DNA of 64,000 nucleotides, taken from Blasia pusilla. Taxonomy: Eukaryota. A program made the translations under genes and the position numbers. Of this stretch, positions 1 to 64,000 are shown in pieces. The stretch is from assembly GCA_050084515.1 (NCBI GenBank), contig CM114271.1, positions 8,246,001-8,310,000 of the forward strand. Direction: 5' to 3'. The notes below the pieces were generated by a model, which made no database searches, had not been told where the DNA came from, and saw nothing but the letters and a program-made list of their open reading frames with translations. Positions within the stretch are counted from its first letter, which is position 1, and every line of letters begins with the position of its first letter.

Positions 1-3000
1 TCTACGGAAGGTATGAGTGCTTCTCTGTCTGGACGACTGGCGATTTCACGGGATTGTTGCAACCGTGAAAATTGATTTTGCTGTAAAGCTTGTTCGTGTG
101 GGGAGAAGAATGAAGACCTAATGAGAGAGCGATAGCAATGCATTCGAGTCCAACCGTTGTACTACTAGATGCATCTTCGAATCCTTCACCTCCTTGTAAC
201 AGAGAGCATTGACGATGAATGGCAAAGGATGGCTGAATGACTAGAGCGTCTTGGGATCTCTCCTCACAGAAAATCAATATGCTGGTCTAGTATGTGATTT
301 ACTGTAAGCAGCAGTCATCTCGGAAGGAATTGAGTTCCACAAAGAAGAGAAGTTGCGGTCTTGAACACCCGTTTTGATCTGAACGAAATTTAGGTTTATC
401 AAATAGAGGAGGTCTTGCCCTTAATAATTGGCACTGCTGACAACCGTGTAGAGTTTGGCCTGACCATCGACTAACATCCAACGTCTCGGGAGACGCGGGT
501 GCTCTGGCTGCCCCTCCCGTTCTTCGACTGGCTATCAAATCTCTTGTCAATCCGAGACACTTCCCTGCCCATCGTGTTCTCTTCCCTGGTGGATTCGATT
601 TTCTTTCACGGTACTAAGCATGATCCGCCGAAGATAACCACACCAGCTTCCGATCCTGAAATGAAAAATTTAGTAGGATGGAATCTGAAGTTCAAAATCT
701 ATTCGTCAGGATTCCAAGAAATGATTGTCGAAATCCGTGGAATCAGTCAAAGCAACCGGCTTGGGACTGGGAAATCGGACAGGTCAAAGAGCTTGCTAGT
801 TCGTCGAAGCGATCCAACTTCCTCGCCATTTCCACCAGTTTTCAAGTTGTATGTGTGGACAACTGTTGTCACGATGAGGTGTTGGTCTTTTGAGAATTAA
901 CACCAGTTTTTTGTCTGGGTTTCAAATATTTATGAATGTGCTACAGCAGGTTTAAATTACCCTTCATTGAAATGTGAGCCATTCCCAATTGCGGTTTTTC
1001 GTTTTGTAGATTTAAAACACTGGACCCTCTACTCTAATCCCCACTGTTTTCTGTAGTACCGAGTATGAGTACTTTTTCTCCAGGATCCTGAACCAAGTTT
1101 GCATGAAGCTACCAATGCCGAGAACTTACAGCTCAATGGGCTTATCTTTAGGCCCATTTCAGACACCGATCAATAACTAGATTCTGAGACGAGCTTCACA
1201 AATCAAATTTCCAGTTCCACCGTTGAAAAATTGCAAGCTTACATATCAGCTATGAGAAGCGTTCCCACAGTCAAATTTAATTGCTCTTGGTAACAAGTTA
1301 GCAACTATGCATATGGGCAACATGACAGGCCAATGGGACAAAGGGATGAGATCTACCTATAGTCAGTTTCTGCTACTCATGCCAATGTTTGAAGCACCTA
1401 TTTGGCAGTCTGTCTACCTCTTCTGATGTTTGACATTCCTCTATAGACTCAGGACGTTCGAGACTGAGCAAGGAAAACAGCGCGGAGTGGCTACACGTGA
1501 GAGCATACACATTTTCTGCAATAGTTTTTTGTCGACATGGATCAAACTCCATCTCAAGTCTCAAGAAAGTGTCTCTTGAGGCTCAAGTGTGTTAAATTTT
1601 GTGTAGAGTAGGACTCCGTTGGAGATCACGCATTCCTACGAGGCTGGAGGATTATACTAGTCAACCATGTGACGTGGTTATCTAAGAGCATCCCACTACA
1701 AAAAGTGGGGAGTAGGAGCGAAAATGTGACCGTACTAGACACTCTAAATAACAATGTAAAATGAGAGAGGCCATGGAACTTCGCTTGTATATGGAGCCAG
1801 GTAGATTTTACGAGGGATGGGTCCATGTAAAGAAGAACTAGTCCTTATGTTCGGGAGATGCAAGTTGAAAGCAATCAATCATCGAGTTGGTGTGTGATGC
1901 GAGGTCAAACTAATCCTTTAATCAACCAATCATCGGGTCGGCATGCTTATCCAAAGCAGCATCATAACATTCTTATCGTCAATCATACAATTTTTTATAC
2001 ATCGTGAGAAAATAATCATACAATTTTTTATAACCCATGAGCATTTTCTGCGTTGGATAATTGGGATTAGTCTCAAAGACAGAAATCTGGAAAAGGATTC
2101 ATTACAAAATTTCCTCCCATGGATTTAGATTCAACCTTCCTTCCCCAAAAGAACCACCTCCTAAACCACTACCTCATGGTTAAAATCTACCTACTCATTT
2201 GGCCGTCCCTAATACTAAGTTACAATTTAAATTCATGGTGGTCCATAAAGATAAGTTATCATAAATTTCTTTGGAAAAAGAAGGAAAAATATCCATCAAG
2301 ACGAATACAATTGAACTCGCTAAATTATCATTGACTTACATGGTGGTCCATAAAGTTAATCTATCAAGAATTTGAATAAAAAAGAAGAAAAATGTGCATG
2401 AAACCCAACACCATTGAGGCACTATATGTTGGAAGATAAATTTATTTTAATAAATTTTTGAATACTAGATTTCTTAACCAGTGTGCGGCCTCTACGACGG
2501 GTGAAGAGAATAATTAATACATACGTGCATATGACACGTGGCCGGGAAAAAAAATGAGAGGAACTTGTAGAGGCCGTAATCACTAGAAAATATTTATTTT
2601 TTTACATCTACCAAAAACAATTTCTAATTTGAATGGATTAGGTCTTCCCATAATGTTTCTAATATTAATTTTGAAAACAAAAAAATTTCCAATCTAACAA
2701 CTCGGAATCCAAATCTCCCTAAGGTCTCGAGTCCCTAAGACCCATGAGCTTTTCACTATTTGCCCAAACGGTCCGACGGGCCTTTTTCATATAGATTTTA
2801 ATTTCCAATTGTAGATATGTAATTTTATTTCTTTAAAAAAATCACTCACTCATCATTTTTCCCATGTAAAAACTCATCTATTTTGAAAAAAATGATTATA
2901 AATATGGGTTTAGAATGGAAAATATCTACCAAGACTACTTCAATTAAAATAACACTACCTATTTGGTCTAAGATTCCTTTATTTTTCATAAGATTTCCTT

Positions 3001-3019
3001 TTTTTTTAATCAGTGTATG

Positions 3020-3094
3020 TGTCATACGCCTACTCTCCTTGAACGTTAATCTTTGTTGTTGCGGAAGCATGCGTTTAGTTGGACACGCTCTCAA
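3020..3094 (-). repeat. Short U5-end fragment of the chromovirus LTR family also seen at 16563, 43274 and 54188
   Basis: tgtcatacgcctactctccttgaacgttaatctttgttgttgcggaagcatgcg aligns by eye to the reverse complement of the LTR 3' end at ~55080-55151 and to 16563-16640. Confidence 0.75.
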
Positions 3095-4129
3095 AGACAA
3101 CTAACAATCTTTTGGTTCAATTATCGTCTCCTGTGTTCACATTTCACAAAGTTGGTCTTTATTTGAATCTTTCATTGAGATAAGATTGCTACTTCTGGTC
3201 AAATTATTTGCCAATGGTCCTCCAACAAAAATAGCCCTGGGCACAGCTTACTGTAGATTGAGAAAGGTAATGTGAAGAAACTTAGGCTCACATGGAGAGT
3301 GATGGAAAAATGTTTGTAGTGGTCTTATGATGTCTACTTGTTTTTCGCCCCCAGGAAAAAAAAAAGGTTTCTTTAGGCCCGAATGTGGACCACTACCTAC
3401 TCTCTTCTAAAGATTTCATGAATTTGAAAGCAAACAAAAATTTCAAATATGTCAAAACTTTTGAAGAGAGGAGGGGGATTTTGCCCTTTTTTTTAAGAGA
3501 GACTCTCCTCTCTTTCTCTCTTCCTCTCCTCTCTTACTCTCTCCTGCCAGAATACCATGGTTGATGTTGAAATTGAACATCGGATTCGAGAGCACGAGGA
3601 AGAGCAACAACGGAAAACTTCAAGCGAATCCAATCAGCCCAACACTTCTCCTAACACAACCTATGATCCATTTGATTGTTGCACCAGTAGGAGTTCATAA
3701 TTATTCCACAGAGTCTAGTGAACCTCCACAATCTTTAAGCGTTGAAACGGTGGACTTAGTTGATGAGCCTAATGATAATGATGTTCTCATACCTTTTGTT
3801 CCAAATTCTCAACCCATCAGTCATGGCATAGATAGTTCTTAAATTTCCTCTGCTGATGAAATAACAGCAATAGGAACTTGTCGCCAATCCACCCAACTTC
3901 GAACTATTGAGCCGCCAAATTACCGCTTACATCTTAATCCACCGGACCCAACCATAGACCTAAACTAGAAGAGTAATTAGTGAATTTAGTGAGACGGATT
4001 AGTAGATAGTTGTAGCAAACTTGTTTTATGTTGAGTATTGTAAGAATGTCATTTTATGACATTCCTTTTTATAACCTTCTCGCTAATAAAGCATTGATTT
4101 TTACATTGAAGGTCAAATTGGTAAGTGTG

Positions 4130-7100
4130 ATTTTGAGCTCGTGGTCATAACTCCATTTTGCTAAAAACTTTGCAAGAGTGATACAAAGACAACTTGGGAA
4201 AGTTGGACATGATGAAAATGAAAAAACTTTCTTTTCATTAAAGGTTTTATGGCTCGGGGCCAAAAAGTACTTACCTATTTTTGAGGTTTTGGTCACAACT
4301 CTATTTTGGGTGAAACTTGGCAAGACTACTAGATACATCTTGGAGACCATGTGGGCCAAATTTCAGCTCAAGATGGAAAAGTTGGACAACGTGAAAAATG
4401 AAAAGACCTTTTTGTTCCAAGTTCGGGTCCAAAAGGGAGTTAGTAATTTGTGCGGATTTGCTCACAATTCCATTTTTTCTTGAAACTTGGCAAGAGACTA
4501 ACATGCACCTTGGGAAAAATTTGGGCCAAATTTCTGCTCAAGATGGGAAAGTTGGACAAGATGAAACATGAAAAAAACCCTATTCTCATTTAAGGTTGTA
4601 TCGTTCGGGTCAAAAAAGGATATTTTATTTTTTTAGGTTTTGCTCCCAACTCTATTTTGCTTGAAACTTAGCAATAATCCTAGATGTAGATTGAAATCAA
4701 TGTGATCCAAATTTCAGCTCAAGATCTGAAAGTTGGACAAGATGAAAAATGAGAAAATCTTATTTATATAGAATTTCTCATTGTTCGAGTCCAAAAAGGA
4801 GTTATTAATTTGTGAGGTTTTTCTCACAACTCCATTTTGCTTTAAACTTGGCAATACTGTAACATACACCTTAAGGACCATGTGGGCTGAATTTCAGCTC
4901 AAAATGGGAAAGTTGGACAAGATGAAAAATGAAGAAACCCTATTTTCATTCAAGGTTTGATACTCAGGTCCAAGAAGGACTTACCAATTATTGAGGTTTA
5001 CTCCTAGCTCCATTCTTCTTGAAACTTGGCAAGAATGCTACATGCACCTTGGAGACTATATGGGCCACATTTCAGCTCAAGATGAGAAAGTTGAACAAGA
5101 GGAAAAATGAAAAGACCTTCTTTTTATTCAAGATTCGAAGGTTCGGGTCAAAAAAGAACTTGCTAATTAGTGAGTTTGTGGTCCCAACTCCATTTTTCTT
5201 GAAAGTTGGCAAGAGGGTTAGATGCATCTTGGAGACCATGTGGGCCAAAGTTTAGCTCAAGATGGGAAATTTGGACAAGATGAAAAATGAAAAAACCTTA
5301 ATTCTTTGGAAGGTCTTATGGTCCGGGTCAAAAAAGGACTTACCAATTTTTGAGCTTGTAGTACTATCTCCATTTTTCTTGAAACTTGGAAAGAGAGCTA
5401 GATGCACCTTGGAGACCCTATGGGCCAAATTTTAGTTGAAGATGGGAAAGTTGGACGAGATGGAAAGTGAAAAATCCTTATTTTGATATAAGGTCTTGTG
5501 GTTCAGATCAAAAAAGGATTTACCAATTTTTGAGCTCGTGGTCCCAACTTCATTTTTCTTGAAACAAAGCAAGAAGGTTAGATGGTCCTTGGAGACCGTG
5601 TGAGCCAAATTTGAGCTCAAGATGGGAAAGTTGGACAAGATGAAAAATGAAAAAACCATAATTCTTTGGAAGGTCTAATGGTTTGGGTCAAAAAAGAACT
5701 TACCAATTTTGGAGCTTGTAGTCCCATCTCCATTTTCGTTGAAACTTGGCAAGAGTGTTTCATGCACCTTGGAGACCCTGTGGGCTAAAATGCAGCTCAA
5801 GATGGGAAAGTTGCACAAGAGGAAAAAGGAAAAAATGTTATTTTGATACAAGGTTTGATGGTTTGGGTCCAAAAAGAGTTATTAATTTGTGAGGTTTTGT
5901 TCACAAGTCCATTTTGCTTGAAACTTGGCAAGAGAGGAATATGAAGTTTGGGGAAAAAGTGGGCCAAATTTCAGCTCAATATGAGAAATGTGGACAACAT
6001 GAAAAATGAAAAAACTTTAATTTGATAGAAGGTCTGATGGTTTGAGTAAAAAAAAAGACTTATTAATTTGTGAGGTTTTGCTCACATCTCCATTTTATGT
6101 GAAACTTGGCAAGAGTAGAACATGAACCTTGGGAATTAGGTTGGAAAAATTTGAGCTCAAGATGATAAAGTTGGACATGATGAAAAATGAAAAAAAAATC
6201 TTTTAATTTAAGGTTTGATGGTTCACGTCAAGAAAGGACTTGCCAATTTTTGAGCTTATGGTCCCAACTCCATTTTGCTTGAAACTTGGCAATAGGGTTA
6301 GATGCACCTTGGAGACCATGTGGGCCAAATTGCAGTTTAAGATGAGAAATTTGGACAAGATGAAAAATGATAAAACCTTGTTTCTATAACTAGAAGGTAT
6401 AATTCTAATCTGATGGTTTGGGTTAGAAAAAGGACTTGGCAATTTTTGAGCTTGTGGTCCCATCTTCATTTTGCTTGAAATTTTTCCGGAGTGCTCCATG
6501 CATGTTGGAGGCCTTGTGGGCCAAAGTGCAGCTCAAGATGGGAAAGTCGGACAAGATGAAAAAAAAATATTTTGATAAAAGGTTCGGGTCAAAAAATGAC
6601 TTACCAATTTTTTAGCTTGTGGTCCCATCTCCATTTTGCTTGAAACTTGGCAAGAGTGCTACGTGCATGTTGGAGACCCTGTGGGCCAAAGTGTAGCTCA
6701 AGATGGGAAAGTTGGACAAGATGAAAAATTAAAAAATATTAATTTGATAAAAGGCCCGATGGTTCGAGTAAAAAAAGGAGATATTAATTTTTGAGGTTTT
6801 GCTCACAACTCCATTTTTCTTGAAACTTGGCAAGAGTAGAACATGAATCTTGGGCATCATGTTTGCTAAATTTGAGCTCAAGATGATAAAGTTAGACAAA
6901 ATGAACAATTAAAAAACCTGATTTTCATAAGAGGTCTAATGGTTCGGGTCCTAAAAGGACTTGGCACTTTTTGAGCTTGTGGTCCCAACTCCATTTTGCT
7001 TTAAACTTAGCAAGAATGCTACATGCACCTTGGAGACCTTGTGGGCCAAATATCAACTCAAGATGGGAAATTTGGACAAGAGGACAAATTAAAAGACCTT

Positions 7101-10100
7101 AATTTGATAGAAGGTCTGATGGTTCAGGTCAAAAAGGACTTACCAATTTTTGGGCTTTTGATCCCAGCTCCATTTTTCTTAAAACTTTGCAAGAGTGTTT
7201 CGTGCACCTTGGAGACCATGTGGGCCAAAGTGCAGCTGAAGATGGGAAAGTTGGACAAGAGGAAAAATGAAAAAACCTTAATTTGTCAGAAGTATTATTG
7301 GTTCGAGTCCAAAAAGAAGTTATTAATTTGAGAAGTTTTGGTCACAACTCCATTTTTCTTGAAACTTGGCAAGAGTGGAACATGCACCCTGAAGACAACG
7401 TTGGCCAAATTCAAGCTCAATATGGGAAACTTGGACAAGATGAAAAATAAAAAAACCTTAATTTGATAGAAGGTCTGATGGTTTGGGTCAAAAAAGGACT
7501 TATTAATCTGTAAGGTTTTCCTCACAACTCCATTTTTCTTTAAAATTGGCAAGATTAGAACATGAAATTTGGGGATCCTTTTTGGCCAAAGTTGAGCTCA
7601 AGAGGAGAAAGTTGGAGATGATGAAAAAAGAAAAAACCTTATTTTCATAGAAGGTCTGATGGTTCGGGTCCTAAAAGAACTTGGAGATTTTTGAGCTTGT
7701 GGTCCCAACTCCATATTGCTTAAAACTTGGCAAGAAAGCTACATGCACCTTGGAGACAATGTGGGAAAATTTTAGGTCCAAAAAAGAGTTATTAATTTGT
7801 GAGGTTTTTCTCACGGCTTCATTTTGCTTGAAACTTGGCAAGTGTGGAACATGCACTTTCAAGACAATATGGACCAAATTTCAGCTCAAGATGGGAAATT
7901 TGGACAAGATGAAAAATGAAAAAACCTTAATTTGATATAAGGTCTCATAGTTCAAGTAAAAAAAGGACTTATTAATCTATGAGGTTTTGCTCACAATTCC
8001 ATTTTTCTTGAAACTAGGCAAGAAGGTAACATGCACCTTGGGGAAAATTTGGGCCAAATTTTAGCTCAATATGGAAAATTTGGACAAGATAAAAAAATGA
8101 GAAAACCTTAATTTGATACAAGGTCTTATGTTTGGGGTAATAGAAGGACTTATTAATTTTTTAGGTTTGGTCACAACTCCATTTTGCTTGAAACTTGGCA
8201 AGAGTAGAACATGAACTTTGGGGATCATGTTGGCCAAATTTTAGCTCAAGATGATAAATGTGGACAAGATTAAAAATGAGAAAACCTTATTCCTATAGAA
8301 GGTCTGATGGTTCGAGTCCTAAAAGGACTTAGAAATGTTTAAGCTTGTGGTCCCAACTTCATTTTGCTTGAAACTTGGAAAGAATAGAACATGCACCTCG
8401 GGGACAAATTGGGCCAAATTTTAGCTCAAGATGGGAAATTTGGAGAAGATGAAAACTGAAAAAATCCTTATTTTGATAAAAAAAAAAAAAGGTGATGTTT
8501 CAAGTCCAAAAAGGAGTTATTAATTTGTGAGGTTTTTCTCACAACCCCATTTTGCTTGAAACTTGGAAAAAGTGGAACATGCTCCGTGGGGAAAATGTGG
8601 GCCAAATTGCAGCTCAAGATGGGAAAGTTGGAGAAGATGAAAAATGAAAAAACCTTAATTTGATACAAGGTCTCATGGTTGGGGTCAAAAAAAGGACTTA
8701 TTAATTTGTGAGGTTTTTTTCACAACTCCATTTTTTTGAAACTTGGAAAGAATAGAACATGATCCTAGGGAATCATGCTGGCCAAATTTGAGCTCAAGAT
8801 GAGAAATGTGGACAAGATGAAAAATGAGAAAACCTTATTTCTATAGAAGGTATGATATCGATGGTACAGGTCCTAGAAGGACTTGGAAATGTTTGAGCTT
8901 GTGGTCCCAACTCCATTGTGCTTGAAACTTGGCAAGAGTGCTACATGAATCTTGGAGACCATGTGGGCCTAAGTGCAGCTCAAGATGAAAAAGTTAGACA
9001 AGATGAAAATTTTAAAAACCTTAATTTGATAAAAGGTCCGATGGTTTGGGGAAAAAAAGGTTTTGTTCACAACTCCATTTTGCTTGAGACTTGGCAAGAG
9101 CAGAGCATGAACCTTGGGGATCATGTTTGCCAAATTTGAGCTCAAGATGATGAATTTTGGCAAGATGAGAAATGAGAAAACCTTGTTTTTATAGAAGGTC
9201 TTATGGTTCAAGTCCAAAAAGGAGTTATTAATTTGTGAGGTTTTTTTCATAACTCCATTTTTCTTCACACTTGGTGAGAGTAGAACATGAACATTGGGGA
9301 TCATATTGGCCAAATTTGAGCTCAAGATGAGAAAGTTCGACAAGATGAAAAATGAAAAAACCTAAATTTCAAAGAAGGCCTGATTGTTCCGGTCCTAAAA
9401 GGACTTGGGCATTTTTTAGCTTGTGGTTCCAAATCCATTTTTCCTTTAACTTGGCAAGAGTGCTACATGCACCTTGGATACCCTTTGGGCCAAATTTCAG
9501 CTCAAAGATGGGAATTTTGGACAAGATGAAAAATGAAAAAACCTTAATTTGATAGAAGGTCTGAGGGTTCAGGTAAAAAAAGAACTTACCAATTTTTGAG
9601 CTTTTGCTTCCGGCTCCATTTTAATTGAAACTTGGCAAGAGTGCTTCATGCACCTTGGAGACCACGTGGGCCTGATTTAAACTCAAGATGGGAAATCTGG
9701 ACAAGAGAAAAAATGAAAAGACCTTTATTTGATAGAAGGTCTGATGGTTCAAGTCAAAAAAGGACTTGCCAATTTTTTAGCTTGTGGTACCATCTCCATT
9801 TTGCTTGGAACTTGGAAAGAATTCTACATGGATGTTGGAGACCATGTGGGCCAAAGTGCAACTCAAGATGGGAAATTTGGACAAGATGAAAAATGAAAAA
9901 AAATCTTAATTTGATAAAAAGCCGGATGGTTCAGGTAAAAAAAAATGACTTGGCAATTTTTTAGCTTCTGTTTCCAACTCCATTTTGCTTGAAACTGGGC
10001 AAGAGTGGAATATTTTGAGAGAAGGTCTGATGTTTCAAGTCCTAAAAGGACTTGGAAAATTTTGAGCTTGTGGTTCGAGCTCCATTTGGCTTGAAACTCC

Positions 10101-10303
10101 GCAAGAGTGTTTCATTCACCTTGGAGAGCATGTGAGCCAAATTTGAGCTCAAGATGAAATCTTTGGACAAGATGAAAAATTAAAGATATTTTTTTCATTC
10201 AAGGTTTAGTGCTCTGGGTCCAAAAGGTCGTTTTTAAAGTTGTGGTCACAACTTGATTTGGGTTGAGACTTTGCAAGAGTGATAGATGTAACTTGGGGAC
10301 CAT
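4130..10303. repeat. Tandem satellite array, ~180-bp monomer, ~34 copies, a few truncated
   Basis: The motif ctcaagatgggaaagttggacaagatgaaaaatgaaaaa recurs at ~180-bp spacing (e.g. ~4537, 4717, 4897, 5076, 5256, 5436, 5616, 5796). The many short ORFs here are translations of the repeat. Confidence 0.97.
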
Positions 10304-11156
10304 CTATACTATTCTATAAGATCTCAGAAGAGTTATTCCATTTCACTTCTGTAAGTAATTATTTTAATGGAGAAGGAAAAGATTTGGTTCAAATTTTATG
10401 GAAGGGTGAATTTACTTACGGGACTAGGATATCATTTACATTTGATTTAAGGGAAATTCAATTTCCCTTTCCGTTACATATGAATCACGGTACAAATAAT
10501 TTCTTTATCTAACATTTTCAATTAAAAAAAATATTCATCGAACTGAAAATAGAAAAGTAAGGTACTGATACTAGATAAGTTTGCCATAAGAACTAGCGAT
10601 AAACTTATCGCACGGTAATATTCATATTCTCATATTACAGTATTTAATAACAAATTTATTTAATAACAAATTCTGTTTTCTATTCCTCCCAAATATCTTT
10701 CGAATTCTACCCCATGCAATATTGGTCAGTAAACACAATTCATAAATTATTTTCCTTTACAATTCAATTCAAACTTAAAATTTCCTTCATTAATTTTGGG
10801 GAAAAAAATTATCCCTTTTCCAATCCCCATCTTTCAATAAATAAAAGAAAATCACTTCTTTTGATGAGTTAGTAAATTTGGAGGAGTTAGTAATATTTAA
10901 AATATTTAAAATAATATAAAAAAACATTTCAATTATGGTATCCTCCACCTTATGCGAGAACTTATAACCCTAGAGAAAACTTTCATCCATTTTATGGACA
11001 ATATTTGTGACCGTCTCACATTCACAAGTCTCCTCAATGGGATTTTTCTTTAAAAATACATTTACAACAAATGAGGAGTATCCCACAAAACATCTGGATT
11101 GAGAGGAACCTAATACTTATCTACATTAAAAAGATATAAATATGAACTCATTCTCT

Positions 11157-13040
11157 CTAATCTGATTCATCATCAGATATATGTAACATCGGTGGAGACG
11201 TCTCACCAACTCTTCCTCCTCTTCCCCTAGCTCTAGTCATGTGTGTCCTACCTCCATGAGGAATAGTCCTTTCCAACTCAACATCGGCTTCTTCATCATG
11301 TGTTTCTTGTGTTGGCTATGTCGGAAACATCTCCCACTCTCTCTCTCTGAATCCAAAGAGTAACTCCTGCATTCGACGAGGGTAATCGTACGTTCAAGGA
11401 TATCCGCCTTCAATCCTTTGAGGAATATCTTGCCATAGGAGAGGTGGCAAGATCAATTCGAGTCTCCTCAAAAAAAGGTCATCCACCAATGGATTTTTAT
11501 GATGGTTTAGCACAAGTTTTCGAGTTGTGTTGAGGGCGTCTCAAAATTCTTATGGGTTCAACCCTTGAGCAAGAAGAGGTTTTCCGCCTCTCAATTTTGG
11601 AGATCAATGGCTATTCCGTGGATGAGCTCTCCTCGATCGTATATGCCAACGAAGCGGACCAATCATGCTCGCATTGCCCCATCAATCCTCTATTGATGAG
11701 GGATTTCTGCTTTAACCACCTGTTCTATGTTCACTTCGGGGTTATAATTTGATCGGGGGCTACTATGTCCCAAACTGAAAGTGAATTTTTCTTGCTCTTG
11801 GGTTTGCTTGCAATATGTGGGTGGTGCATTGCCATGTGGAGTGCAGAAAGATATGCTGAAAAGGTGATAGAGTCTTCCTAACCAAGCTTGTCTACAAGTT
11901 GGACACTTGTGAGTTAGTAGCATGGCCTTTTGAAGACAATATGGATTCCAATAACAAGCTTTACATGTGCCTGTCTTGTAGCAACCTTCTACAACAATGG
12001 GGTTGAAGCTGATGATGCATTTGGGATAGTTTTTTGGCGTGAGAGGCCCTCCTTCACTTATTGCGATTGCCTTCATCAAATTTGGAAGATCTTGCACTTG
12101 GGTGCTCGGATAAAGAGGTGTTGGTGCCAACATCGTATAGGCATAGTTCGCATCGTTTGGATCTACGACATTGTCCCATGTTGCGCGTAGAGCTGGAGGT
12201 CACAACTGCTCGATCGGTTGAAATAAGATCATATCAACCTCCTTCACGAGACGAACCTCAAGTAGAGTTGTCTTAGGGGTGAGTTCTCCCATGTTACCCC
12301 TAGCTCTCCATCGCAACAATTCATCCATCTCTTGTTGTCATCTTCCCATGATGTTCTCGTATACTCTCCTCCACTGCTCCGTGTGGTCAACCATTATAGC
12401 TCTTTACCTTCTATAGAGGTCATCTCTAACAATAGATTTGTTCAAAAATCTCTCCATCTCTCTCTTCAATCTGATGTGCTCCTCACATAGCTGTTCATAC
12501 TTCCCCCTCAAAATGTTGTATTGCGCGGCTAAATCAACATTGCGTTGGGAATTTGTTATTAAACTCTCCAATTGTGATAGACGAGATATTACCTCGCTAT
12601 TATCTTGAGCACTCTGCCCACAAAAGTTTATGGGAGGAGTATCGCTATGTACATGGCGATCAAAACTCTCCCCAGGCTCATCAAAGCTTGTACTACGACC
12701 TACATAGAGGTCATTCAAACCATCTCGTCTACCCTTTGCCCCCATTGTCACTCGCCCTTTATCTCCACTCTCATCTTGTATATCTTCTTCAACACGAAGA
12801 TTTCTTCTCTGACCATCCAAGGAAGATAATAGTATGGCTCTAAGGCTCCTTGACAATCCACCTTGTTGATAATGGCGTGATGACGCTCGTGGCAATGAAG
12901 CTTCCACTCTTGCTCGTTTAAAGTGTGGGCGCGGGGTTATATTATATTTTTCTCTTGGTCTCTTATCTCTTCTCGAATACCCCCCTTCCGTCGTCTTCAT
13001 TGTCGTGAGGGTTACGGTCTTCATGAGGTGGCAACTCCAT
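11157..13040 (-). pseudogene. Decayed ORF with coiled-coil region and degenerate RING-type zinc finger
   Basis: ORF 12404-13024 has a coiled-coil-like heptad stretch (SQLESLITNSQRNVDLAAQYNILRGKYEQLCEEHIRLKREME). ORF 11690-12133 has CIIS..CKACYWNPYCL..KCPTCR with RING-like Cys spacing. An acidic C-terminus ISDDESD* ends at 11157. The pieces are separated by stops/frameshifts. Confidence 0.55.
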
Positions 13041-13234
13041 CTTATCTTTTATCAAAATACAAAAAGAAAGGTGATTTAGAAATGATTCCAATAACAGTTA
13101 TACGATGACACACAATACATTCGTACATCAATCAAGCTTAATCATTTACAAAATTTCATAATAACTTATCCATCTTTTTGGACCTAGTCTTTCATTTCTC
13201 ATGGAAAATATCCAATCCTCAAACGGATTTACAA

Positions 13235-14300
13235 TCACACTACCACTACTCTTGGCCTTAATCCCCAATCTACATCGTCTACACCTAATACTTTTGCATT
13301 TGCTCTAATATATGCAATAAGAAACTCTAAGCTTTTGCAATCAGAGGGATTCGGAGCTAATACCCACTTTTGAATACTTTCCAAATAATTAAATCTCACG
13401 TTCGCTTGGGCCTCCATGGTACCAAGAAGGGCAACCACAAGCTGGATGACATTTGATGCTATTGCAAGATATCTCATCTTTTCCAACTCTCCTAGATTAC
13501 CCCCCCTTCTTCAAGTTATGGCATGCTCGCAGCTTGTTTTCGAGGTGTCCATCATTCCAATATGAAAAAAAAAGCACGCGGTGGATCCTCAATCAACCTT
13601 CCCACCATGCCAACAACACCGCGATGTAAAATACTCGCAAATAACTCCTACGCATCATCGATTTCCTGGATCCTGATCGAGATGATTCCTTCTAAACCTT
13701 CATGCAATAGTACATTTCTTCCCTAAAGCCATGGATTCCGTTTATTTTACAACGGTACACAATTTCGTGTAAACCGATTTCCACGATATCGCTCGAGTCA
13801 TGTCCTACTACCACATTCTTATAAAAAAATCAATGTTATTGCACATGGAACGGTCAATGTTAGCCCTAGAGAAGTATTACCTCCCTTCAAAAGACGTTGA
13901 ACACATCTTAACTCTATACAAAATCTTTCTAGTAGAGCCGACTCTACAGCATTGTGCTTCTCATCCTTACATGTCTTGAGATTGACGTACGCTCTCCAGG
14001 TTAACGCCTTGTTGGGCACAAAGTTTAGTCAACCTATCAGCCTCCGCGGCATCCATTTCCTAGTCAAATGCCTTTGCCACTCTATTGTAAAATCTCTACA
14101 ATTCCAAGGTGTAGTCATGGAAACCATCCATACCCCTCGAAACGTAGGATTGTCTCTTATCTAAAAAAAGCTCAAAAAATCAATCTAACCATGCCTCTCT
14201 TCCGGCTATATAGAAATCATTCCTTGAATTTGCTCTTTGCCTCTTGGCACCAACATTGGACTCATTTTGGTTCTCTCGCTCTCGATGATCCAGCCCCACT
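13235..14300 (-). pseudogene. Decayed protein-kinase-like N-lobe remnant
   Basis: Manual minus-strand translation across frameshifts gives IVEIGLHEIVYRCKI (Gly-loop-like), YCMKV*K (VAxK-like), SILHRGVVGMVG (LxHxNIVxLxG-like) and YWNDGHL (hinge-like). No HRD/DFG motifs seen. Confidence 0.4.
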
Positions 14301-14516
14301 AGACATTTCTCTCGGGTGAAGAAGATAATAAAATATTATAAAAATACAAGGGAAAGAAATGTACGAGTTGAGATAAGTAAATACCGAAAAGATAATGACG
14401 CAAGATGCTAAAATAATGGCTGAGAATGTATGGACGCGTGAATGATGGAACGTTGGTCTAAGTTTAGGGTTGGGCACTCAAAGGGAATAGGTAGATATCG
14501 GCGTGTTTAGATAAGG

Positions 14517-14892
14517 TTCCTTGATCACCTCCACATCCCTGATGTGCTAAGGAGAACCAATGAAACAAATCAAAACACTCGGGTCTATAAATTGGAAATC
14601 TCAGAATCACCAAAAAAAATTAGTGGAAAAAGAGATTTCCACACTCACAAACTCTCACCTAATATGGAGTCAATTGAAGTTCCTTTAGGATGCAACAAGG
14701 AGGGCAAATATCCAAGTTGGTCCCAAATAAAATCCAAGTATCCCCTAAAGGCAACCAAGGGATTTCTCCAAAATTCCTAGTAATATTGAAAGCCCTTAGC
14801 TCTCAAGGCATCATAGAAATCCTAATCCAAAATGTCACCAAAAAATTGATAAAACATAAAAATAGAGATAATTAGGTAAATTAGCCCTAAAT
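14517..14892. repeat. Diverged dispersed repeat, copy 1 (copy 2 at 19292-19688, same orientation)
   Basis: Collinear shared blocks: ttccttga.cacctccacatccct, aatgaaacaaat, ttccacactcac, ctctcacctaa, gcaaatatcc, caaaattccta. Confidence 0.75.
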
Positions 14893-15690
14893 CCCCTCAT
14901 ATACGCATTTTGGGGGCCCTTTGTGGGCCCTTTCCTTATGGGTTTTACCCAAAAGGGGAAGGAAGGGGGAAGGGGAGGGGAGAGGGTGGGACCAATTTTG
15001 AACTTGGCCCCAACCACTCCCAAGCCACCATGTGTCCCCGTGGGGGTTTGCGAGACGCAGCCGCCATGCGAGTGCCACGTGGGCACCGTCGATTGGGCCG
15101 ATGATGGCGGGCTACGGTGGAACCAACGGTCGGTAGGCTACGGCGGGTGGCGCCATATGGCGCATCTCAATTTTCAAAGGTCTGCGTAGGCTACGGCGGG
15201 CAGGCCAATGGGGGGAGGGGCGGCGGGCTCGTGGGCCGTGGGGGTGGGGGTTGCGCGGGGGTCCTTGGCATACATGCGAGCGGGCGGGCGAGGGGGTGGG
15301 GGGCGGGGGTCCTAGTCCCGCATGGGAGGGGGGCGCACGGCCGGCTCACATGCAAGCTTTGTCGCGGACTGTATGCAATACCTAAGGCCTATATGCGGGC
15401 TTTGTCGCGGGCCCTAGAGCTTGCATGCGGGCTAGGGCTCGAGGCAACGAATAAGAGGGCGCGACGCGGGCCTGACCAAAAAATGAGCACGTCGGACATG
15501 ATGCGCACTGGTCGGGCAAGGGTGGAATGCTCATTGTGTGCAAGCAATGCGGGCTCATGGAGCTCGCATCCGGTCCTGCACGGACATGGAATTTTTTGGC
15601 GTGCAACCTTGGGCTCAGTGCGTCAAGCAGGGTTGTGGTTAGAAAGACAAAGGGTCAGCTGGGGTGGCAGGGTGGGGCTAGCGACCGCAT
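14890..15690. other. GC/CpG-rich island with G-run clusters
   Basis: Abrupt GC-rich stretch in AT-rich surroundings, with G-tracts at ~14955-14990 and ~15210-15335. Confidence 0.6.
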
Positions 15691-16562
15691 GATACAACAA
15701 TAAATTGGCAGGAAGGCCGCTTGACCACGTAGCGTGCTCACCACCTTGCTTTTCTCTATAACTACAAACACCCCCTAACAATTCAGATCTACACTTAGAA
15801 TTGCCCAACTTGTTTTGATAACCCTTGGCTCCTTAGAAATAGGTCAACTCTCATGTAATAAGATATTACCCAAGCATCGGTCATGTCCTTTAGGATAGAT
15901 CACCAAGATCTAGTAGAGAGCCTTTTCGGGTAGTGGAGGACAGCCTCAAGAGGTCGAAGATGACCTGCTGAGGCCACGCGTAACTTGAGACAGCAGGTAT
16001 CCGCTTCGTTTCGGCTCATTTGGAGTCATATAGAGAAACTTATTATTTTTGGTAAGTTCAAATAATAAGCTATTAAGTTAGTCAAATGTTAAGTCAAATA
16101 AGTTTCTCCATTTGACCTTCCACAAAAAAATGACTGTGATTGTCGTGCAGGCCACGTCCTTCATTCTTACAAAAATTTTGGCAGCACTACAAAATTTTTG
16201 GCAGCGGTGATTTCTCCCAAAGAAAATCTCAAACCTATAAAAACACAAACCAAAGAGGTACACGATGTTGTCAAAAGCACGAGCCTCGAGCAATCTGCCC
16301 CCATACTCAATCTCTACCAAAAATTGGGCAGTGCTTCCGCGCATCACTCTTTCATACAAATGATCAGTAGACAAACATCTAAAAAAAATGAATCGTGCTC
16401 TCGTAACCACTCCCATAAGCTACTGAAACAAGAAATACGGTCCCCAACGTGCACAACAATGAGGTCCCGCATTGTAAAGCTCTCAATCTCTCATTTCTAC
16501 CTTTGTAAATCAAGTAACACTCTCATAACAAAGTCTCTCCATGATGCACACAACTCTCTCTC

Positions 16563-17630
16563 TGTTGTGCGCATACTCTCCTTGAACATAAATCTTTAGT
16601 GTTGCAGAAGCATGCGTTGAGTATGACACGCTCTCAATCCTGATCTGCACCCAAACACACACTCATGTTAGTCGGGTTTAGGCTAATCAACATTCTAACT
16701 CCCCGAGTTCTCAACTCGGCCTCTCATCAAGCTTAACCTTACTAGTTTTGCGGTTTACATCACAAAAAAGTCTTTCAAGACTTGGGACATACTTTTTGGT
16801 CAGTTCAAGAACCTCAAACGGCGTTTGTATGCCTGGCGGTCCCAATTGTCTAATGACATCCACTGATTCCCTAACCGCGACTCACGAAAATGAGTCACGC
16901 ATTGGAAACCAAGTGTGGCTTACAAAATACAATCCCTTGGATGAAGTTTTGGTTTTGAGTTCCAACGCCAAACTCTGAAATCCACTCCCTTAGATCACGT
17001 TTGGGTTTTGAGTTGGAACGCCAAACTCTCATTCCATTGCGTGCCCTTGAGACATTGTTTGATGCTCAAAGTGGGGTTTGGGTTCCAAGAATCCCTGGAG
17101 ACACTCCCCTGTACTAGTACTTATGAGGATCTCTTCCCTCCCCTAACTTTAGGGAAAGACATTTGGGCCCCTTATTTTGGCCCTCAAACCAACTCCTCTT
17201 ACATTCATTTTTGGAAAATATCTCAAGCTTTGCTTCAGAATTTTCAAGATCTTTGGTGCGTTGTAATTGTCTTGGCATAATCTTTCCTACGCCGCCTATT
17301 TTTTCCTAGACGCATCTTAGGACTAAACGTTATGGTCCGAAACACAATCAAAATCCCCAAATGCTAGTCGCATTCCAAATCTGGTTCTCACCTCTCTGGC
17401 AACCAACCTTCCTAGACTCAAATCATCTAAAGTCTTGGTTCAAATTTGGTCCAAGTTTCATGGTCACGACCATAAACGCATGGAACGCACAAACTCTATC
17501 GTTCGTTTTGTCTCTTGGAGTTTTCCAAGAGACCTCTCCGAAGCGCAATCATCGTAGCGTGAGCTCACTAGAGTTTATAAATTTTTCTTGGCGTATGTTT
17601 GGTGCTCGTTTGGTTATGAGGGTCACAACA
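16563..17630 (-). mobile_element. Solo LTR of the chromovirus family
   Basis: Aligns end-to-end in reverse with 43274-44275 and 54188-55151. Termini are TG...CA. No clear TSD because the flanks are CT-rich. Confidence 0.85.
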
Positions 17631-17636
17631 CATCCA

Positions 17637-17749
<113 letters not shown>

Positions 17750-18946
17750 GTCAAACCAAACCCACTCTCCTAAAGAGAGAACTGGGTAACACACACAAGG
17801 CAAGGAGGACCATAGCCCCTCCGCCTATGCGAAGAGGTTTAAAAAAGGAAGAAAGAGCTCCCAATATCTCTCTCTTTGGGTATACCTCCTTCCCTCTCCC
17901 AAGCTCTCTCCATAGTGACCTATACTCATAGTTCACCTCTTTAGCTCTTGATATGCTATAGGAGGCCAAAGGCCACTTCCCAAAGTGGGAATCAACTATG
18001 CTAAAAATGGTAAATTACCTAAAATACTAAGATTCTATATAAAGCTCCAAATGAACCCAAAAAAAAGGAAGTTGCGGCTCTCTCAAGTTACCCGTGGCTT
18101 CAGCAGGTCATCCTTGACCTCTTGAGGCTATCCTCAAGTATTCTCAAAGAAGCTCTACTAGATCTTGCGGATCTATCCTAAAAGACGTTATATTGTTCTC
18201 TCTCAAGTTACATGAGGCCTCTGCAAGTCATCCTGGATCTCTTGATCTTGTCCTTCAATATCCTTAAACAGGCTCTACCAAAACTTGTCAATATTTCCTC
18301 AAAGACGTGGCAAACAAGGAAAGAGAGGGTTCCTTCAACACTTTCTAAATTCCTACACCTGAGATATCTAATTTTGTTGCTCCTCGATCACAAAATGGCC
18401 GTAAATTGAGCCTTGAGATAGAGCAACTACCCATTTTTGCTATCTTTTTGAATTCTTGTACCCGCACCATATTTCTCAAATATGCTTGCAACATTCATTT
18501 AGGATGAACGCAACTAGGTGGATGTAGATGAAACTCAACGAGAGGGAGGAAATACACGCGAAGGAAGGAAAGCAAGAATGGACATGGTAAGGAGGCAATG
18601 TACATAATGAGGCCACAAAGGAAAGGAGGGAATTAAATGGAAAGAAGAAATAAAAAAAGAAATAGGAAGGAAAAAGGAGCAAAAACGATGACCTCTATGT
18701 TTGGACCTTTTTCTAAGTACCACATTAGCACTTCTCATGCCAACTCACCATTGGCCTTTCCAAGAATAATTCCACTAGTGGTGAGTCATGAATAATATAA
18801 CTAGGAGGTAGGCGAGATATGACTACCTCCTATTTTTATATTAAAATGAAAATTTATTAATATAATTCTTATACATTTTTATAATAAATGGTTCCTATGA
18901 TTTAGATGAAAATCTTGTCATTTCTGTATGACTCTAAGTTGATAAT

Positions 18947-19000
18947 ATATAACTCAATTTTGAGTGAAATTTGCATATTTCACTCAAAATTGAGTTATAT
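18947..19000. repeat. 54-bp palindrome with perfect 24-bp arms
   Basis: atataactcaattttgagtgaaat-ttgcat-atttcactcaaaattgagttatat. Confidence 0.95.
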
Positions 19001-19291
19001 TATACCATCCTTGTAGACTCGACCCCATTAAACAAATTTCTTGGAGGAAAATCTATTTCAAAAGGAAACATTAAGGTGGGATAAAGAGGGGATTTTTTTT
19101 TGCAAAACTAAAAAGAAAAATGACTTTGTAGGTCAAAATCCTTGGGTGAAGATTGGGAAGTACCAAAAAAAGAGAGATTTTTTATTCTATCATAATGGTT
19201 GCAAGTAAACACATGTGAAGGATGGAATATAGGGTTTATATGTATTTGAGGGTTTAGCACTTAAAGGGAAGAAATGCACATTCATATACGT

Positions 19292-19688
19292 TTCCTTGAC
19301 CACCTCCACATCCCTACTTTGCTAAGTAATGTTAATGAAACAAATATAAATTTGAGATGATGAAAAAAATCTCAAAATCACTAGAGAAATTCGTTGACAC
19401 AAAAGAATTCCACACTCACCACCTCTCACCTAAAGAGAATGAGTTAGAGTTTGTTTAAGACACAAAAAAGTAGAGCAAATATCCGAGTCGATCACCAAAA
19501 AATTTTAAAAATTCCTAAATGCACACTAAGGATTTCCTCAAAATTCCTAATAATTGTGAAAGCCTGAAGCTCTAAAGGTATCAAAAGAAATTTAAGGCCT
19601 AATCCAACAACTAATCATGGACTCAACAAGAAATAAAATTAAAAAATGTATAAGTGGATTTAATTAAGGTAAAATTAGAGCTTAATTT
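19292..19688. repeat. Diverged dispersed repeat, copy 2 (see 14517-14892)
   Basis: Collinear similarity to 14517-14892. Confidence 0.75.
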
Positions 19689-19917
19689 CATTTTGGGGCA
19701 CACTTGTAAAGTGTTATGTACAAGTGAATGGAAAAGGTGATCCTTTTGTCGAAAAGTAGGAAGTCCGTTCCCAAGAGATCAGTGTTTCTCTAAAAGAGAA
19801 GAGATATTTTGTTAAGACTTTTGTGCGCCCCTTCATAAGTGGCTCCCATGTGTGTTAGATACTTTTGGGACTCTAGTTAGGTGAGTAGAAGGAGCTAGAA
19901 CAACAATCTGCAATTTA

Positions 19918-20360
19918 AATGGGATCATTGGTGCTATTTTGACCAAGATGGTGGTAGCTCACAAATCAGATTGGGATAGGAAATTAGCTTCAGCTGTTCA
20001 TGCTTACAACAGAGCTGAGAATAGTACAACAGGGAAAAGTCCCTACTTCTTGGTGTATGGGCAGAACCCACTCTCGGTAGTAGAGTTGGAGTTGAAGGAT
20101 GATCATACTCTAGAAGAGCACTTCCAACCTGAAGGTGGCATGGATAGCATATTGGATATGGTTTATGCACTAAAGGAGGAGAGAGAGGCAGCATTTGGAG
20201 AAGATCAAGGCAGTCCAGCAACAAAGGAAGATGAGGTTTGATAACCGAATCAAGCATGATCCAGTGAAGGATGGGGACCTGGGGCTGACGTATGACAGTC
20301 GACACCAAAAGTTTCCGGGAAAGCTGCACATTCGCTGTCTTGGACCTTATCAGAGCTCGA
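19918..20360 (+). pseudogene. Ty3/gypsy integrase C-terminal fragment
   Basis: ILTKMVVAHKSDWDRKLASAVHAYN..TTGKSPYFLVYG followed by KFPGKLHIRCLGPY (GPY/F motif). Frameshifted. Confidence 0.9.
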
Positions 20361-20368
20361 AGCTATGG

Positions 20369-22396
20369 TGGCCAATATAGAGGAGAGAATCAGGTGTTGA
20401 CAATTGGAGCATGGCTAATCGGTTTGGTGATTTAAAGGGCTCGTTGGAAAGGTCTTTGGATGCTCTTCAAGATGATACAATCGAATCAAGACATTGGATG
20501 CTGGGCTATAATTCTCAAGGTAGATTAGAAAGGCAAGGAGTATGGATTTTTGGAAAATAGGAGGGCAGGCTATTCGAGGGCTGCTACCTAGAACACTAGT
20601 TGGCCAAATCTAGATCTGATTGATGGTATGGCTTCGCCTTGAGATGCTCTATACTATGGAGGTCACCCAGAAGAGTTTCCAGCAAGTAATGAGGAGCATA
20701 GGATACTCAACGAGGGCTGAGATCGAATGCTTGAACTCTGGTGGGCTAGAAGCTTACTCATGGAATCCTAGAGGACCTCATTTGAAGGCCAGAAAGCTTG
20801 AGAATCCAAGGGAGAGATTTATGGAGCTCAGAGGATCCAAGGAGTGATTTGTGCAGGTGGAGCTAAGTGGAGGTGTGAACTGAAGGCAGGGCTCGAATCA
20901 GCTTGAGAAAAGGCAAGCATGGGAAGAATGTAAAGGTATATCTTACCTTCAAGCATGTCCAAGAGACAAGTTGAGCCTATGCCATCAAAGCTGCTCCAGA
21001 GACTTTAGTTAGGACAAGTTCAGAAGTAGATGAGGTAGAAATTTCAGGCAGTAGATGCCTTGGAGTAGATGCTTAGGGGGAGGTAGATTTGTAGGAAGGT
21101 AGGAAACCAGAATGCTAGAGAAGCCCAAGTGGGTAGAGGGCTCTCAACTTCACTTATAAAGACTGAGTTTGGTTTAGTTGAAGGGGGCATACATGCTGTT
21201 GGCTAGTAGACACTCGATCTCTTGAGCCAAGCTAACCAGCAGAGTATGTGCTCCTAGATCTAGGTAGTGTGTAGTGTGCTTGAAGGGGGCTGAGACTAAG
21301 AAGGTCTCCCATGTACTCGATGACTTTGTGATACAGAGAAACTAGCCCTGTGAAATGATTTCACCCCACTGCCCTGTATCTGAGTTTGTGCATGATTGAG
21401 TGATGAGTTGGGGGGGGCTTGATGAAGTGAGATTCTTGGAGCTGGTTCAACTAATCATTCAAACGTGTAGTGAGTGGACAAGAGGCTATACCAGTAGAGG
21501 AGAGGCAAGCTTGGGTTCCAAGATTGTGCTCCTCCAAAGGTGTGTTTTGAAAGCTTGTTGTTCTACCCACCTGAGTATGGCCTTTGACACCAATCACTGA
21601 TTACTTCCAGGGTGTGACAACCTAGACTTCCAGGTCTGGTAAGTGATAAGAGATTAGTGAGTGGAGAAAGAGGGTCATGCTTGAGCTTCCCTATAGGTAG
21701 AAGACCATAGGCTCAGCCTATTAAGTCTCCTACTACCTGAACAAGGAGGGAGAACAAAGGACCAGCAAGATAAGAGGAGAAGAAGAAGGGACGTGGGTGT
21801 TGGTTTGAGCAAATAGAGAGTTGCTCCCCTTTCAGGCTACCCTGGGGGTGGATGATTATACTAGACAGCGTATTGGATGGCCTTATGTTGTTTAGTAGTC
21901 TCTAGTTGTGAGCCTTGAGTAGGCGTGCTGGTTGAATTTCCATTGAGCACTCTATCTAAGGACTCAAAACTACACCCAAACTCTCACTGGATACTCGGTG
22001 AGGAGAAAAAGGTGATTGCACTACCTGATCAGTGAGGAGTTGGGTGTACTTTAGAGGATTTCCTTGGTACATTCCAAGGCAGCACATTGGAGGACCTTAT
22101 GCTGCCCTGGTCATTCTTGACTGTGATTTCTAAGTGGGGTGTGCTTGTTGAGTTCCACTGACCACTCCACTCAAAGCACTCAAGAGAATGGAAGGAGTTT
22201 TGGTTAGTGGGGTGAGGACAGGATTGTGATACTGAAGTGGAGAGGGTTTCTCCAGCCTCTTAAGGTAAAGAGGTGGGGTTTACAGCTGTTAAGGAGTACA
22301 TCATAGCATTCTGACCTTTTGATCTGGCCCTAAGCTCATACATGGGACCGAATTGGTGGAACTAGCAATATTTTCACCTGGGTTGTGTGTTGGCCA
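20369..22396 (+). repeat. Probable ~2-kb LTR of host gypsy element H
   Basis: Terminal inverted repeat TGGCCAATA...TGTTGGCCA, non-coding. Followed by the same spacer that precedes the PBS at 25385. Only one copy is present, so the boundaries are inferred. Confidence 0.65.
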
Positions 22397-22415
22397 TGTA
22401 TTACCTGCTAAGACA

Positions 22416-25361
22416 ACTTTAAAGTAAAAGCTTCTTAGTAGTTTTTTTAAATCAATAACCAAGAAAAATATCTTCAGTAGTACAATAAAGTTCTATGAGT
22501 TTTCCCTCCTAATACTTAAGTGTAGAAAAAGAAGTTTCACAGGGTTCTTGAACATTCGAATTTGAACAAGGACCTCAAAGAGAACGTAGGGAAGTTGCGG
22601 CTCATCCTACTTTTAGAATTGTATTTCTCCCGACATGCTATACTATGTCTAATAGATTTCATATGCTTCTCCCCGATTATCCTTGCAAATTCGGATGCTA
22701 ACAAACCGACTCTCATCTTTACTGCATCCCAATAAGATAATTCAATAAATATCACATATCAGAGAAAATGAAAGAGGAACCCCTCTTGTACATCAAACAG
22801 TGAAGGGAACTAGAAGAGGTTACAAGTTGCGGATTGTACTAGGCTCCTCAACCCGGATCATTCCAATAGTAGTACTCATAAAGATGGACATAAAGTACAG
22901 TAATGATAGTAATGACGCTAAGTTCAACGAACTAACTCTTTAAATAGTGTTATGAGTAGATAGCACACTTAAGTGATGAAACAGATCTTCCCCCCTTCAA
23001 GATGTCGCTTGGTACTTCCTAACTCCTTAATCTATGGCTCGTCTTCTTTATCTCTTGATCCCTATGAATGCGCCAAACTAACCGTTGTCTCTCTTCTTTT
23101 CTCGAGTTAAATGATATGTCTTTTCCTTGTCTTAACTACCTGACAATAAAACTCTTGGACTAACTAACAGTCCTCGCTGTTTTACGGAGCACTCCTGTCT
23201 TTGCAAAAACTCCTCCAAAGTGCCTCTTTCTACAATTCTTTTGCTGTAAAGTTAAGCTCCAGTTTCTTTCTCTTCTCTCTTCTTTCTTCCTTCTTTTTCT
23301 TTGCTCACCGTTCTTTGATACGAAGCATGAAGAACTTCGTGCTTCGTATTTTTTTGTTTCTACTCCTTGAAGACAATCCTTGATCTTTCAATCTCTTTGT
23401 CTTCTCAATGGAGCTTCGTTCCACTTCACACCAAAGCTTCAACCACTTCACACTCAAAAAAGTTTTCACCAAAGTCTCTGGAAACTTTTTTCCTCTTTAC
23501 TTTATATACGATTCTTAACAAAACCTGAGACTTTAATCTTTATCTGTGAAGATTTTTCTTCAAATTTGTACCAAAGAAAGAACTAACTACCCAATTTTCA
23601 AAATTTCGGCCCTTTACTCAATTGTGAGCCGGCCCCGGCAAACACACTACTCGTGATTACCCCCTCATCAAAAAAAATCGTCATCATTAGGGAAATTGCG
23701 AAAAGTAGTTTCACGAGGAATTTTCCCATGAATCATTGGAGGAGTATTAATCAAATTTGGCATGTGCTTTTTCATTCTTTCTCGCCAAGTGCTTACTACC
23801 CGCAAAGTTGCAAGTACTTTGTTCTGCACAAAGACATTTAGCAACACAAAGGGTTTAATCGATTCTAGTTGAAATAATGTTGGTTCTTTGAAAGTTGGCA
23901 TCTTTATTGTTTGACCCTTAAACTGTCTTTTCCAATGCTGGTCCACATACTCCAACTCCTCTACGATCTGAGTTTTGAAATTCCTTATTGCTTCCTCTAG
24001 CAACTCCTTCGGGTCCTCAGGCTCTTCTTGTACTACGCTATGAAGCTTCTGCTCGTCTTCCAATGTCGCAATTTTTCCCGTAGCGTTAGACCAACGAGAG
24101 ACCAAGTCTTGATTGGTCACTTGCTAATCCTGTAACAACTTCAACTTTTATGCATTGCAAAAGTTAGCCTTCTTGAGCTCCGCTTGTAAAATGTCAATCT
24201 GCTCTTACTAATACTTCTTCTTCTTCCGGTACTGCGCAACCTATCTTGACTCACTTTGTTCTTGGAACTTTGGAAATTTTTTTCCCGAGGGGTGGACAAA
24301 GATCCTTCTGCTGCCCTCCTTCATGTATGAGGCTGAGTTGACGGTGTCCTTGTCACTTCTTTGCTGCCCGAACCTGAGGCTTCGCTCGTTCTTGGTCTCC
24401 GCACTACCGTCGTCCTGAACCATTCTCCCACTTTGTCAAGCGAGAGCTCATGCTTGTGGGTATATAACCAAATAAAAAATGGAGACAAGTAGTATCCATC
24501 GCTTGGCGTCAAAGAGTCCATCAAGTGGATCACATGTTTGTGCATGATGGCAACAAAGTCTACTCCTGGCTACGTCGACTTCTCGTACATTTTCCACAAA
24601 GTAAAACACATTTTCATCGACTTGTTACTAAGATATTAAGTTCTGCCTGGATGGAACAAGGTCATATACAACTTACAAAATTGACCAAACAAAGGAGAAG
24701 AGAGTAGTTGGGCTTTCCTGTCAAGCTCATCTTCGGGCAAGGCAGGCAACAAATACGCGGCGTGCCAATCATTTGCGGATCAATTATGGGGCTAGGCTCA
24801 GACTTGAAATCCTTTCTTGATAAACTCATTCACCGCCCATGTCGAATGCATCTTCATCAACAACGACACCGAAGATAGCGTCCAATCTGCTCCAAAGAAC
24901 CTCCACAATGATTGTTCTTGTAAGGCTTGACAAAGCTCCGCTGAAATATCCACCAATGGGTACACAACACATTTCATCATTGTGGAAGATACCTCCCAAG
25001 CCATCCGAATGTTCTTTGTGCTTAGGGTGCCTTGCTTGCAGATTCCCTTCTTTGGCGTGCTCTTTGTCCCTGATTTCAGTGGCCATGTCAAAGTAGGGGA
25101 TGGGAGGGTGTGGCCAGGTTTTCTTGCTTTTCTCCAACCGCTTCTTGTTTAACGGTTACTTGGGTAATGGTCACGGCATCTGAATGGCTTTGCCCTAAGG
25201 TCTGGCCCTACGAAAAAAAACCCTAAGTCACAAAGCCACACAATCCACCATACTTTGTCCCTGAAAATCCAATCTTGCGTCCGCTTTGTTGTACCCCCTA
25301 CTTTGGGATTCAGCCTTCGTGGCAACGCTTCGTGGAAAGGCTTCGTGCCAAAGCTTTATTG
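22416..25361 (-). mobile_element. Antisense gypsy 3' fragment (extra ORF + PPT + LTR-like region) flanked by a 20-bp direct repeat
   Basis: ORF pieces 23668-25137 are homologous to the extra ORF at 27960-29890. PPT-like gatgaggggg at ~23660-23670 (minus). atgtattacctgctaagaca occurs at 22396-22415 and 25362-25381. Confidence 0.8.
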
Positions 25362-25384
25362 ATGTATTACCTGCTAAGACATTT

Positions 25385-25402
25385 TGGCGCCGCTGCCGGG
25401 GA
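25385..25402 (+). promoter_or_regulatory. Primer binding site, tRNA-Asp type (element H)
   Basis: tggcgccgctgccgggga differs at one position from the Athila-type PBS TGGCGCCGTTGCCGGGGA. Confidence 0.9.
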
Positions 25403-25436
25403 GCTGTGGAGTCTAGACCAAAAGTGAAGGAGCCTT

Positions 25437-26736
25437 ATGAGTGAGCGGCATCAAAGACATTCAACAAGGAGTGCATGGAAGGCTGCTGCAGATTACCAAG
25501 AAGAGAGACAAAGAGCTTCCATAGGAGACTCTTTAGTGGGGAGTTCAAGTTCAGCATCTGCTATAGCAGCCGGCCCAGTTCAAGTGGTTCTTGCTCAAGC
25601 TACCTTAGTCAAGATGCCTCCCTCATTTTGAATCAAGTACACAAGATTTCGAGGGGATGGTAGTCAAGATGTGGATGACTGGATGGAGCAATACCTAGCA
25701 ACTTTGGCAGCCAATTATGAAGGGGATGAAGACACAACCAAGAGGTTGTATTGTGGGCTGATTGATGGAGAAGCCTTGCATTGGTACAATGCCTTGGAGG
25801 TTGGACAGAGAGCTGATTGGGCAAGGCTGAAGTCAACATTTGAGCAAGAGCTTAGGGAGATTGGGGCAGATTCAAGGGTGATGTCACGATTGAATTCTAT
25901 CAAGATGAAGGCAAGTGACACACTAAGGAGCTACACCCAGCGTGTCCAACAGCAGATAGGGATGGTGTCCATAGTACCACCAGCAAACCTTCAGTTGGAG
26001 TGGTTTATTTCTAGTCTACCAGAGTTGTTGGATTTTGAAGTGAGGAAGGCAGATCCTCAAACATTAGCAGCTGCTGTTGATGTGGCCAAGAGATATGAGA
26101 AGTCAGCCCTACTATCAGGCCGTTGGGCAGAGAAGAAGCTGAAGAAGAAGGTCAAGTTTGAGGACTCTGATGATAGTGATGAGTACTTGGTTGAGGACAG
26201 AGAAGGGAAGTCTAACCATTAGAGAGGTAGAGAGACACATCAATCACAACTCACCAAGGTTGTGAAGGATGAGATGCAGACCTTAAGGGCAGCCATAGAG
26301 GAGGTGAAGGTGCAGATGGCTGATATCAAGAAGAACCGCAAGGCAATCCCTATGACCCGCACTAATATTTGGTGCACCCGCTGCAAGAAGGAGGGTCACT
26401 TCTCTCATGATTGTCAAGCTGATTGGAGGATGATCCAAGAGACTGAGCTGAACTCTCAGGAGCTAGAGCTCAAGGACATAGAGTATCTTTATGCTATTCA
26501 ACAAGGAGCTCTACGTGCTGATATCAGGGCTAGACTAGAGGGTTCAATACCAAGAATCCCTGGTGCCTGTTGGGAGTGTGGGGAGGTTGGACATATCTCA
26601 CCTGAGTGCCCACACCGGAGGATGCCTGGGGAGTACATCTTGATGTGTAGAAATTGCAGGGAAGAGGGGCACAAGGCTTCCACGTGCCCAAAGCCTGTGC
26701 AACTTAGAGTGTTGCCCTGATATACCCCAATCCCAT
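25437..26736 (+). pseudogene. gag: Gag of element H (retrotransposon gag domain, three CCHC zinc knuckles)
   Basis: ORF 25671-26222 (LIDGEALHWY..ELRE..LRSYTQR..WFISSL) and ORF 26262-26720 (CTRCKKEGHFSHDC, CWECGEVGHISPEC, CRNCREEGHKASTC). Internal stops. Confidence 0.9.
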
Positions 26737-27924
26737 TGTAATGTCTTAGTGTTTCTTATTTAGAGTCAATTGTAGAGTTCGATCCCCAAGAGGATCACTG
26801 TTGGATGAAAAGAGAGTATAAAGTGATGATTATGTTGTAAAAGTGTAATTGATTATGTAATTCAAATGTGGTATTCCAGTAACATCTTCCGATCCTTTTT
26901 AGTACCTATGTTTTCTTCTTCAATTCTCTCGAGTGGAGTTTAAAGGACGCTCAGGCTATTTGTTCTCTTGACATCTCGGAACCTCACAGAGATCTCAAGA
27001 ATAAAGCTGGCTTCTCCTACTTTCGGAACTCAATCCGTCGGGGTAGGTTACTCTCTGTCAAACAGATTTCATACAACTTTATGTTGATTATTCCATTGAT
27101 GAGAAAGGTTCGCCTGATTCACTCTTCACTCGGCAGACCCAAAAAGAATATTCAGACATAAGCATCGCACATCAGAATGAATGAATGAATGCTTTACTAC
27201 TCCATCAAGAATTGGAAGACTTCAAAGTATATACAAGCTCGAGAGGGTACAACTCTCTTGCTCGGACCATTCCTACAGCATAAGGACTTCATGAGCAAAT
27301 GATGCTCATAGCTTCTGTCCTGTTTCTTAAATATTCTCGAGAATAGGATCGCTTCTATGATCCGAAGCGTTCTTGATGAAGTTGGTGTCTCTTCAATATC
27401 TGTAACTACCTAGATCTATGGTTCTCTTAGCTTTTCCTACGATCCTTATGAATCCATGTGCAAAATCGCCCTAACTACCAATTTGATACAAAGGGTCTCG
27501 CCCTTTCCTAGTCTAATTGTTCTAAGTATGTGTCGTTTCGAATCTCAATTCTGCGGAGCTTCGCTGCGCTAAATTTCCGGAGGACGAAGTTCTTCCTTCT
27601 TCTTCTTGCTTCGTGCTTCGTGCTTCGCTCTTCGTTCAAGAGCAAAGTACTTCGTATATAGAGCTTCGTTAAGCTTCGTTAGACTTTGTTAAACTCTATT
27701 AAGCTTCGCTAAGCTTCGCTGAGCTTTTATACTTCTTTACAGCTTTTGATTCTCCTCTAAGGCAAATCCTTGATCTTCCATCTCTCTGCCTTGTCTTAGG
27801 AGCTTGGTGATTCACTTGTTCATCTTCATAATAATAGATAATCATAATCAAAATCATAATATACAAGAGTCTTCGTTGAATAAAAAGATATATTCTTCAA
27901 GATTACAAAATTGTGGGTATCACA
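26737..27924 (-). repeat. 3' LTR of element Y
   Basis: Direct repeat of 36316-37507, adjacent to the PPT. Confidence 0.97.
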
Positions 27925-27940
27925 TACCCCCTCCCTCAAA
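27925..27940 (-). promoter_or_regulatory. Polypurine tract of element Y
   Basis: The minus strand reads gagggagggggta immediately before the TG of the 3' LTR. Confidence 0.9.
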
Positions 27941-27959
27941 TGTGAGCTTGGCTAACACT

Positions 27960-29890
27960 TCATGATGTATCTGCTATCTCCATAAATGTGTCGTCCAAAC
28001 TATCAAATTCTGGGGTAGGCACCAAACGGCCATGAATCGTAGAAGGTTTGTTGATAATGTTAGGGGTATGATTGCGCATTCTTTCTCGCAACTTGTTAAC
28101 AACTAAGTGACTCCCGAGGACTTCATTATGGACTAAGACATCAAATGGAGTGAATGCTGGTAATTCTTCAAGAGTAATGGAAAGAGTGGGTACTACTTCT
28201 GGAAGAGATTTAGTATGATTGTCGAATTGGCGCTTTCAATGTTTGTTGATGTAGTCGATTTCCTCGTTCATCTGCTCTTCGAAGTTCTTGCTTGCTTCGT
28301 CGACCAGCTCTTTAACATCGTCCGGGTCCATCTGGGCTTCGTTGAGTAGCTTCTGCTCTGCCTCCAAGACTGCGATCCTCCCGGTAGCCTCCGTCCATTG
28401 TGCCAATAAGTCTTTGTTCGCTTCTTGATGTTCTTGAAGCAGCTTCGAAGACTGGGCATGCTGGATCGACAACTTCTTGAATTCGGTGTGAACCTGCTGT
28501 ATCTGATGTCGATACTTGTTAATGAGGTGCGAAGCCTCCTTGATCTGCGAAACTAACTGATCCGCCCCACATTCGAGGTTAAGCGCCAAACTTTCCCATT
28601 GGCGTGCGTTCCCGGCGTGCGTCCGCCAGATCGACACCGACCAAGTCGCTGAGTTTTGGCGGCGTGGTCTGCGTTTCTTCGAGTTCCTGGTTCCGTATTT
28701 GCAGATTCGTTTCTGCTTCTCGACGCTCTACTTCGTGGTCTGACGAAGCTTGGGCTCTGCAGTTGAGGTCGTGCAAGCCTTCTAAATAATCGTCAACGGA
28801 TGCCGTATCCTCGAGTTGAAGAACCCGATGGAGTTGGTTCATGACGGGAACTGCCAATTGCAAGAACCACATCATGTCGTCTGCCGTCTGCGACATGAGA
28901 CGAAGCGTAGGTTGATGATCCCTTGCCCGCGGGGTCTCGTCAGAATCCTCCTGCATGACAGGTTCTGGGTCCGGGGGTGATTCAAAATTGACTCGGCCTC
29001 GCTTTGGCCGAGGCATTTCGTTGATAGCTTCGTCTTTCTTCAAAGCCAAAGTGTGCGGATGTTGCTGAGGTGCTTCGGAGGGCAGGGTGACTTCACCGCT
29101 ACCCCTGGTACTAGTTGCGCCTTTCCGTGGTAGTCAGACGGGGGTCACTTGCGACCAGTCTAACGCCTCCTCTGCGGTCAATTCCTGCTTGTGAATATAA
29201 AGGTGAATCAAGAAAGGAGAGAGGAAGGACTTCGTGCTTGGATGAAGCACGTCCACCATTCCTCGTACGTGCCCGTCCACAAAAGCAGCAAAGTCGACTC
29301 TTGGGGCTTCGGGGTCAAGGTGTTGATTCCAGATGATGTAGCACATCTACAAGATCTTGTTCGTTAGATAGTAAGAACGAGCGGGATAAAATAGGGTCAT
29401 CAGATGTTTGCAAAACTGACCAAAGACGGGCGGAGAGAGTGACGAAGCCTTGTATCCGTTCCTGCCCAGGCGCTTAGCCGTGACACAGCCGAGTGCTAAA
29501 AGATCTTCATGTTTGACAAGCAACTCCGTGTCATACTCGTACTCTGGCGCAGCCGGGAGCAGATAAGTTGCTCTCCAGTCGTCCGCCGTCTAGTGTTGGG
29601 GCTGAGCTCGATCCAGAAGACCCTTCTTTCGAAATTTGGCGACTGCAGACGCCGAGCAAAGCTCGCCCAGGAGTTCTCCGGATGTTAGGGTCCAGTTGGC
29701 TTGAAAAAAAGTTGCCAACGATCGCTCCTCCAGCGCTTTGATCAGCTCCGGTGACAGCTTGACCGTCGGCATCGCCGTGCTTCGCAGAATGGGTGTGGCG
29801 TCTTCGCGAGGCATGTTGCTAGGTCAATCTCGATGGACACCGCGCTTTGGCCTGCTACGCAACTTCGTGGTGATCTCGTCCATGAAAATA
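27960..29890 (-). pseudogene. Extra sense-strand ORF between integrase and 3' LTR (unknown N-terminal domain + coiled coil), frameshifted
   Basis: ORF pieces 29590-29814, 29134-29346, 28579-29049 and 28236-28637. Collinear protein similarity to 23668-25137. Confidence 0.75.
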
Positions 29891-30029
29891 CCCGCTTGGG
29901 TACGCCAGACTGCTCTTATAGTCCGCTCCCCCCCCCTGTCCGTTCTTGGTCGTGGCGCCGGGGCTGTAACAAGAAAGTGGGCGCTTTGCGACTTCGCCAC
30001 GCTGCCCCTTCCTATCTTCCTACGCTTCG

Positions 30030-30195
30030 CTGCTTCGTGAAGCATGGGCTGTCTGGAACCTCGGTGCTTCGCTACTTCGCGAAGCAATGTATATCTTCTG
30101 TGCTTCGTGACTTCGCGAAGCACGGTCTATCTTCTGTGCTTCGTGACTTCGCGAAGCACTGTATCTTTGTGCTTCATGACTTCGCGAAGCACGGG
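30030..30195. repeat. Short tandem array (~33-bp period, ~5 units) of hairpin gtgcttcgtgacttcgcgaagcac
   Basis: Repeated units with gtgcttcg...cgaagcac arms, between the IN stop and the extra ORF. Confidence 0.9.
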
Positions 30196-30222
30196 GCGTT
30201 CGCCTACCCCCTTCCTCATGTT

Positions 30223-31735
30223 TCAGTCATCCTCAGGTTCGGGCTCATAATACCGGCGCACATGCATTCCATTGACTCGCGTGGGCAGGGATTCTCCCTG
30301 TAAGGTTTCTAATTGGAGGGATCCATTATCATAGATGGCCAATACCCGGTAGGGTCCCATCCAATTTAATTTTAATTTTCCGGGGAACTTTAGTCGCCGG
30401 TTATCATACAATAGCACTAAGTCGCCAACATTGATAGATTGTGGCCGGAGATGTCGATCGTAACGTTTCTTACGTTCTTTTGCACTTGATCGTCTGTCGT
30501 AACGCGCGCATGCGTGCTTCTTCCAACTCCACTAGGGTCTCATTCCTGTGTTCGATAACTTCGTCCGCAACTTCCGTTCTTGTGCCCTCCAATACCCGAT
30601 AAGTGGGCAACGCCCATTGAATAGGTGTTAACGGATGTACCCCATAAGTCAGGAAGAACGGGGTGTAGTTTGTCGTCACCTTCTCAGCTGTTTGGTACGC
30701 CCATAATGCTGGGGCAATTTTTGTGTCCCAATCATAGGAATAGGTTACCGTTAATCGATTCAATATTCGGCAAATGAGGCCGTTCGATTTTTCCGTCAAC
30801 CCGTTGGCTTTAGGGTTGTAGGGAGTGGTTTTCCGATGCTTAATGAGAAAGTGGGAAGTGAGAGACTCAATAGTCTGGTTCAGGAAGTGCGTCCCCCGGT
30901 CACTGACTAGTTCCAACGGATAGCCATAACGCGTGATAATCATCTCGTATAAAAACTTAGCCACTGTTTCACTGTCATCTTTCCGCGTGGCTAATGCTTC
31001 AACCATCTTAGTACAATAGTCCGTGGCGATAAGAATATACTTCCGCCGGGTTTGGTGAGTGGCCGGGGAGATAGGGCCTACGAAGTCAATGCCCCATTTT
31101 TCAAAAGGAGCTAGGGGCATGATGGGGACCAAAGGCCACCGTGTAGTCGCCATGGGTCGACCTGCCCTTTGACAGGCATCACAACTCTGAATAAAATTAC
31201 CTACGTCTTTGTACATAGTCGGCCACCAATATCGTGCGGCCAAAATTTTCTTCACGGTATTTTTTACCGCATAGTGTCCATCGGAATCAGCCATATGGAG
31301 AGCTCTGATGACCTCGGGAACCTCTTCAGCTTCCAAGCATCTTCGATGCTCTTCATCAGCACCTAATTTGAATAAGACCCCTTGACAGAGCTCATAAGGG
31401 CCTATCCGATGTAAAAAAACTGCGCATTCTTCCGCTGTCATCGGGGCAGGAAGTCGTAGAGTCATTAGAAAATGCAGAATATCCGCATACAACGACCGGC
31501 TCAACCGTTCCTCTGTTATCTGGAACAGATCTTCATCGGGAAAGGTATCATCGACAGATTGGGTGAGGTCCGCGTTTGTCATCCTCAACCTGGAAAGAAA
31601 ATCGGCATTGGTATGCACCTTGCCAGCACGGGTCACCACATCGAATGTGAATTCTTGTAGCAACAAGATCCACCGTGCAATGCGTCCTGACAGGTCGGCT
31701 TTCACCATTAAGGGTCTGAGTGCAAAATGATCCAC
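30223..31735 (-). pseudogene. pol: Element Y: end of RNase H and integrase
   Basis: HHCC (LH..GHY..CDAC), core WGIDFVG..LVSDRGTHF..NGLTEKSN, and WMGPY. Frameshift near 30480. Confidence 0.95.
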
Positions 31736-31739
31736 ATGA

Positions 31740-32995
31740 AAGACAAATTGCCCTAATAAATAGTGTCGGAACTTTTACACGAGAAGACCATGCCTAACGC
31801 CTCGTTCGGGTGGTTGTATATTTCGCTCTGCCGCCGATAGTTGTCGGCCGGCGTAGCAAATTGGAAAATCATGTTTGTGCTCATCCAATTGGCTGAGCAC
31901 TACTCCAATGGCAAATGAGGATGTGCCCACATACACGTGGAAGGGTTTGGTCCAATCGGGGGACTGAAGTACAGGAGCCTTTTGCAATGCGTCTTTTAAG
32001 GTGTCGAATGCCACTTGGCACGTTGGTGTCCACTCCCATTCGGTGGTCTTCTCAAGTAATGCAGTAAGAGCGCCTGCTTTTACCGCGTGATCTTTAATGA
32101 ACAAATCGATCGATAATCTCTCAATTCCGGAGATTAGTGGGTGGTTCCCGATAATATCCACCTTGGCCTTGTCGACCTCAATTCCCGGAGGAATTCCTTG
32201 TTTCATAGCGATATAGGATTTTTCCGGATGAAGGGACAAATGCACTTCGCGACAACGTGCGAGTGTTAACTATAACTTTTCAAGATGCTCGGCCTCCGTG
32301 CTAAAGATACAAAAATCGTCTAAAAAGATTTCAACAAACTTCCAAAGATACTCCTGGAAGATGGAGATCATCATCTGTTGGAAAGTAGTTGGGGCATTGC
32401 ACAACCCAAAAGGCATTACGCGATATGCAAAAGTTCCCCAGTCCGTCGTGAACGTTGTGAGGGGATGATCCTTTTCTCTTATGGATACCTGGTTGTACCC
32501 CGAATACCCGTCCAAGAAGGTATAACGCTCATGCCTCGCCACTTTATCCAAAATACTGTCAGTGAAAGGTAGAGGATGGTGGTCTTTTAAGGTGGCCGCA
32601 TTTAATTTTCGATAGTCCTGGCACACTCGGATTTTGCCCGTTTGTTTTTTAGGCACAATTACGATGGGCGACACCCACTCGCTGCTTAACACCGGATAGA
32701 TTATTCCGGCCTCGAGACGCTGATCGATCTTGTCCTTGAATAACAAGGAGTACTTTGGGTTCAGTCGATATTGTCGCATTCGCACCGGGACCGCGCCTTC
32801 TTTAAGATCAATTCGGTGTTCACCATATTGTGCGGGAATGCCTCTCATTTCATCCATAGAGTATGCAAAGACATCCAAATACTCAAACAGTAGTCTTTTA
32901 TATTTTATAAGTGTGGTAGGAGACAAATCCGCCGAAAGGCGTAGAGATTTTTGATCTGCAATATTGACCTGGACATAGTCCTGCTCCTGAACCAT
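31740..32995 (-). pseudogene. pol: Element Y: reverse transcriptase and RNase H
   Basis: RVCQDYRKLN..FLDGYSGYNQ..MPFGLCNAP..IFLDDF, then PDWTKPFHVYVGTSSFAIGVVLSQ. Stop at 32270 and small deletions. Confidence 0.95.
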
Positions 32996-33091
32996 GTTTT
33001 CTGTAAACTGGAAGGTGCTATGACCTAGCTTCTCTTCCTCTCGAGTCGACCTTGGCTTGGAGGGTACTGCCTCCTCATCTATTTCATAATA

Positions 33092-33589
33092 TTATAAGTA
33101 ATATACATTGGACGAGGACTCAGTAGCGGTGGTGTTGTCTTGATCTGACGTATAGTAGTCGTCAGTCGGTGGCGTCTCTCCTTGAGACGGTCGAGATTTC
33201 CACGACAGTTTGATGAGCCGCTTCGAGTCCTGATTCGGCGCCTGGAACGTGAACCGTCGCCTTTTCCAATCTATACTCACTCTTGCGCCATACAGCCAGG
33301 GTCTTCCGATGAGCAAAGGATAGCCCGTCGCGGTGAGGGGCTGTAAGACTAAGTAGTCCAACATAAACAACACCCCCCCGAGCATGGTCGGAATTTGCGT
33401 GAGCTGTCCGAGGGGTCTCTTCCGGGATTGATCCGCAAACCGCAAGTACTTGTCCGTGGGCTCGTACACTGTGTACCCTAGGGCCCGAGCTGTTTGCTCC
33501 GTCATAATATTGATTCCGCCTCCGGAATCAATGGGGACCTTCTTAATAGTATGGCCCTCAATCTCCACCTCCACTTCGGGTGCTCCCAA
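33092..33589 (-). pseudogene. pol: Element Y: aspartic protease
   Basis: VPIDSGGGINIM active site and LLIGRPWL motif. Confidence 0.92.
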
Positions 33590-33599
33590 GTCCTCGACT

Positions 33600-35849
33600 T
33601 CGATACGAACAGTCCACCATCGGCGGTACCGCTTCGCTGCCTTCCCGGTCTTTGCGGCTGATTTTCCACCTTTGTTGTAGGATTTTTCGTATCTTTGGGT
33701 TATCTATTAGCAATCGTGATCGGGTTATGTTGGCCGGGGTTGACGCCAAGTCCCTTAGTAAATCGTACGCTTCTAGGACCAGTGGTGATGTCGCCATGGC
33801 TTGGACTGTCGTACTTGGGTTGGCCTTTGCCTTTTCTGGGGTCTGTTTCCCCTCTGGTTCCTGGGCCTCCCGCACTTGAGCACGGACCTGGTCCTCCACA
33901 TCCTGATGGAAGTATTTCGGATGACTTCGGTCAAAGGCCGGGTCCACATCGCCTTTGAGGATGGCCTTTCCGTCACGTAAGGTGTTCACCGCTTTGTTCT
34001 TGGGCTCCCGAGCTTTGCGCGAAGACGAAGCACCCTTCTTTACCTTTGGGGTCCCTGCGGTCTGACTCTTTGATCTCGTGGTGACCGCCAACACTGTTTC
34101 TTGAAATTCTTTGGGCCAGTCTGATGATTCTTCGTTGGCCCCTTGGGTCGAGTCTTCCTCGCTGATGGTGACTCGCTTTGGTCTCGGGGACACTACTTCT
34201 TCCACCCGGACCAGTTGTACATTTACATCGTTCTTGGGCTTTGGTTGAGCCGCTGGAGTATTTACATACCTGACCAACAAACGTGGGACCTTAGGCTCGG
34301 GCATTCCACGGCAAGTGTGCCGCCCTTCTTGCGATTCCCGCGTGATAAGGGATTGAGTCCCACCGGTCGCCGGGTTTGGCAATTATTGGCCCGATGGTCT
34401 GCTGGGGGCGTTATAACAAAATTTCTCTTGATGGGTGGCGTGAAGGCCGCGGACCCATAACTGTCTCGGGGTCTCTCTTCCCGTATTCGGAGGTACATAC
34501 CGCGTGATCCAGCTTCTTCCGGGGTTTGGGGTGGGCACGCTTGCACGGCATAGCACCCTTCCCACTGCTCGGTTCATACCATCCTTCTTCAATAGGGGCC
34601 TCTTCTGGACCCACCGCAGATCCCGCCGAGCAGGGCATTCTTGTACAGTATGCCCCTGGGTTCCACAACTACTACACCAAACGTTGGGCCTCATCAGCCC
34701 GGGTCATCTTCAGGGGTCCTTCTGGGCCGCCAGATGTACCTTCAACTCAGCCATTTGGTTACTGAGTTCCTCCATGGCCAATTTTCCGGCCTTCCTTGCC
34801 GTCCCTCTTACCGGACTTTCCGACCGCTGAGGACGACGCTTGGTACTTGGTCGGGTTTTAGTCTGGTGCTTGGGGGAGCGATGACGCCTACTCTTCACTT
34901 TCCTTTTAGCTTTTACCTCCTGCTCCGAGTCCGAGGACTCGGACGAATCCTTTGTAGAGGATTCCGTGTCGGTGGAGGACGCTTCGTCTTCGGACGAAGC
35001 ACTAGTCTGCGACGCCCCTCTTCGTTGGTGACGCCGTCTTCGTGTTCGGCGGGATTTTCCTGAAGCTTCGTACGCCTCAGCAGAGGCTATGACTGCCTCC
35101 CGGGAATCCCGTTGACCTCTCCGACAATACCTATCCATTTCTTTGGACAAGCCAGACACGAACCAATCTACCAATTGGGAGGTAGTCGTGTGTTCTAGCT
35201 TATTCACGAGGCTCCGGAACCGTTGGGTATATTCCCGGAGAGTTTCCTTCTTTCTTCGCTTCAGGTCGTGAAGCTTTGTAAGAAGCCTGTCCTCGAACTC
35301 CAAGTCGCGGAACTCATGTAGGAAGGATTCCATGACCCTTTTCCAGGTCTCCGTGACCTCTGCTCCGAGACCTTCATACCACTGGCTTGCTCGCTTCTTG
35401 AGCAGGCCCGGGAAGACTCGTAACAAATCCTCCTCTGCCCCTTCCCCGTTGGCTTTTGCGACATGGGTGAATTCAAGAATAAAGTTATCCACATCGTCTC
35501 GTCGGCCTCCAGCAAAGGTGGGGTACCTTAGCAGAGTTTTTCTAGTGTTGGCCATGGGCACTGCTCTCCTGCTGGCTGCCGGGCTTGATGCTCGAGAGGG
35601 AGGAGGTAAAAGTGCCGCCCGAGGTGCTCTGATCGGCTCCTCGCCCCCTAACTCCCCAAAGGGATCCCAGGACGACTCTTCGTCCGACTGCGAACTGGCA
35701 GGGGACGTAGTGGACAATTTTTTCCCTTTCTTTCTTCTTGGTCTTCGTCTTTGGACAAGGACGAAGACTCGGAGACGAACCAGGGGGTCTCCAAGCCTAC
35801 TGCGCCGATCGGCTCGCTGCTCTCGTGAAGAGGGCTGAGAGCCCTCCAT
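33600..35849 (-). pseudogene. gag: Element Y: gag with zinc knuckles
   Basis: ORF 34710-35849 (YPTFAG..DVDNFI..ASQWY..LREYTQRF..WFVSGL) and CSSCGTQGHTVQEC in 34383-34694. Frameshifts. Confidence 0.92.
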
Positions 35850-36280
35850 AAGTCCCTTGGGGGATTTGGCAACTCGCGATCACCCCCACGGTGGCGATAG
35901 GGTAAGGGTCCATGGATGGAGGTTAACTAGTGATTCTTTTTACATCTACCGGAGGGTGCCTGGTGCTCCTATGCTTCCTGCCAGGTTTTCCTCCCATAGA
36001 CAGAAGTACCGGGTTTTCACCAAGTACCACTATCGTCCATGGGCGAAGCACCGTTCGGCGACCGGTTCTTTGACCATTCTATTTAGTTGGCCTATCTTCT
36101 TTAGCACCAATGCAGCAACTGTATTGTTATCTTCAAGCATACATTGTCTTACAGGGGTCGCTAGAGCTAGCCGATGGTCTTTAGTAAGAATTAGAATGTG
36201 GGTTGTCTAGGAGCGAAGCTTCTTTCTCCGTTCCCTACTTCCCCATGGGTCTTTCTCTCCCTTCTCAGCCAAGGATATGA

Positions 36281-36298
36281 TCCCCGGTTGCGGCGCCA
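36281..36298 (-). promoter_or_regulatory. Primer binding site, tRNA-Asp type (element Y)
   Basis: The minus strand reads tggcgccgcaaccgggga, 17 nt inside the 5' LTR end. Confidence 0.8.
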
Positions 36299-36315
36299 AA
36301 AAGTCTTCAACTATA

Positions 36316-37507
36316 TGTAATGTCTAAGTGTTTCTTATTTAGAGTCAATTGTAGAGTTCGATCCCCAAGAGGATCACTGTTGGATGAAAAGAGAGTATAA
36401 AGTGATGATTATGTTGTAAAAGTGTAATTGATTATGTAATTCAAATGTGGTATTCCAGTAACATCTTCCGATCCTTTTTAGTACCTATGTTTTCTTCTTC
36501 AATTCTCTCGAGTGGAGTTTAAAGGACGCTCAGGCTATTTGTTCTCTTGACATCTCGGAACCTCACAGAGATCTCAAGAATAAAGCTGGCTTCTCCTACT
36601 TTCGGAACTCAATCCGTCGGGGTAGGTTACTCTCTGTCAAACAGATTTCATACAACTTTATGTTGATTATTCCATTGATGAGAAAGGTTCACTTTGATTC
36701 ACTCTTCACTCAGTGAGACTCCAAAAAGAATATTCAGACATAAGCATCGCACATCAGAATGAATGAATGAATGCTTTACTACTCCATCAAGAATTGGAAG
36801 ACTTCAAAGTATATACAAGCTCGAGAGGGTACAACTCTCTTGCTCGGACCATTCCTACAGCATAAGGACTTCATGAGCGAATGATGCTCATAGCTTCTGT
36901 CCTGTTTCTTAAATATTCTCGAGAATAGGATTGCTTCTATGATCCGAAGCGTTCTTGATGAAGTTGGTGTCTCTTCAATATCTGTAACTACCTAGATCTA
37001 TGGTTCTCTTAGCTTTTCCTACGATCCTTATGAATCCGCGGTGCAAAACTGTCCTAACTACCAATTTGATACAAAGGGTCTCGCCCTTTCCTAGTCTAAT
37101 TGTTCTAAGTATGTGTCGTTTCGAATCTCAATTCTGCGGAGCTTCGCTGCGCTAAATTTTCGGAGGACGAAGTTCTTCCTTCTTCTTCTTGCTTCGTGCT
37201 TCGTGCTTCGCTCTTCGTTCAAGAGCAAAGTACTTCGTATATAGAGCTTCGTTAAGCTTCGTTAGACTTTGTTAAACTCTATTAAGCTTCGCTAAGCTTC
37301 GCTGAGCTTTTATACTTCTTTACAGCTTTTGATTCTCCTCTAAGGCAAATCCTTGATCTTCCATCTCTCTGCCTTGTCTTAGGAGCTTGGTGATTCACTT
37401 GTTCATCTTCATAATAATAGATAATCATAATCAAAATCATAATATACAAGAGTCTTCGTTGAATAAAAAGATATATTCTTCAAGATTACAAAATTGTGGG
37501 TATCACA
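36316..37507 (-). repeat. 5' LTR of element Y
   Basis: Direct repeat of 26737-27924. Confidence 0.97.
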
Positions 37508-38037
37508 CCCACCTAGGGAAGAGACAACCCTCAACTAGTCCAACAAGGCAGCAACCAAGGGACGAGGGCACAACTTCAAATGTCAGATGGATCCAGGATT
37601 GTGAAGAGGAGAATGTGTGGAGAGTGTCTACCAGGAGGCAAACCAATGAAGAGAAGGGCAAGGGGCCTGCAAGAGAGGAGGTCAGATCAGGTGGTGAAGA
37701 GGAGGAAGAAGCTCCAGTCTTTGAGTTGCCTGATGTTATTGAAGAAACGCTAGCCCACTTGTAAGAGCTACATACCAAGGAGGGAGAGGCCCATACCAAG
37801 AAGACTACAATGGTGGTAAGACCCTCTTTGTCCCCTGCAGCCAGAAGGGAGTTGCACTACAACATCATGCTGGACATTGAGAAGAGGCTAGTTGAAGTCA
37901 CCATTGGGCAGTTGTTGAAGGATAATCCAAGGTACCGAAAGCAAGTGTTGGATGCAGTGAAGAGCAAGAAGAGGAAGAGGCTGCCACCTACCATTTTAGA
38001 GGTGAGGTACACTGAAGTGGAGGATTGGGGAGCACCA

Positions 38038-39903
38038 TTGGACTTCTCTATTAACCCATTTTCTTTAGGGTTCCAGGGAGTCATCTTACGATGTTTGATC
38101 AAGAAATGTTCTGTCAAAGATTCAAGAGTCTTGTTAAGGATGTGAGTTCCCCGATCACTCACCAACTCCAATGGACAGCCATACTTGGTGAGAATCATTT
38201 CATAAAGGAACTTAGATACTGCTTCACTAACATCCTTTTGAGTAGCTATTGCTTCCACTATCTTGGTACAATAATCAATTGCGAGTTTGTCGAGTAGTCG
38301 GAGAAATTGGTCCCACAAAATCAATCCCCCATTTCTCAACAGGAGTTAATGGAAGTATGGGAACCAGAGGCCAGTGATCAAGAAGTAGCTGTTAGCCTTC
38401 TTGCTCTTTGACACGCATCACATTTCCGAATAAATTTCCCAACATCCCGATACATCGTGGACCACCAACAGCGGGTAGCTAAAATCTTCTTTATCGTGTT
38501 CTTGACTGCCTAGTGCCCTCTTGCATCTGCTGAATGCATAGCAGCAATAACTCTAGAGACCTCATCCGCTTCCTAGCATCTTCGATACTCTTCATCAACG
38601 CCCAAATTTAATAGCACCCCTTGGCACAACTCATATGGCACCACCTTGTGTAGAACCATAGCCCGTTCCTCCGCCGTCACAGGCATTGGGAATCGTAAAG
38701 TCAATAAAAAGTGCAATATATCTTTGTATATGGAACTTTGCAGCTTTTTTTTGCTAATTTAAAACATGTATTTGTCAGAAAAAGTGTCGCCTAAGATCTT
38801 CGTAAGATTAGCGTTCGGCATCCATAGGCGAGATAAAAAATCCGCGTTGGTGTGCACTTTTCTAGCTCGAGTGACGACATCAACAGTAAATTCTTGTAAC
38901 AACAAGATCCAACAAGCAATTCTTCTTGATTGGTCAGCCTTAGCCATTAAAGGTTGAAGCACTAAATGGTCCACATGAAAAAAAATCTCATACCCCAACA
39001 TGTAGTGGCAAAACCTCTTGCAAGAGAATACCAACCCCAACGCCTCCCTCTTAGTAGGAGTGTACTTGTGTTTTGCGCTTGAGAGTTGTCGGCCCGCATC
39101 ATTAATTGGGTAATCTTTCTACTTGTCATTGAGTTGGCTCAACACCACAAAAATTGTGAATGACCATATGTCCACATACACATGGAAGGTCTTTGTCCAA
39201 TCAGAAGGACGAAGCACATGAGCTGATAACAAAGCCTGTTTCAACTCCTCAAAAGCGGCTTGGCATGGGGAGTTCCACTCCCACTCGGTTGCCTTCTTCA
39301 ACAAGGTAGTTGAGGATCTCCCTTTCACCACATAATCCTTAATAAAATGTTGATAGTGCCATAAGTGACCAAGGAATCCTCTCAACTCCGTGAGATTCTT
39401 AGGATCTTCTAGCACCACAATTATCTCCATGTTTGCTTTGTCTACTTTGATCCCTTGAGAGGACACTCGGTATCCCAACAAGAGACCTTGTCTCATTATA
39501 ATATAGGATTTTTTGGGTGTAGAGACAACTAAAAATCTAGGCAGTGAGCTAAGGTTATCTCTAGCGTGTGCAAATGCTCTACCTCCGAACTGAAAATATA
39601 GAAGTCATCGAGGAAGATTTTGATGAATCTTCAAAGGTATTCTTGGAAAATAGAAATCATCATCCGCTCGAATGTGGCAAGTGCATTCACAACCCAAAGG
39701 GCATAACTCAGTATGCAAAAGTATCCCAATCAGTAGTGAAAGAAGTGAGGGGCCGATCTTTCTCTCTAATCGGTCCTAGTTATAGCTGTCCAAGAGCATG
39801 TAACGCTCATGTCTAGCTACTTTGTCCAAAATGGTGTGCGTGAAGGATAACCGATGGTGATCCTTTAAGGTTGCCGCATGTATCTTCCTATAGTCTTGGC
39901 ATA
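38038..39903 (-). pseudogene. pol: Decayed gypsy pol fragment (RT-RNase H-integrase core) related to element Y
   Basis: ICQDYRKI, FLDD region, ORF 39119-39496 (RH), ORF 38759-39040, and DYCTKIVEA..LVSDRGTH..NGLIEKSNG. Truncated at both ends. Confidence 0.9.
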
Positions 39904-40309
39904 TGTCGTGCGTATACACATCGCTACACAACATACATCGTTGTTACTGAACATACACATAAATATACACGATCCCATGCTAACTCAAATAATACACACA
40001 CAACAAAAAAACAAGTACCAAAATATCTCCAATCCCCCCTAACTAGTGGTTAGGTCCCTCTAACTCCAAATAGCCATCTATCCCTACCTACCATGACATA
40101 CATCTCTCGGACTCTAAGAGCAAGAAGATCGGATGCTTATGTGGCTCCATCATTAGTCGCCTTCTTGGCATCCATGTCACAGACACAAGTTGAAATCTAA
40201 AACTACCTACTCTATGTTCATCTGAGATACATCCCGTCCCCGAGGAATCCTAGTAACATATGGCATCAAACATGCCATATGCCATCCTCTCGAACATCCA
40301 TGTCACATC

Positions 40310-41200
40310 TTTTAGGATAGATCGGTGAGATCTAGTAGAGCGCCTTTGCGAGTAGTGGAGGACAGACTGAGGAGGTTGAGGATGACCTACTGAGGCCCCG
40401 AAAAACCTGAGAGAGCAGGTTTCCTCTTCGTTTCGGCTCATTTGGAGCCATATGGAGGAACTTACTATTTTAGATAAGTACCATTTTGAGTACATGATCG
40501 ACTTTCTATTTTTGTAAGTGGCCCTTGACCTCCTACATCAGGTCAAGAGCCAAGGAGGTGACTTGGGAGCATAGGTTACCATGGAGAGAGCTTGGGAGAG
40601 GGGATGGGTATAACTCAAGGACAGAGAGCTTGAGAGCTCATTCTCTCTTTGTTGAACCTCTTGGCATGAGGTGGCAGAGCTTGCTTGCCTTGTATGTGTA
40701 ATCCAAGCCTCTCATTAGGAGAGTGGGTTTGGTTTGACATTGAGAGAGACATATGAGAGTGCAAACATGCGAGAACTATGGTGTTGTGAGAGAGATTGGG
40801 TGTTATTTTACCAAGAGAGAATGAATGAGAGACCTTCATGGGGGCGCTTGCTGGTTGCTTGATGTTTGGTGGAGGTTGGAGGACCGTGTTCCCCACTTCA
40901 TGGCACATGGGAGTGCTCACTGGAGCAAGAGCCGTGCGAGTTTGCTATTTTGCTTTCCTGATTTTTTGTACGAGAGAGTGGCACGCGGAAGCGCTGCCCA
41001 ATTTTTGATAGGAATCGAGTATGGGGGCAGATTGCTCCATGCCCGTGCTCTTGGGAGCACATGTAGCTTGCTGATTTGTGTTCTCACATGTTTTAGATTT
41101 TTGTTGGGAGAAATCAGCGCGGAAGCGCTGCCAAATTTTGTATAGGAGAAAGAGACATTGGGCTTTATGACAATCCCCGTCAATTTTTACTGTAATATCT
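40310..41200 (-). repeat. Second, LTR-free copy of the 15885-18186 repeat
   Basis: The reverse complement matches 16150-16560 joined to 17745-18186. Confidence 0.8.
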
Positions 41201-41569
41201 GATTCAAAATATTTTTTGAGACTTTATAGATCATAAAGCTGTGCACTTTGTGCTATAAACAATGTGCAATTTGGAGTTGCAAGCAAAAAGTTAGGGTCAA
41301 TCTTGCAAAATTTCCATTGCTAGGAAATTTTTAGGGTTAAAATTTTCAAACCCTAAACAAGCCGCCGCGCCGGCGGCAGCCATCGCCGTCATATTCATTG
41401 TCAACGGTCCACCGTCCATCGCCGCCACCACTGCCTAGTGCTACATTTAGCCATTGTACACCTTTGGTTCCCATTTCCGCCATTACAGAGTGGAGGGTCT
41501 TCCACGTCAACCCTTGATTCTTTGACTTGCGCCGCCGCCATGCACTTTGTTTGGCTGCCACCATCATTG

Positions 41570-44500
41570 CAGTTTTGTCATCAACTATTGATGGCACATG
41601 ATCTCGGGTTATGGTGTTTTCATTTTCATTTCATGCTGCTATCTTGTGATTGGTAGCCGCTTGACAACGAACGAGTACCGTGCCGTGATGCCCGTAGCCG
41701 CAACACACCGCTGATTGGCGCGTCGTACCGCTCGTGGCCGCACCGCATCATGTCGATCGTGGAGCCTCTCCTTTACTAAGGAGAAGAGCATGTGAATTTT
41801 TGACTGAGGAGGGTATGCCTCCAAGTGTCACACTGCATTCCCGAGTGTCATGCCGTTTGTAGCCGTTTCGTGTTGGTTGTGCTGCATCGGACCGGTGGAC
41901 CTGCACCGCATGTCAAGGAGGTTTGAGCAGCTTCAGTACGAGAGGAGTATGATTTGCTGATTGGAGGAGTTTTCTTCACAACCAAGTTAGGGTCAAGATT
42001 TTTAGTTTCCAAAGAGCGACATTGACTTTATTGTCAGGTTACCCATTCACATGTGAGGGATTTCCAGGTATTGGGAAGTTATTTGGGATATTGGGTTTCG
42101 TGCTGATGCTAAGAGCATTGATGATGTATGGGTTTAGGGGACATAGACCTGTGTGGGATGTCAAGAGTTGAGGATGGTTTTCGATGAAATGATAGATCAA
42201 TTTGCCACAACACGTTGCTTGTTGCCACACAACACACATCTTAGTGAGAGAGTGTAGATTGAGTGCTGCATGTTTAGTTTGAGTGATTGAGGGATTACTC
42301 GCAAGATTGGGAGTGATCGTGTGAGAGGGGCATGAGGGGCATGAAGGCCATCATGGCATCCTCGTGGGATTTTGAGAGGCGAGGTAGTGGACATGAGAGT
42401 AGCTCTGGAGGGTTTACCCGAAGTGGTGCAAGGTTTTGAGGGTCTCCACGTGAGAGACCACCTCGATCTCCTTCTATGTTGTCTTCAGACAAGGGGGAGC
42501 ATGTAGAGGAGTGTGTTAATGATCCACCATACACATTGAGTGGTCCTACTAGTTAGGCATACGAGATGGACGACCGGGGTGGAGGACCGCGTAGGTTTTT
42601 GGGTGTTGTAGGCACTATAGAGCTATACGACTTCATTGCGGAGTTTATAAGTTGGTGTAACTTACAACGGGCTAGGAACTCTAGATAGTTAAACCTGTTT
42701 ACAACATGGAATGGAATGTTCTAGCATTTAGAGGGGGCGCCCATGGACGATTACCATGAGTTATCCCATAGATATGTCGAGGAGATTGAGGCATGGCAAC
42801 TCTACTATGACCCACACTATGTATCAGGGACGGACCGGTTCCCAGATGAGGAGGAGGAGTCAAGAGAGGCTACTTCCTCTTCCACTAGTGATGTTTTAGG
42901 AGGGATGACTTACACTAGAGTAGTTGCACCGTCTAGTCGGGTTTGTTCCCGGTTCAACCCCATGGTTGAGTCCTTTGCTGAGTTGAGGGCGGGCTACCAG
43001 GGGGTACGGACGGAGAAGTTGCGGAGCATCCACGACTTTGATAGGCGCATGGGTGAGAGTTTGCATGAGGCTTACACTCGCTTGGGCTGGTTGATCAACG
43101 TCACTTAGGGGTTGACAGAGGCTCAAGCTATCCAGTAATGATACATGATGCTAGACCAGACTGTGCAGACATGGGTGCGGGAGGGGGTGCTTCTTATGAA
43201 CACCTCCCCTACGTTAAGAGATGTTTTTAGGACCGCCCAAAACATTGAGCGCAACATGGCAGAGGAGAGCGTATGTCGCGACCCTGATGACCAAACGAGC
43301 GGCAAAGCGGAACATTGGAACACTAGCGGGCTCACACTAAGATGGTTTCCGCGTTGGAGTGGTCTCGGAGAAGAGACAAGAGATGAGATGCAAGCGAGGC
43401 TTCGCGTTTCATATGTTATGGTCGCGACTGAGAAAACTGGACCAAACGCGGATCAAGACTCAAGAGGAGTCAAGTCTAGGAAGTGGGTTGCCCAAGGAAG
43501 GAATCCGGATTTGGGACGCCACTAGCGTTTGAGAGTTTCTGACTGTATTTATGGCCATAAATTTTAGTGCCAAGATGCGTTTGGAATGAATAAGGGTGCG
43601 TTGGAAAGCTTATGGAAAGGCGGTTCAGACGCACTAAATATCTATGCAAATGCATATGTAGCAGCTGAGAAACAACTCGAAAACGACTATAAGTAGAGTC
43701 AAATTGAGGGCCATAATGAAAGGCCCGACCATCCTTTTCTAAAGGGGAGGGGTTATTGGAGAACCCCAGAAGTAGTAGTTAGGGGGGAGGTCTCCAAGGA
43801 TGCTTGGGACTCAAACCTCACTTTGGGCGCCACGGGGCGGCTCAAGGGCATGGAACGGATCGGGAGTTTGGAGCTGGGCTTGAAAACGTGAACCAGGTCT
43901 ATTAAGGCGACTTTAGACATCCCTCTTGGATTCCAGCCCGAGACTCAATTACTTGGGTCCCGGTTAGGAACTCGCACGAGGTCCGTTGAACAGTTGGAAC
44001 CGCTAGGCGTGCAAGTGCCGTTTTAGGTTCCTGGACTAACCAGAAAGTATGTTCCAAGTCTTGAAGGACTTGCCATGTTGGGAACCTAGGAAGTAAGGAA
44101 GGTTGAGCTTGATGAGATGCTGAGTTGAGGACTCGGTGAGTTGGAAAGCCGCTTGACCCAAAGCTAGACTAACGTGAGTGCGTTTGGGTACAGGTCGGCG
44201 ATGAGAGCGTGTCCTAAAGAACGTACGCTTCCACAATACTAGAGATTGACGTTCAAGTAGAGTAGGCGCACGACAACATAGCCATCATGGGTTCAGGGTG
44301 AGAGCAGTCACGATTTTCTGCACCACCTATGTAGCAACGTGGACTCCGAGATAGGTCGACTGTGGCACCACAAGCTCAAGGAGGATGTCAGGAGGCCATG
44401 CCACAGAGACCCGCGCCTTCATATGCGGCTCAGCAGCAGCCGCTTATAATTACTTGTTGGTCCTGTGGTGGAGCCCATCATTAGCGCGATTGCACTCGTC

Positions 44501-46231
44501 AGGGTCATGGATGTGTGCCTCAGCATGGCGGAGGAGATGGTGCTACATTAGGAGGTTATCAGTGTGACTATTTTCAGAGGTATGGTCACACACGCGCCAG
44601 GTGTTTCAATTTACACCTAGAGTTACGTACAGACCGAGGGCCAGAGAGGGCACCAAAGCGAGTAGCCGGTGCGGGTGGCCTACAGATTGTGCACCAAGTG
44701 GTCTCGTTGGGGGACGAGGAGCTGGAGTTTCTTGACAGGATGGTGGAGCTTCTTGTGGAGGAGGTAGAGTCCCACCACCTAGATGCATTGAGGGAGACGT
44801 CTGGCATGAGGCTGGGATGGTTGCTCAGATACAACAGCTACAGGAGCAAATTGGCACTATGGCATTGAGGTTAGCCAATGCCGGATCTGTCGCATCGACA
44901 TCATATGGAGAAGCCGGAGATATGGAGGATCTTGGTTGGATGTGCGGGGTAGCCCAGATGGAGGCCACCGCAGTTGTGACGCATGGAGCAACCGTAGAGT
45001 TGGATCCACAGCAAGGGGAAGCCAAGAAACAGACCAGGCTTCCTCAGTCTTTCACGTTGTCCAAGGCAATGAGGACGCCATCGATGGGTCCTGATCAGAG
45101 TTCTTGGAGAGTTGGTGATGTTGTTGGTATGTAGATATGGAGGGCGATGGGAGAAGCAAGTGCGATGACTCTTATTGTTGATCCTCAAGAGGGGCATGTG
45201 TTGAGCACATTGTTGGAGGCGGCCACCGTTGTGTGGTGCGCTCCTTTATTTTCTGCTTTCAATGTTAGGACGTTGGGAGGTACACTCATCCAAGTTTTTT
45301 GGTTGGCGGCTACGCTATGTGAGCGTGGAGTTGGAGTTCATGCATCACATTCAGAGGTGATTGCAGAGGAGGTGATGGATCTGCCCTTGGAGCTGATGCT
45401 CGGGCCGTCCATATAGATTCATGGCAGGCTTCGGTTGCTAGGATGGCAGAGATGCCCGCTAGACCCGCGATAGAGCATGCAATGGATTCTCCTGGTGTTG
45501 TTTTGCTGGATAATTGGGTAGAGGTCTTCCAGTTGGTGAGTCCATGAGGTAGAGCTTTTAGTCCGCAACGCGTCTTGTTGGATTTAAGAGCACAACCCCT
45601 GATATTCGAGAAAGCGTCATTCAGAGGATTGGGCTTGACGAGAGCAGATGTGGAGTGTTGTCCATTCGGGATACATAAATCCTTAGTTGGAGCGAGTACA
45701 ACATAGTATATCATCCGACAGAAGTTCATGGTGAGGAATCTCCCGGGACATCCTACATATGAGTCTGTGGTGCAAGCCAAGGCGATAGTGATTGATGCAG
45801 AGTCCTACGACGTCTTGGTTGGTAGAGCAGTGTTATATCCGATGGGGTTCTCCCTGGATTATTGGGAGGAGTATGCGTCCTACAGACTAAGATGGCTCAT
45901 TACCTGTTTGATTCACAGGTGCAATGATCGAACGACGGCAAGGAGAGATGGCGACCTTAGCAAGATTTAGTAGTGCTATCACTTGGCCTAGTGATTTGAT
46001 TGAGGGACATGTCCATGCAGAGGATACTCCCGTTTGTGATATTTCTATGGAGAGGAGTGTCATGGTAGCCGCATCAATCCGTGGAGGAGAGGTGCTGCTT
46101 TGGGGCTCCACTGAGGAGCTTCGACGCTTAGCCACTGAGCATGTGCATACTGCGTGGAGGTAGACGTTTGCTCTAGAGTGTGACGGGTTAGAGGAACCCC
46201 AAGTAGGCAGAAGTACTGCTATGACCCCTTT
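41570..46231 (+). mobile_element. Ty3/gypsy family M, copy A (leader, gag, zinc knuckles, protease, linker), truncated just before the methyltransferase
   Basis: Collinear inverted homology to 50445-54187. gag-like 42560-44620 and protease RVLLDLRAQPL..YDVLVG (~45570-45830). Ends at AMTP. Confidence 0.85.
43274..44275 (+). mobile_element. Solo LTR of the chromovirus family inserted in gag of copy A
   Basis: tgtcgcg...cacgaca termini. Degenerate TSD gcgta/acata. The empty site is visible in copy B at ~52455-52470. Confidence 0.92.
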
Positions 46232-47340
46232 TGCTAAGCTCAGATCAGCTGTACCATCAATGTTAAGAAGGTGAAATGATGCACAATTACGCACATGGTC
46301 CTTCCAAGCCATACCATCGCGTCCCTCCAATAAGAGAACACCATATGATAAAACCTCATGCACTCTCAAGATAGTGCACCTTGCAGTCACATCCAACATC
46401 GTGGATGCCATCAACTGTAAGTGGACATAGTCTCCCTGATGAAACCTCCGAATAGTAGGTCCATAACCACCTCCCCAAATAGTCTTATACCTCAACTTAT
46501 CTTGATGCTGCGCAATCGCCAAGTTCTCCAACGCCATGGGCATCACTCTCCAAGACAACTCAGCCCTTTGAGAACATTCTTGCATCCACACATCAGACTC
46601 ATCAAGGTTCAACATCTCATCAACATCTTGACAAATGGCCGTAGGTAAATCCAGCCCTTGGCCATAAAGTAGCAAGTACGGTGAGAAAGACGCTAAGGAT
46701 GCCTGCTTTGAATCTTTATCCCATCACCAACCACAATAATTGGAGGTCTTAATCTACTATGTGACCTCTCTGCAAGCCATAGTTGCGTAATCCTCTCTTC
46801 ATCGTCTACACAACCCTCTCCGTTATTCCATCCGCCTTAGGATGATCTCGTGAAATGGTGCGGTGGTCGATTAGAGCCTGATCACACAGGGCCTGAAACT
46901 CTTAGTGAAAATTTGTGCCTTGGTCTGTCAAGACCTCAGTTGGTGCATCGAAATGACTCAGCACTCAATCTAGGAACGTATACGCTACTCCCTCACTTGC
47001 TTTGTTAGGCAATGCAACCAACTCTATCGACTTCGAGAAGTGCTCGACCATCACCAACATATAACGACTATGGCACTTCGTCAAAGATAAAGATCATGCA
47101 AAATGCAAAATCCATCTATAACCTAAACCCATGATTGGAAGTGGATGCAACTATGGAGTCGAAGCATTGAAGGATGCCCAAACCCTATCACACACCATGC
47201 ATCTTGCAACAAATTGTTGAACGTCAGTCTGCATGCCTTGCCACCAATATTGTATCTAGAGCAAGTTGTACGTCTGCTTCACTCCAAAATGACCCAACTC
47301 CTCATGGGCATGGCACACCAAACGTGCTCTTTGTGAAGGA
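46232..47340 (-). pseudogene. pol: Copy B integrase
   Basis: HAHEELGHFG..YWW..CMVC (HHCC), EVLTDQGTNF core and SPYLLLYG. Confidence 0.9.
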
Positions 47341-47689
47341 TGAGGCACTACACATTCTCTACCATCCTCCCAAACTCGCAACCCATGTGTCTCCTCCCAC
47401 CAGAACCATCTCGCTCGCTGTAGGATCCGATCCCGCTCTCTAGCACCCACTGTGCTCGCTACGCTCCTAATACGCAAGTACCCCAAGATTTCTCCATCGT
47501 CGTGAATATCTTGACCCCCTATCGTCTCCTCACCGGCCTCTGGATCTAAGGACTCTCCATCAGACCTCACCATTGAAGTCTCAGCAATTAGGCTCTCTAA
47601 TGCCAACAAGCCCAAATAGGCTAACGCGTGCCATCTTGGCACCAACTCCTCATCACTCTCCCCATGCCAACGACCTCCAGTTGCATATC

Positions 47690-49090
47690 GCTGACTCGGG
47701 CATGGATTATGGCTGAAACCACATGCATCCTTGTTGAGTGTCCCAAGTCTATGCACCACCTGGAAATCATTCTCCTGCAACAACAGAGCCCACCTCGCAA
47801 GCTTCCCTATAAGCTTTTCAAAGTGCATCAACCACTTAAGTGGCTGATGATGAGTAATAATGGTTAAGGGGTTGCTAAATAAATAACATCTGAAATATGC
47901 CATTGCCCACACTGCAGCCAAGCACTCACCCTCATACGAGCTATACTTTGCCTCTACAGCGTTGTTCGAGCAACCAACGTAAGCCCCTACAAAATTTCTA
48001 CCCTAATCGTCATGCTTGGTGAGCATGGCTCCAAGCCCCAACATGCTCCAATTGGTATGCAACTAGAAAGGACGCCCCATGATGGTCTCCTCAGTATGGG
48101 GGTGGATATCAATCTGTCCTTCAGCAGTTGAAATGCTCTCTCTTGCTTATCCCTCCAATGCCACTCGTGATCCACCTTAGTCAAGAAGGTTAGCAACTTT
48201 GCAATCAAATTGAAACCCTTCACATACCAAGTTCACCAATCTGATGAATGCACGAACTCGACTCACATGTATAGGATGTGGAATGCATGAAATAGCCTTT
48301 ATCTTTGTCAGATGCATACCAAGGCCATCTGGGTATATTGTGTGACCCTGGTACTCAATCTGGTTGTAGAAGAACTTGCACTTACTTGGATATAGCTTCA
48401 ACCCATGTAATTACAATTGTCAAAATACCTCCTCTAGATGTCACTCATGCTCCTCAATGGTGGCGCTAAAGACTACGATGTCATTAATATAACACCTTGC
48501 CAAATCCAGACCTCCCAAGGTCCTATCCACGACCCTCTGAAATTCAGTTGGGTGTTCTTTAACCCAAATGGTAAGAACCATCACTGGTACAAACAATCCT
48601 TCCCATGAGGATCAATGTTCGAAAATGCAGTCTTCTGCCTATCCTCCAATCTGATAGGCAACTGATAGTATATGGTTTTAAGATCTAACAAACTGAAGAC
48701 CTTTACATGCCCAATAGCATCAAAGATCTCCTCAGGGATTAGCATGACATACCTATCGGACTTCATCTATGGATTGATAGGCCGGTAATCTCCACACATC
48801 TGCCTATACGTCCTGTTGCCATGCATATCCTTCTTGGCGGGCATGACAGTGAAATATGCATACTCTCCATGCAACATCTCCACTAGTCCAACTCCAACCA
48901 AGTCTTGGCTCCTACTATGAATCAGAGCCCTCTCCATATTACTGTACCTGTAGGATCATCCGAAGATTGGCGTGTCACTCGACAACTCAATGCGAATCCT
49001 TGGTCCCTTCAATGTATCCAAATCATGCATACTAAATGCAAAAGAACTCCTATTTCTCCTAAGGAACTGATGTGCCGCTCTCCTCTTGTC
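47690..49090 (-). pseudogene. pol: Copy B reverse transcriptase and RNase H
   Basis: MCGDYRPIN, FSLLDLKTIYYQL, LPFGLKN, CYINDIVVFS (YIDD decayed), and AAVWAMAYFRCYLFSNPLTIITHHQPLKWL. Confidence 0.92.
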
Positions 49091-49439
49091 AACTTAGGGC
49101 CCATATCTGGCTCCCAAGTCTCCATCGCGACTACGGTAGGACTCTCCAAAGCGGGTATCGGTAGTTGCTATGATGCAACTCCGTCTCGCACAATAAAACT
49201 TGCCTGCTCCTCTACATCCAACTGCAAAATCTGATCTCCTCCATGTGAAGAAACCAAAACTACGCTCGATGTCATGGCTGCCATCTCTCGGCATACCTAG
49301 AAAATATCCCAAGAAGTCCACAGATATCTATCCTTATCACCCTTGGTGTATTGATCTCCTCGGGTCTCACCCCCAACCACTGCCTCAACTATCTCGGTAG
49401 GCATAGGGCTCATCAATGTAACAATTAGGATCTGTCATA

Positions 49440-50410
49440 ACCTCAAAAGATGTTGCTCAGCTACTCCGAAGCTGATAATCCATGTCAAGAAATTCAGGTC
49501 CATCGAATGACTCAAGACATGTCGGCGTGATGCCTCTTATAGTGATGGTATTGCCGTCACTCCTATAGGGAATCCCATTGTTCCCTCTCGCTCATCGGCA
49601 TTGGGCTCCACCAATCGCTATACTAGGTCATTCCAAACCAAGCTATGTCTGGCCTCCTTGAATACATAGGAAGCTGGAAAACTCAAAAAAATGGGAAAGG
49701 CTACCCGTGGCATGCCAATTCTATCGACCATAATCAACGGCCATCGACCATCATGCCTCATTGCCTATGATCGACGACGTGCATCCAGAATAGAATCCAC
49801 CAACAAATCAGAGGGGCGCTCCACTCTCGCATAAGCCCTCCGCAAAACCTCATGTGGCACCAAGTTGGTCCACCAAAGATGTGGGCGATGTGCTCGAGAA
49901 CTTACACTGGCTGCATCCAACAACATTGTTGGGCCAATCCATAGGTGCACTTGATGTGTACTTGTCAGCACTCCGGATCGCGAATCGCCCAAAATCGGCA
50001 AATTCTCCACAATGTATGCTGGAGAACATGACTGATGCTTCTGCGAGTGTCGCAAGATCTCCCAAAACAACCTGGATTGAGTGTCAAGCAACCCGCTACC
50101 TTGTCCAACACTTGACTAGCCCTAACACAACCAACAAGCAATGACCAAATCTATGGTCCCTACCCGCTCCAAGTCCTACGCCCCTAGCAGTGAAATGTCC
50201 CTCGCTAGGGAACTCAGGTATCCCTGTACGGCGGATGTATACAACAAGTTGAGAAATTGGAGGCATAACTCCGCCACATGGTGAAGTGAAGCTCGCCTCG
50301 CAACATCATCAATCTTAAGATACAAGTACTGTTGTACATGCACTTATGTGTGCAAAACAATAGCTAAGCAAGTGCTAATCCCTCCAAAGAGATCCCACAC
50401 GCAAGTACCC
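49440..50410 (-). pseudogene. DNMT3-like C5 cytosine DNA methyltransferase domain embedded in gypsy Pol (inactivated)
   Basis: One reading frame with 7 stops: I VWDLFGGIST; II YLYLKID; III RDISLL; IV IDLVIACWLC*G*S; V GLLDTQSRLFWE; VI YIVENL; VIII LLDAASVSSRAHRPHLWWTNL; IX EPNADEREGTMGFPIGVT; X SRRHVLSHSMD. Confidence 0.9.
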
Positions 50411-50779
50411 TCCTCGAGGATGTGCCACACACTTGGGGTGGTGTCCAAAGGGGTCATAGTAGCACTCTCCGCTACCTCGGACCCAACACGCTTTGGTGCA
50501 AATCCCTCATTCCACGCCGTTTGTACATGCTCATCGGCCAAGCGTTGGAGCTCCTCACTCGAGCCCCACAGCGGCACCTCTCCTCCACGGAATGATGTGG
50601 CTACCATAACACTCCTCTCCCTAGAAGTGTCAGATGTGGGGGTGTGCTCTGCATGCTCATACCCCTCAATCAAGTCACAAGGCCACGTGATGGCGTTGCT
50701 GAATGCGGCTAATGCGCCATTTCTCTTGGCTGTCGCTCGATCACTCCACCCGTGAATCAAAGAGGTAATGAGCTAGGTT

Positions 50780-51200
50780 GCCCATCACCTGATTGCCATC
50801 CTGGTATGTAGGTTGCTGACTCCTCCTAGTAATCCAAGGGAAACCCCATCAGGTACAACACTACTCCACCAACCAAGACGTCATAGGACTCGACATCGGT
50901 CACTATCGCCTTGGCTCACACCATGGAATCATTTGTAGGATGTCCTAGGTGAATCCTCACCACGACCTCCTATTGGGTGATAAACTATGTGGTACTTGCT
51001 CCAGCCAAGAATGTATGTATCTTGAATGGACAACGCTCCACAGTAGCCCTCGTCAGGCCCAAATTTGTGAATGTCGCTTTCCCCAACATCAAGGGTTGCG
51101 CTCCTAAATTTAACAAGATACATTGCGGAAAAAAAAATCTACCTCTTAGACTAACCAAATGAAATACCTCTCCCTAGTTATCTAGGAACAAAACACATGG
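50780..51200 (-). pseudogene. pol: Copy B aspartic protease
   Basis: ILLNLGAQPLMLGK (decayed D-S-G-A site) and SYDVLVGGVVLY. Homologous to copy A 45500-45880. Confidence 0.8.
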
Positions 51201-54187
51201 AGCAACCATGGCACGCTCTATCGCGGGTCTAGCGGGAATCTTGACCATCCTAGTAGCCGCAACCTGCCATAAATCTCAGGTGGACGGCCCAAGCATCAAC
51301 TCCAAGGGCACGTCCATCACCTCCTCTGCAATCACCTCTGAACGTGATGCAGGAACACCATCTCCACGCTCAAATAGCATAGCTTCCAGCCAAAAAACCT
51401 CGGCGGGTATACCTCCCAACGTCATAACATTGGAAGCTAAAAACAAAGGAGCATGGTACACCATCATGGCCGCCCCCAACATCGTACTCGACACATGCTC
51501 CTCCCGAGCATCAGCAATAGGAGTCATCGTACTTGCTTCTCCCATCTCCCTTTGTGCTTGCATACTAACAACATCAACTCTCTGGGAACTCTAATCAAGA
51601 CCCATCGATGGGATCCTCATCGCCTCGCACAATGTGAAAGACTGAGGAAGCCTGGTTTGTTTCCTGGCTTCCCCTCTATGTGGATCCAACTCTGTGGCAT
51701 CTCCACGTGTAATAACAAGCTCTGCCTCCAACTGGATAGTCAAGCACATCGAGCCATGATCCTCCATATCTCTGGCCGCTCCATAAGACGTTGATGCCAC
51801 AGATCCAGCATTGGATAACCTCAATTCCATATAGAAAATATGTTGATGTAGTTGTTGTATCTAAGCAGCCATCCCAGCCTCATGTTGGCATCTCCCTCAA
51901 CGCATCTAAGTAGCGGAACTCTACCTCCTCCACGGGCAACTCCACCACCCCCTTGGGCAAATCGAACTCCTCGTCCGCGAACGGGACCACCTGGTGCAGG
52001 ACCTCTAGGCCCACCTAGACCAAAAACTTACTCTAGTGACCTCTCTTATCCTCGGTCAGGACATAACTGAGGGTGTAGGTTGAAACACCTAGCACATGTG
52101 TGACCGTACCTCTAACAATAGTCACAGTGATAAACTCCTAGTGCAACACCATCTCCTCCTCTATTTTGAGGCACGCGTCCATGACCTTGACGAGTGCAAT
52201 TGTATTGATGATGGGCTCCCCCACATGTCCAACAAATAAGCGCAAGTGGAATTGCATTGATGATGGGCTCCACCACATGCCCAACAAATAAGCGCATGTG
52301 GCTGCTGGTGAGCCGCATATGAAGGCACAAGTGTTTGTGGCACGGCCTCCCGGTATCCTCCCCAAGCTTGTGGTGCCATAGACCTATCTTGGAATCCACG
52401 TTGCTGCATTGGTGGTGCACGCAATCATGACTGCTCTAGCCTAGAACCCATGGTGGCCACGCTCTCCTCCGCCATGGTACGCTCAATGTTCTCGGAATTT
52501 GTAAAACATCTCTCAACGTCGGTGAGGTGTGCATAAGAAGTACCCCATCCCTCACCCATATCCGCACGTCTCAATCGAGTATCGCGTACCATGCCTAGAT
52601 AGCTTAGGACTCTCTAACCCCCCTGAGTCACGCCAATCAATCAGCGCAAGCAAGTGTAGGCCTCACGCAAACTCTCACCCGGGCGCTGCTCAAAGTCGTG
52701 GATGCTCCGCAACTTCTCAGTCCATACCCTTTGAGTAGCTCGTCCATAACTTAGCAAAGAACTCAACTATGGAGTTGAACTTGGGAAGAACTCAACAGGA
52801 CGATGCAACTGCTCCAATTCGAGTTACCCCTCCTAACACATCACTAGTGGAAGAGGAAGTAGCCTCTCATGACTCCTCCTCCTCATCTCGAAACGGCTGA
52901 GTCCATGACACATAGTGTGGGTCATAGAAGAGTCTCCATGCCTCAATCTCCCGGGCATATCTCTAGGAGAACTCATGGTAATCGTCCATGGGCGACCCCT
53001 CTAAATGGTGGAACATTCCGTTCCATGCTGTAAATGGGTTTAACTCTATGGAGTTCCTAGCCCCCTGTGAGATACACCAACTCCTAAACTTTGCAATGAA
53101 CTACTGTAACTCTATAGTGCCTATAACACCCAAAAACCTATGCGGTCCTCTACCCTGGTCGTCCATCTCGTACGCCCAAATGGTAGGACCACTCAATGTG
53201 TGCGCTGAATCACTAACACACTCCTCTACGTTATCCCCCTCCTCTGACGATGACATAGAAGGAGGATGAGGCGGTCCCTCACGTGGAGACCCTCGAAAAC
53301 TCGTGCCACTTCGCGTAAATCCTCTAGAGCTACTCTCACGTCCACCACCTTGCCTCTCAAAGTCTCAAAAGGATGCAGTGATGATCCTCGTACCCCTCTC
53401 ACACGATTACTCTCAATCCTGCGAGTAATCACTCAAACTAAACATGCGGCACTCAATCTACACTCTCTCACTGAGACGTGTGCTATGTAGCAATAAGCAG
53501 CGTGGTGCGGAAAATTGGCTACTATCCTATCATCTCATCGACAGAACATACCCTCGACTCTGGACATCCCACATAGGTCTTTGTCGCCTAAACCCATACA
53601 TCAATGATGCTCGTAGCATCTCCACGAAACCCAATATCCCTAGTAACTACCCAATTCCCGGAATTCCCTCACACGTGCAGGGCAAAAGACTTGAATGGAT
53701 AACCTGACAACAAATGTCGATGTCGCTCCTCAATCAGCAACTGTAAATCTTGACCCCAAGTTGATTGTGAAGGCAAAACTCCTCCAATCAGCAAGTCATA
53801 CTCATGTGATACTGATAATGCTTAAATCTCCTCGATGTGCGGTGCTGGTCCAGAGGTACAGTGCGGTACAGGTGACACACAATGGCTATATACGGCATGG
53901 CACTTGGGAATGTGGTGCAACACTCAGTGGCATACCCTCCTCAATAAAAAAAATACACTCTCTGCTCCCAATGATGGTGCGGCTCTGCGATCGAGATGGT
54001 GTAGTGCGGCCATGAGTGGCATGACGCGGCAATGGGCCGCTGGTTGCGGCTACAAGCGTCATGGCATGGTACTTGATTGTCGTCAAGCGGCTACAAATCA
54101 TGGCATATCCAAGCGGAAAGAAAACTTGGACCTCATAAATCCAAGGATCACTTGTCACTGTCGGCGGCCAACGGAAACCATAGTAAC

Positions 54188-55151
54188 TTTCGCGACGCTC
54201 ATGACCAAACGAGTGCCAAAGCGGAACATCGGAACATTAGCGGGCTCACGCTAAGATGGTTTGCGCGTTGGAGTAGTCTTGAAGAAGAGACAAGAGACGA
54301 GATGCAAGCGAGGCTTCGCGTTTCAAATGTTGTGGTCACGACCGAGAAACCTAGACCAAACGGGGAATAAGACTTGAAAGGAGTTGAGTCTAGAAAGTGG
54401 GTTGCCAAAGGAAGAATCTGGATTTGGAACGCCAATAGCGTTTGAGAGTTTTGGACTGTATTTATAACCATTACTTTTAGCGCCAAGATGCGTTTGGATT
54501 AAACAAGGGTGCGTTGGAAGGCTTATGGAAATGGGATTCAAACGCACTAAAGATCTCTGCAAACGCATAAGCAACGGCTGAGAAACAACCCTGAAACGAC
54601 TATAAGTAGAGTCGGGTTGAGGGCCACAATGAAGGGCCCGATCCTCCTTTTCCAAAGGGGGTGGTCTCCAAGAGTGATTGGAACTCGAACCCCACTTTGG
54701 GCGCCATAGGGCGGCTCAAGGGCATGGAACGGATCAAGAGTTTGGGGTTGGGTTGGAAAACCTGAACCAAGTCTACAGAGGTGATTTTAGACATCCCTCT
54801 TGGATTTCACCCCACGACTCAATTGCTTGGGTCTTGGTTTGGAACTCGCATGAGGTCCGTTGAACAGTTGGGATCGCTAGGCGCGCAAGTGCCGTTTTAG
54901 GTTCCTGGACTAATCAGGAAGTCTATTCCAAGTCTTGAAGGACTTGCCATGTTTTGGAAACTAGGAAGTAAGGAAAGTTGAGCTTGATGAGACGCCGAGT
55001 TGAGAACTCGGTGGGTTGGAACGCTGGTTGGCCCAGACCCGACTAATGAGAGTGCGTGTTTGGGTGCTGATCGGCGTTGAGATCATGTCCTACTGAACAT
55101 ACGCTTCCGCAACACTAAAGGTTGACGTTCAAGGAGAGTAGGGGCGCGACA
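54188..55151 (+). repeat. 5' LTR of the chromovirus
   Basis: Matches the solo LTR 43274-44275. Ends cgcgaca, 2 nt before the PBS. Confidence 0.93.
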
Positions 55152-55153
55152 AG

Positions 55154-55165
55154 TGGTATCAGAGC
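55154..55165 (+). promoter_or_regulatory. Primer binding site, tRNA-iMet
   Basis: tggtatcagagc. Confidence 0.95.
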
Positions 55166-55294
55166 TAATCCTTGGTGAACGAGAACTTGGGGTCGTGGGA
55201 TCAACCAGACGCTTGGGAAAACTCAAGGTAGCGGCCAGACTCAGACGCTCAAGGAGGGACGCAAGAAACGAGGAGGAGATATGAGTGAGTTGGC

Positions 55295-56961
55295 TTGAAA
55301 ATGGTGATCAAGGGAGAACAACCCAAGAAGCGCCGAATCAAGCGACGTGAACCAAGAGAGGAACCAACGCTGGACCGTGAAGCTATGGAGGAGACGGAGA
55401 CTCCCGAAGAGCTGAACGCCAGACGTGAGGACGTTCTAGAGGCGAATCCTTCCGCAGAGCCATCGGGCCAAAACTCAGGGGAACCGACCGAGTCAAGCCA
55501 GACGTTGGACTTGTTGAAGCTATTGGTGGAGCAGATGTCCCAGCAAAGCAAGCGGATTGCAGAGTTAGAGGCCACCCAACTCCGGGTGCGGGCAAAAAGC
55601 TCTGCAAGACAAACCTGCCCACGCCATTCACTGGGATGGGGCGCTCGCGGAAAGGGAAGGATTTCCTTAGAGAACTAGAACTGTACTTCGAGGCGCAGAG
55701 GTCAGCTGAGCAGGACAAGGTGACGGTAGCCATTACTTTCCTGAAGGATCATGCCCTACAATGGTGGATAGCTCAACGAGAGGAATATGTGGCCGGCGAC
55801 TCACCTCTGAGTTGGGAGGAGTTTAAGGTGTTGATTGGGGATCAATTCACTCGAGAGTACCAAGGGTTGCGCGACACGGTGGAATGCGTGCGGATGCGGG
55901 AGAGTGATTCCTTAAGCGCGTATGTGAGAGAGTTTAGTGCGAAACTGACTTCTCTTCCAAAGATGGATGAGCACGCAAAGAAGGCTATCTTCATTAGTGG
56001 ACTCAAGTCAAGCGCTGAAAAGGCCCTTTACCGAATGCCGACGTTGCCAGATACCTGCGCGGATCTTCTGAAGCTAGCGGAGTGGATTGGGGATGATGAG
56101 GTCCAAACCCATAAACCCTTTGAGCCAAAAGGTTTTCCGAAGAAGTCAAAAAATAATGAGACGTTCAAAAGAGTCTAGAGTGGGGGCCAGCATGATCCAG
56201 GAGAGTCGTCTGTCCCAAAAGCAACACGAGTGGAACTTCATGCGAAGCCAAGAGGAGGACAACACTCGAAGTCAGGGAATGGCAAGGTCATATGCTACAA
56301 TTGTGGCAAACCGGGGCACCTGGCGAAAGTGTGTTCAAAACCGAAGGTCAGTAATGGGAGTATGATTGCATTTGCTGCTAAGCATCTGTTGGCAGGTGAT
56401 CTCGAGACGTCCCTCCAGGTCACCAAGAGGACGCACAATTTGGTGTACCTAAGGTCCAAGATTGCTCATCGCGATGTGTTGTTGCTCGTGGATACACGTG
56501 CTTCGCACTCCTTCCTAAGCCCAAGAATCGTGAAGGAACTGGGGTTGTCTACCTCTAAGGCGGATGAGCCCATTCAAGTAGGATTTGCATGAGGCAAGTC
56601 TCATCCGACTTCTGAATTGGTCTTGGGTTTGACCGTAGGATGCGGGGTATTCCAGTTGAAGGAGAATTTCACTGTGTGTGAAATGGATGGCATTGACGGA
56701 GACTTGGGGAACACATTCCTAGATGCGTATGAGGTGGAGTTAAGACGTAGACCCTTGAGGCTGAGCATCTTGCTAAAAGGCAAACGGTTACAGGTGCGGT
56801 TGGTCCGTGAGGTTCCGGAGAAAAAGGAGTTAGTGAACTCGTTTACAAGGAGGAGCATGACCGAGTTCGAGGATGGATTTCTCGGCTTGATGAGACAAGT
56901 GGAGGAGGCTACAAGCAGAATACGCGGAGATCAGGACACTGCTTCAAGGGGAATCCCATAA
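55295..56961 (+). pseudogene. gag: Chromovirus gag and protease
   Basis: DFLRELELYF..FLKDHALQWW..LSAYVREF, CYNCGKPGHLAKVC and LLVDTRASHSF. Frameshifts and stops. Confidence 0.9.
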
Positions 56962-56973
56962 CCACTCTAGGAA

Positions 56974-57642
56974 GTGGTCAAGGAGTTTGAGGATGTCTTG
57001 ACAAATGAGCTTCCGACTGAACTGCCGCCACATAGAGCCGTCGATCATAAGATAGAGAAGATACCTGGTTCCCAACCGCCTTCAAAAGCACCATATAGGT
57101 TGAATCAGGAGGAACTTCTTGAGTTGAAAAGGAAGTTAAGTGAGCTCTTGGAAAAGGGTTACATTAGGACTAGCAAGTCACCTTATGGAGCACCTGTTAT
57201 TTTGGTAAAGAAGAAGGATGGAAAGATGAGGTTGTGTGTTGATTACCGTGCGCTGAATAAAGTGACAGTTCGGAACAATTATCCTCTTCCATATGTGATT
57301 GTGGCAAACTCGTTTGAGGATGTGTATACATTGGGGCTGCCGGACGAGTTCAAGATTCACCCGACCTTTCATGTGTCATTGTTGAAGAAATATCTTCAAG
57401 ATAATGGACGTTTTGAGCGGAGACAGGTGGTGAGACCGCACCCGATGATCATAAATGAAGAGCCGGAGTTTGAGATGGAGACCATCTTACGTTCGAGGCG
57501 TCGGGCCAACAAGTATGAATACTTGGTTAAATGGAAGGGCTTCCATGTGAAGGAGGCGACTTGGATTGCGAAGGCGGATTTGGAACACGCGCAAGAGTTG
57601 TTGCGAGACTTCAAGCGAACGCAAGCGAAGCACATACGTTAG
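56974..57642 (+). pseudogene. pol: In-frame RT N-terminus / integrase C-terminus / chromodomain fusion
   Basis: ..[22 protein letters not shown] joined directly to [41 protein letters not shown]. Confidence 0.92.
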
Positions 57643-58269
57643 TACGAGGAAAAGCTAGAGACATGACTTGTAACCATTGGAATCTTGGGCCGAAGGCCAT
57701 TGTAACTAGAATATGCTAGTGTTGCAATAAAGGAGTGTATGGATTTGGAGATTCGATGCTAGAGTTGATTGCAATTGTATGAGGTGCGGTAAGAGGAGAG
57801 GAAGAGAGCAAGAGAGGAGAGAGGAGAGAGGAAACTACCTTCAACCAAAATAGATAATTTTTTTTGAAGAGAGTTCCCGTTGGGTTGAAGAGAGGAAACT
57901 TTTCGTGTGAATTTTTTTGCACTTTTTTGCTCAGTTATTAAGCAGTCCCATAAAAAAAAATTCTCTTCCATATTTTGGAAACCCATCTGAGTCCGACCAG
58001 TTGCAAATTGCGCAAAATATACAAAACTGAAAAATCAATGGAATCATAAGTGTGGAACCAATCACTTTCTCCATCCAAGGTTTGGAAACAATCTACGATT
58101 TGCCTTGGGCTGAATAGAGTTCAAGCTAAAAGTGAAGGTTCTTGAAAAATGAAAATACAATCTAAAGCCTCATTTTGCATCCTCAAAGTGGTTTGTTTAA
58201 AATACTTCGCACTTCTTTGAGGGACAGAATTGGTTGGTGGATTCCTACTCCTACCTCCGACTCTCTTAA

Positions 58270-61200
58270 AACTACCAACAACACATAGTACATCTACTTA
58301 CAAGGGAAATACCTTTCGCCACTTGTCTCTTTTTGGACAAAGTCATCACATGAACATGTGTGAAAGCAACAGATGTGCACCACATACACCCCTATGACAC
58401 TTGAATTTACAGTGTTGCTCCCGACCCAATACATCCTTCCTATTCCATTGCCACTCATGACATCTTTCGTGGCAATGATCTCCATTTTTGCCTCCCGAGC
58501 TGATGCAATTCGCTTTGCACTCTCCACCGTTGGCCTACACATTCTGTTTCTCTTCACCCCATTTCTAGACTCAAACAGAAATAATGGATTGAGATCATCC
58601 ACCTTCTCCGGGTACATGTAGACATCAATCTTGGGTTGAATACAAAATGCAAAGGACTCTATAATGCAAACATGCTCCAAACTTCCCCCGTCTACGAGTC
58701 TGAAATCGGCACTTGTAAGATTGTCCACTTCGTCTTGAGTGCAGTTCGTACCAACGGCGATGGGCCAAATCATGGGGGTATTCCCCGGAGCTCCAATGAA
58801 AGCCGGATAAGACTTCCGGAAAGCGCAAGATTCATTTGGACAGAAGAAGTACTTCAATTGATCCCCAGTCTTCGTGAAACGATCAAAGGTTTTGAGTCCC
58901 CAAAGCCCAGGCACTGGTCGTCCCGTCCTTGTACAGTTCTTATTTAGGAAAGTGCCCCATGATCTCCTAATGCCATCACATTCTGCCCTGCAGGTGGGTC
59001 CACGTCTTGGGTTGCTCCGAGATATATGCCACCATTTTAGGTTGCAATCCACCTCCATTACCGGAATCCCATATTGTTGAAACACCCCAATGACAAGATG
59101 TTGCGAACTTCCAGCAACGGAGGACTTTTGAAATAAGACATTCATTAATTTTGGAGAAGGGTCTCCATCACAGATTTGGGACGGGTCCAGGGTCCCCGAA
59201 TACCTGGGAGGCGTAATTTCCTCATCCAAATCAATCACCGGATTCGTTCCTCGAAGCTGCCTCTTCACCTGCCTGAATTCAAGATACTTATCTGGTCTCC
59301 ACGAGTCTCGCTCGGACTGCTCTACCACCATCTGTATGGGACGTCTTGAAACACGCCCACAAATATCCCCACCAATGTGCACGTCTTGCTCGAGGGGAGT
59401 TCCAGCTACGCACCGGTTGAAGGCTTCCACATACAGTTTTTCATCACCAGATCTCACAATTGCCCTGACATAGAGCTCGTAGATCGACGACCCCCTTCCT
59501 TTTGTTATGCCTTTTGTGAGGAAGATATGGGATGCTGCAGATTGTAGAATTGCTCTTGCCTGGTCTTGTTGGCATGCCTTCACACGTGAAATTCGTTGGC
59601 ATGCTTGTGACGACCTCCAGGAGGAATGAACACTTTCTGCTCCACTTGTGTTGGGGCAGAGGGCATTTTCATGAATGTTCAATCCTTGCAACGGCGGCAA
59701 TGTTAGAAGGGAACGAAAATAACTCACGAGTCAAAGAAATAAGCTACCTGTCGGAACCAGACGGGTTGCAAGGCCGAGGCATCCCATGAACGACTCTGCG
59801 ACCCGTCAGGTCCCGACGTGTTGCAACCCTAAACCCACCTACTGCAACCCGTCGGATTCAGACGGGTTGCAAGGCCGAGAAATCCCATGAACGACTCTGC
59901 AACCCGTCGGGTCCCGACGTGTTGCAACCCTAAACCCACCTACTGCAACCCGTCGGATTCACACGAGTTGCAAGAACGTGTGGCCACTCTGGAAGGTCCA
60001 AGTGCAAGTCATCCGAAACCCATCCGGGTCGAACCATTTGCAGGCCTTGTATACATGCGACTTGCATACTTGTCTACGGGTTGCACCAAAATTCTAGATG
60101 TAACCCGTCGGTTTCCGTCGGGTTGCACACTCGGGAAACCCGTTGCATCCGACAGCTTCCTTGGTTTCTTTGGTTTGAAATCCCTATAGTTCCCACGCTT
60201 CTCAACTTGAGCTGCAACTTTACAAATAATTCTCAACGTGAGCTTCACAAGACAAAATAGTGAACTCACCTGCCGCATGAAGTTTCCCCATTGTCTTATA
60301 CGTACAGTCCACCAACTCAACCAAGAGCACAACTCTTTGTGCTTCCCCTCAATCGCATGCTTCCTCCACCACCCATGAAGTTCTTCCTGGCATTCCATGT
60401 CCTGCTTCAAGGTTTTGCTGTCCTTGCAACGTTGGAGTAGAGTGACATGCTCTGTCCTCTTATTCTCCTTGATGCAAGATTTGGTGTACCGGGTCACAGA
60501 CTGTTGCCAAAGGAAAGCATCCGACCTTTCCCTCTCCGGTTGAACCTCTCTACCCAAGAACACTTCCCGGATAGCAATCCACCCAGGTTGTGCATTGTCC
60601 GCCATGAACCCATAAATTTTGGAGGTGGCCTTTTGTTTTCCTTCACCACCTCCAATAAGAGTAACCAGCACATCTTCAAACTGCCAACGTCTTCTGCCTT
60701 TACTTCATAGACAAATATAGTTTTGAGTCCCTTCTCCACATGGTCATAAACGTGAGCACCCATTGTCAACCATCCGTTCAGCACTCTGTAGCAAATATCA
60801 AAGCTTACCCAGCTACCGTAAAGATCTTCCCCTTCCCTCATTCGATCTATAAGATCGAGGCCACTCGACAGACCTGTGGTTGATATTTTGAAGACATAGG
60901 CCCTAGATCCCTCGCCTCCTTGGCCCACGAACTGCCATCTCTCAATGAATGGAAATCTGGAGTTGGCCTTGATTCTGGCGATGGCATCCATTTCGGCCGT
61001 CTTTCCATCCAGAACCCGTATTTGACGCAGCAAATTCTAGAAGCATTCAGGATCAGCGAGGAAGGCGAGATTTTCCCAAAGTTGTTTCTCCTCTGCCGCC
61101 GTGATCTCGCCTTGTCTAGGGATTCCAAGAAAATTTTCACACATTTGTGATGCCGTTGTGAGCTTGATCACTCCGGGCTTTGAACCCGGAGAGTTTCTGT

Positions 61201-62165
61201 AGACCTCGGAAACTTTCTTCGCCACATCCTCCTTGATGTGTCTCTGAATTGCATCGGTCACAGGATGAGTGAGGGAGCCTACATGAACTGGCAGCCTTAT
61301 GTACTCTGACGTGGAGCCTAAGGCGTGGACAATGAAAAATATGTATGCAGGACATGCTCCAACGCAGAAGGGCGATGCCTGGCAATGAGGACATCGATGG
61401 CCTCCTGGCGGTATGGAGTTTCTGCATTCTTGGGGGGGAATTGCGACGTATTGACTCGCCCGTTGCGCTCTAGATACGGGCATGTTGGACTTCTACACTC
61501 CAAGGCTCTAACGCATTGGCGGCGGGAGACAATCCAAGGACCATCTGGAATTGAAGCACTAGTCCGTTGAAGCCTGCACCATCGATGACAATCAGACTTT
61601 CTGTCCATACCCTTCAGGCGTCCTCCATCTTTGTTTTGAGCAGGAGCAGCAAGTGGAGGCAACTCAAAAATGCAATTACCATCGTACGTGGGCGGCAGCT
61701 CGTTGACAAGAATAGGCTTGAAATTTTCAAGGCGAGAGACGAAAGCAAACTATTGCCTGATACTCGCAAGAGGAACGAGTAGGCGGACAGAGGGCCCGGT
61801 TGGTGTCCGACAGATCCACTGAGGTTGATAACATCCAGAATCTCTTCAGGAAGAACAACATTGTTACGAGCGTGTGAAGTTGGAGTCAAAGCCGGATCTA
61901 CTCAGCTAGGAGTTGCAAAAGTAGAGTTCGGAGCACTAGGAAATTTTCGACCGTTTACTTGGGAAACAGACGAATTCAGGGGCAGGCTGTAAACTCTGTA
62001 TTGACCATTTGATAGAGGTAGGAGATTCCATACTTTACGGTCTCCAATCACTGGTTGGACTGTCGCACCTATTATGTCCTCGGTACCGTCCACCCTAACA
62101 TCCTTGGATACAAAGATGGTTCCAATTTGTAGAAGAAATCGAAGAGAGAGAAAATTTTCATCCAC
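58270..62165 (-). mobile_element. Decayed Mutator (MULE)-like transposase gene: WRKY/GCM1-like Zn finger, DDE core, SWIM finger
   Basis: Cys/His N-terminus (CVRALECRSPTCPYL..CPHC..CPAY..VHVGSLTHP). Candidate catalytic residues: WVSFD, FMADNAQ and SGAESVHSSW. C-terminal CSCDDF..FPCK. Frameshifts. GT donors near 60269 and 59747. Confidence 0.75.
59750..60150. repeat. Palindromic gcaacccgtc-N-gacgggttgc units inside the transposase gene, including a ~100-bp tandem duplication
   Basis: e.g. gcaacccgtcggattcagacgggttgc at ~59844-59870. 59760-59860 is repeated at 59860-59960. Confidence 0.85.
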
Positions 62166-62397
62166 TGCTAGAAAGACTCAAGAGCTTGCGGTCGAACGAT
62201 TTTTGATTGAGGAAGGGCCGCCAGATGACTGCCACAAGTGAGCTTCACATAATTATCCATTCCGAAAAATTTTGTACGGGAGGAGAGTGAGAGTGAGAAT
62301 GAGAATTTTTAATTTATAGTGAATAGGAAATCAGATACTCGTGACAAAATTTTACTGACAAGATGAAGTTCGGTAGGTGAAAATGTCTGACACAATG

Positions 62398-63200
62398 GAT
62401 TCAATTCCGTTGCAACCGATTCAATTCCGTTGCAACCGATTCAATTTTGTTGCAATCTGTTACAGGATTTGGGAAGCAAAGACGTGGGTTGCGAAGCACA
62501 CTTCATTTCGTTGGAACCCGTCGGAGTCCTGGTTACTCAACTATTAACCCAAGCTAAGCGAAGCCTACAACCCGTCGGCTTCGGACGGGTTGCATGCTTG
62601 TGCCTACCTTGAAACGCAAACATGATCAAAGCTGGAAACCCGTCGCTCTCCAAGGAGTTGCTCGGATACCGCGCCTTCTTGCCCGAAGATGGCGGAGGCT
62701 TGCAACCCGTCAGCATCAGACGGGTTGCCCAATTATCTCATGGTGTAACACTTACATGAAGGAAGCGTGCAAAGCTTCTATTCTCGACGAGTTCTGCGGG
62801 TGCCGCACCTTCTTGCCCAAAGACGGCGAGGCGTGCAACCCGTCGCCCTCCGACGGGTTGCGCAAGGGCCTCCCCTTGTTTCGCTTACATGAAGGAAGCG
62901 TGCAACATGTCGGCCTCCAACGAGTTGCGCGGAAAGCCCAGGTTGTTAACCCTTGACGAGGGAAGCGTGCAACCCAACGGTCTCTGACGGGTTGCGCGGT
63001 TACGTCCCGTTCTTGTCCGAAGACGGCGAAGGCGCGCAACCTGTAGATCTCCGACGGGTTGCGCGGGTACCTCCCGTTCTTGTCCGAAGAGGGCGGAGGT
63101 GCTCAACCTGTCGGTCTTCGACGGGTTGCTCGTGCACCTCGCGTTATCGTCCCAGGACGGCGGAGGCGCTCAACCTGTCGGACTCCGACGGGTTGCCATT
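62398..63200. repeat. Array of the same palindromic units (~60-70-bp period) preceded by a 20-bp tandem trimer
   Basis: About ten variants of caacccgtcg..cgacgggttgc. gattcaattccgttgcaacc occurs about three times at 62398-62457. Confidence 0.88.
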
Positions 63201-63546
63201 TTTCACGTCCAGACTTCCGTAACGGCCGGCACGTCGCCGGCGGAAGAACGATGCGACCCAACGGTCAGCCCAACGGCTAGAAAAGTATAAATAGGGGAGA
63301 AATCCTTATTTCCGGTTTCTCATTTTGCGATCTCCATTGCTCTCCCGCGCAGAGCTGATCAGATACCAAGGGGCGCTTCACACGGCGAGTCATTGCGAGA
63401 CGATACGAGCAAACGAGAGCAAGACGATTCGACCAAACGATCGCGAGACGATTTGAGCTACCCGTCAAGGCGACTCATCTCGACATCAGCAAGGCGAGTG
63501 ATGAAGCGATTCATCGTGGACATAGGTGGAGGAATTTCTGGGAAAA

Positions 63547-64000
63547 ATGACGAGGAAAAAAGCTCAAGCAAACAAGTCTGGGAGCTTCACTCCCAAGTCT
63601 ATTAGGACTCCTGCGTCACCATCTCCAGGGCCTCGTTCGGAAAATGAGATAAGGCAGCAAGAAATCGAGGAGCGGGAAAGGGAAGCGGAGATGCACAACC
63701 AGGAGCTTCTTGCGAAACGTGTACAAGAGGCGCTCGATAAACAAAACGCATAGGCTGAGATGTCGCAGGCCTTGAAGAAAAGGTTCGCCGACGAAAAGCG
63801 AGAAAAGAAGCGTCTGGACGCGTTGGTGAGAAGAGCAGAATTGGCAAAAGTGAGGAGGGAAAAAGCAATAGCCATTGACGACAGCCCTGCCCGTCCAACT
63901 GAAAGTGTTGAGATGCGGGAAATGTCCCCGATGAAGTTCGGGGACACAATCAATATAGCGGAAATGGCCGAAGTTCAAATCATGGACGATGAGGTCATGA
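63547..64000 (+). pseudogene. 5' part of a charged coiled-coil ORF of unknown function, one internal stop, runs off the window
   Basis: MTRKKAQANK..EIRQQEIEEREREAE..KQNA*AEMSQALKKRFADEKREKKR.. continues in frame. TATA-like tataaata at ~63287. Confidence 0.5.

What the first reader, a model, noticed from the sequence alone, without database searches (positions are those of the whole stretch)
49440..50410. Ty3/gypsy retrotransposon carrying a full-length DNMT3-like cytosine methyltransferase inside Pol, between protease and RT
Seen: reading through stops in one minus-strand frame gives the C5-MTase motifs in canonical order. These are I DLFGGIST (~50371-50394), II YLKID, III DI, IV DLVIACWLC*G (codons tgt tgg ttg tgt tag, plausibly ancestral GWPCQG), V GLxDxxSxLFWE, VI YIVENL (~49999-50016), VIII DAASVSSRAHRPHLWWTNL, IX ExExxMGFP and X RRHVLSHSMD. 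The same frame continues through a linker into the RT N-terminal region (~49080), and the protease lies just upstream. Established: motifs I, IV and VIII resemble DNMT3/DRM de novo enzymes (SLFDGIATG, DLVIGGSPC, DAKEVSAAHRARYFWGNL). From memory, DNMT-bearing retrotransposons were reported in dinoflagellates and charophyte algae (de Mendoza et al. 2018); I know of no well-characterised land-plant example. Inference: the MTase was a processed Pol subunit packaged in the particle. It could methylate the element's cDNA or insertion site for self-silencing, camouflage or copy-number control. This copy is dead, and the ORF track hides the domain by splitting it.
Basis: partly seen in the sequence, partly recalled or inferred. 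Interest (0 to 1): 0.95.

Follow-up and report, generated by a model that had tools for sequence, protein, structure and literature searches.

The report
Dead gypsy retrotransposon carrying DNMT3-type methyltransferase
This is a decayed copy of a plant jumping gene whose family carries its own DNA-methylating enzyme, placed with the coat protein and protease ahead of a conserved leaky-looking stop codon, a design seen here in liverwort and moss genomes.

Summary
One minus-strand frame of 49440-50410 reads all C5-methyltransferase motifs in canonical order, at the stated coordinates. It aligns end to end with 31 proteins (best E 3e-111, 55% identity).

The copy is dead. It shows 46 stops in the pieces aligned to the near-intact relative L043, at least 6 frame changes, and no 3' LTR.

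The domain belongs to the family and is not a one-off capture. L043 reads Gag(CCHC)-PR-methylase-RT-RNaseH-integrase in one frame with two stops. The same PR-methylase fusion occurs in named Marchantia, Calypogeia and Sphagnum proteins.

The enzyme is DNMT3-type by sequence (DNMT3A E 5e-11) and by fold (TM 0.79-0.84). It has been under purifying selection.

One correction: the methylase is not in a continuous Pol. An in-frame stop separates it from RT in 56 of 57 junctions. In the window it reads TAG-CAA-CTA at 49170-49162, the plant type I readthrough context. The design is therefore probably ORF1 Gag-PR-methylase, with RT-RH-INT made by readthrough.

The closest known kind is Gypsy-Dnmt3 of Klebsormidium. 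My searches found no paper describing it in bryophytes.

The parts
46232..54103 (-). Copy B: the decayed Ty3/gypsy-type element that holds the methyltransferase. It runs from its 5' end (about 54103) to a truncated 3' end (46232) and has no 3' LTR.
   Evidence: tblastn of the L043 polyprotein gives pieces from 53322 down to 46944 in order. P0067 extends the integrase match to 46280. Homology with copy A ends at 54100. There are 46 stops in the aligned pieces (some overlap) and at least 6 frame changes.
52064..53322 (-). Gag region with two CCHC-type zinc knuckles (CWTCGGAHHQYNC at 52234-52196; YHCDYC at 52132-52115).
   Evidence: Matches L043 Gag residues 52-439 at 25-39% identity. L043 has Pfam zf-CCHC, E 5.4e-7. 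Coordinates.
50754..51881 (-). Protease region. The active-site stretch reads LLNLGAQPLMLGK at 51116-51078, where the relative L043 reads MLDSGAQPLMLG.
   Evidence: Aligns with the N-terminal parts of Calypogeia P0025 and Marchantia P0032 and with L043 residues 469-855. Related proteins P0060 and P0061 carry precomputed Pfam aspartic-protease families PF13650 and PF13975.
50727..50754 (-). Frame change between the protease frame and the methyltransferase frame. This is a defect of this copy.
   Evidence: The protease piece ends at 50754 in frame -3 and the methylase piece starts at 50727 in frame -2. Relatives P0025, P0032 and L043 have both in one frame.
49440..50470 (-). DNMT3-type C5 cytosine methyltransferase catalytic domain, motifs I to X in canonical order. 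It holds 7 in-frame stops between motif I and motif X, and the catalytic PCQ is destroyed.
49171..49439 (-). Linker after the methyltransferase, conserved in relatives and predicted disordered in the relative's model.
   Evidence: Alignment columns 425-520. pLDDT is below 50 at residues 364-395 and 417-428 of the L043 module.
49162..49170 (-). Family-wide in-frame stop and its context: TAG (49170-49168), CAA (49167-49165), CTA (49164-49162). This is UAG followed by CARYYA.
   Evidence: The type I motif is taken from passages of PMC5382211.
48336..49161 (-). RT N-terminal region and reverse transcriptase (YINDIVVFS at 48491-48465). There is a frame change near 49087-49075.
   Evidence: L043 residues 1426-1609 match at 66.8% identity. 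Pfam RVT_1 E 4.4e-9.
47772..48074 (-). RNase H domain.
   Evidence: Pfam RT_RNaseH E 3.6e-23 at residues 1976-2076 of the frame starting at 53999.
46280..47339 (-). Integrase: H2C2 zinc domain, rve core and C-terminal part.
   Evidence: Pfam Integrase_H2C2 E 4.3e-15 and rve E 4.5e-8. P0067 residues 1273-1416 of 1494 reach 46280.
41647..46231 (+). Copy A: a second, inverted copy of the same family (5' end, Gag, protease). It is split by a 1-kb insert and cut off where B's methyltransferase domain begins, so it says nothing about the methylase.
   Evidence: blastn: 41647-43272 matches 54100-52459 (79%) and 44265-46231 matches 52473-50447 (76%). tblastn finds Gag and protease pieces.
43276..44276 (+). 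1-kb insert in copy A. It is 82% like 54190-55152 and is most likely an LTR of a different (chromodomain) gypsy family, not the LTR of the methylase element.
   Evidence: Ty3 capsid/gag at 55429-56178 and a chromodomain at 56971-57642 lie on the + strand just after 55152.

Best explanation
**What it is.** Window 46232-54103 (minus strand) is an old, dead, 3'-truncated copy of a Ty3/gypsy-type LTR retrotransposon. Its family carries a catalytic-domain-only, DNMT3-type cytosine-5 DNA methyltransferase between the protease and the reverse transcriptase.

**Shown.**
- The domain is a stable, selected part of the family.
- The family occurs in liverworts (Marchantia, Calypogeia) and mosses (Sphagnum), and in many copies in the window's own organism, where family members are transcribed in sense.
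- In this clade a single in-frame stop follows the methyltransferase and its linker.

**Inferred design.**
- ORF1 encodes Gag-protease-methyltransferase.
- RT-RNaseH-integrase is made only when ribosomes read through the UAG. In the window and in L043 the stop sits in the plant type I context UAG-CAR-YYA.
- The enzyme would then be made in Gag-like amounts, more abundantly than RT and integrase.

**Inferred function.** The protease releases the methylase in or near the particle. There it methylates the element's new cDNA or the DNA around the insertion. This follows the proposal made in print for the Symbiodinium DIRS elements that carry a DNMT.

**Decay.** This copy decayed mainly by G/C to A/T transitions.
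For: **Identity**
- Motifs I-X lie in order at the stated coordinates.
- 31 relatives were found, up to E 3e-111, with an end-to-end alignment.
- The intact relative module P0033 hits DNMT3A at 4.8e-11, DNMT3B at 1.6e-8 and DNMT3C at 5.8e-8, ahead of plant DRM (9.7e-5) and bacterial HaeIII (3.4e-4).
- Its AlphaFold model (pLDDT 86.8, pTM 0.80) matches only DNMT3A/B/C chains among the rows listed. E is about 1e-19 and target-normalised TM is 0.79-0.84 for chains that hold only the catalytic domain.

**Family feature**
- L043 reads zf-CCHC, DNA_methylase (45.9 bits against a cut-off of 22), RVT_1, RT_RNaseH and Integrase_H2C2 in one frame of 2163 codons with 2 stops.
- 97 metagenome stretches were confirmed and 80 kept as loci.
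- 52 longer proteins were found, including 16 named Marchantia polymorpha and one Sphagnum fallax.
- Of 228 held proteins, 29 have the order Gag-PR-MT and 12 PR-MT.

**Selection (Nei-Gojobori)**
- L043 against the main family: methylase dN 0.30, dS 1.9, ratio 0.16. The protease ratio is 0.24.
- Among dead copies: methylase 0.56, protease 0.59, RT 0.38, RNase H 0.30.

**Stop**
- 56 of 57 junctions have a stop (38 TAG, 18 TAA, 1 GAG).
- The reading frame is the same on both sides.
- ORF1-type proteins end shortly after the domain.
- Marchantia and Sphagnum gene models that join the methylase to RT lack exactly the stretch around the stop.
- The CARYYA rule comes from PMC5382211.

**Own genome**
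- 25,808 DNA reads were laid, of which 95 were at least 99% alike.
- Three RNA runs each gave about 1,100 reads, almost all with the first mate on the + strand.
- The window has T or A where at least 25% of family reads have C or G at 555 places. The reverse holds at 123 places.
Against: **Weak points in the window copy**
- It misses the Pfam cut-off (19.6 against 22 bits) and has lost the catalytic PCQ.

**Readthrough is inferred, not shown**
- The strict CARYYA hexamer occurs only in the window, L043 and L030. The main metagenome family has CAACCC (51 of 57) or CAACTC (1).
- No conserved downstream RNA structure was found (-8.3 kcal/mol, covariation term +0.11).
- More distant lineages (P0067, P0100, P0065, P0106) read straight through without a stop.
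- Most of the 57 junctions belong to one family, so they are not independent.

**Selection estimate**
- dS of 1.9 is near saturation.

**Activity is unproven**
- In yeast, the Klebsormidium Gypsy-Dnmt3 domain gave no detectable methylation. The authors called that result inconclusive (PMC5890265, section 10, read in full).

**Host identity**
- The window's organism is coded. 'Land plant' rests on its nearest named relatives only.
Confidence: 0.8

Rival explanations
1. One-off capture: this copy alone picked up a fragment of a host DNMT3 gene, or a host gene was hit by a retrotransposon. On this view the methylase is not part of the element.
For: The window copy is isolated in the window. tblastn of the domain finds no second copy there, and the neighbouring related copy A stops just before the domain.
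Against: The same protease-methylase-RT order, with homologous linkers on both sides, is found in L043. It is also found in 80 metagenome loci, in named proteins of Marchantia, Calypogeia and Sphagnum, and in 29+12 proteins by architecture. No intron-like interruptions are seen.
Confidence: 0.01
2. Continuous polyprotein: the family is built as one Gag-PR-MTase-RT-RH-INT ORF. The stop after the methylase is only decay, or an ancestral defect copied in trans.
For: More distant lineages (P0067, P0100, P0065, P0106) have no stop at this point. Most of the 57 junctions come from one family of dead copies. 18 of them read TAA, not TAG.
Against: The stop is at the same codon in four lineages that differ by 45-55% in protein: the window, L043, the main family and L079. 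A stop shared by dozens of copies must have been present in the copies that were transposing. 29 of 228 held proteins have the order Gag-PR-MT with no RT behind it, and those listed mostly end about 60-165 residues after the domain. Gene models in Marchantia and Sphagnum had to skip this spot to join RT.
Confidence: 0.1
3. The stop is real, but RT-RH-INT is not made by readthrough. It comes from a spliced or subgenomic RNA, from reinitiation, or is supplied in trans by other elements.
For: The main family lacks the strict CARYYA hexamer and no stimulatory structure was found. An RNA-only joint skips 1061 bases (47945 to 49007) in all three RNA runs, with 5, 12 and 5 reads and none in DNA. So family transcripts are processed in some way.
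Against: ORF2 is in the same frame as ORF1 with exactly one stop between them, and coding conservation runs right up to the stop on both sides. That is the layout expected for readthrough. The RNA joint removes most of RT rather than the stop.
Confidence: 0.12
4. The domain is kept for something other than methylating the element's own DNA. It might methylate RNA, act as a non-catalytic DNA- or chromatin-binding module, or interfere with the host's DNMT3 to escape silencing.
For: No activity has been shown for any Gypsy-Dnmt3 domain (PMC5890265, section 10). The same paper raises RNA methylation for the LINE-borne DNMT (passage). The domain lacks the PWWP and ADD reader domains of host DNMT3.
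Against: Catalytic motifs are nearly invariant across 45 diverse relatives: the C and Q of motif IV, the N of motif VI (its E is invariant) and the HR.R.W.N run of motif VIII. This argues for catalysis. Sequence and fold are closest to DNA-bound DNMT3A/B structures over the whole catalytic domain, including the region after motif VIII.
Confidence: 0.15

Closest known systems
KnitGypsy-Dnmt3 of the charophyte Klebsormidium nitens (de Mendoza et al. 2018, PMC5890265; abstract, passages and section 10 read)
   Same: A Dnmt3-related, non-rearranged, intron-less DNMT domain sits inside the polyprotein of a Gypsy-type retrotransposon of a streptophyte. Key residues are conserved and the domain is under purifying selection (they report Ka/Ks < 0.2; here 0.16 between lineages).
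   Different: - That paper describes the domain as part of the Pol ORF and the repeats as DIRS-like. Here the domain ends ORF1 ahead of a conserved stop, and the relative L060 has ordinary 337-bp direct LTRs.
- The named hosts here are liverworts and mosses.
- I had no K. nitens sequence, and the figure and supplements with its domain order were not visible. Direct kinship is therefore untested.
SymbioDIRS-Dnmt3 and SymbioLINE-Dnmt of dinoflagellates (same paper)
   Same: Retrotransposons that carry a DNMT. The DIRS-borne Dnmt3 domains methylate CG de novo in yeast, and the authors propose methylation of the cDNA.
   Different: They belong to other retrotransposon classes (tyrosine-recombinase DIRS, LINE), have other hosts, and came from an independent acquisition.
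Green-algal gypsy elements with the order RT-RNaseH-methylase-integrase (for example 'pol' of Scenedesmus sp. PABB004, P0103)
   Same: A related DNMT3-type domain (34-42% identity to L043) sits in a Ty3/gypsy polyprotein.
   Different: The domain sits between RNase H and integrase. On the methylase tree, the 53 rows of the window's architecture and the 85 rows of this one are separated by a single change (FastTree, 184 rows). Several carry a PHD finger.
Host DNMT3A/3B/3C (solved structures)
   Same: They give the best sequence and fold matches over the whole catalytic domain.
   Different: Identity is only about 20%. No PWWP or ADD domain is present. Motif IV reads PCQ here, whereas the DNMT3A/3B chains aligned have N at that position.
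Type I stop-codon readthrough of plant viruses (UAG-CARYYA, tobamoviruses; PMC5382211 passages) and gag-pol UAG readthrough of gammaretroviruses (recalled)
   Same: One in-frame UAG separates an abundant upstream product from the polymerase. The window and L043 carry the exact hexamer.
   Different: This is untested here. The main family has CAACCC. What lies upstream of the stop includes the protease and a methyltransferase, not Gag alone.

Membership tests
C5 cytosine DNA methyltransferase (Pfam PF00145) | Conserved motifs I, IV, VI, VIII, IX and X in the canonical, non-permuted order | tested here: met
   Window translation and coordinates; alignment with relatives.
C5 cytosine DNA methyltransferase (Pfam PF00145) | Profile score above the curated cut-off (22 bits) | tested here: not met
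   The window copy scores 19.6 bits, E 6.7e-4. The near-intact relative L043 scores 45.9 bits, and L014 and L079 score 36 and 35.3 bits. The family passes; this decayed copy does not.
C5 cytosine DNA methyltransferase (Pfam PF00145) | Catalytic Pro-Cys of motif IV and Glu-Asn-Val of motif VI | tested here: not met
   The window reads ACWLC*G in place of AGWPCQG, while ENL is kept. Relatives keep PCQ and ENV.
DNMT3 type | Closest to DNMT3 among solved methyltransferases, by sequence and by fold | tested here: met
   phmmer gives DNMT3A 4.8e-11, ahead of DRM 9.7e-5 and HaeIII 3.4e-4. Every Foldseek row listed is DNMT3A/B/C, with TM 0.79-0.84 for chains that hold only the catalytic domain.
DNMT3 type | Groups with eukaryotic DNMT3 in a tree that includes host DNMT3, DRM, CMT and DNMT1 | not tested
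   No host plant DNMT sequences could be brought in.
DNMT3 type | N-terminal PWWP and/or ADD reader domains | tested here: not met
   Pfam on the whole L043 polyprotein lists none. Only the catalytic domain is present.
Ty3/gypsy (Metaviridae-type) LTR retrotransposon | Gag with CCHC knuckle, then PR, RT, RNase H and integrase in that order | tested here: met
   Window; L043.
Ty3/gypsy (Metaviridae-type) LTR retrotransposon | Flanking long terminal repeats | tested here: inconclusive
   This copy has no 3' LTR, because it is cut at 46232. The 85-88% repeat pair belongs to another element. The relative L060 has 337-bp direct repeats, 90.8% alike, around the element. Primer binding site, polypurine tract and target-site duplication were not determined.
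Gypsy-Dnmt3 retrotransposons (de Mendoza 2018) | Dnmt3-related domain encoded within the polyprotein of a Gypsy-type element, with conserved catalytic residues and purifying selection | tested here: met
Gypsy-Dnmt3 retrotransposons (de Mendoza 2018) | Sequence kinship with the Klebsormidium elements and the same domain order and repeat structure | not testable with these tools
   No K. nitens sequence was held. The figure and supplements of PMC5890265 were not visible. The text says its repeats are DIRS-like, unlike L060.
Type I programmed stop-codon readthrough | In-frame UAG followed by CARYYA | tested here: inconclusive
   Met in the window (TAG CAA CTA) and L043 (TAG CAA CCA). L030 has TAA CAA CCA. 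51 of 57 have CAACCC, which fails the last position.
Type I programmed stop-codon readthrough | A measured readthrough product | not testable with these tools
   This needs a reporter assay, ribosome profiling or proteomics.

The most novel reading that the evidence does not exclude
Bryophyte genomes harbour an old, abundant and still transcribed clade of Ty3/gypsy elements that make a DNMT3-type enzyme in Gag-like amounts from ORF1. The replication enzymes are gated behind a leaky UAG. On this reading the transposon-borne enzyme is a real source of de novo cytosine methylation in these plants, acting on the elements' own new copies and perhaps on host DNA. Several 'DNA methyltransferase' or 'CCHC' genes annotated in Marchantia would then be transposon ORF1s. 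The clade may descend from the charophyte Gypsy-Dnmt3, which would make it a partnership that has lasted since before plants came on land.
Probability: 0.3. Interest if true: 0.8.

Novelty: new variant of a known kind. Interest (0 to 1): 0.6.

Why it matters
**What was known.** Retrotransposons that carry their own DNA methyltransferase are known from dinoflagellates and one charophyte alga. What the enzyme does for the element is still open.

**What this family adds.**
- It places the phenomenon in liverworts and mosses, including the genetic model Marchantia polymorpha. There, knock-outs, methylome sequencing and reporter assays are routine, so the question becomes testable.
- The conserved stop suggests the element doses the methylase together with Gag, and not with RT and integrase. 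That is a concrete clue to when and where the enzyme acts.

**Practical point.** Counts of host DNMT3 genes in bryophyte genomes can be inflated by these transposon ORFs.

Tried and rejected
- **Whole-genome search.** No genome is held for this window.
- **First protein search.** Restricting the search to 1375-4375-residue proteins with the decayed query found nothing. The later search with the intact module found 52.
- **LTR pair.** I first took the 85-88% repeat pair (43276-44079 and 54190-54953) for this element's LTRs and dropped that reading. blastn shows the left copy is an insert inside a second, inverted copy of the family, and the right copy precedes a + strand chromodomain element.
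- **RNA structure after the stop.** None is convincing: 8 sequences, -8.27 kcal/mol, covariation term +0.11. The one stable hairpin lies in protein-conserved sequence.
- **Loose read ends at 49074 and 50633.** They looked like module borders. The loose sequence at 49074 translates to the normal RT N-terminus of relatives, so that one is a local indel of this copy. I assumed the same for 50633 and did not check it.
- **RT pair.** The window-against-L043 RT value (dN 0.68) probably paired the wrong RT in the window and is not used.
- **Sequencing runs.** No RNA holder was listed for the stretch itself. The organism name is coded.
- **Earlier findings of this scan.** Nothing by place or by sequence.
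- **Atlas look-up.** It only repeated 'C5 methylase, Streptophyta'.
- **Host gene to name the organism.** The ten large ORFs tested were transposon proteins or had no family.
- **Literature.** No bryophyte or land-plant DNMT-bearing retrotransposon turned up. Subscription journals and supplements were not searchable.
Full report
**1.

| Motif | Sequence | Coordinates |
|---|---|---|
| I | DLFGGIST | 50394-50371 |
| IV | DLVIACWLC*G | 50151-50119 |
| VI | YIVENLP | 50016-49996 |
| VIII | LLDAASVSSRAHRPHLWWTNL | 49923-49861 |
| IX | EPNADEREGTMGFP | 49608-49567 |
| X | SRRHVLSHSMDLN | 49530-49492 |

The stretch 49201-50700 holds 9 in-frame stops.

On its own the decayed copy is only weakly recognisable:
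- Pfam PF00145 gives E 6.7e-4 and 19.6 bits, under the curated 22 bits.
- The best solved structure is DNMT3B at E 0.009.

Against natural proteins it is unmistakable:
- 31 proteins match at E <= 0.01. The best is 3.4e-111, at 55% identity over 97% of the query.
- The alignment runs end to end.

**2. Anatomy in the window.**

The element (copy B) lies on the minus strand from about 54103 to 46232. tblastn with a near-intact relative (L043, see section 3) gives these parts in order:
- Gag, with two CCHC knuckles at 52234-52196 and 52132-52115
- protease, 51881-50754
- methyltransferase and linker, 50727-49075
- RT, 49087-48536 and onward
- RNase H
- integrase

The integrase match reaches 46280.

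The copy is dead. The aligned pieces show 46 stops (some pieces overlap) and at least 6 frame changes. One frame change lies between protease and methylase (50754/50727) and one at the start of RT (near 49087-49075).

It has no 3' LTR. At 46231/46232 it abuts a second, inverted copy of the same family (copy A):
- Copy A spans 41647-46231 on the + strand and is 76-79% identical in DNA to B 54100-50447.
- It carries only the 5' end, Gag and protease.
- It is cut off where B's methylase domain starts.

The 85-88% direct repeats that I first took for LTRs are something else. One is a 1-kb insert inside copy A (43276-44276). The other (54190-55152) precedes a + strand chromodomain gypsy element.

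The whole window is transposon and satellite sequence.

**3. The methylase belongs to the family.**

*Metagenome scan.* A scan with the alignment found 237 pattern matches. tblastn confirmed 97, and 80 were kept as loci. Most are decayed copies of one family.

*L043.* This locus is nearly intact. One frame of 2163 codons (321-6809) has two stops. Pfam reads, in order, zf-CCHC, DNA_methylase (E 6.8e-12, 45.9 bits), RVT_1, RT_RNaseH and Integrase_H2C2, up to the contig end.

*Named proteins.*
- Calypogeia fissa (P0025) and Marchantia polymorpha (P0032) carry the same protease stretch fused to the methylase.
- A search for longer proteins with the intact L043 module found 52. These include 16 named Marchantia polymorpha, one Sphagnum fallax and one Cymbomonas.

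*Wider reach.* Against 1.84 billion cluster representatives the module has 4050 hits at E <= 0.001, 806 at <= 1e-10 and 242 at <= 1e-30.

*Architectures.* I placed L043's domains on the 228 proteins held.
- The window's order: 29 Gag-PR-MT, 12 PR-MT and a few that continue into RT.
- A second order: 40 RT-RH-MT-INT, plus partial forms. One of these is 'pol' of the green alga Scenedesmus.

On a FastTree of 184 methylase domains (53 rows of the first order, 85 of the second, 46 unlabelled), the two orders need a single change. The window falls in a well-supported set of 24 rows of the first order or unlabelled. The tree has no host outgroup and is unrooted.

**4. What kind of methylase.**

- *By sequence.* The intact module (P0033, 438 aa) is closest to DNMT3A (4.8e-11), DNMT3B (1.6e-8) and DNMT3C (5.8e-8). 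Plant DRM (9.7e-5) and bacterial HaeIII and HhaI follow.
- *By fold.* Its AlphaFold model, from a 45-sequence alignment, has mean pLDDT 86.8 and pTM 0.80. A confident core spans residues 11-350 and the tail is disordered.
- *Structure search.* Foldseek against the PDB returns only DNMT3A/B/C among the rows listed. E is about 1e-19, target-normalised TM is 0.79-0.84 for chains that hold only the catalytic domain, and identity is about 20%.
- *Reader domains.* No PWWP or ADD domain is present in the polyprotein.

It is therefore a bare DNMT3-type catalytic domain. A tree with host DNMT3, DRM and CMT could not be made.

**5. Selection.**

Nei-Gojobori estimates on codon alignments taken from single tblastn pieces:

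| Comparison | Methylase | Protease | RT | RNase H |
|---|---|---|---|---|
| Dead copies of the main family (median dN/dS) | 0.56 (736 pairs) | 0.59 | 0.38 | 0.30 |
| L043 against the main family (dN/dS) | 0.16 (dN 0.30, dS 1.9) | 0.24 | not obtained | 0.11 (one pair only) |

dS of 1.9 is near saturation. Copies with frameshifts in a domain were left out by the 90-95% coverage rule.

Between the window and L043:
- the methylase core is 54% identical;
- RT is 67%, RNase H-integrase 57%, and Gag and protease 25-39%.

The domain has therefore been kept about as carefully as the element's other enzymes.

**6. A conserved stop after the methylase.**

In L043 one of the two stops lies exactly between the methylase linker and RT. 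The window has a stop at the homologous codon, 49170-49168.

Of 57 sequences that cover the junction (56 loci and the window), 56 have a stop there: 38 TAG and 18 TAA. One has GAG. In one search the window and L079 were read one codon off. Searches show their TAG.

The reading frame is the same before and after the stop.

The next six bases:

| Hexamer after the stop | Where |
|---|---|
| CAACTA | window |
| CAACCA | L043 and L030 |
| CAACCC | 51 sequences |
| CAACTC | 1 sequence |
| TAACCC | 1 sequence (L066) |
| TAGCCA | L079 |

The plant-virus type I readthrough signal is UAG followed by CARYYA (PMC5382211, passages). The window and L043 fit it exactly. The main family fails at the last base.

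Independent support:
- 29 of the 228 held proteins have the order Gag-PR-methylase with no RT behind it. Those listed come from several lineages (Marchantia and unnamed clades) and mostly end about 60-165 residues after the domain.
- Marchantia and Sphagnum gene models that do join the methylase to RT lack precisely the stretch around the stop. This looks like a predicted intron put there to avoid it.
- More distant lineages (P0067, P0100, P0065, P0106) have no stop.

No conserved RNA structure follows the stop.

My reading is that ORF1 is Gag-PR-methylase and that RT-RH-INT is made by readthrough of the UAG. This is inferred, not shown.

**7. The family in the window's own organism.**

The organism is coded. 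Reads of one genomic and three RNA runs were laid on 46232-54103 at 88% likeness or more.

*DNA.*
- 25,808 reads were laid from about 1 in 100 of the run.
- By likeness: 95 were at least 99% alike, 1,363 were 95-99%, 10,514 were 90-95% and 13,836 were under 90%.
- The family is therefore present in many copies that differ from this one.
- Depth in the methylase bins (49388-50439) is 59-218, summing both directions.
- Over RT-integrase it is 75-656, where other gypsy families may add reads.

*RNA.*
- About 1,100 reads were laid per run, almost all with the first mate on the + strand. In the usual stranded libraries that means RNA of the minus strand, which is sense for this element.
- Depth is 2-51 over RT-integrase, 0-4.4 in the methylase core bins and 9-17 at 50440-50702.
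- Only 3-5 reads per run are at least 99% alike, so the transcripts come from other copies.

*Mutation pattern.* The window has T or A where at least a quarter of the family reads have C or G at 555 places. The reverse holds at 123 places. This copy therefore decayed mostly by G/C to A/T transitions, the pattern expected for a methylated, silenced element.

**8. What is known.**

de Mendoza et al. 2018 (PMC5890265; abstract, passages and section 10 read):
- They describe DNMT-bearing DIRS and LINE elements in Symbiodinium.
- They describe KnitGypsy-Dnmt3 in Klebsormidium nitens. [quoted passage not shown]
- In yeast the DIRS domains methylated CG. The Klebsormidium domain showed no activity, which the authors call inconclusive.

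Later papers speak of 'streptophytes (Gypsy-DNMT3)' only with reference to that work (passages of PMC12344493 and of preprint 10.64898/2026.05.21.726589).

Searches found nothing on liverworts, mosses or other land plants, and nothing on a stop after the domain. They covered DNMT3 with Marchantia and retrotransposon, papers citing the 2018 work, five Marchantia gene identifiers, 'Gypsy-DNMT3', and liverwort or bryophyte terms. The library lacks most subscription journals, and supplements were closed.

**9. Verdict.**

- The 'between protease and RT' reading is right.
- The 'one continuous ORF' reading needs correcting.
- The copy itself is a fossil.

The kind is known from one charophyte. The bryophyte distribution, the ORF1 placement and the conserved stop make it a new variant of that kind.

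Function remains inference. This covers release by the protease and methylation of the cDNA or of the insertion site.

Noticed in passing
window 4190-10191: A roughly 6-kb array of a 180-bp tandem repeat, with copies 62-86% alike to the reference copies. It looks like a satellite of the kind found at plant centromeres.
   Followed up: no
window 26737-37340: A young LTR retrotransposon whose terminal repeats (26737-27757 and 36316-37340) are 99-100% identical. Between them lie gag, RNase H and integrase ORFs on the minus strand. It is only 25.6% identical to the methylase family in RT-integrase and shows no methylase.
   Followed up: partly
window 54190-57642 and 43276-44276: A + strand chromodomain gypsy element: Ty3 capsid/gag at 55429-56178, and an SH3-like domain plus chromodomain at 56971-57642. 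It appears to have a large internal deletion. Its 1-kb left repeat has an 82% copy inserted into copy A of the methylase family.
   Followed up: partly
window 47945-49007: An RNA-only joint that skips 1061 bases (most of RT), seen in all three RNA runs (5, 12 and 5 reads) and in no DNA read. It could be a spliced or defective family transcript.
   Followed up: no
proteins P0069-P0083, P0096, P0099, P0103 and others: A large second group of gypsy polyproteins carries a related DNMT3-type domain between RNase H and integrase, often with a PHD finger. One is 'pol' of Scenedesmus sp. PABB004. The two placements fall on two sides of one branch of the methylase tree.
   Followed up: partly
Marchantia and Sphagnum proteins P0037, P0043, P0041, P0068: Public gene models join the methylase to RT by leaving out the stretch around the conserved stop. 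Others are named 'DNA (cytosine-5)-methyltransferase' or 'CCHC-type domain' proteins. These look like transposon ORFs annotated as host genes.
   Followed up: partly
L043 3192-3194: The only other stop in the near-intact relative lies just before the methylase module. Relatives and the window have a sense codon there, so it looks like a single defect and not a second signal.
   Followed up: yes
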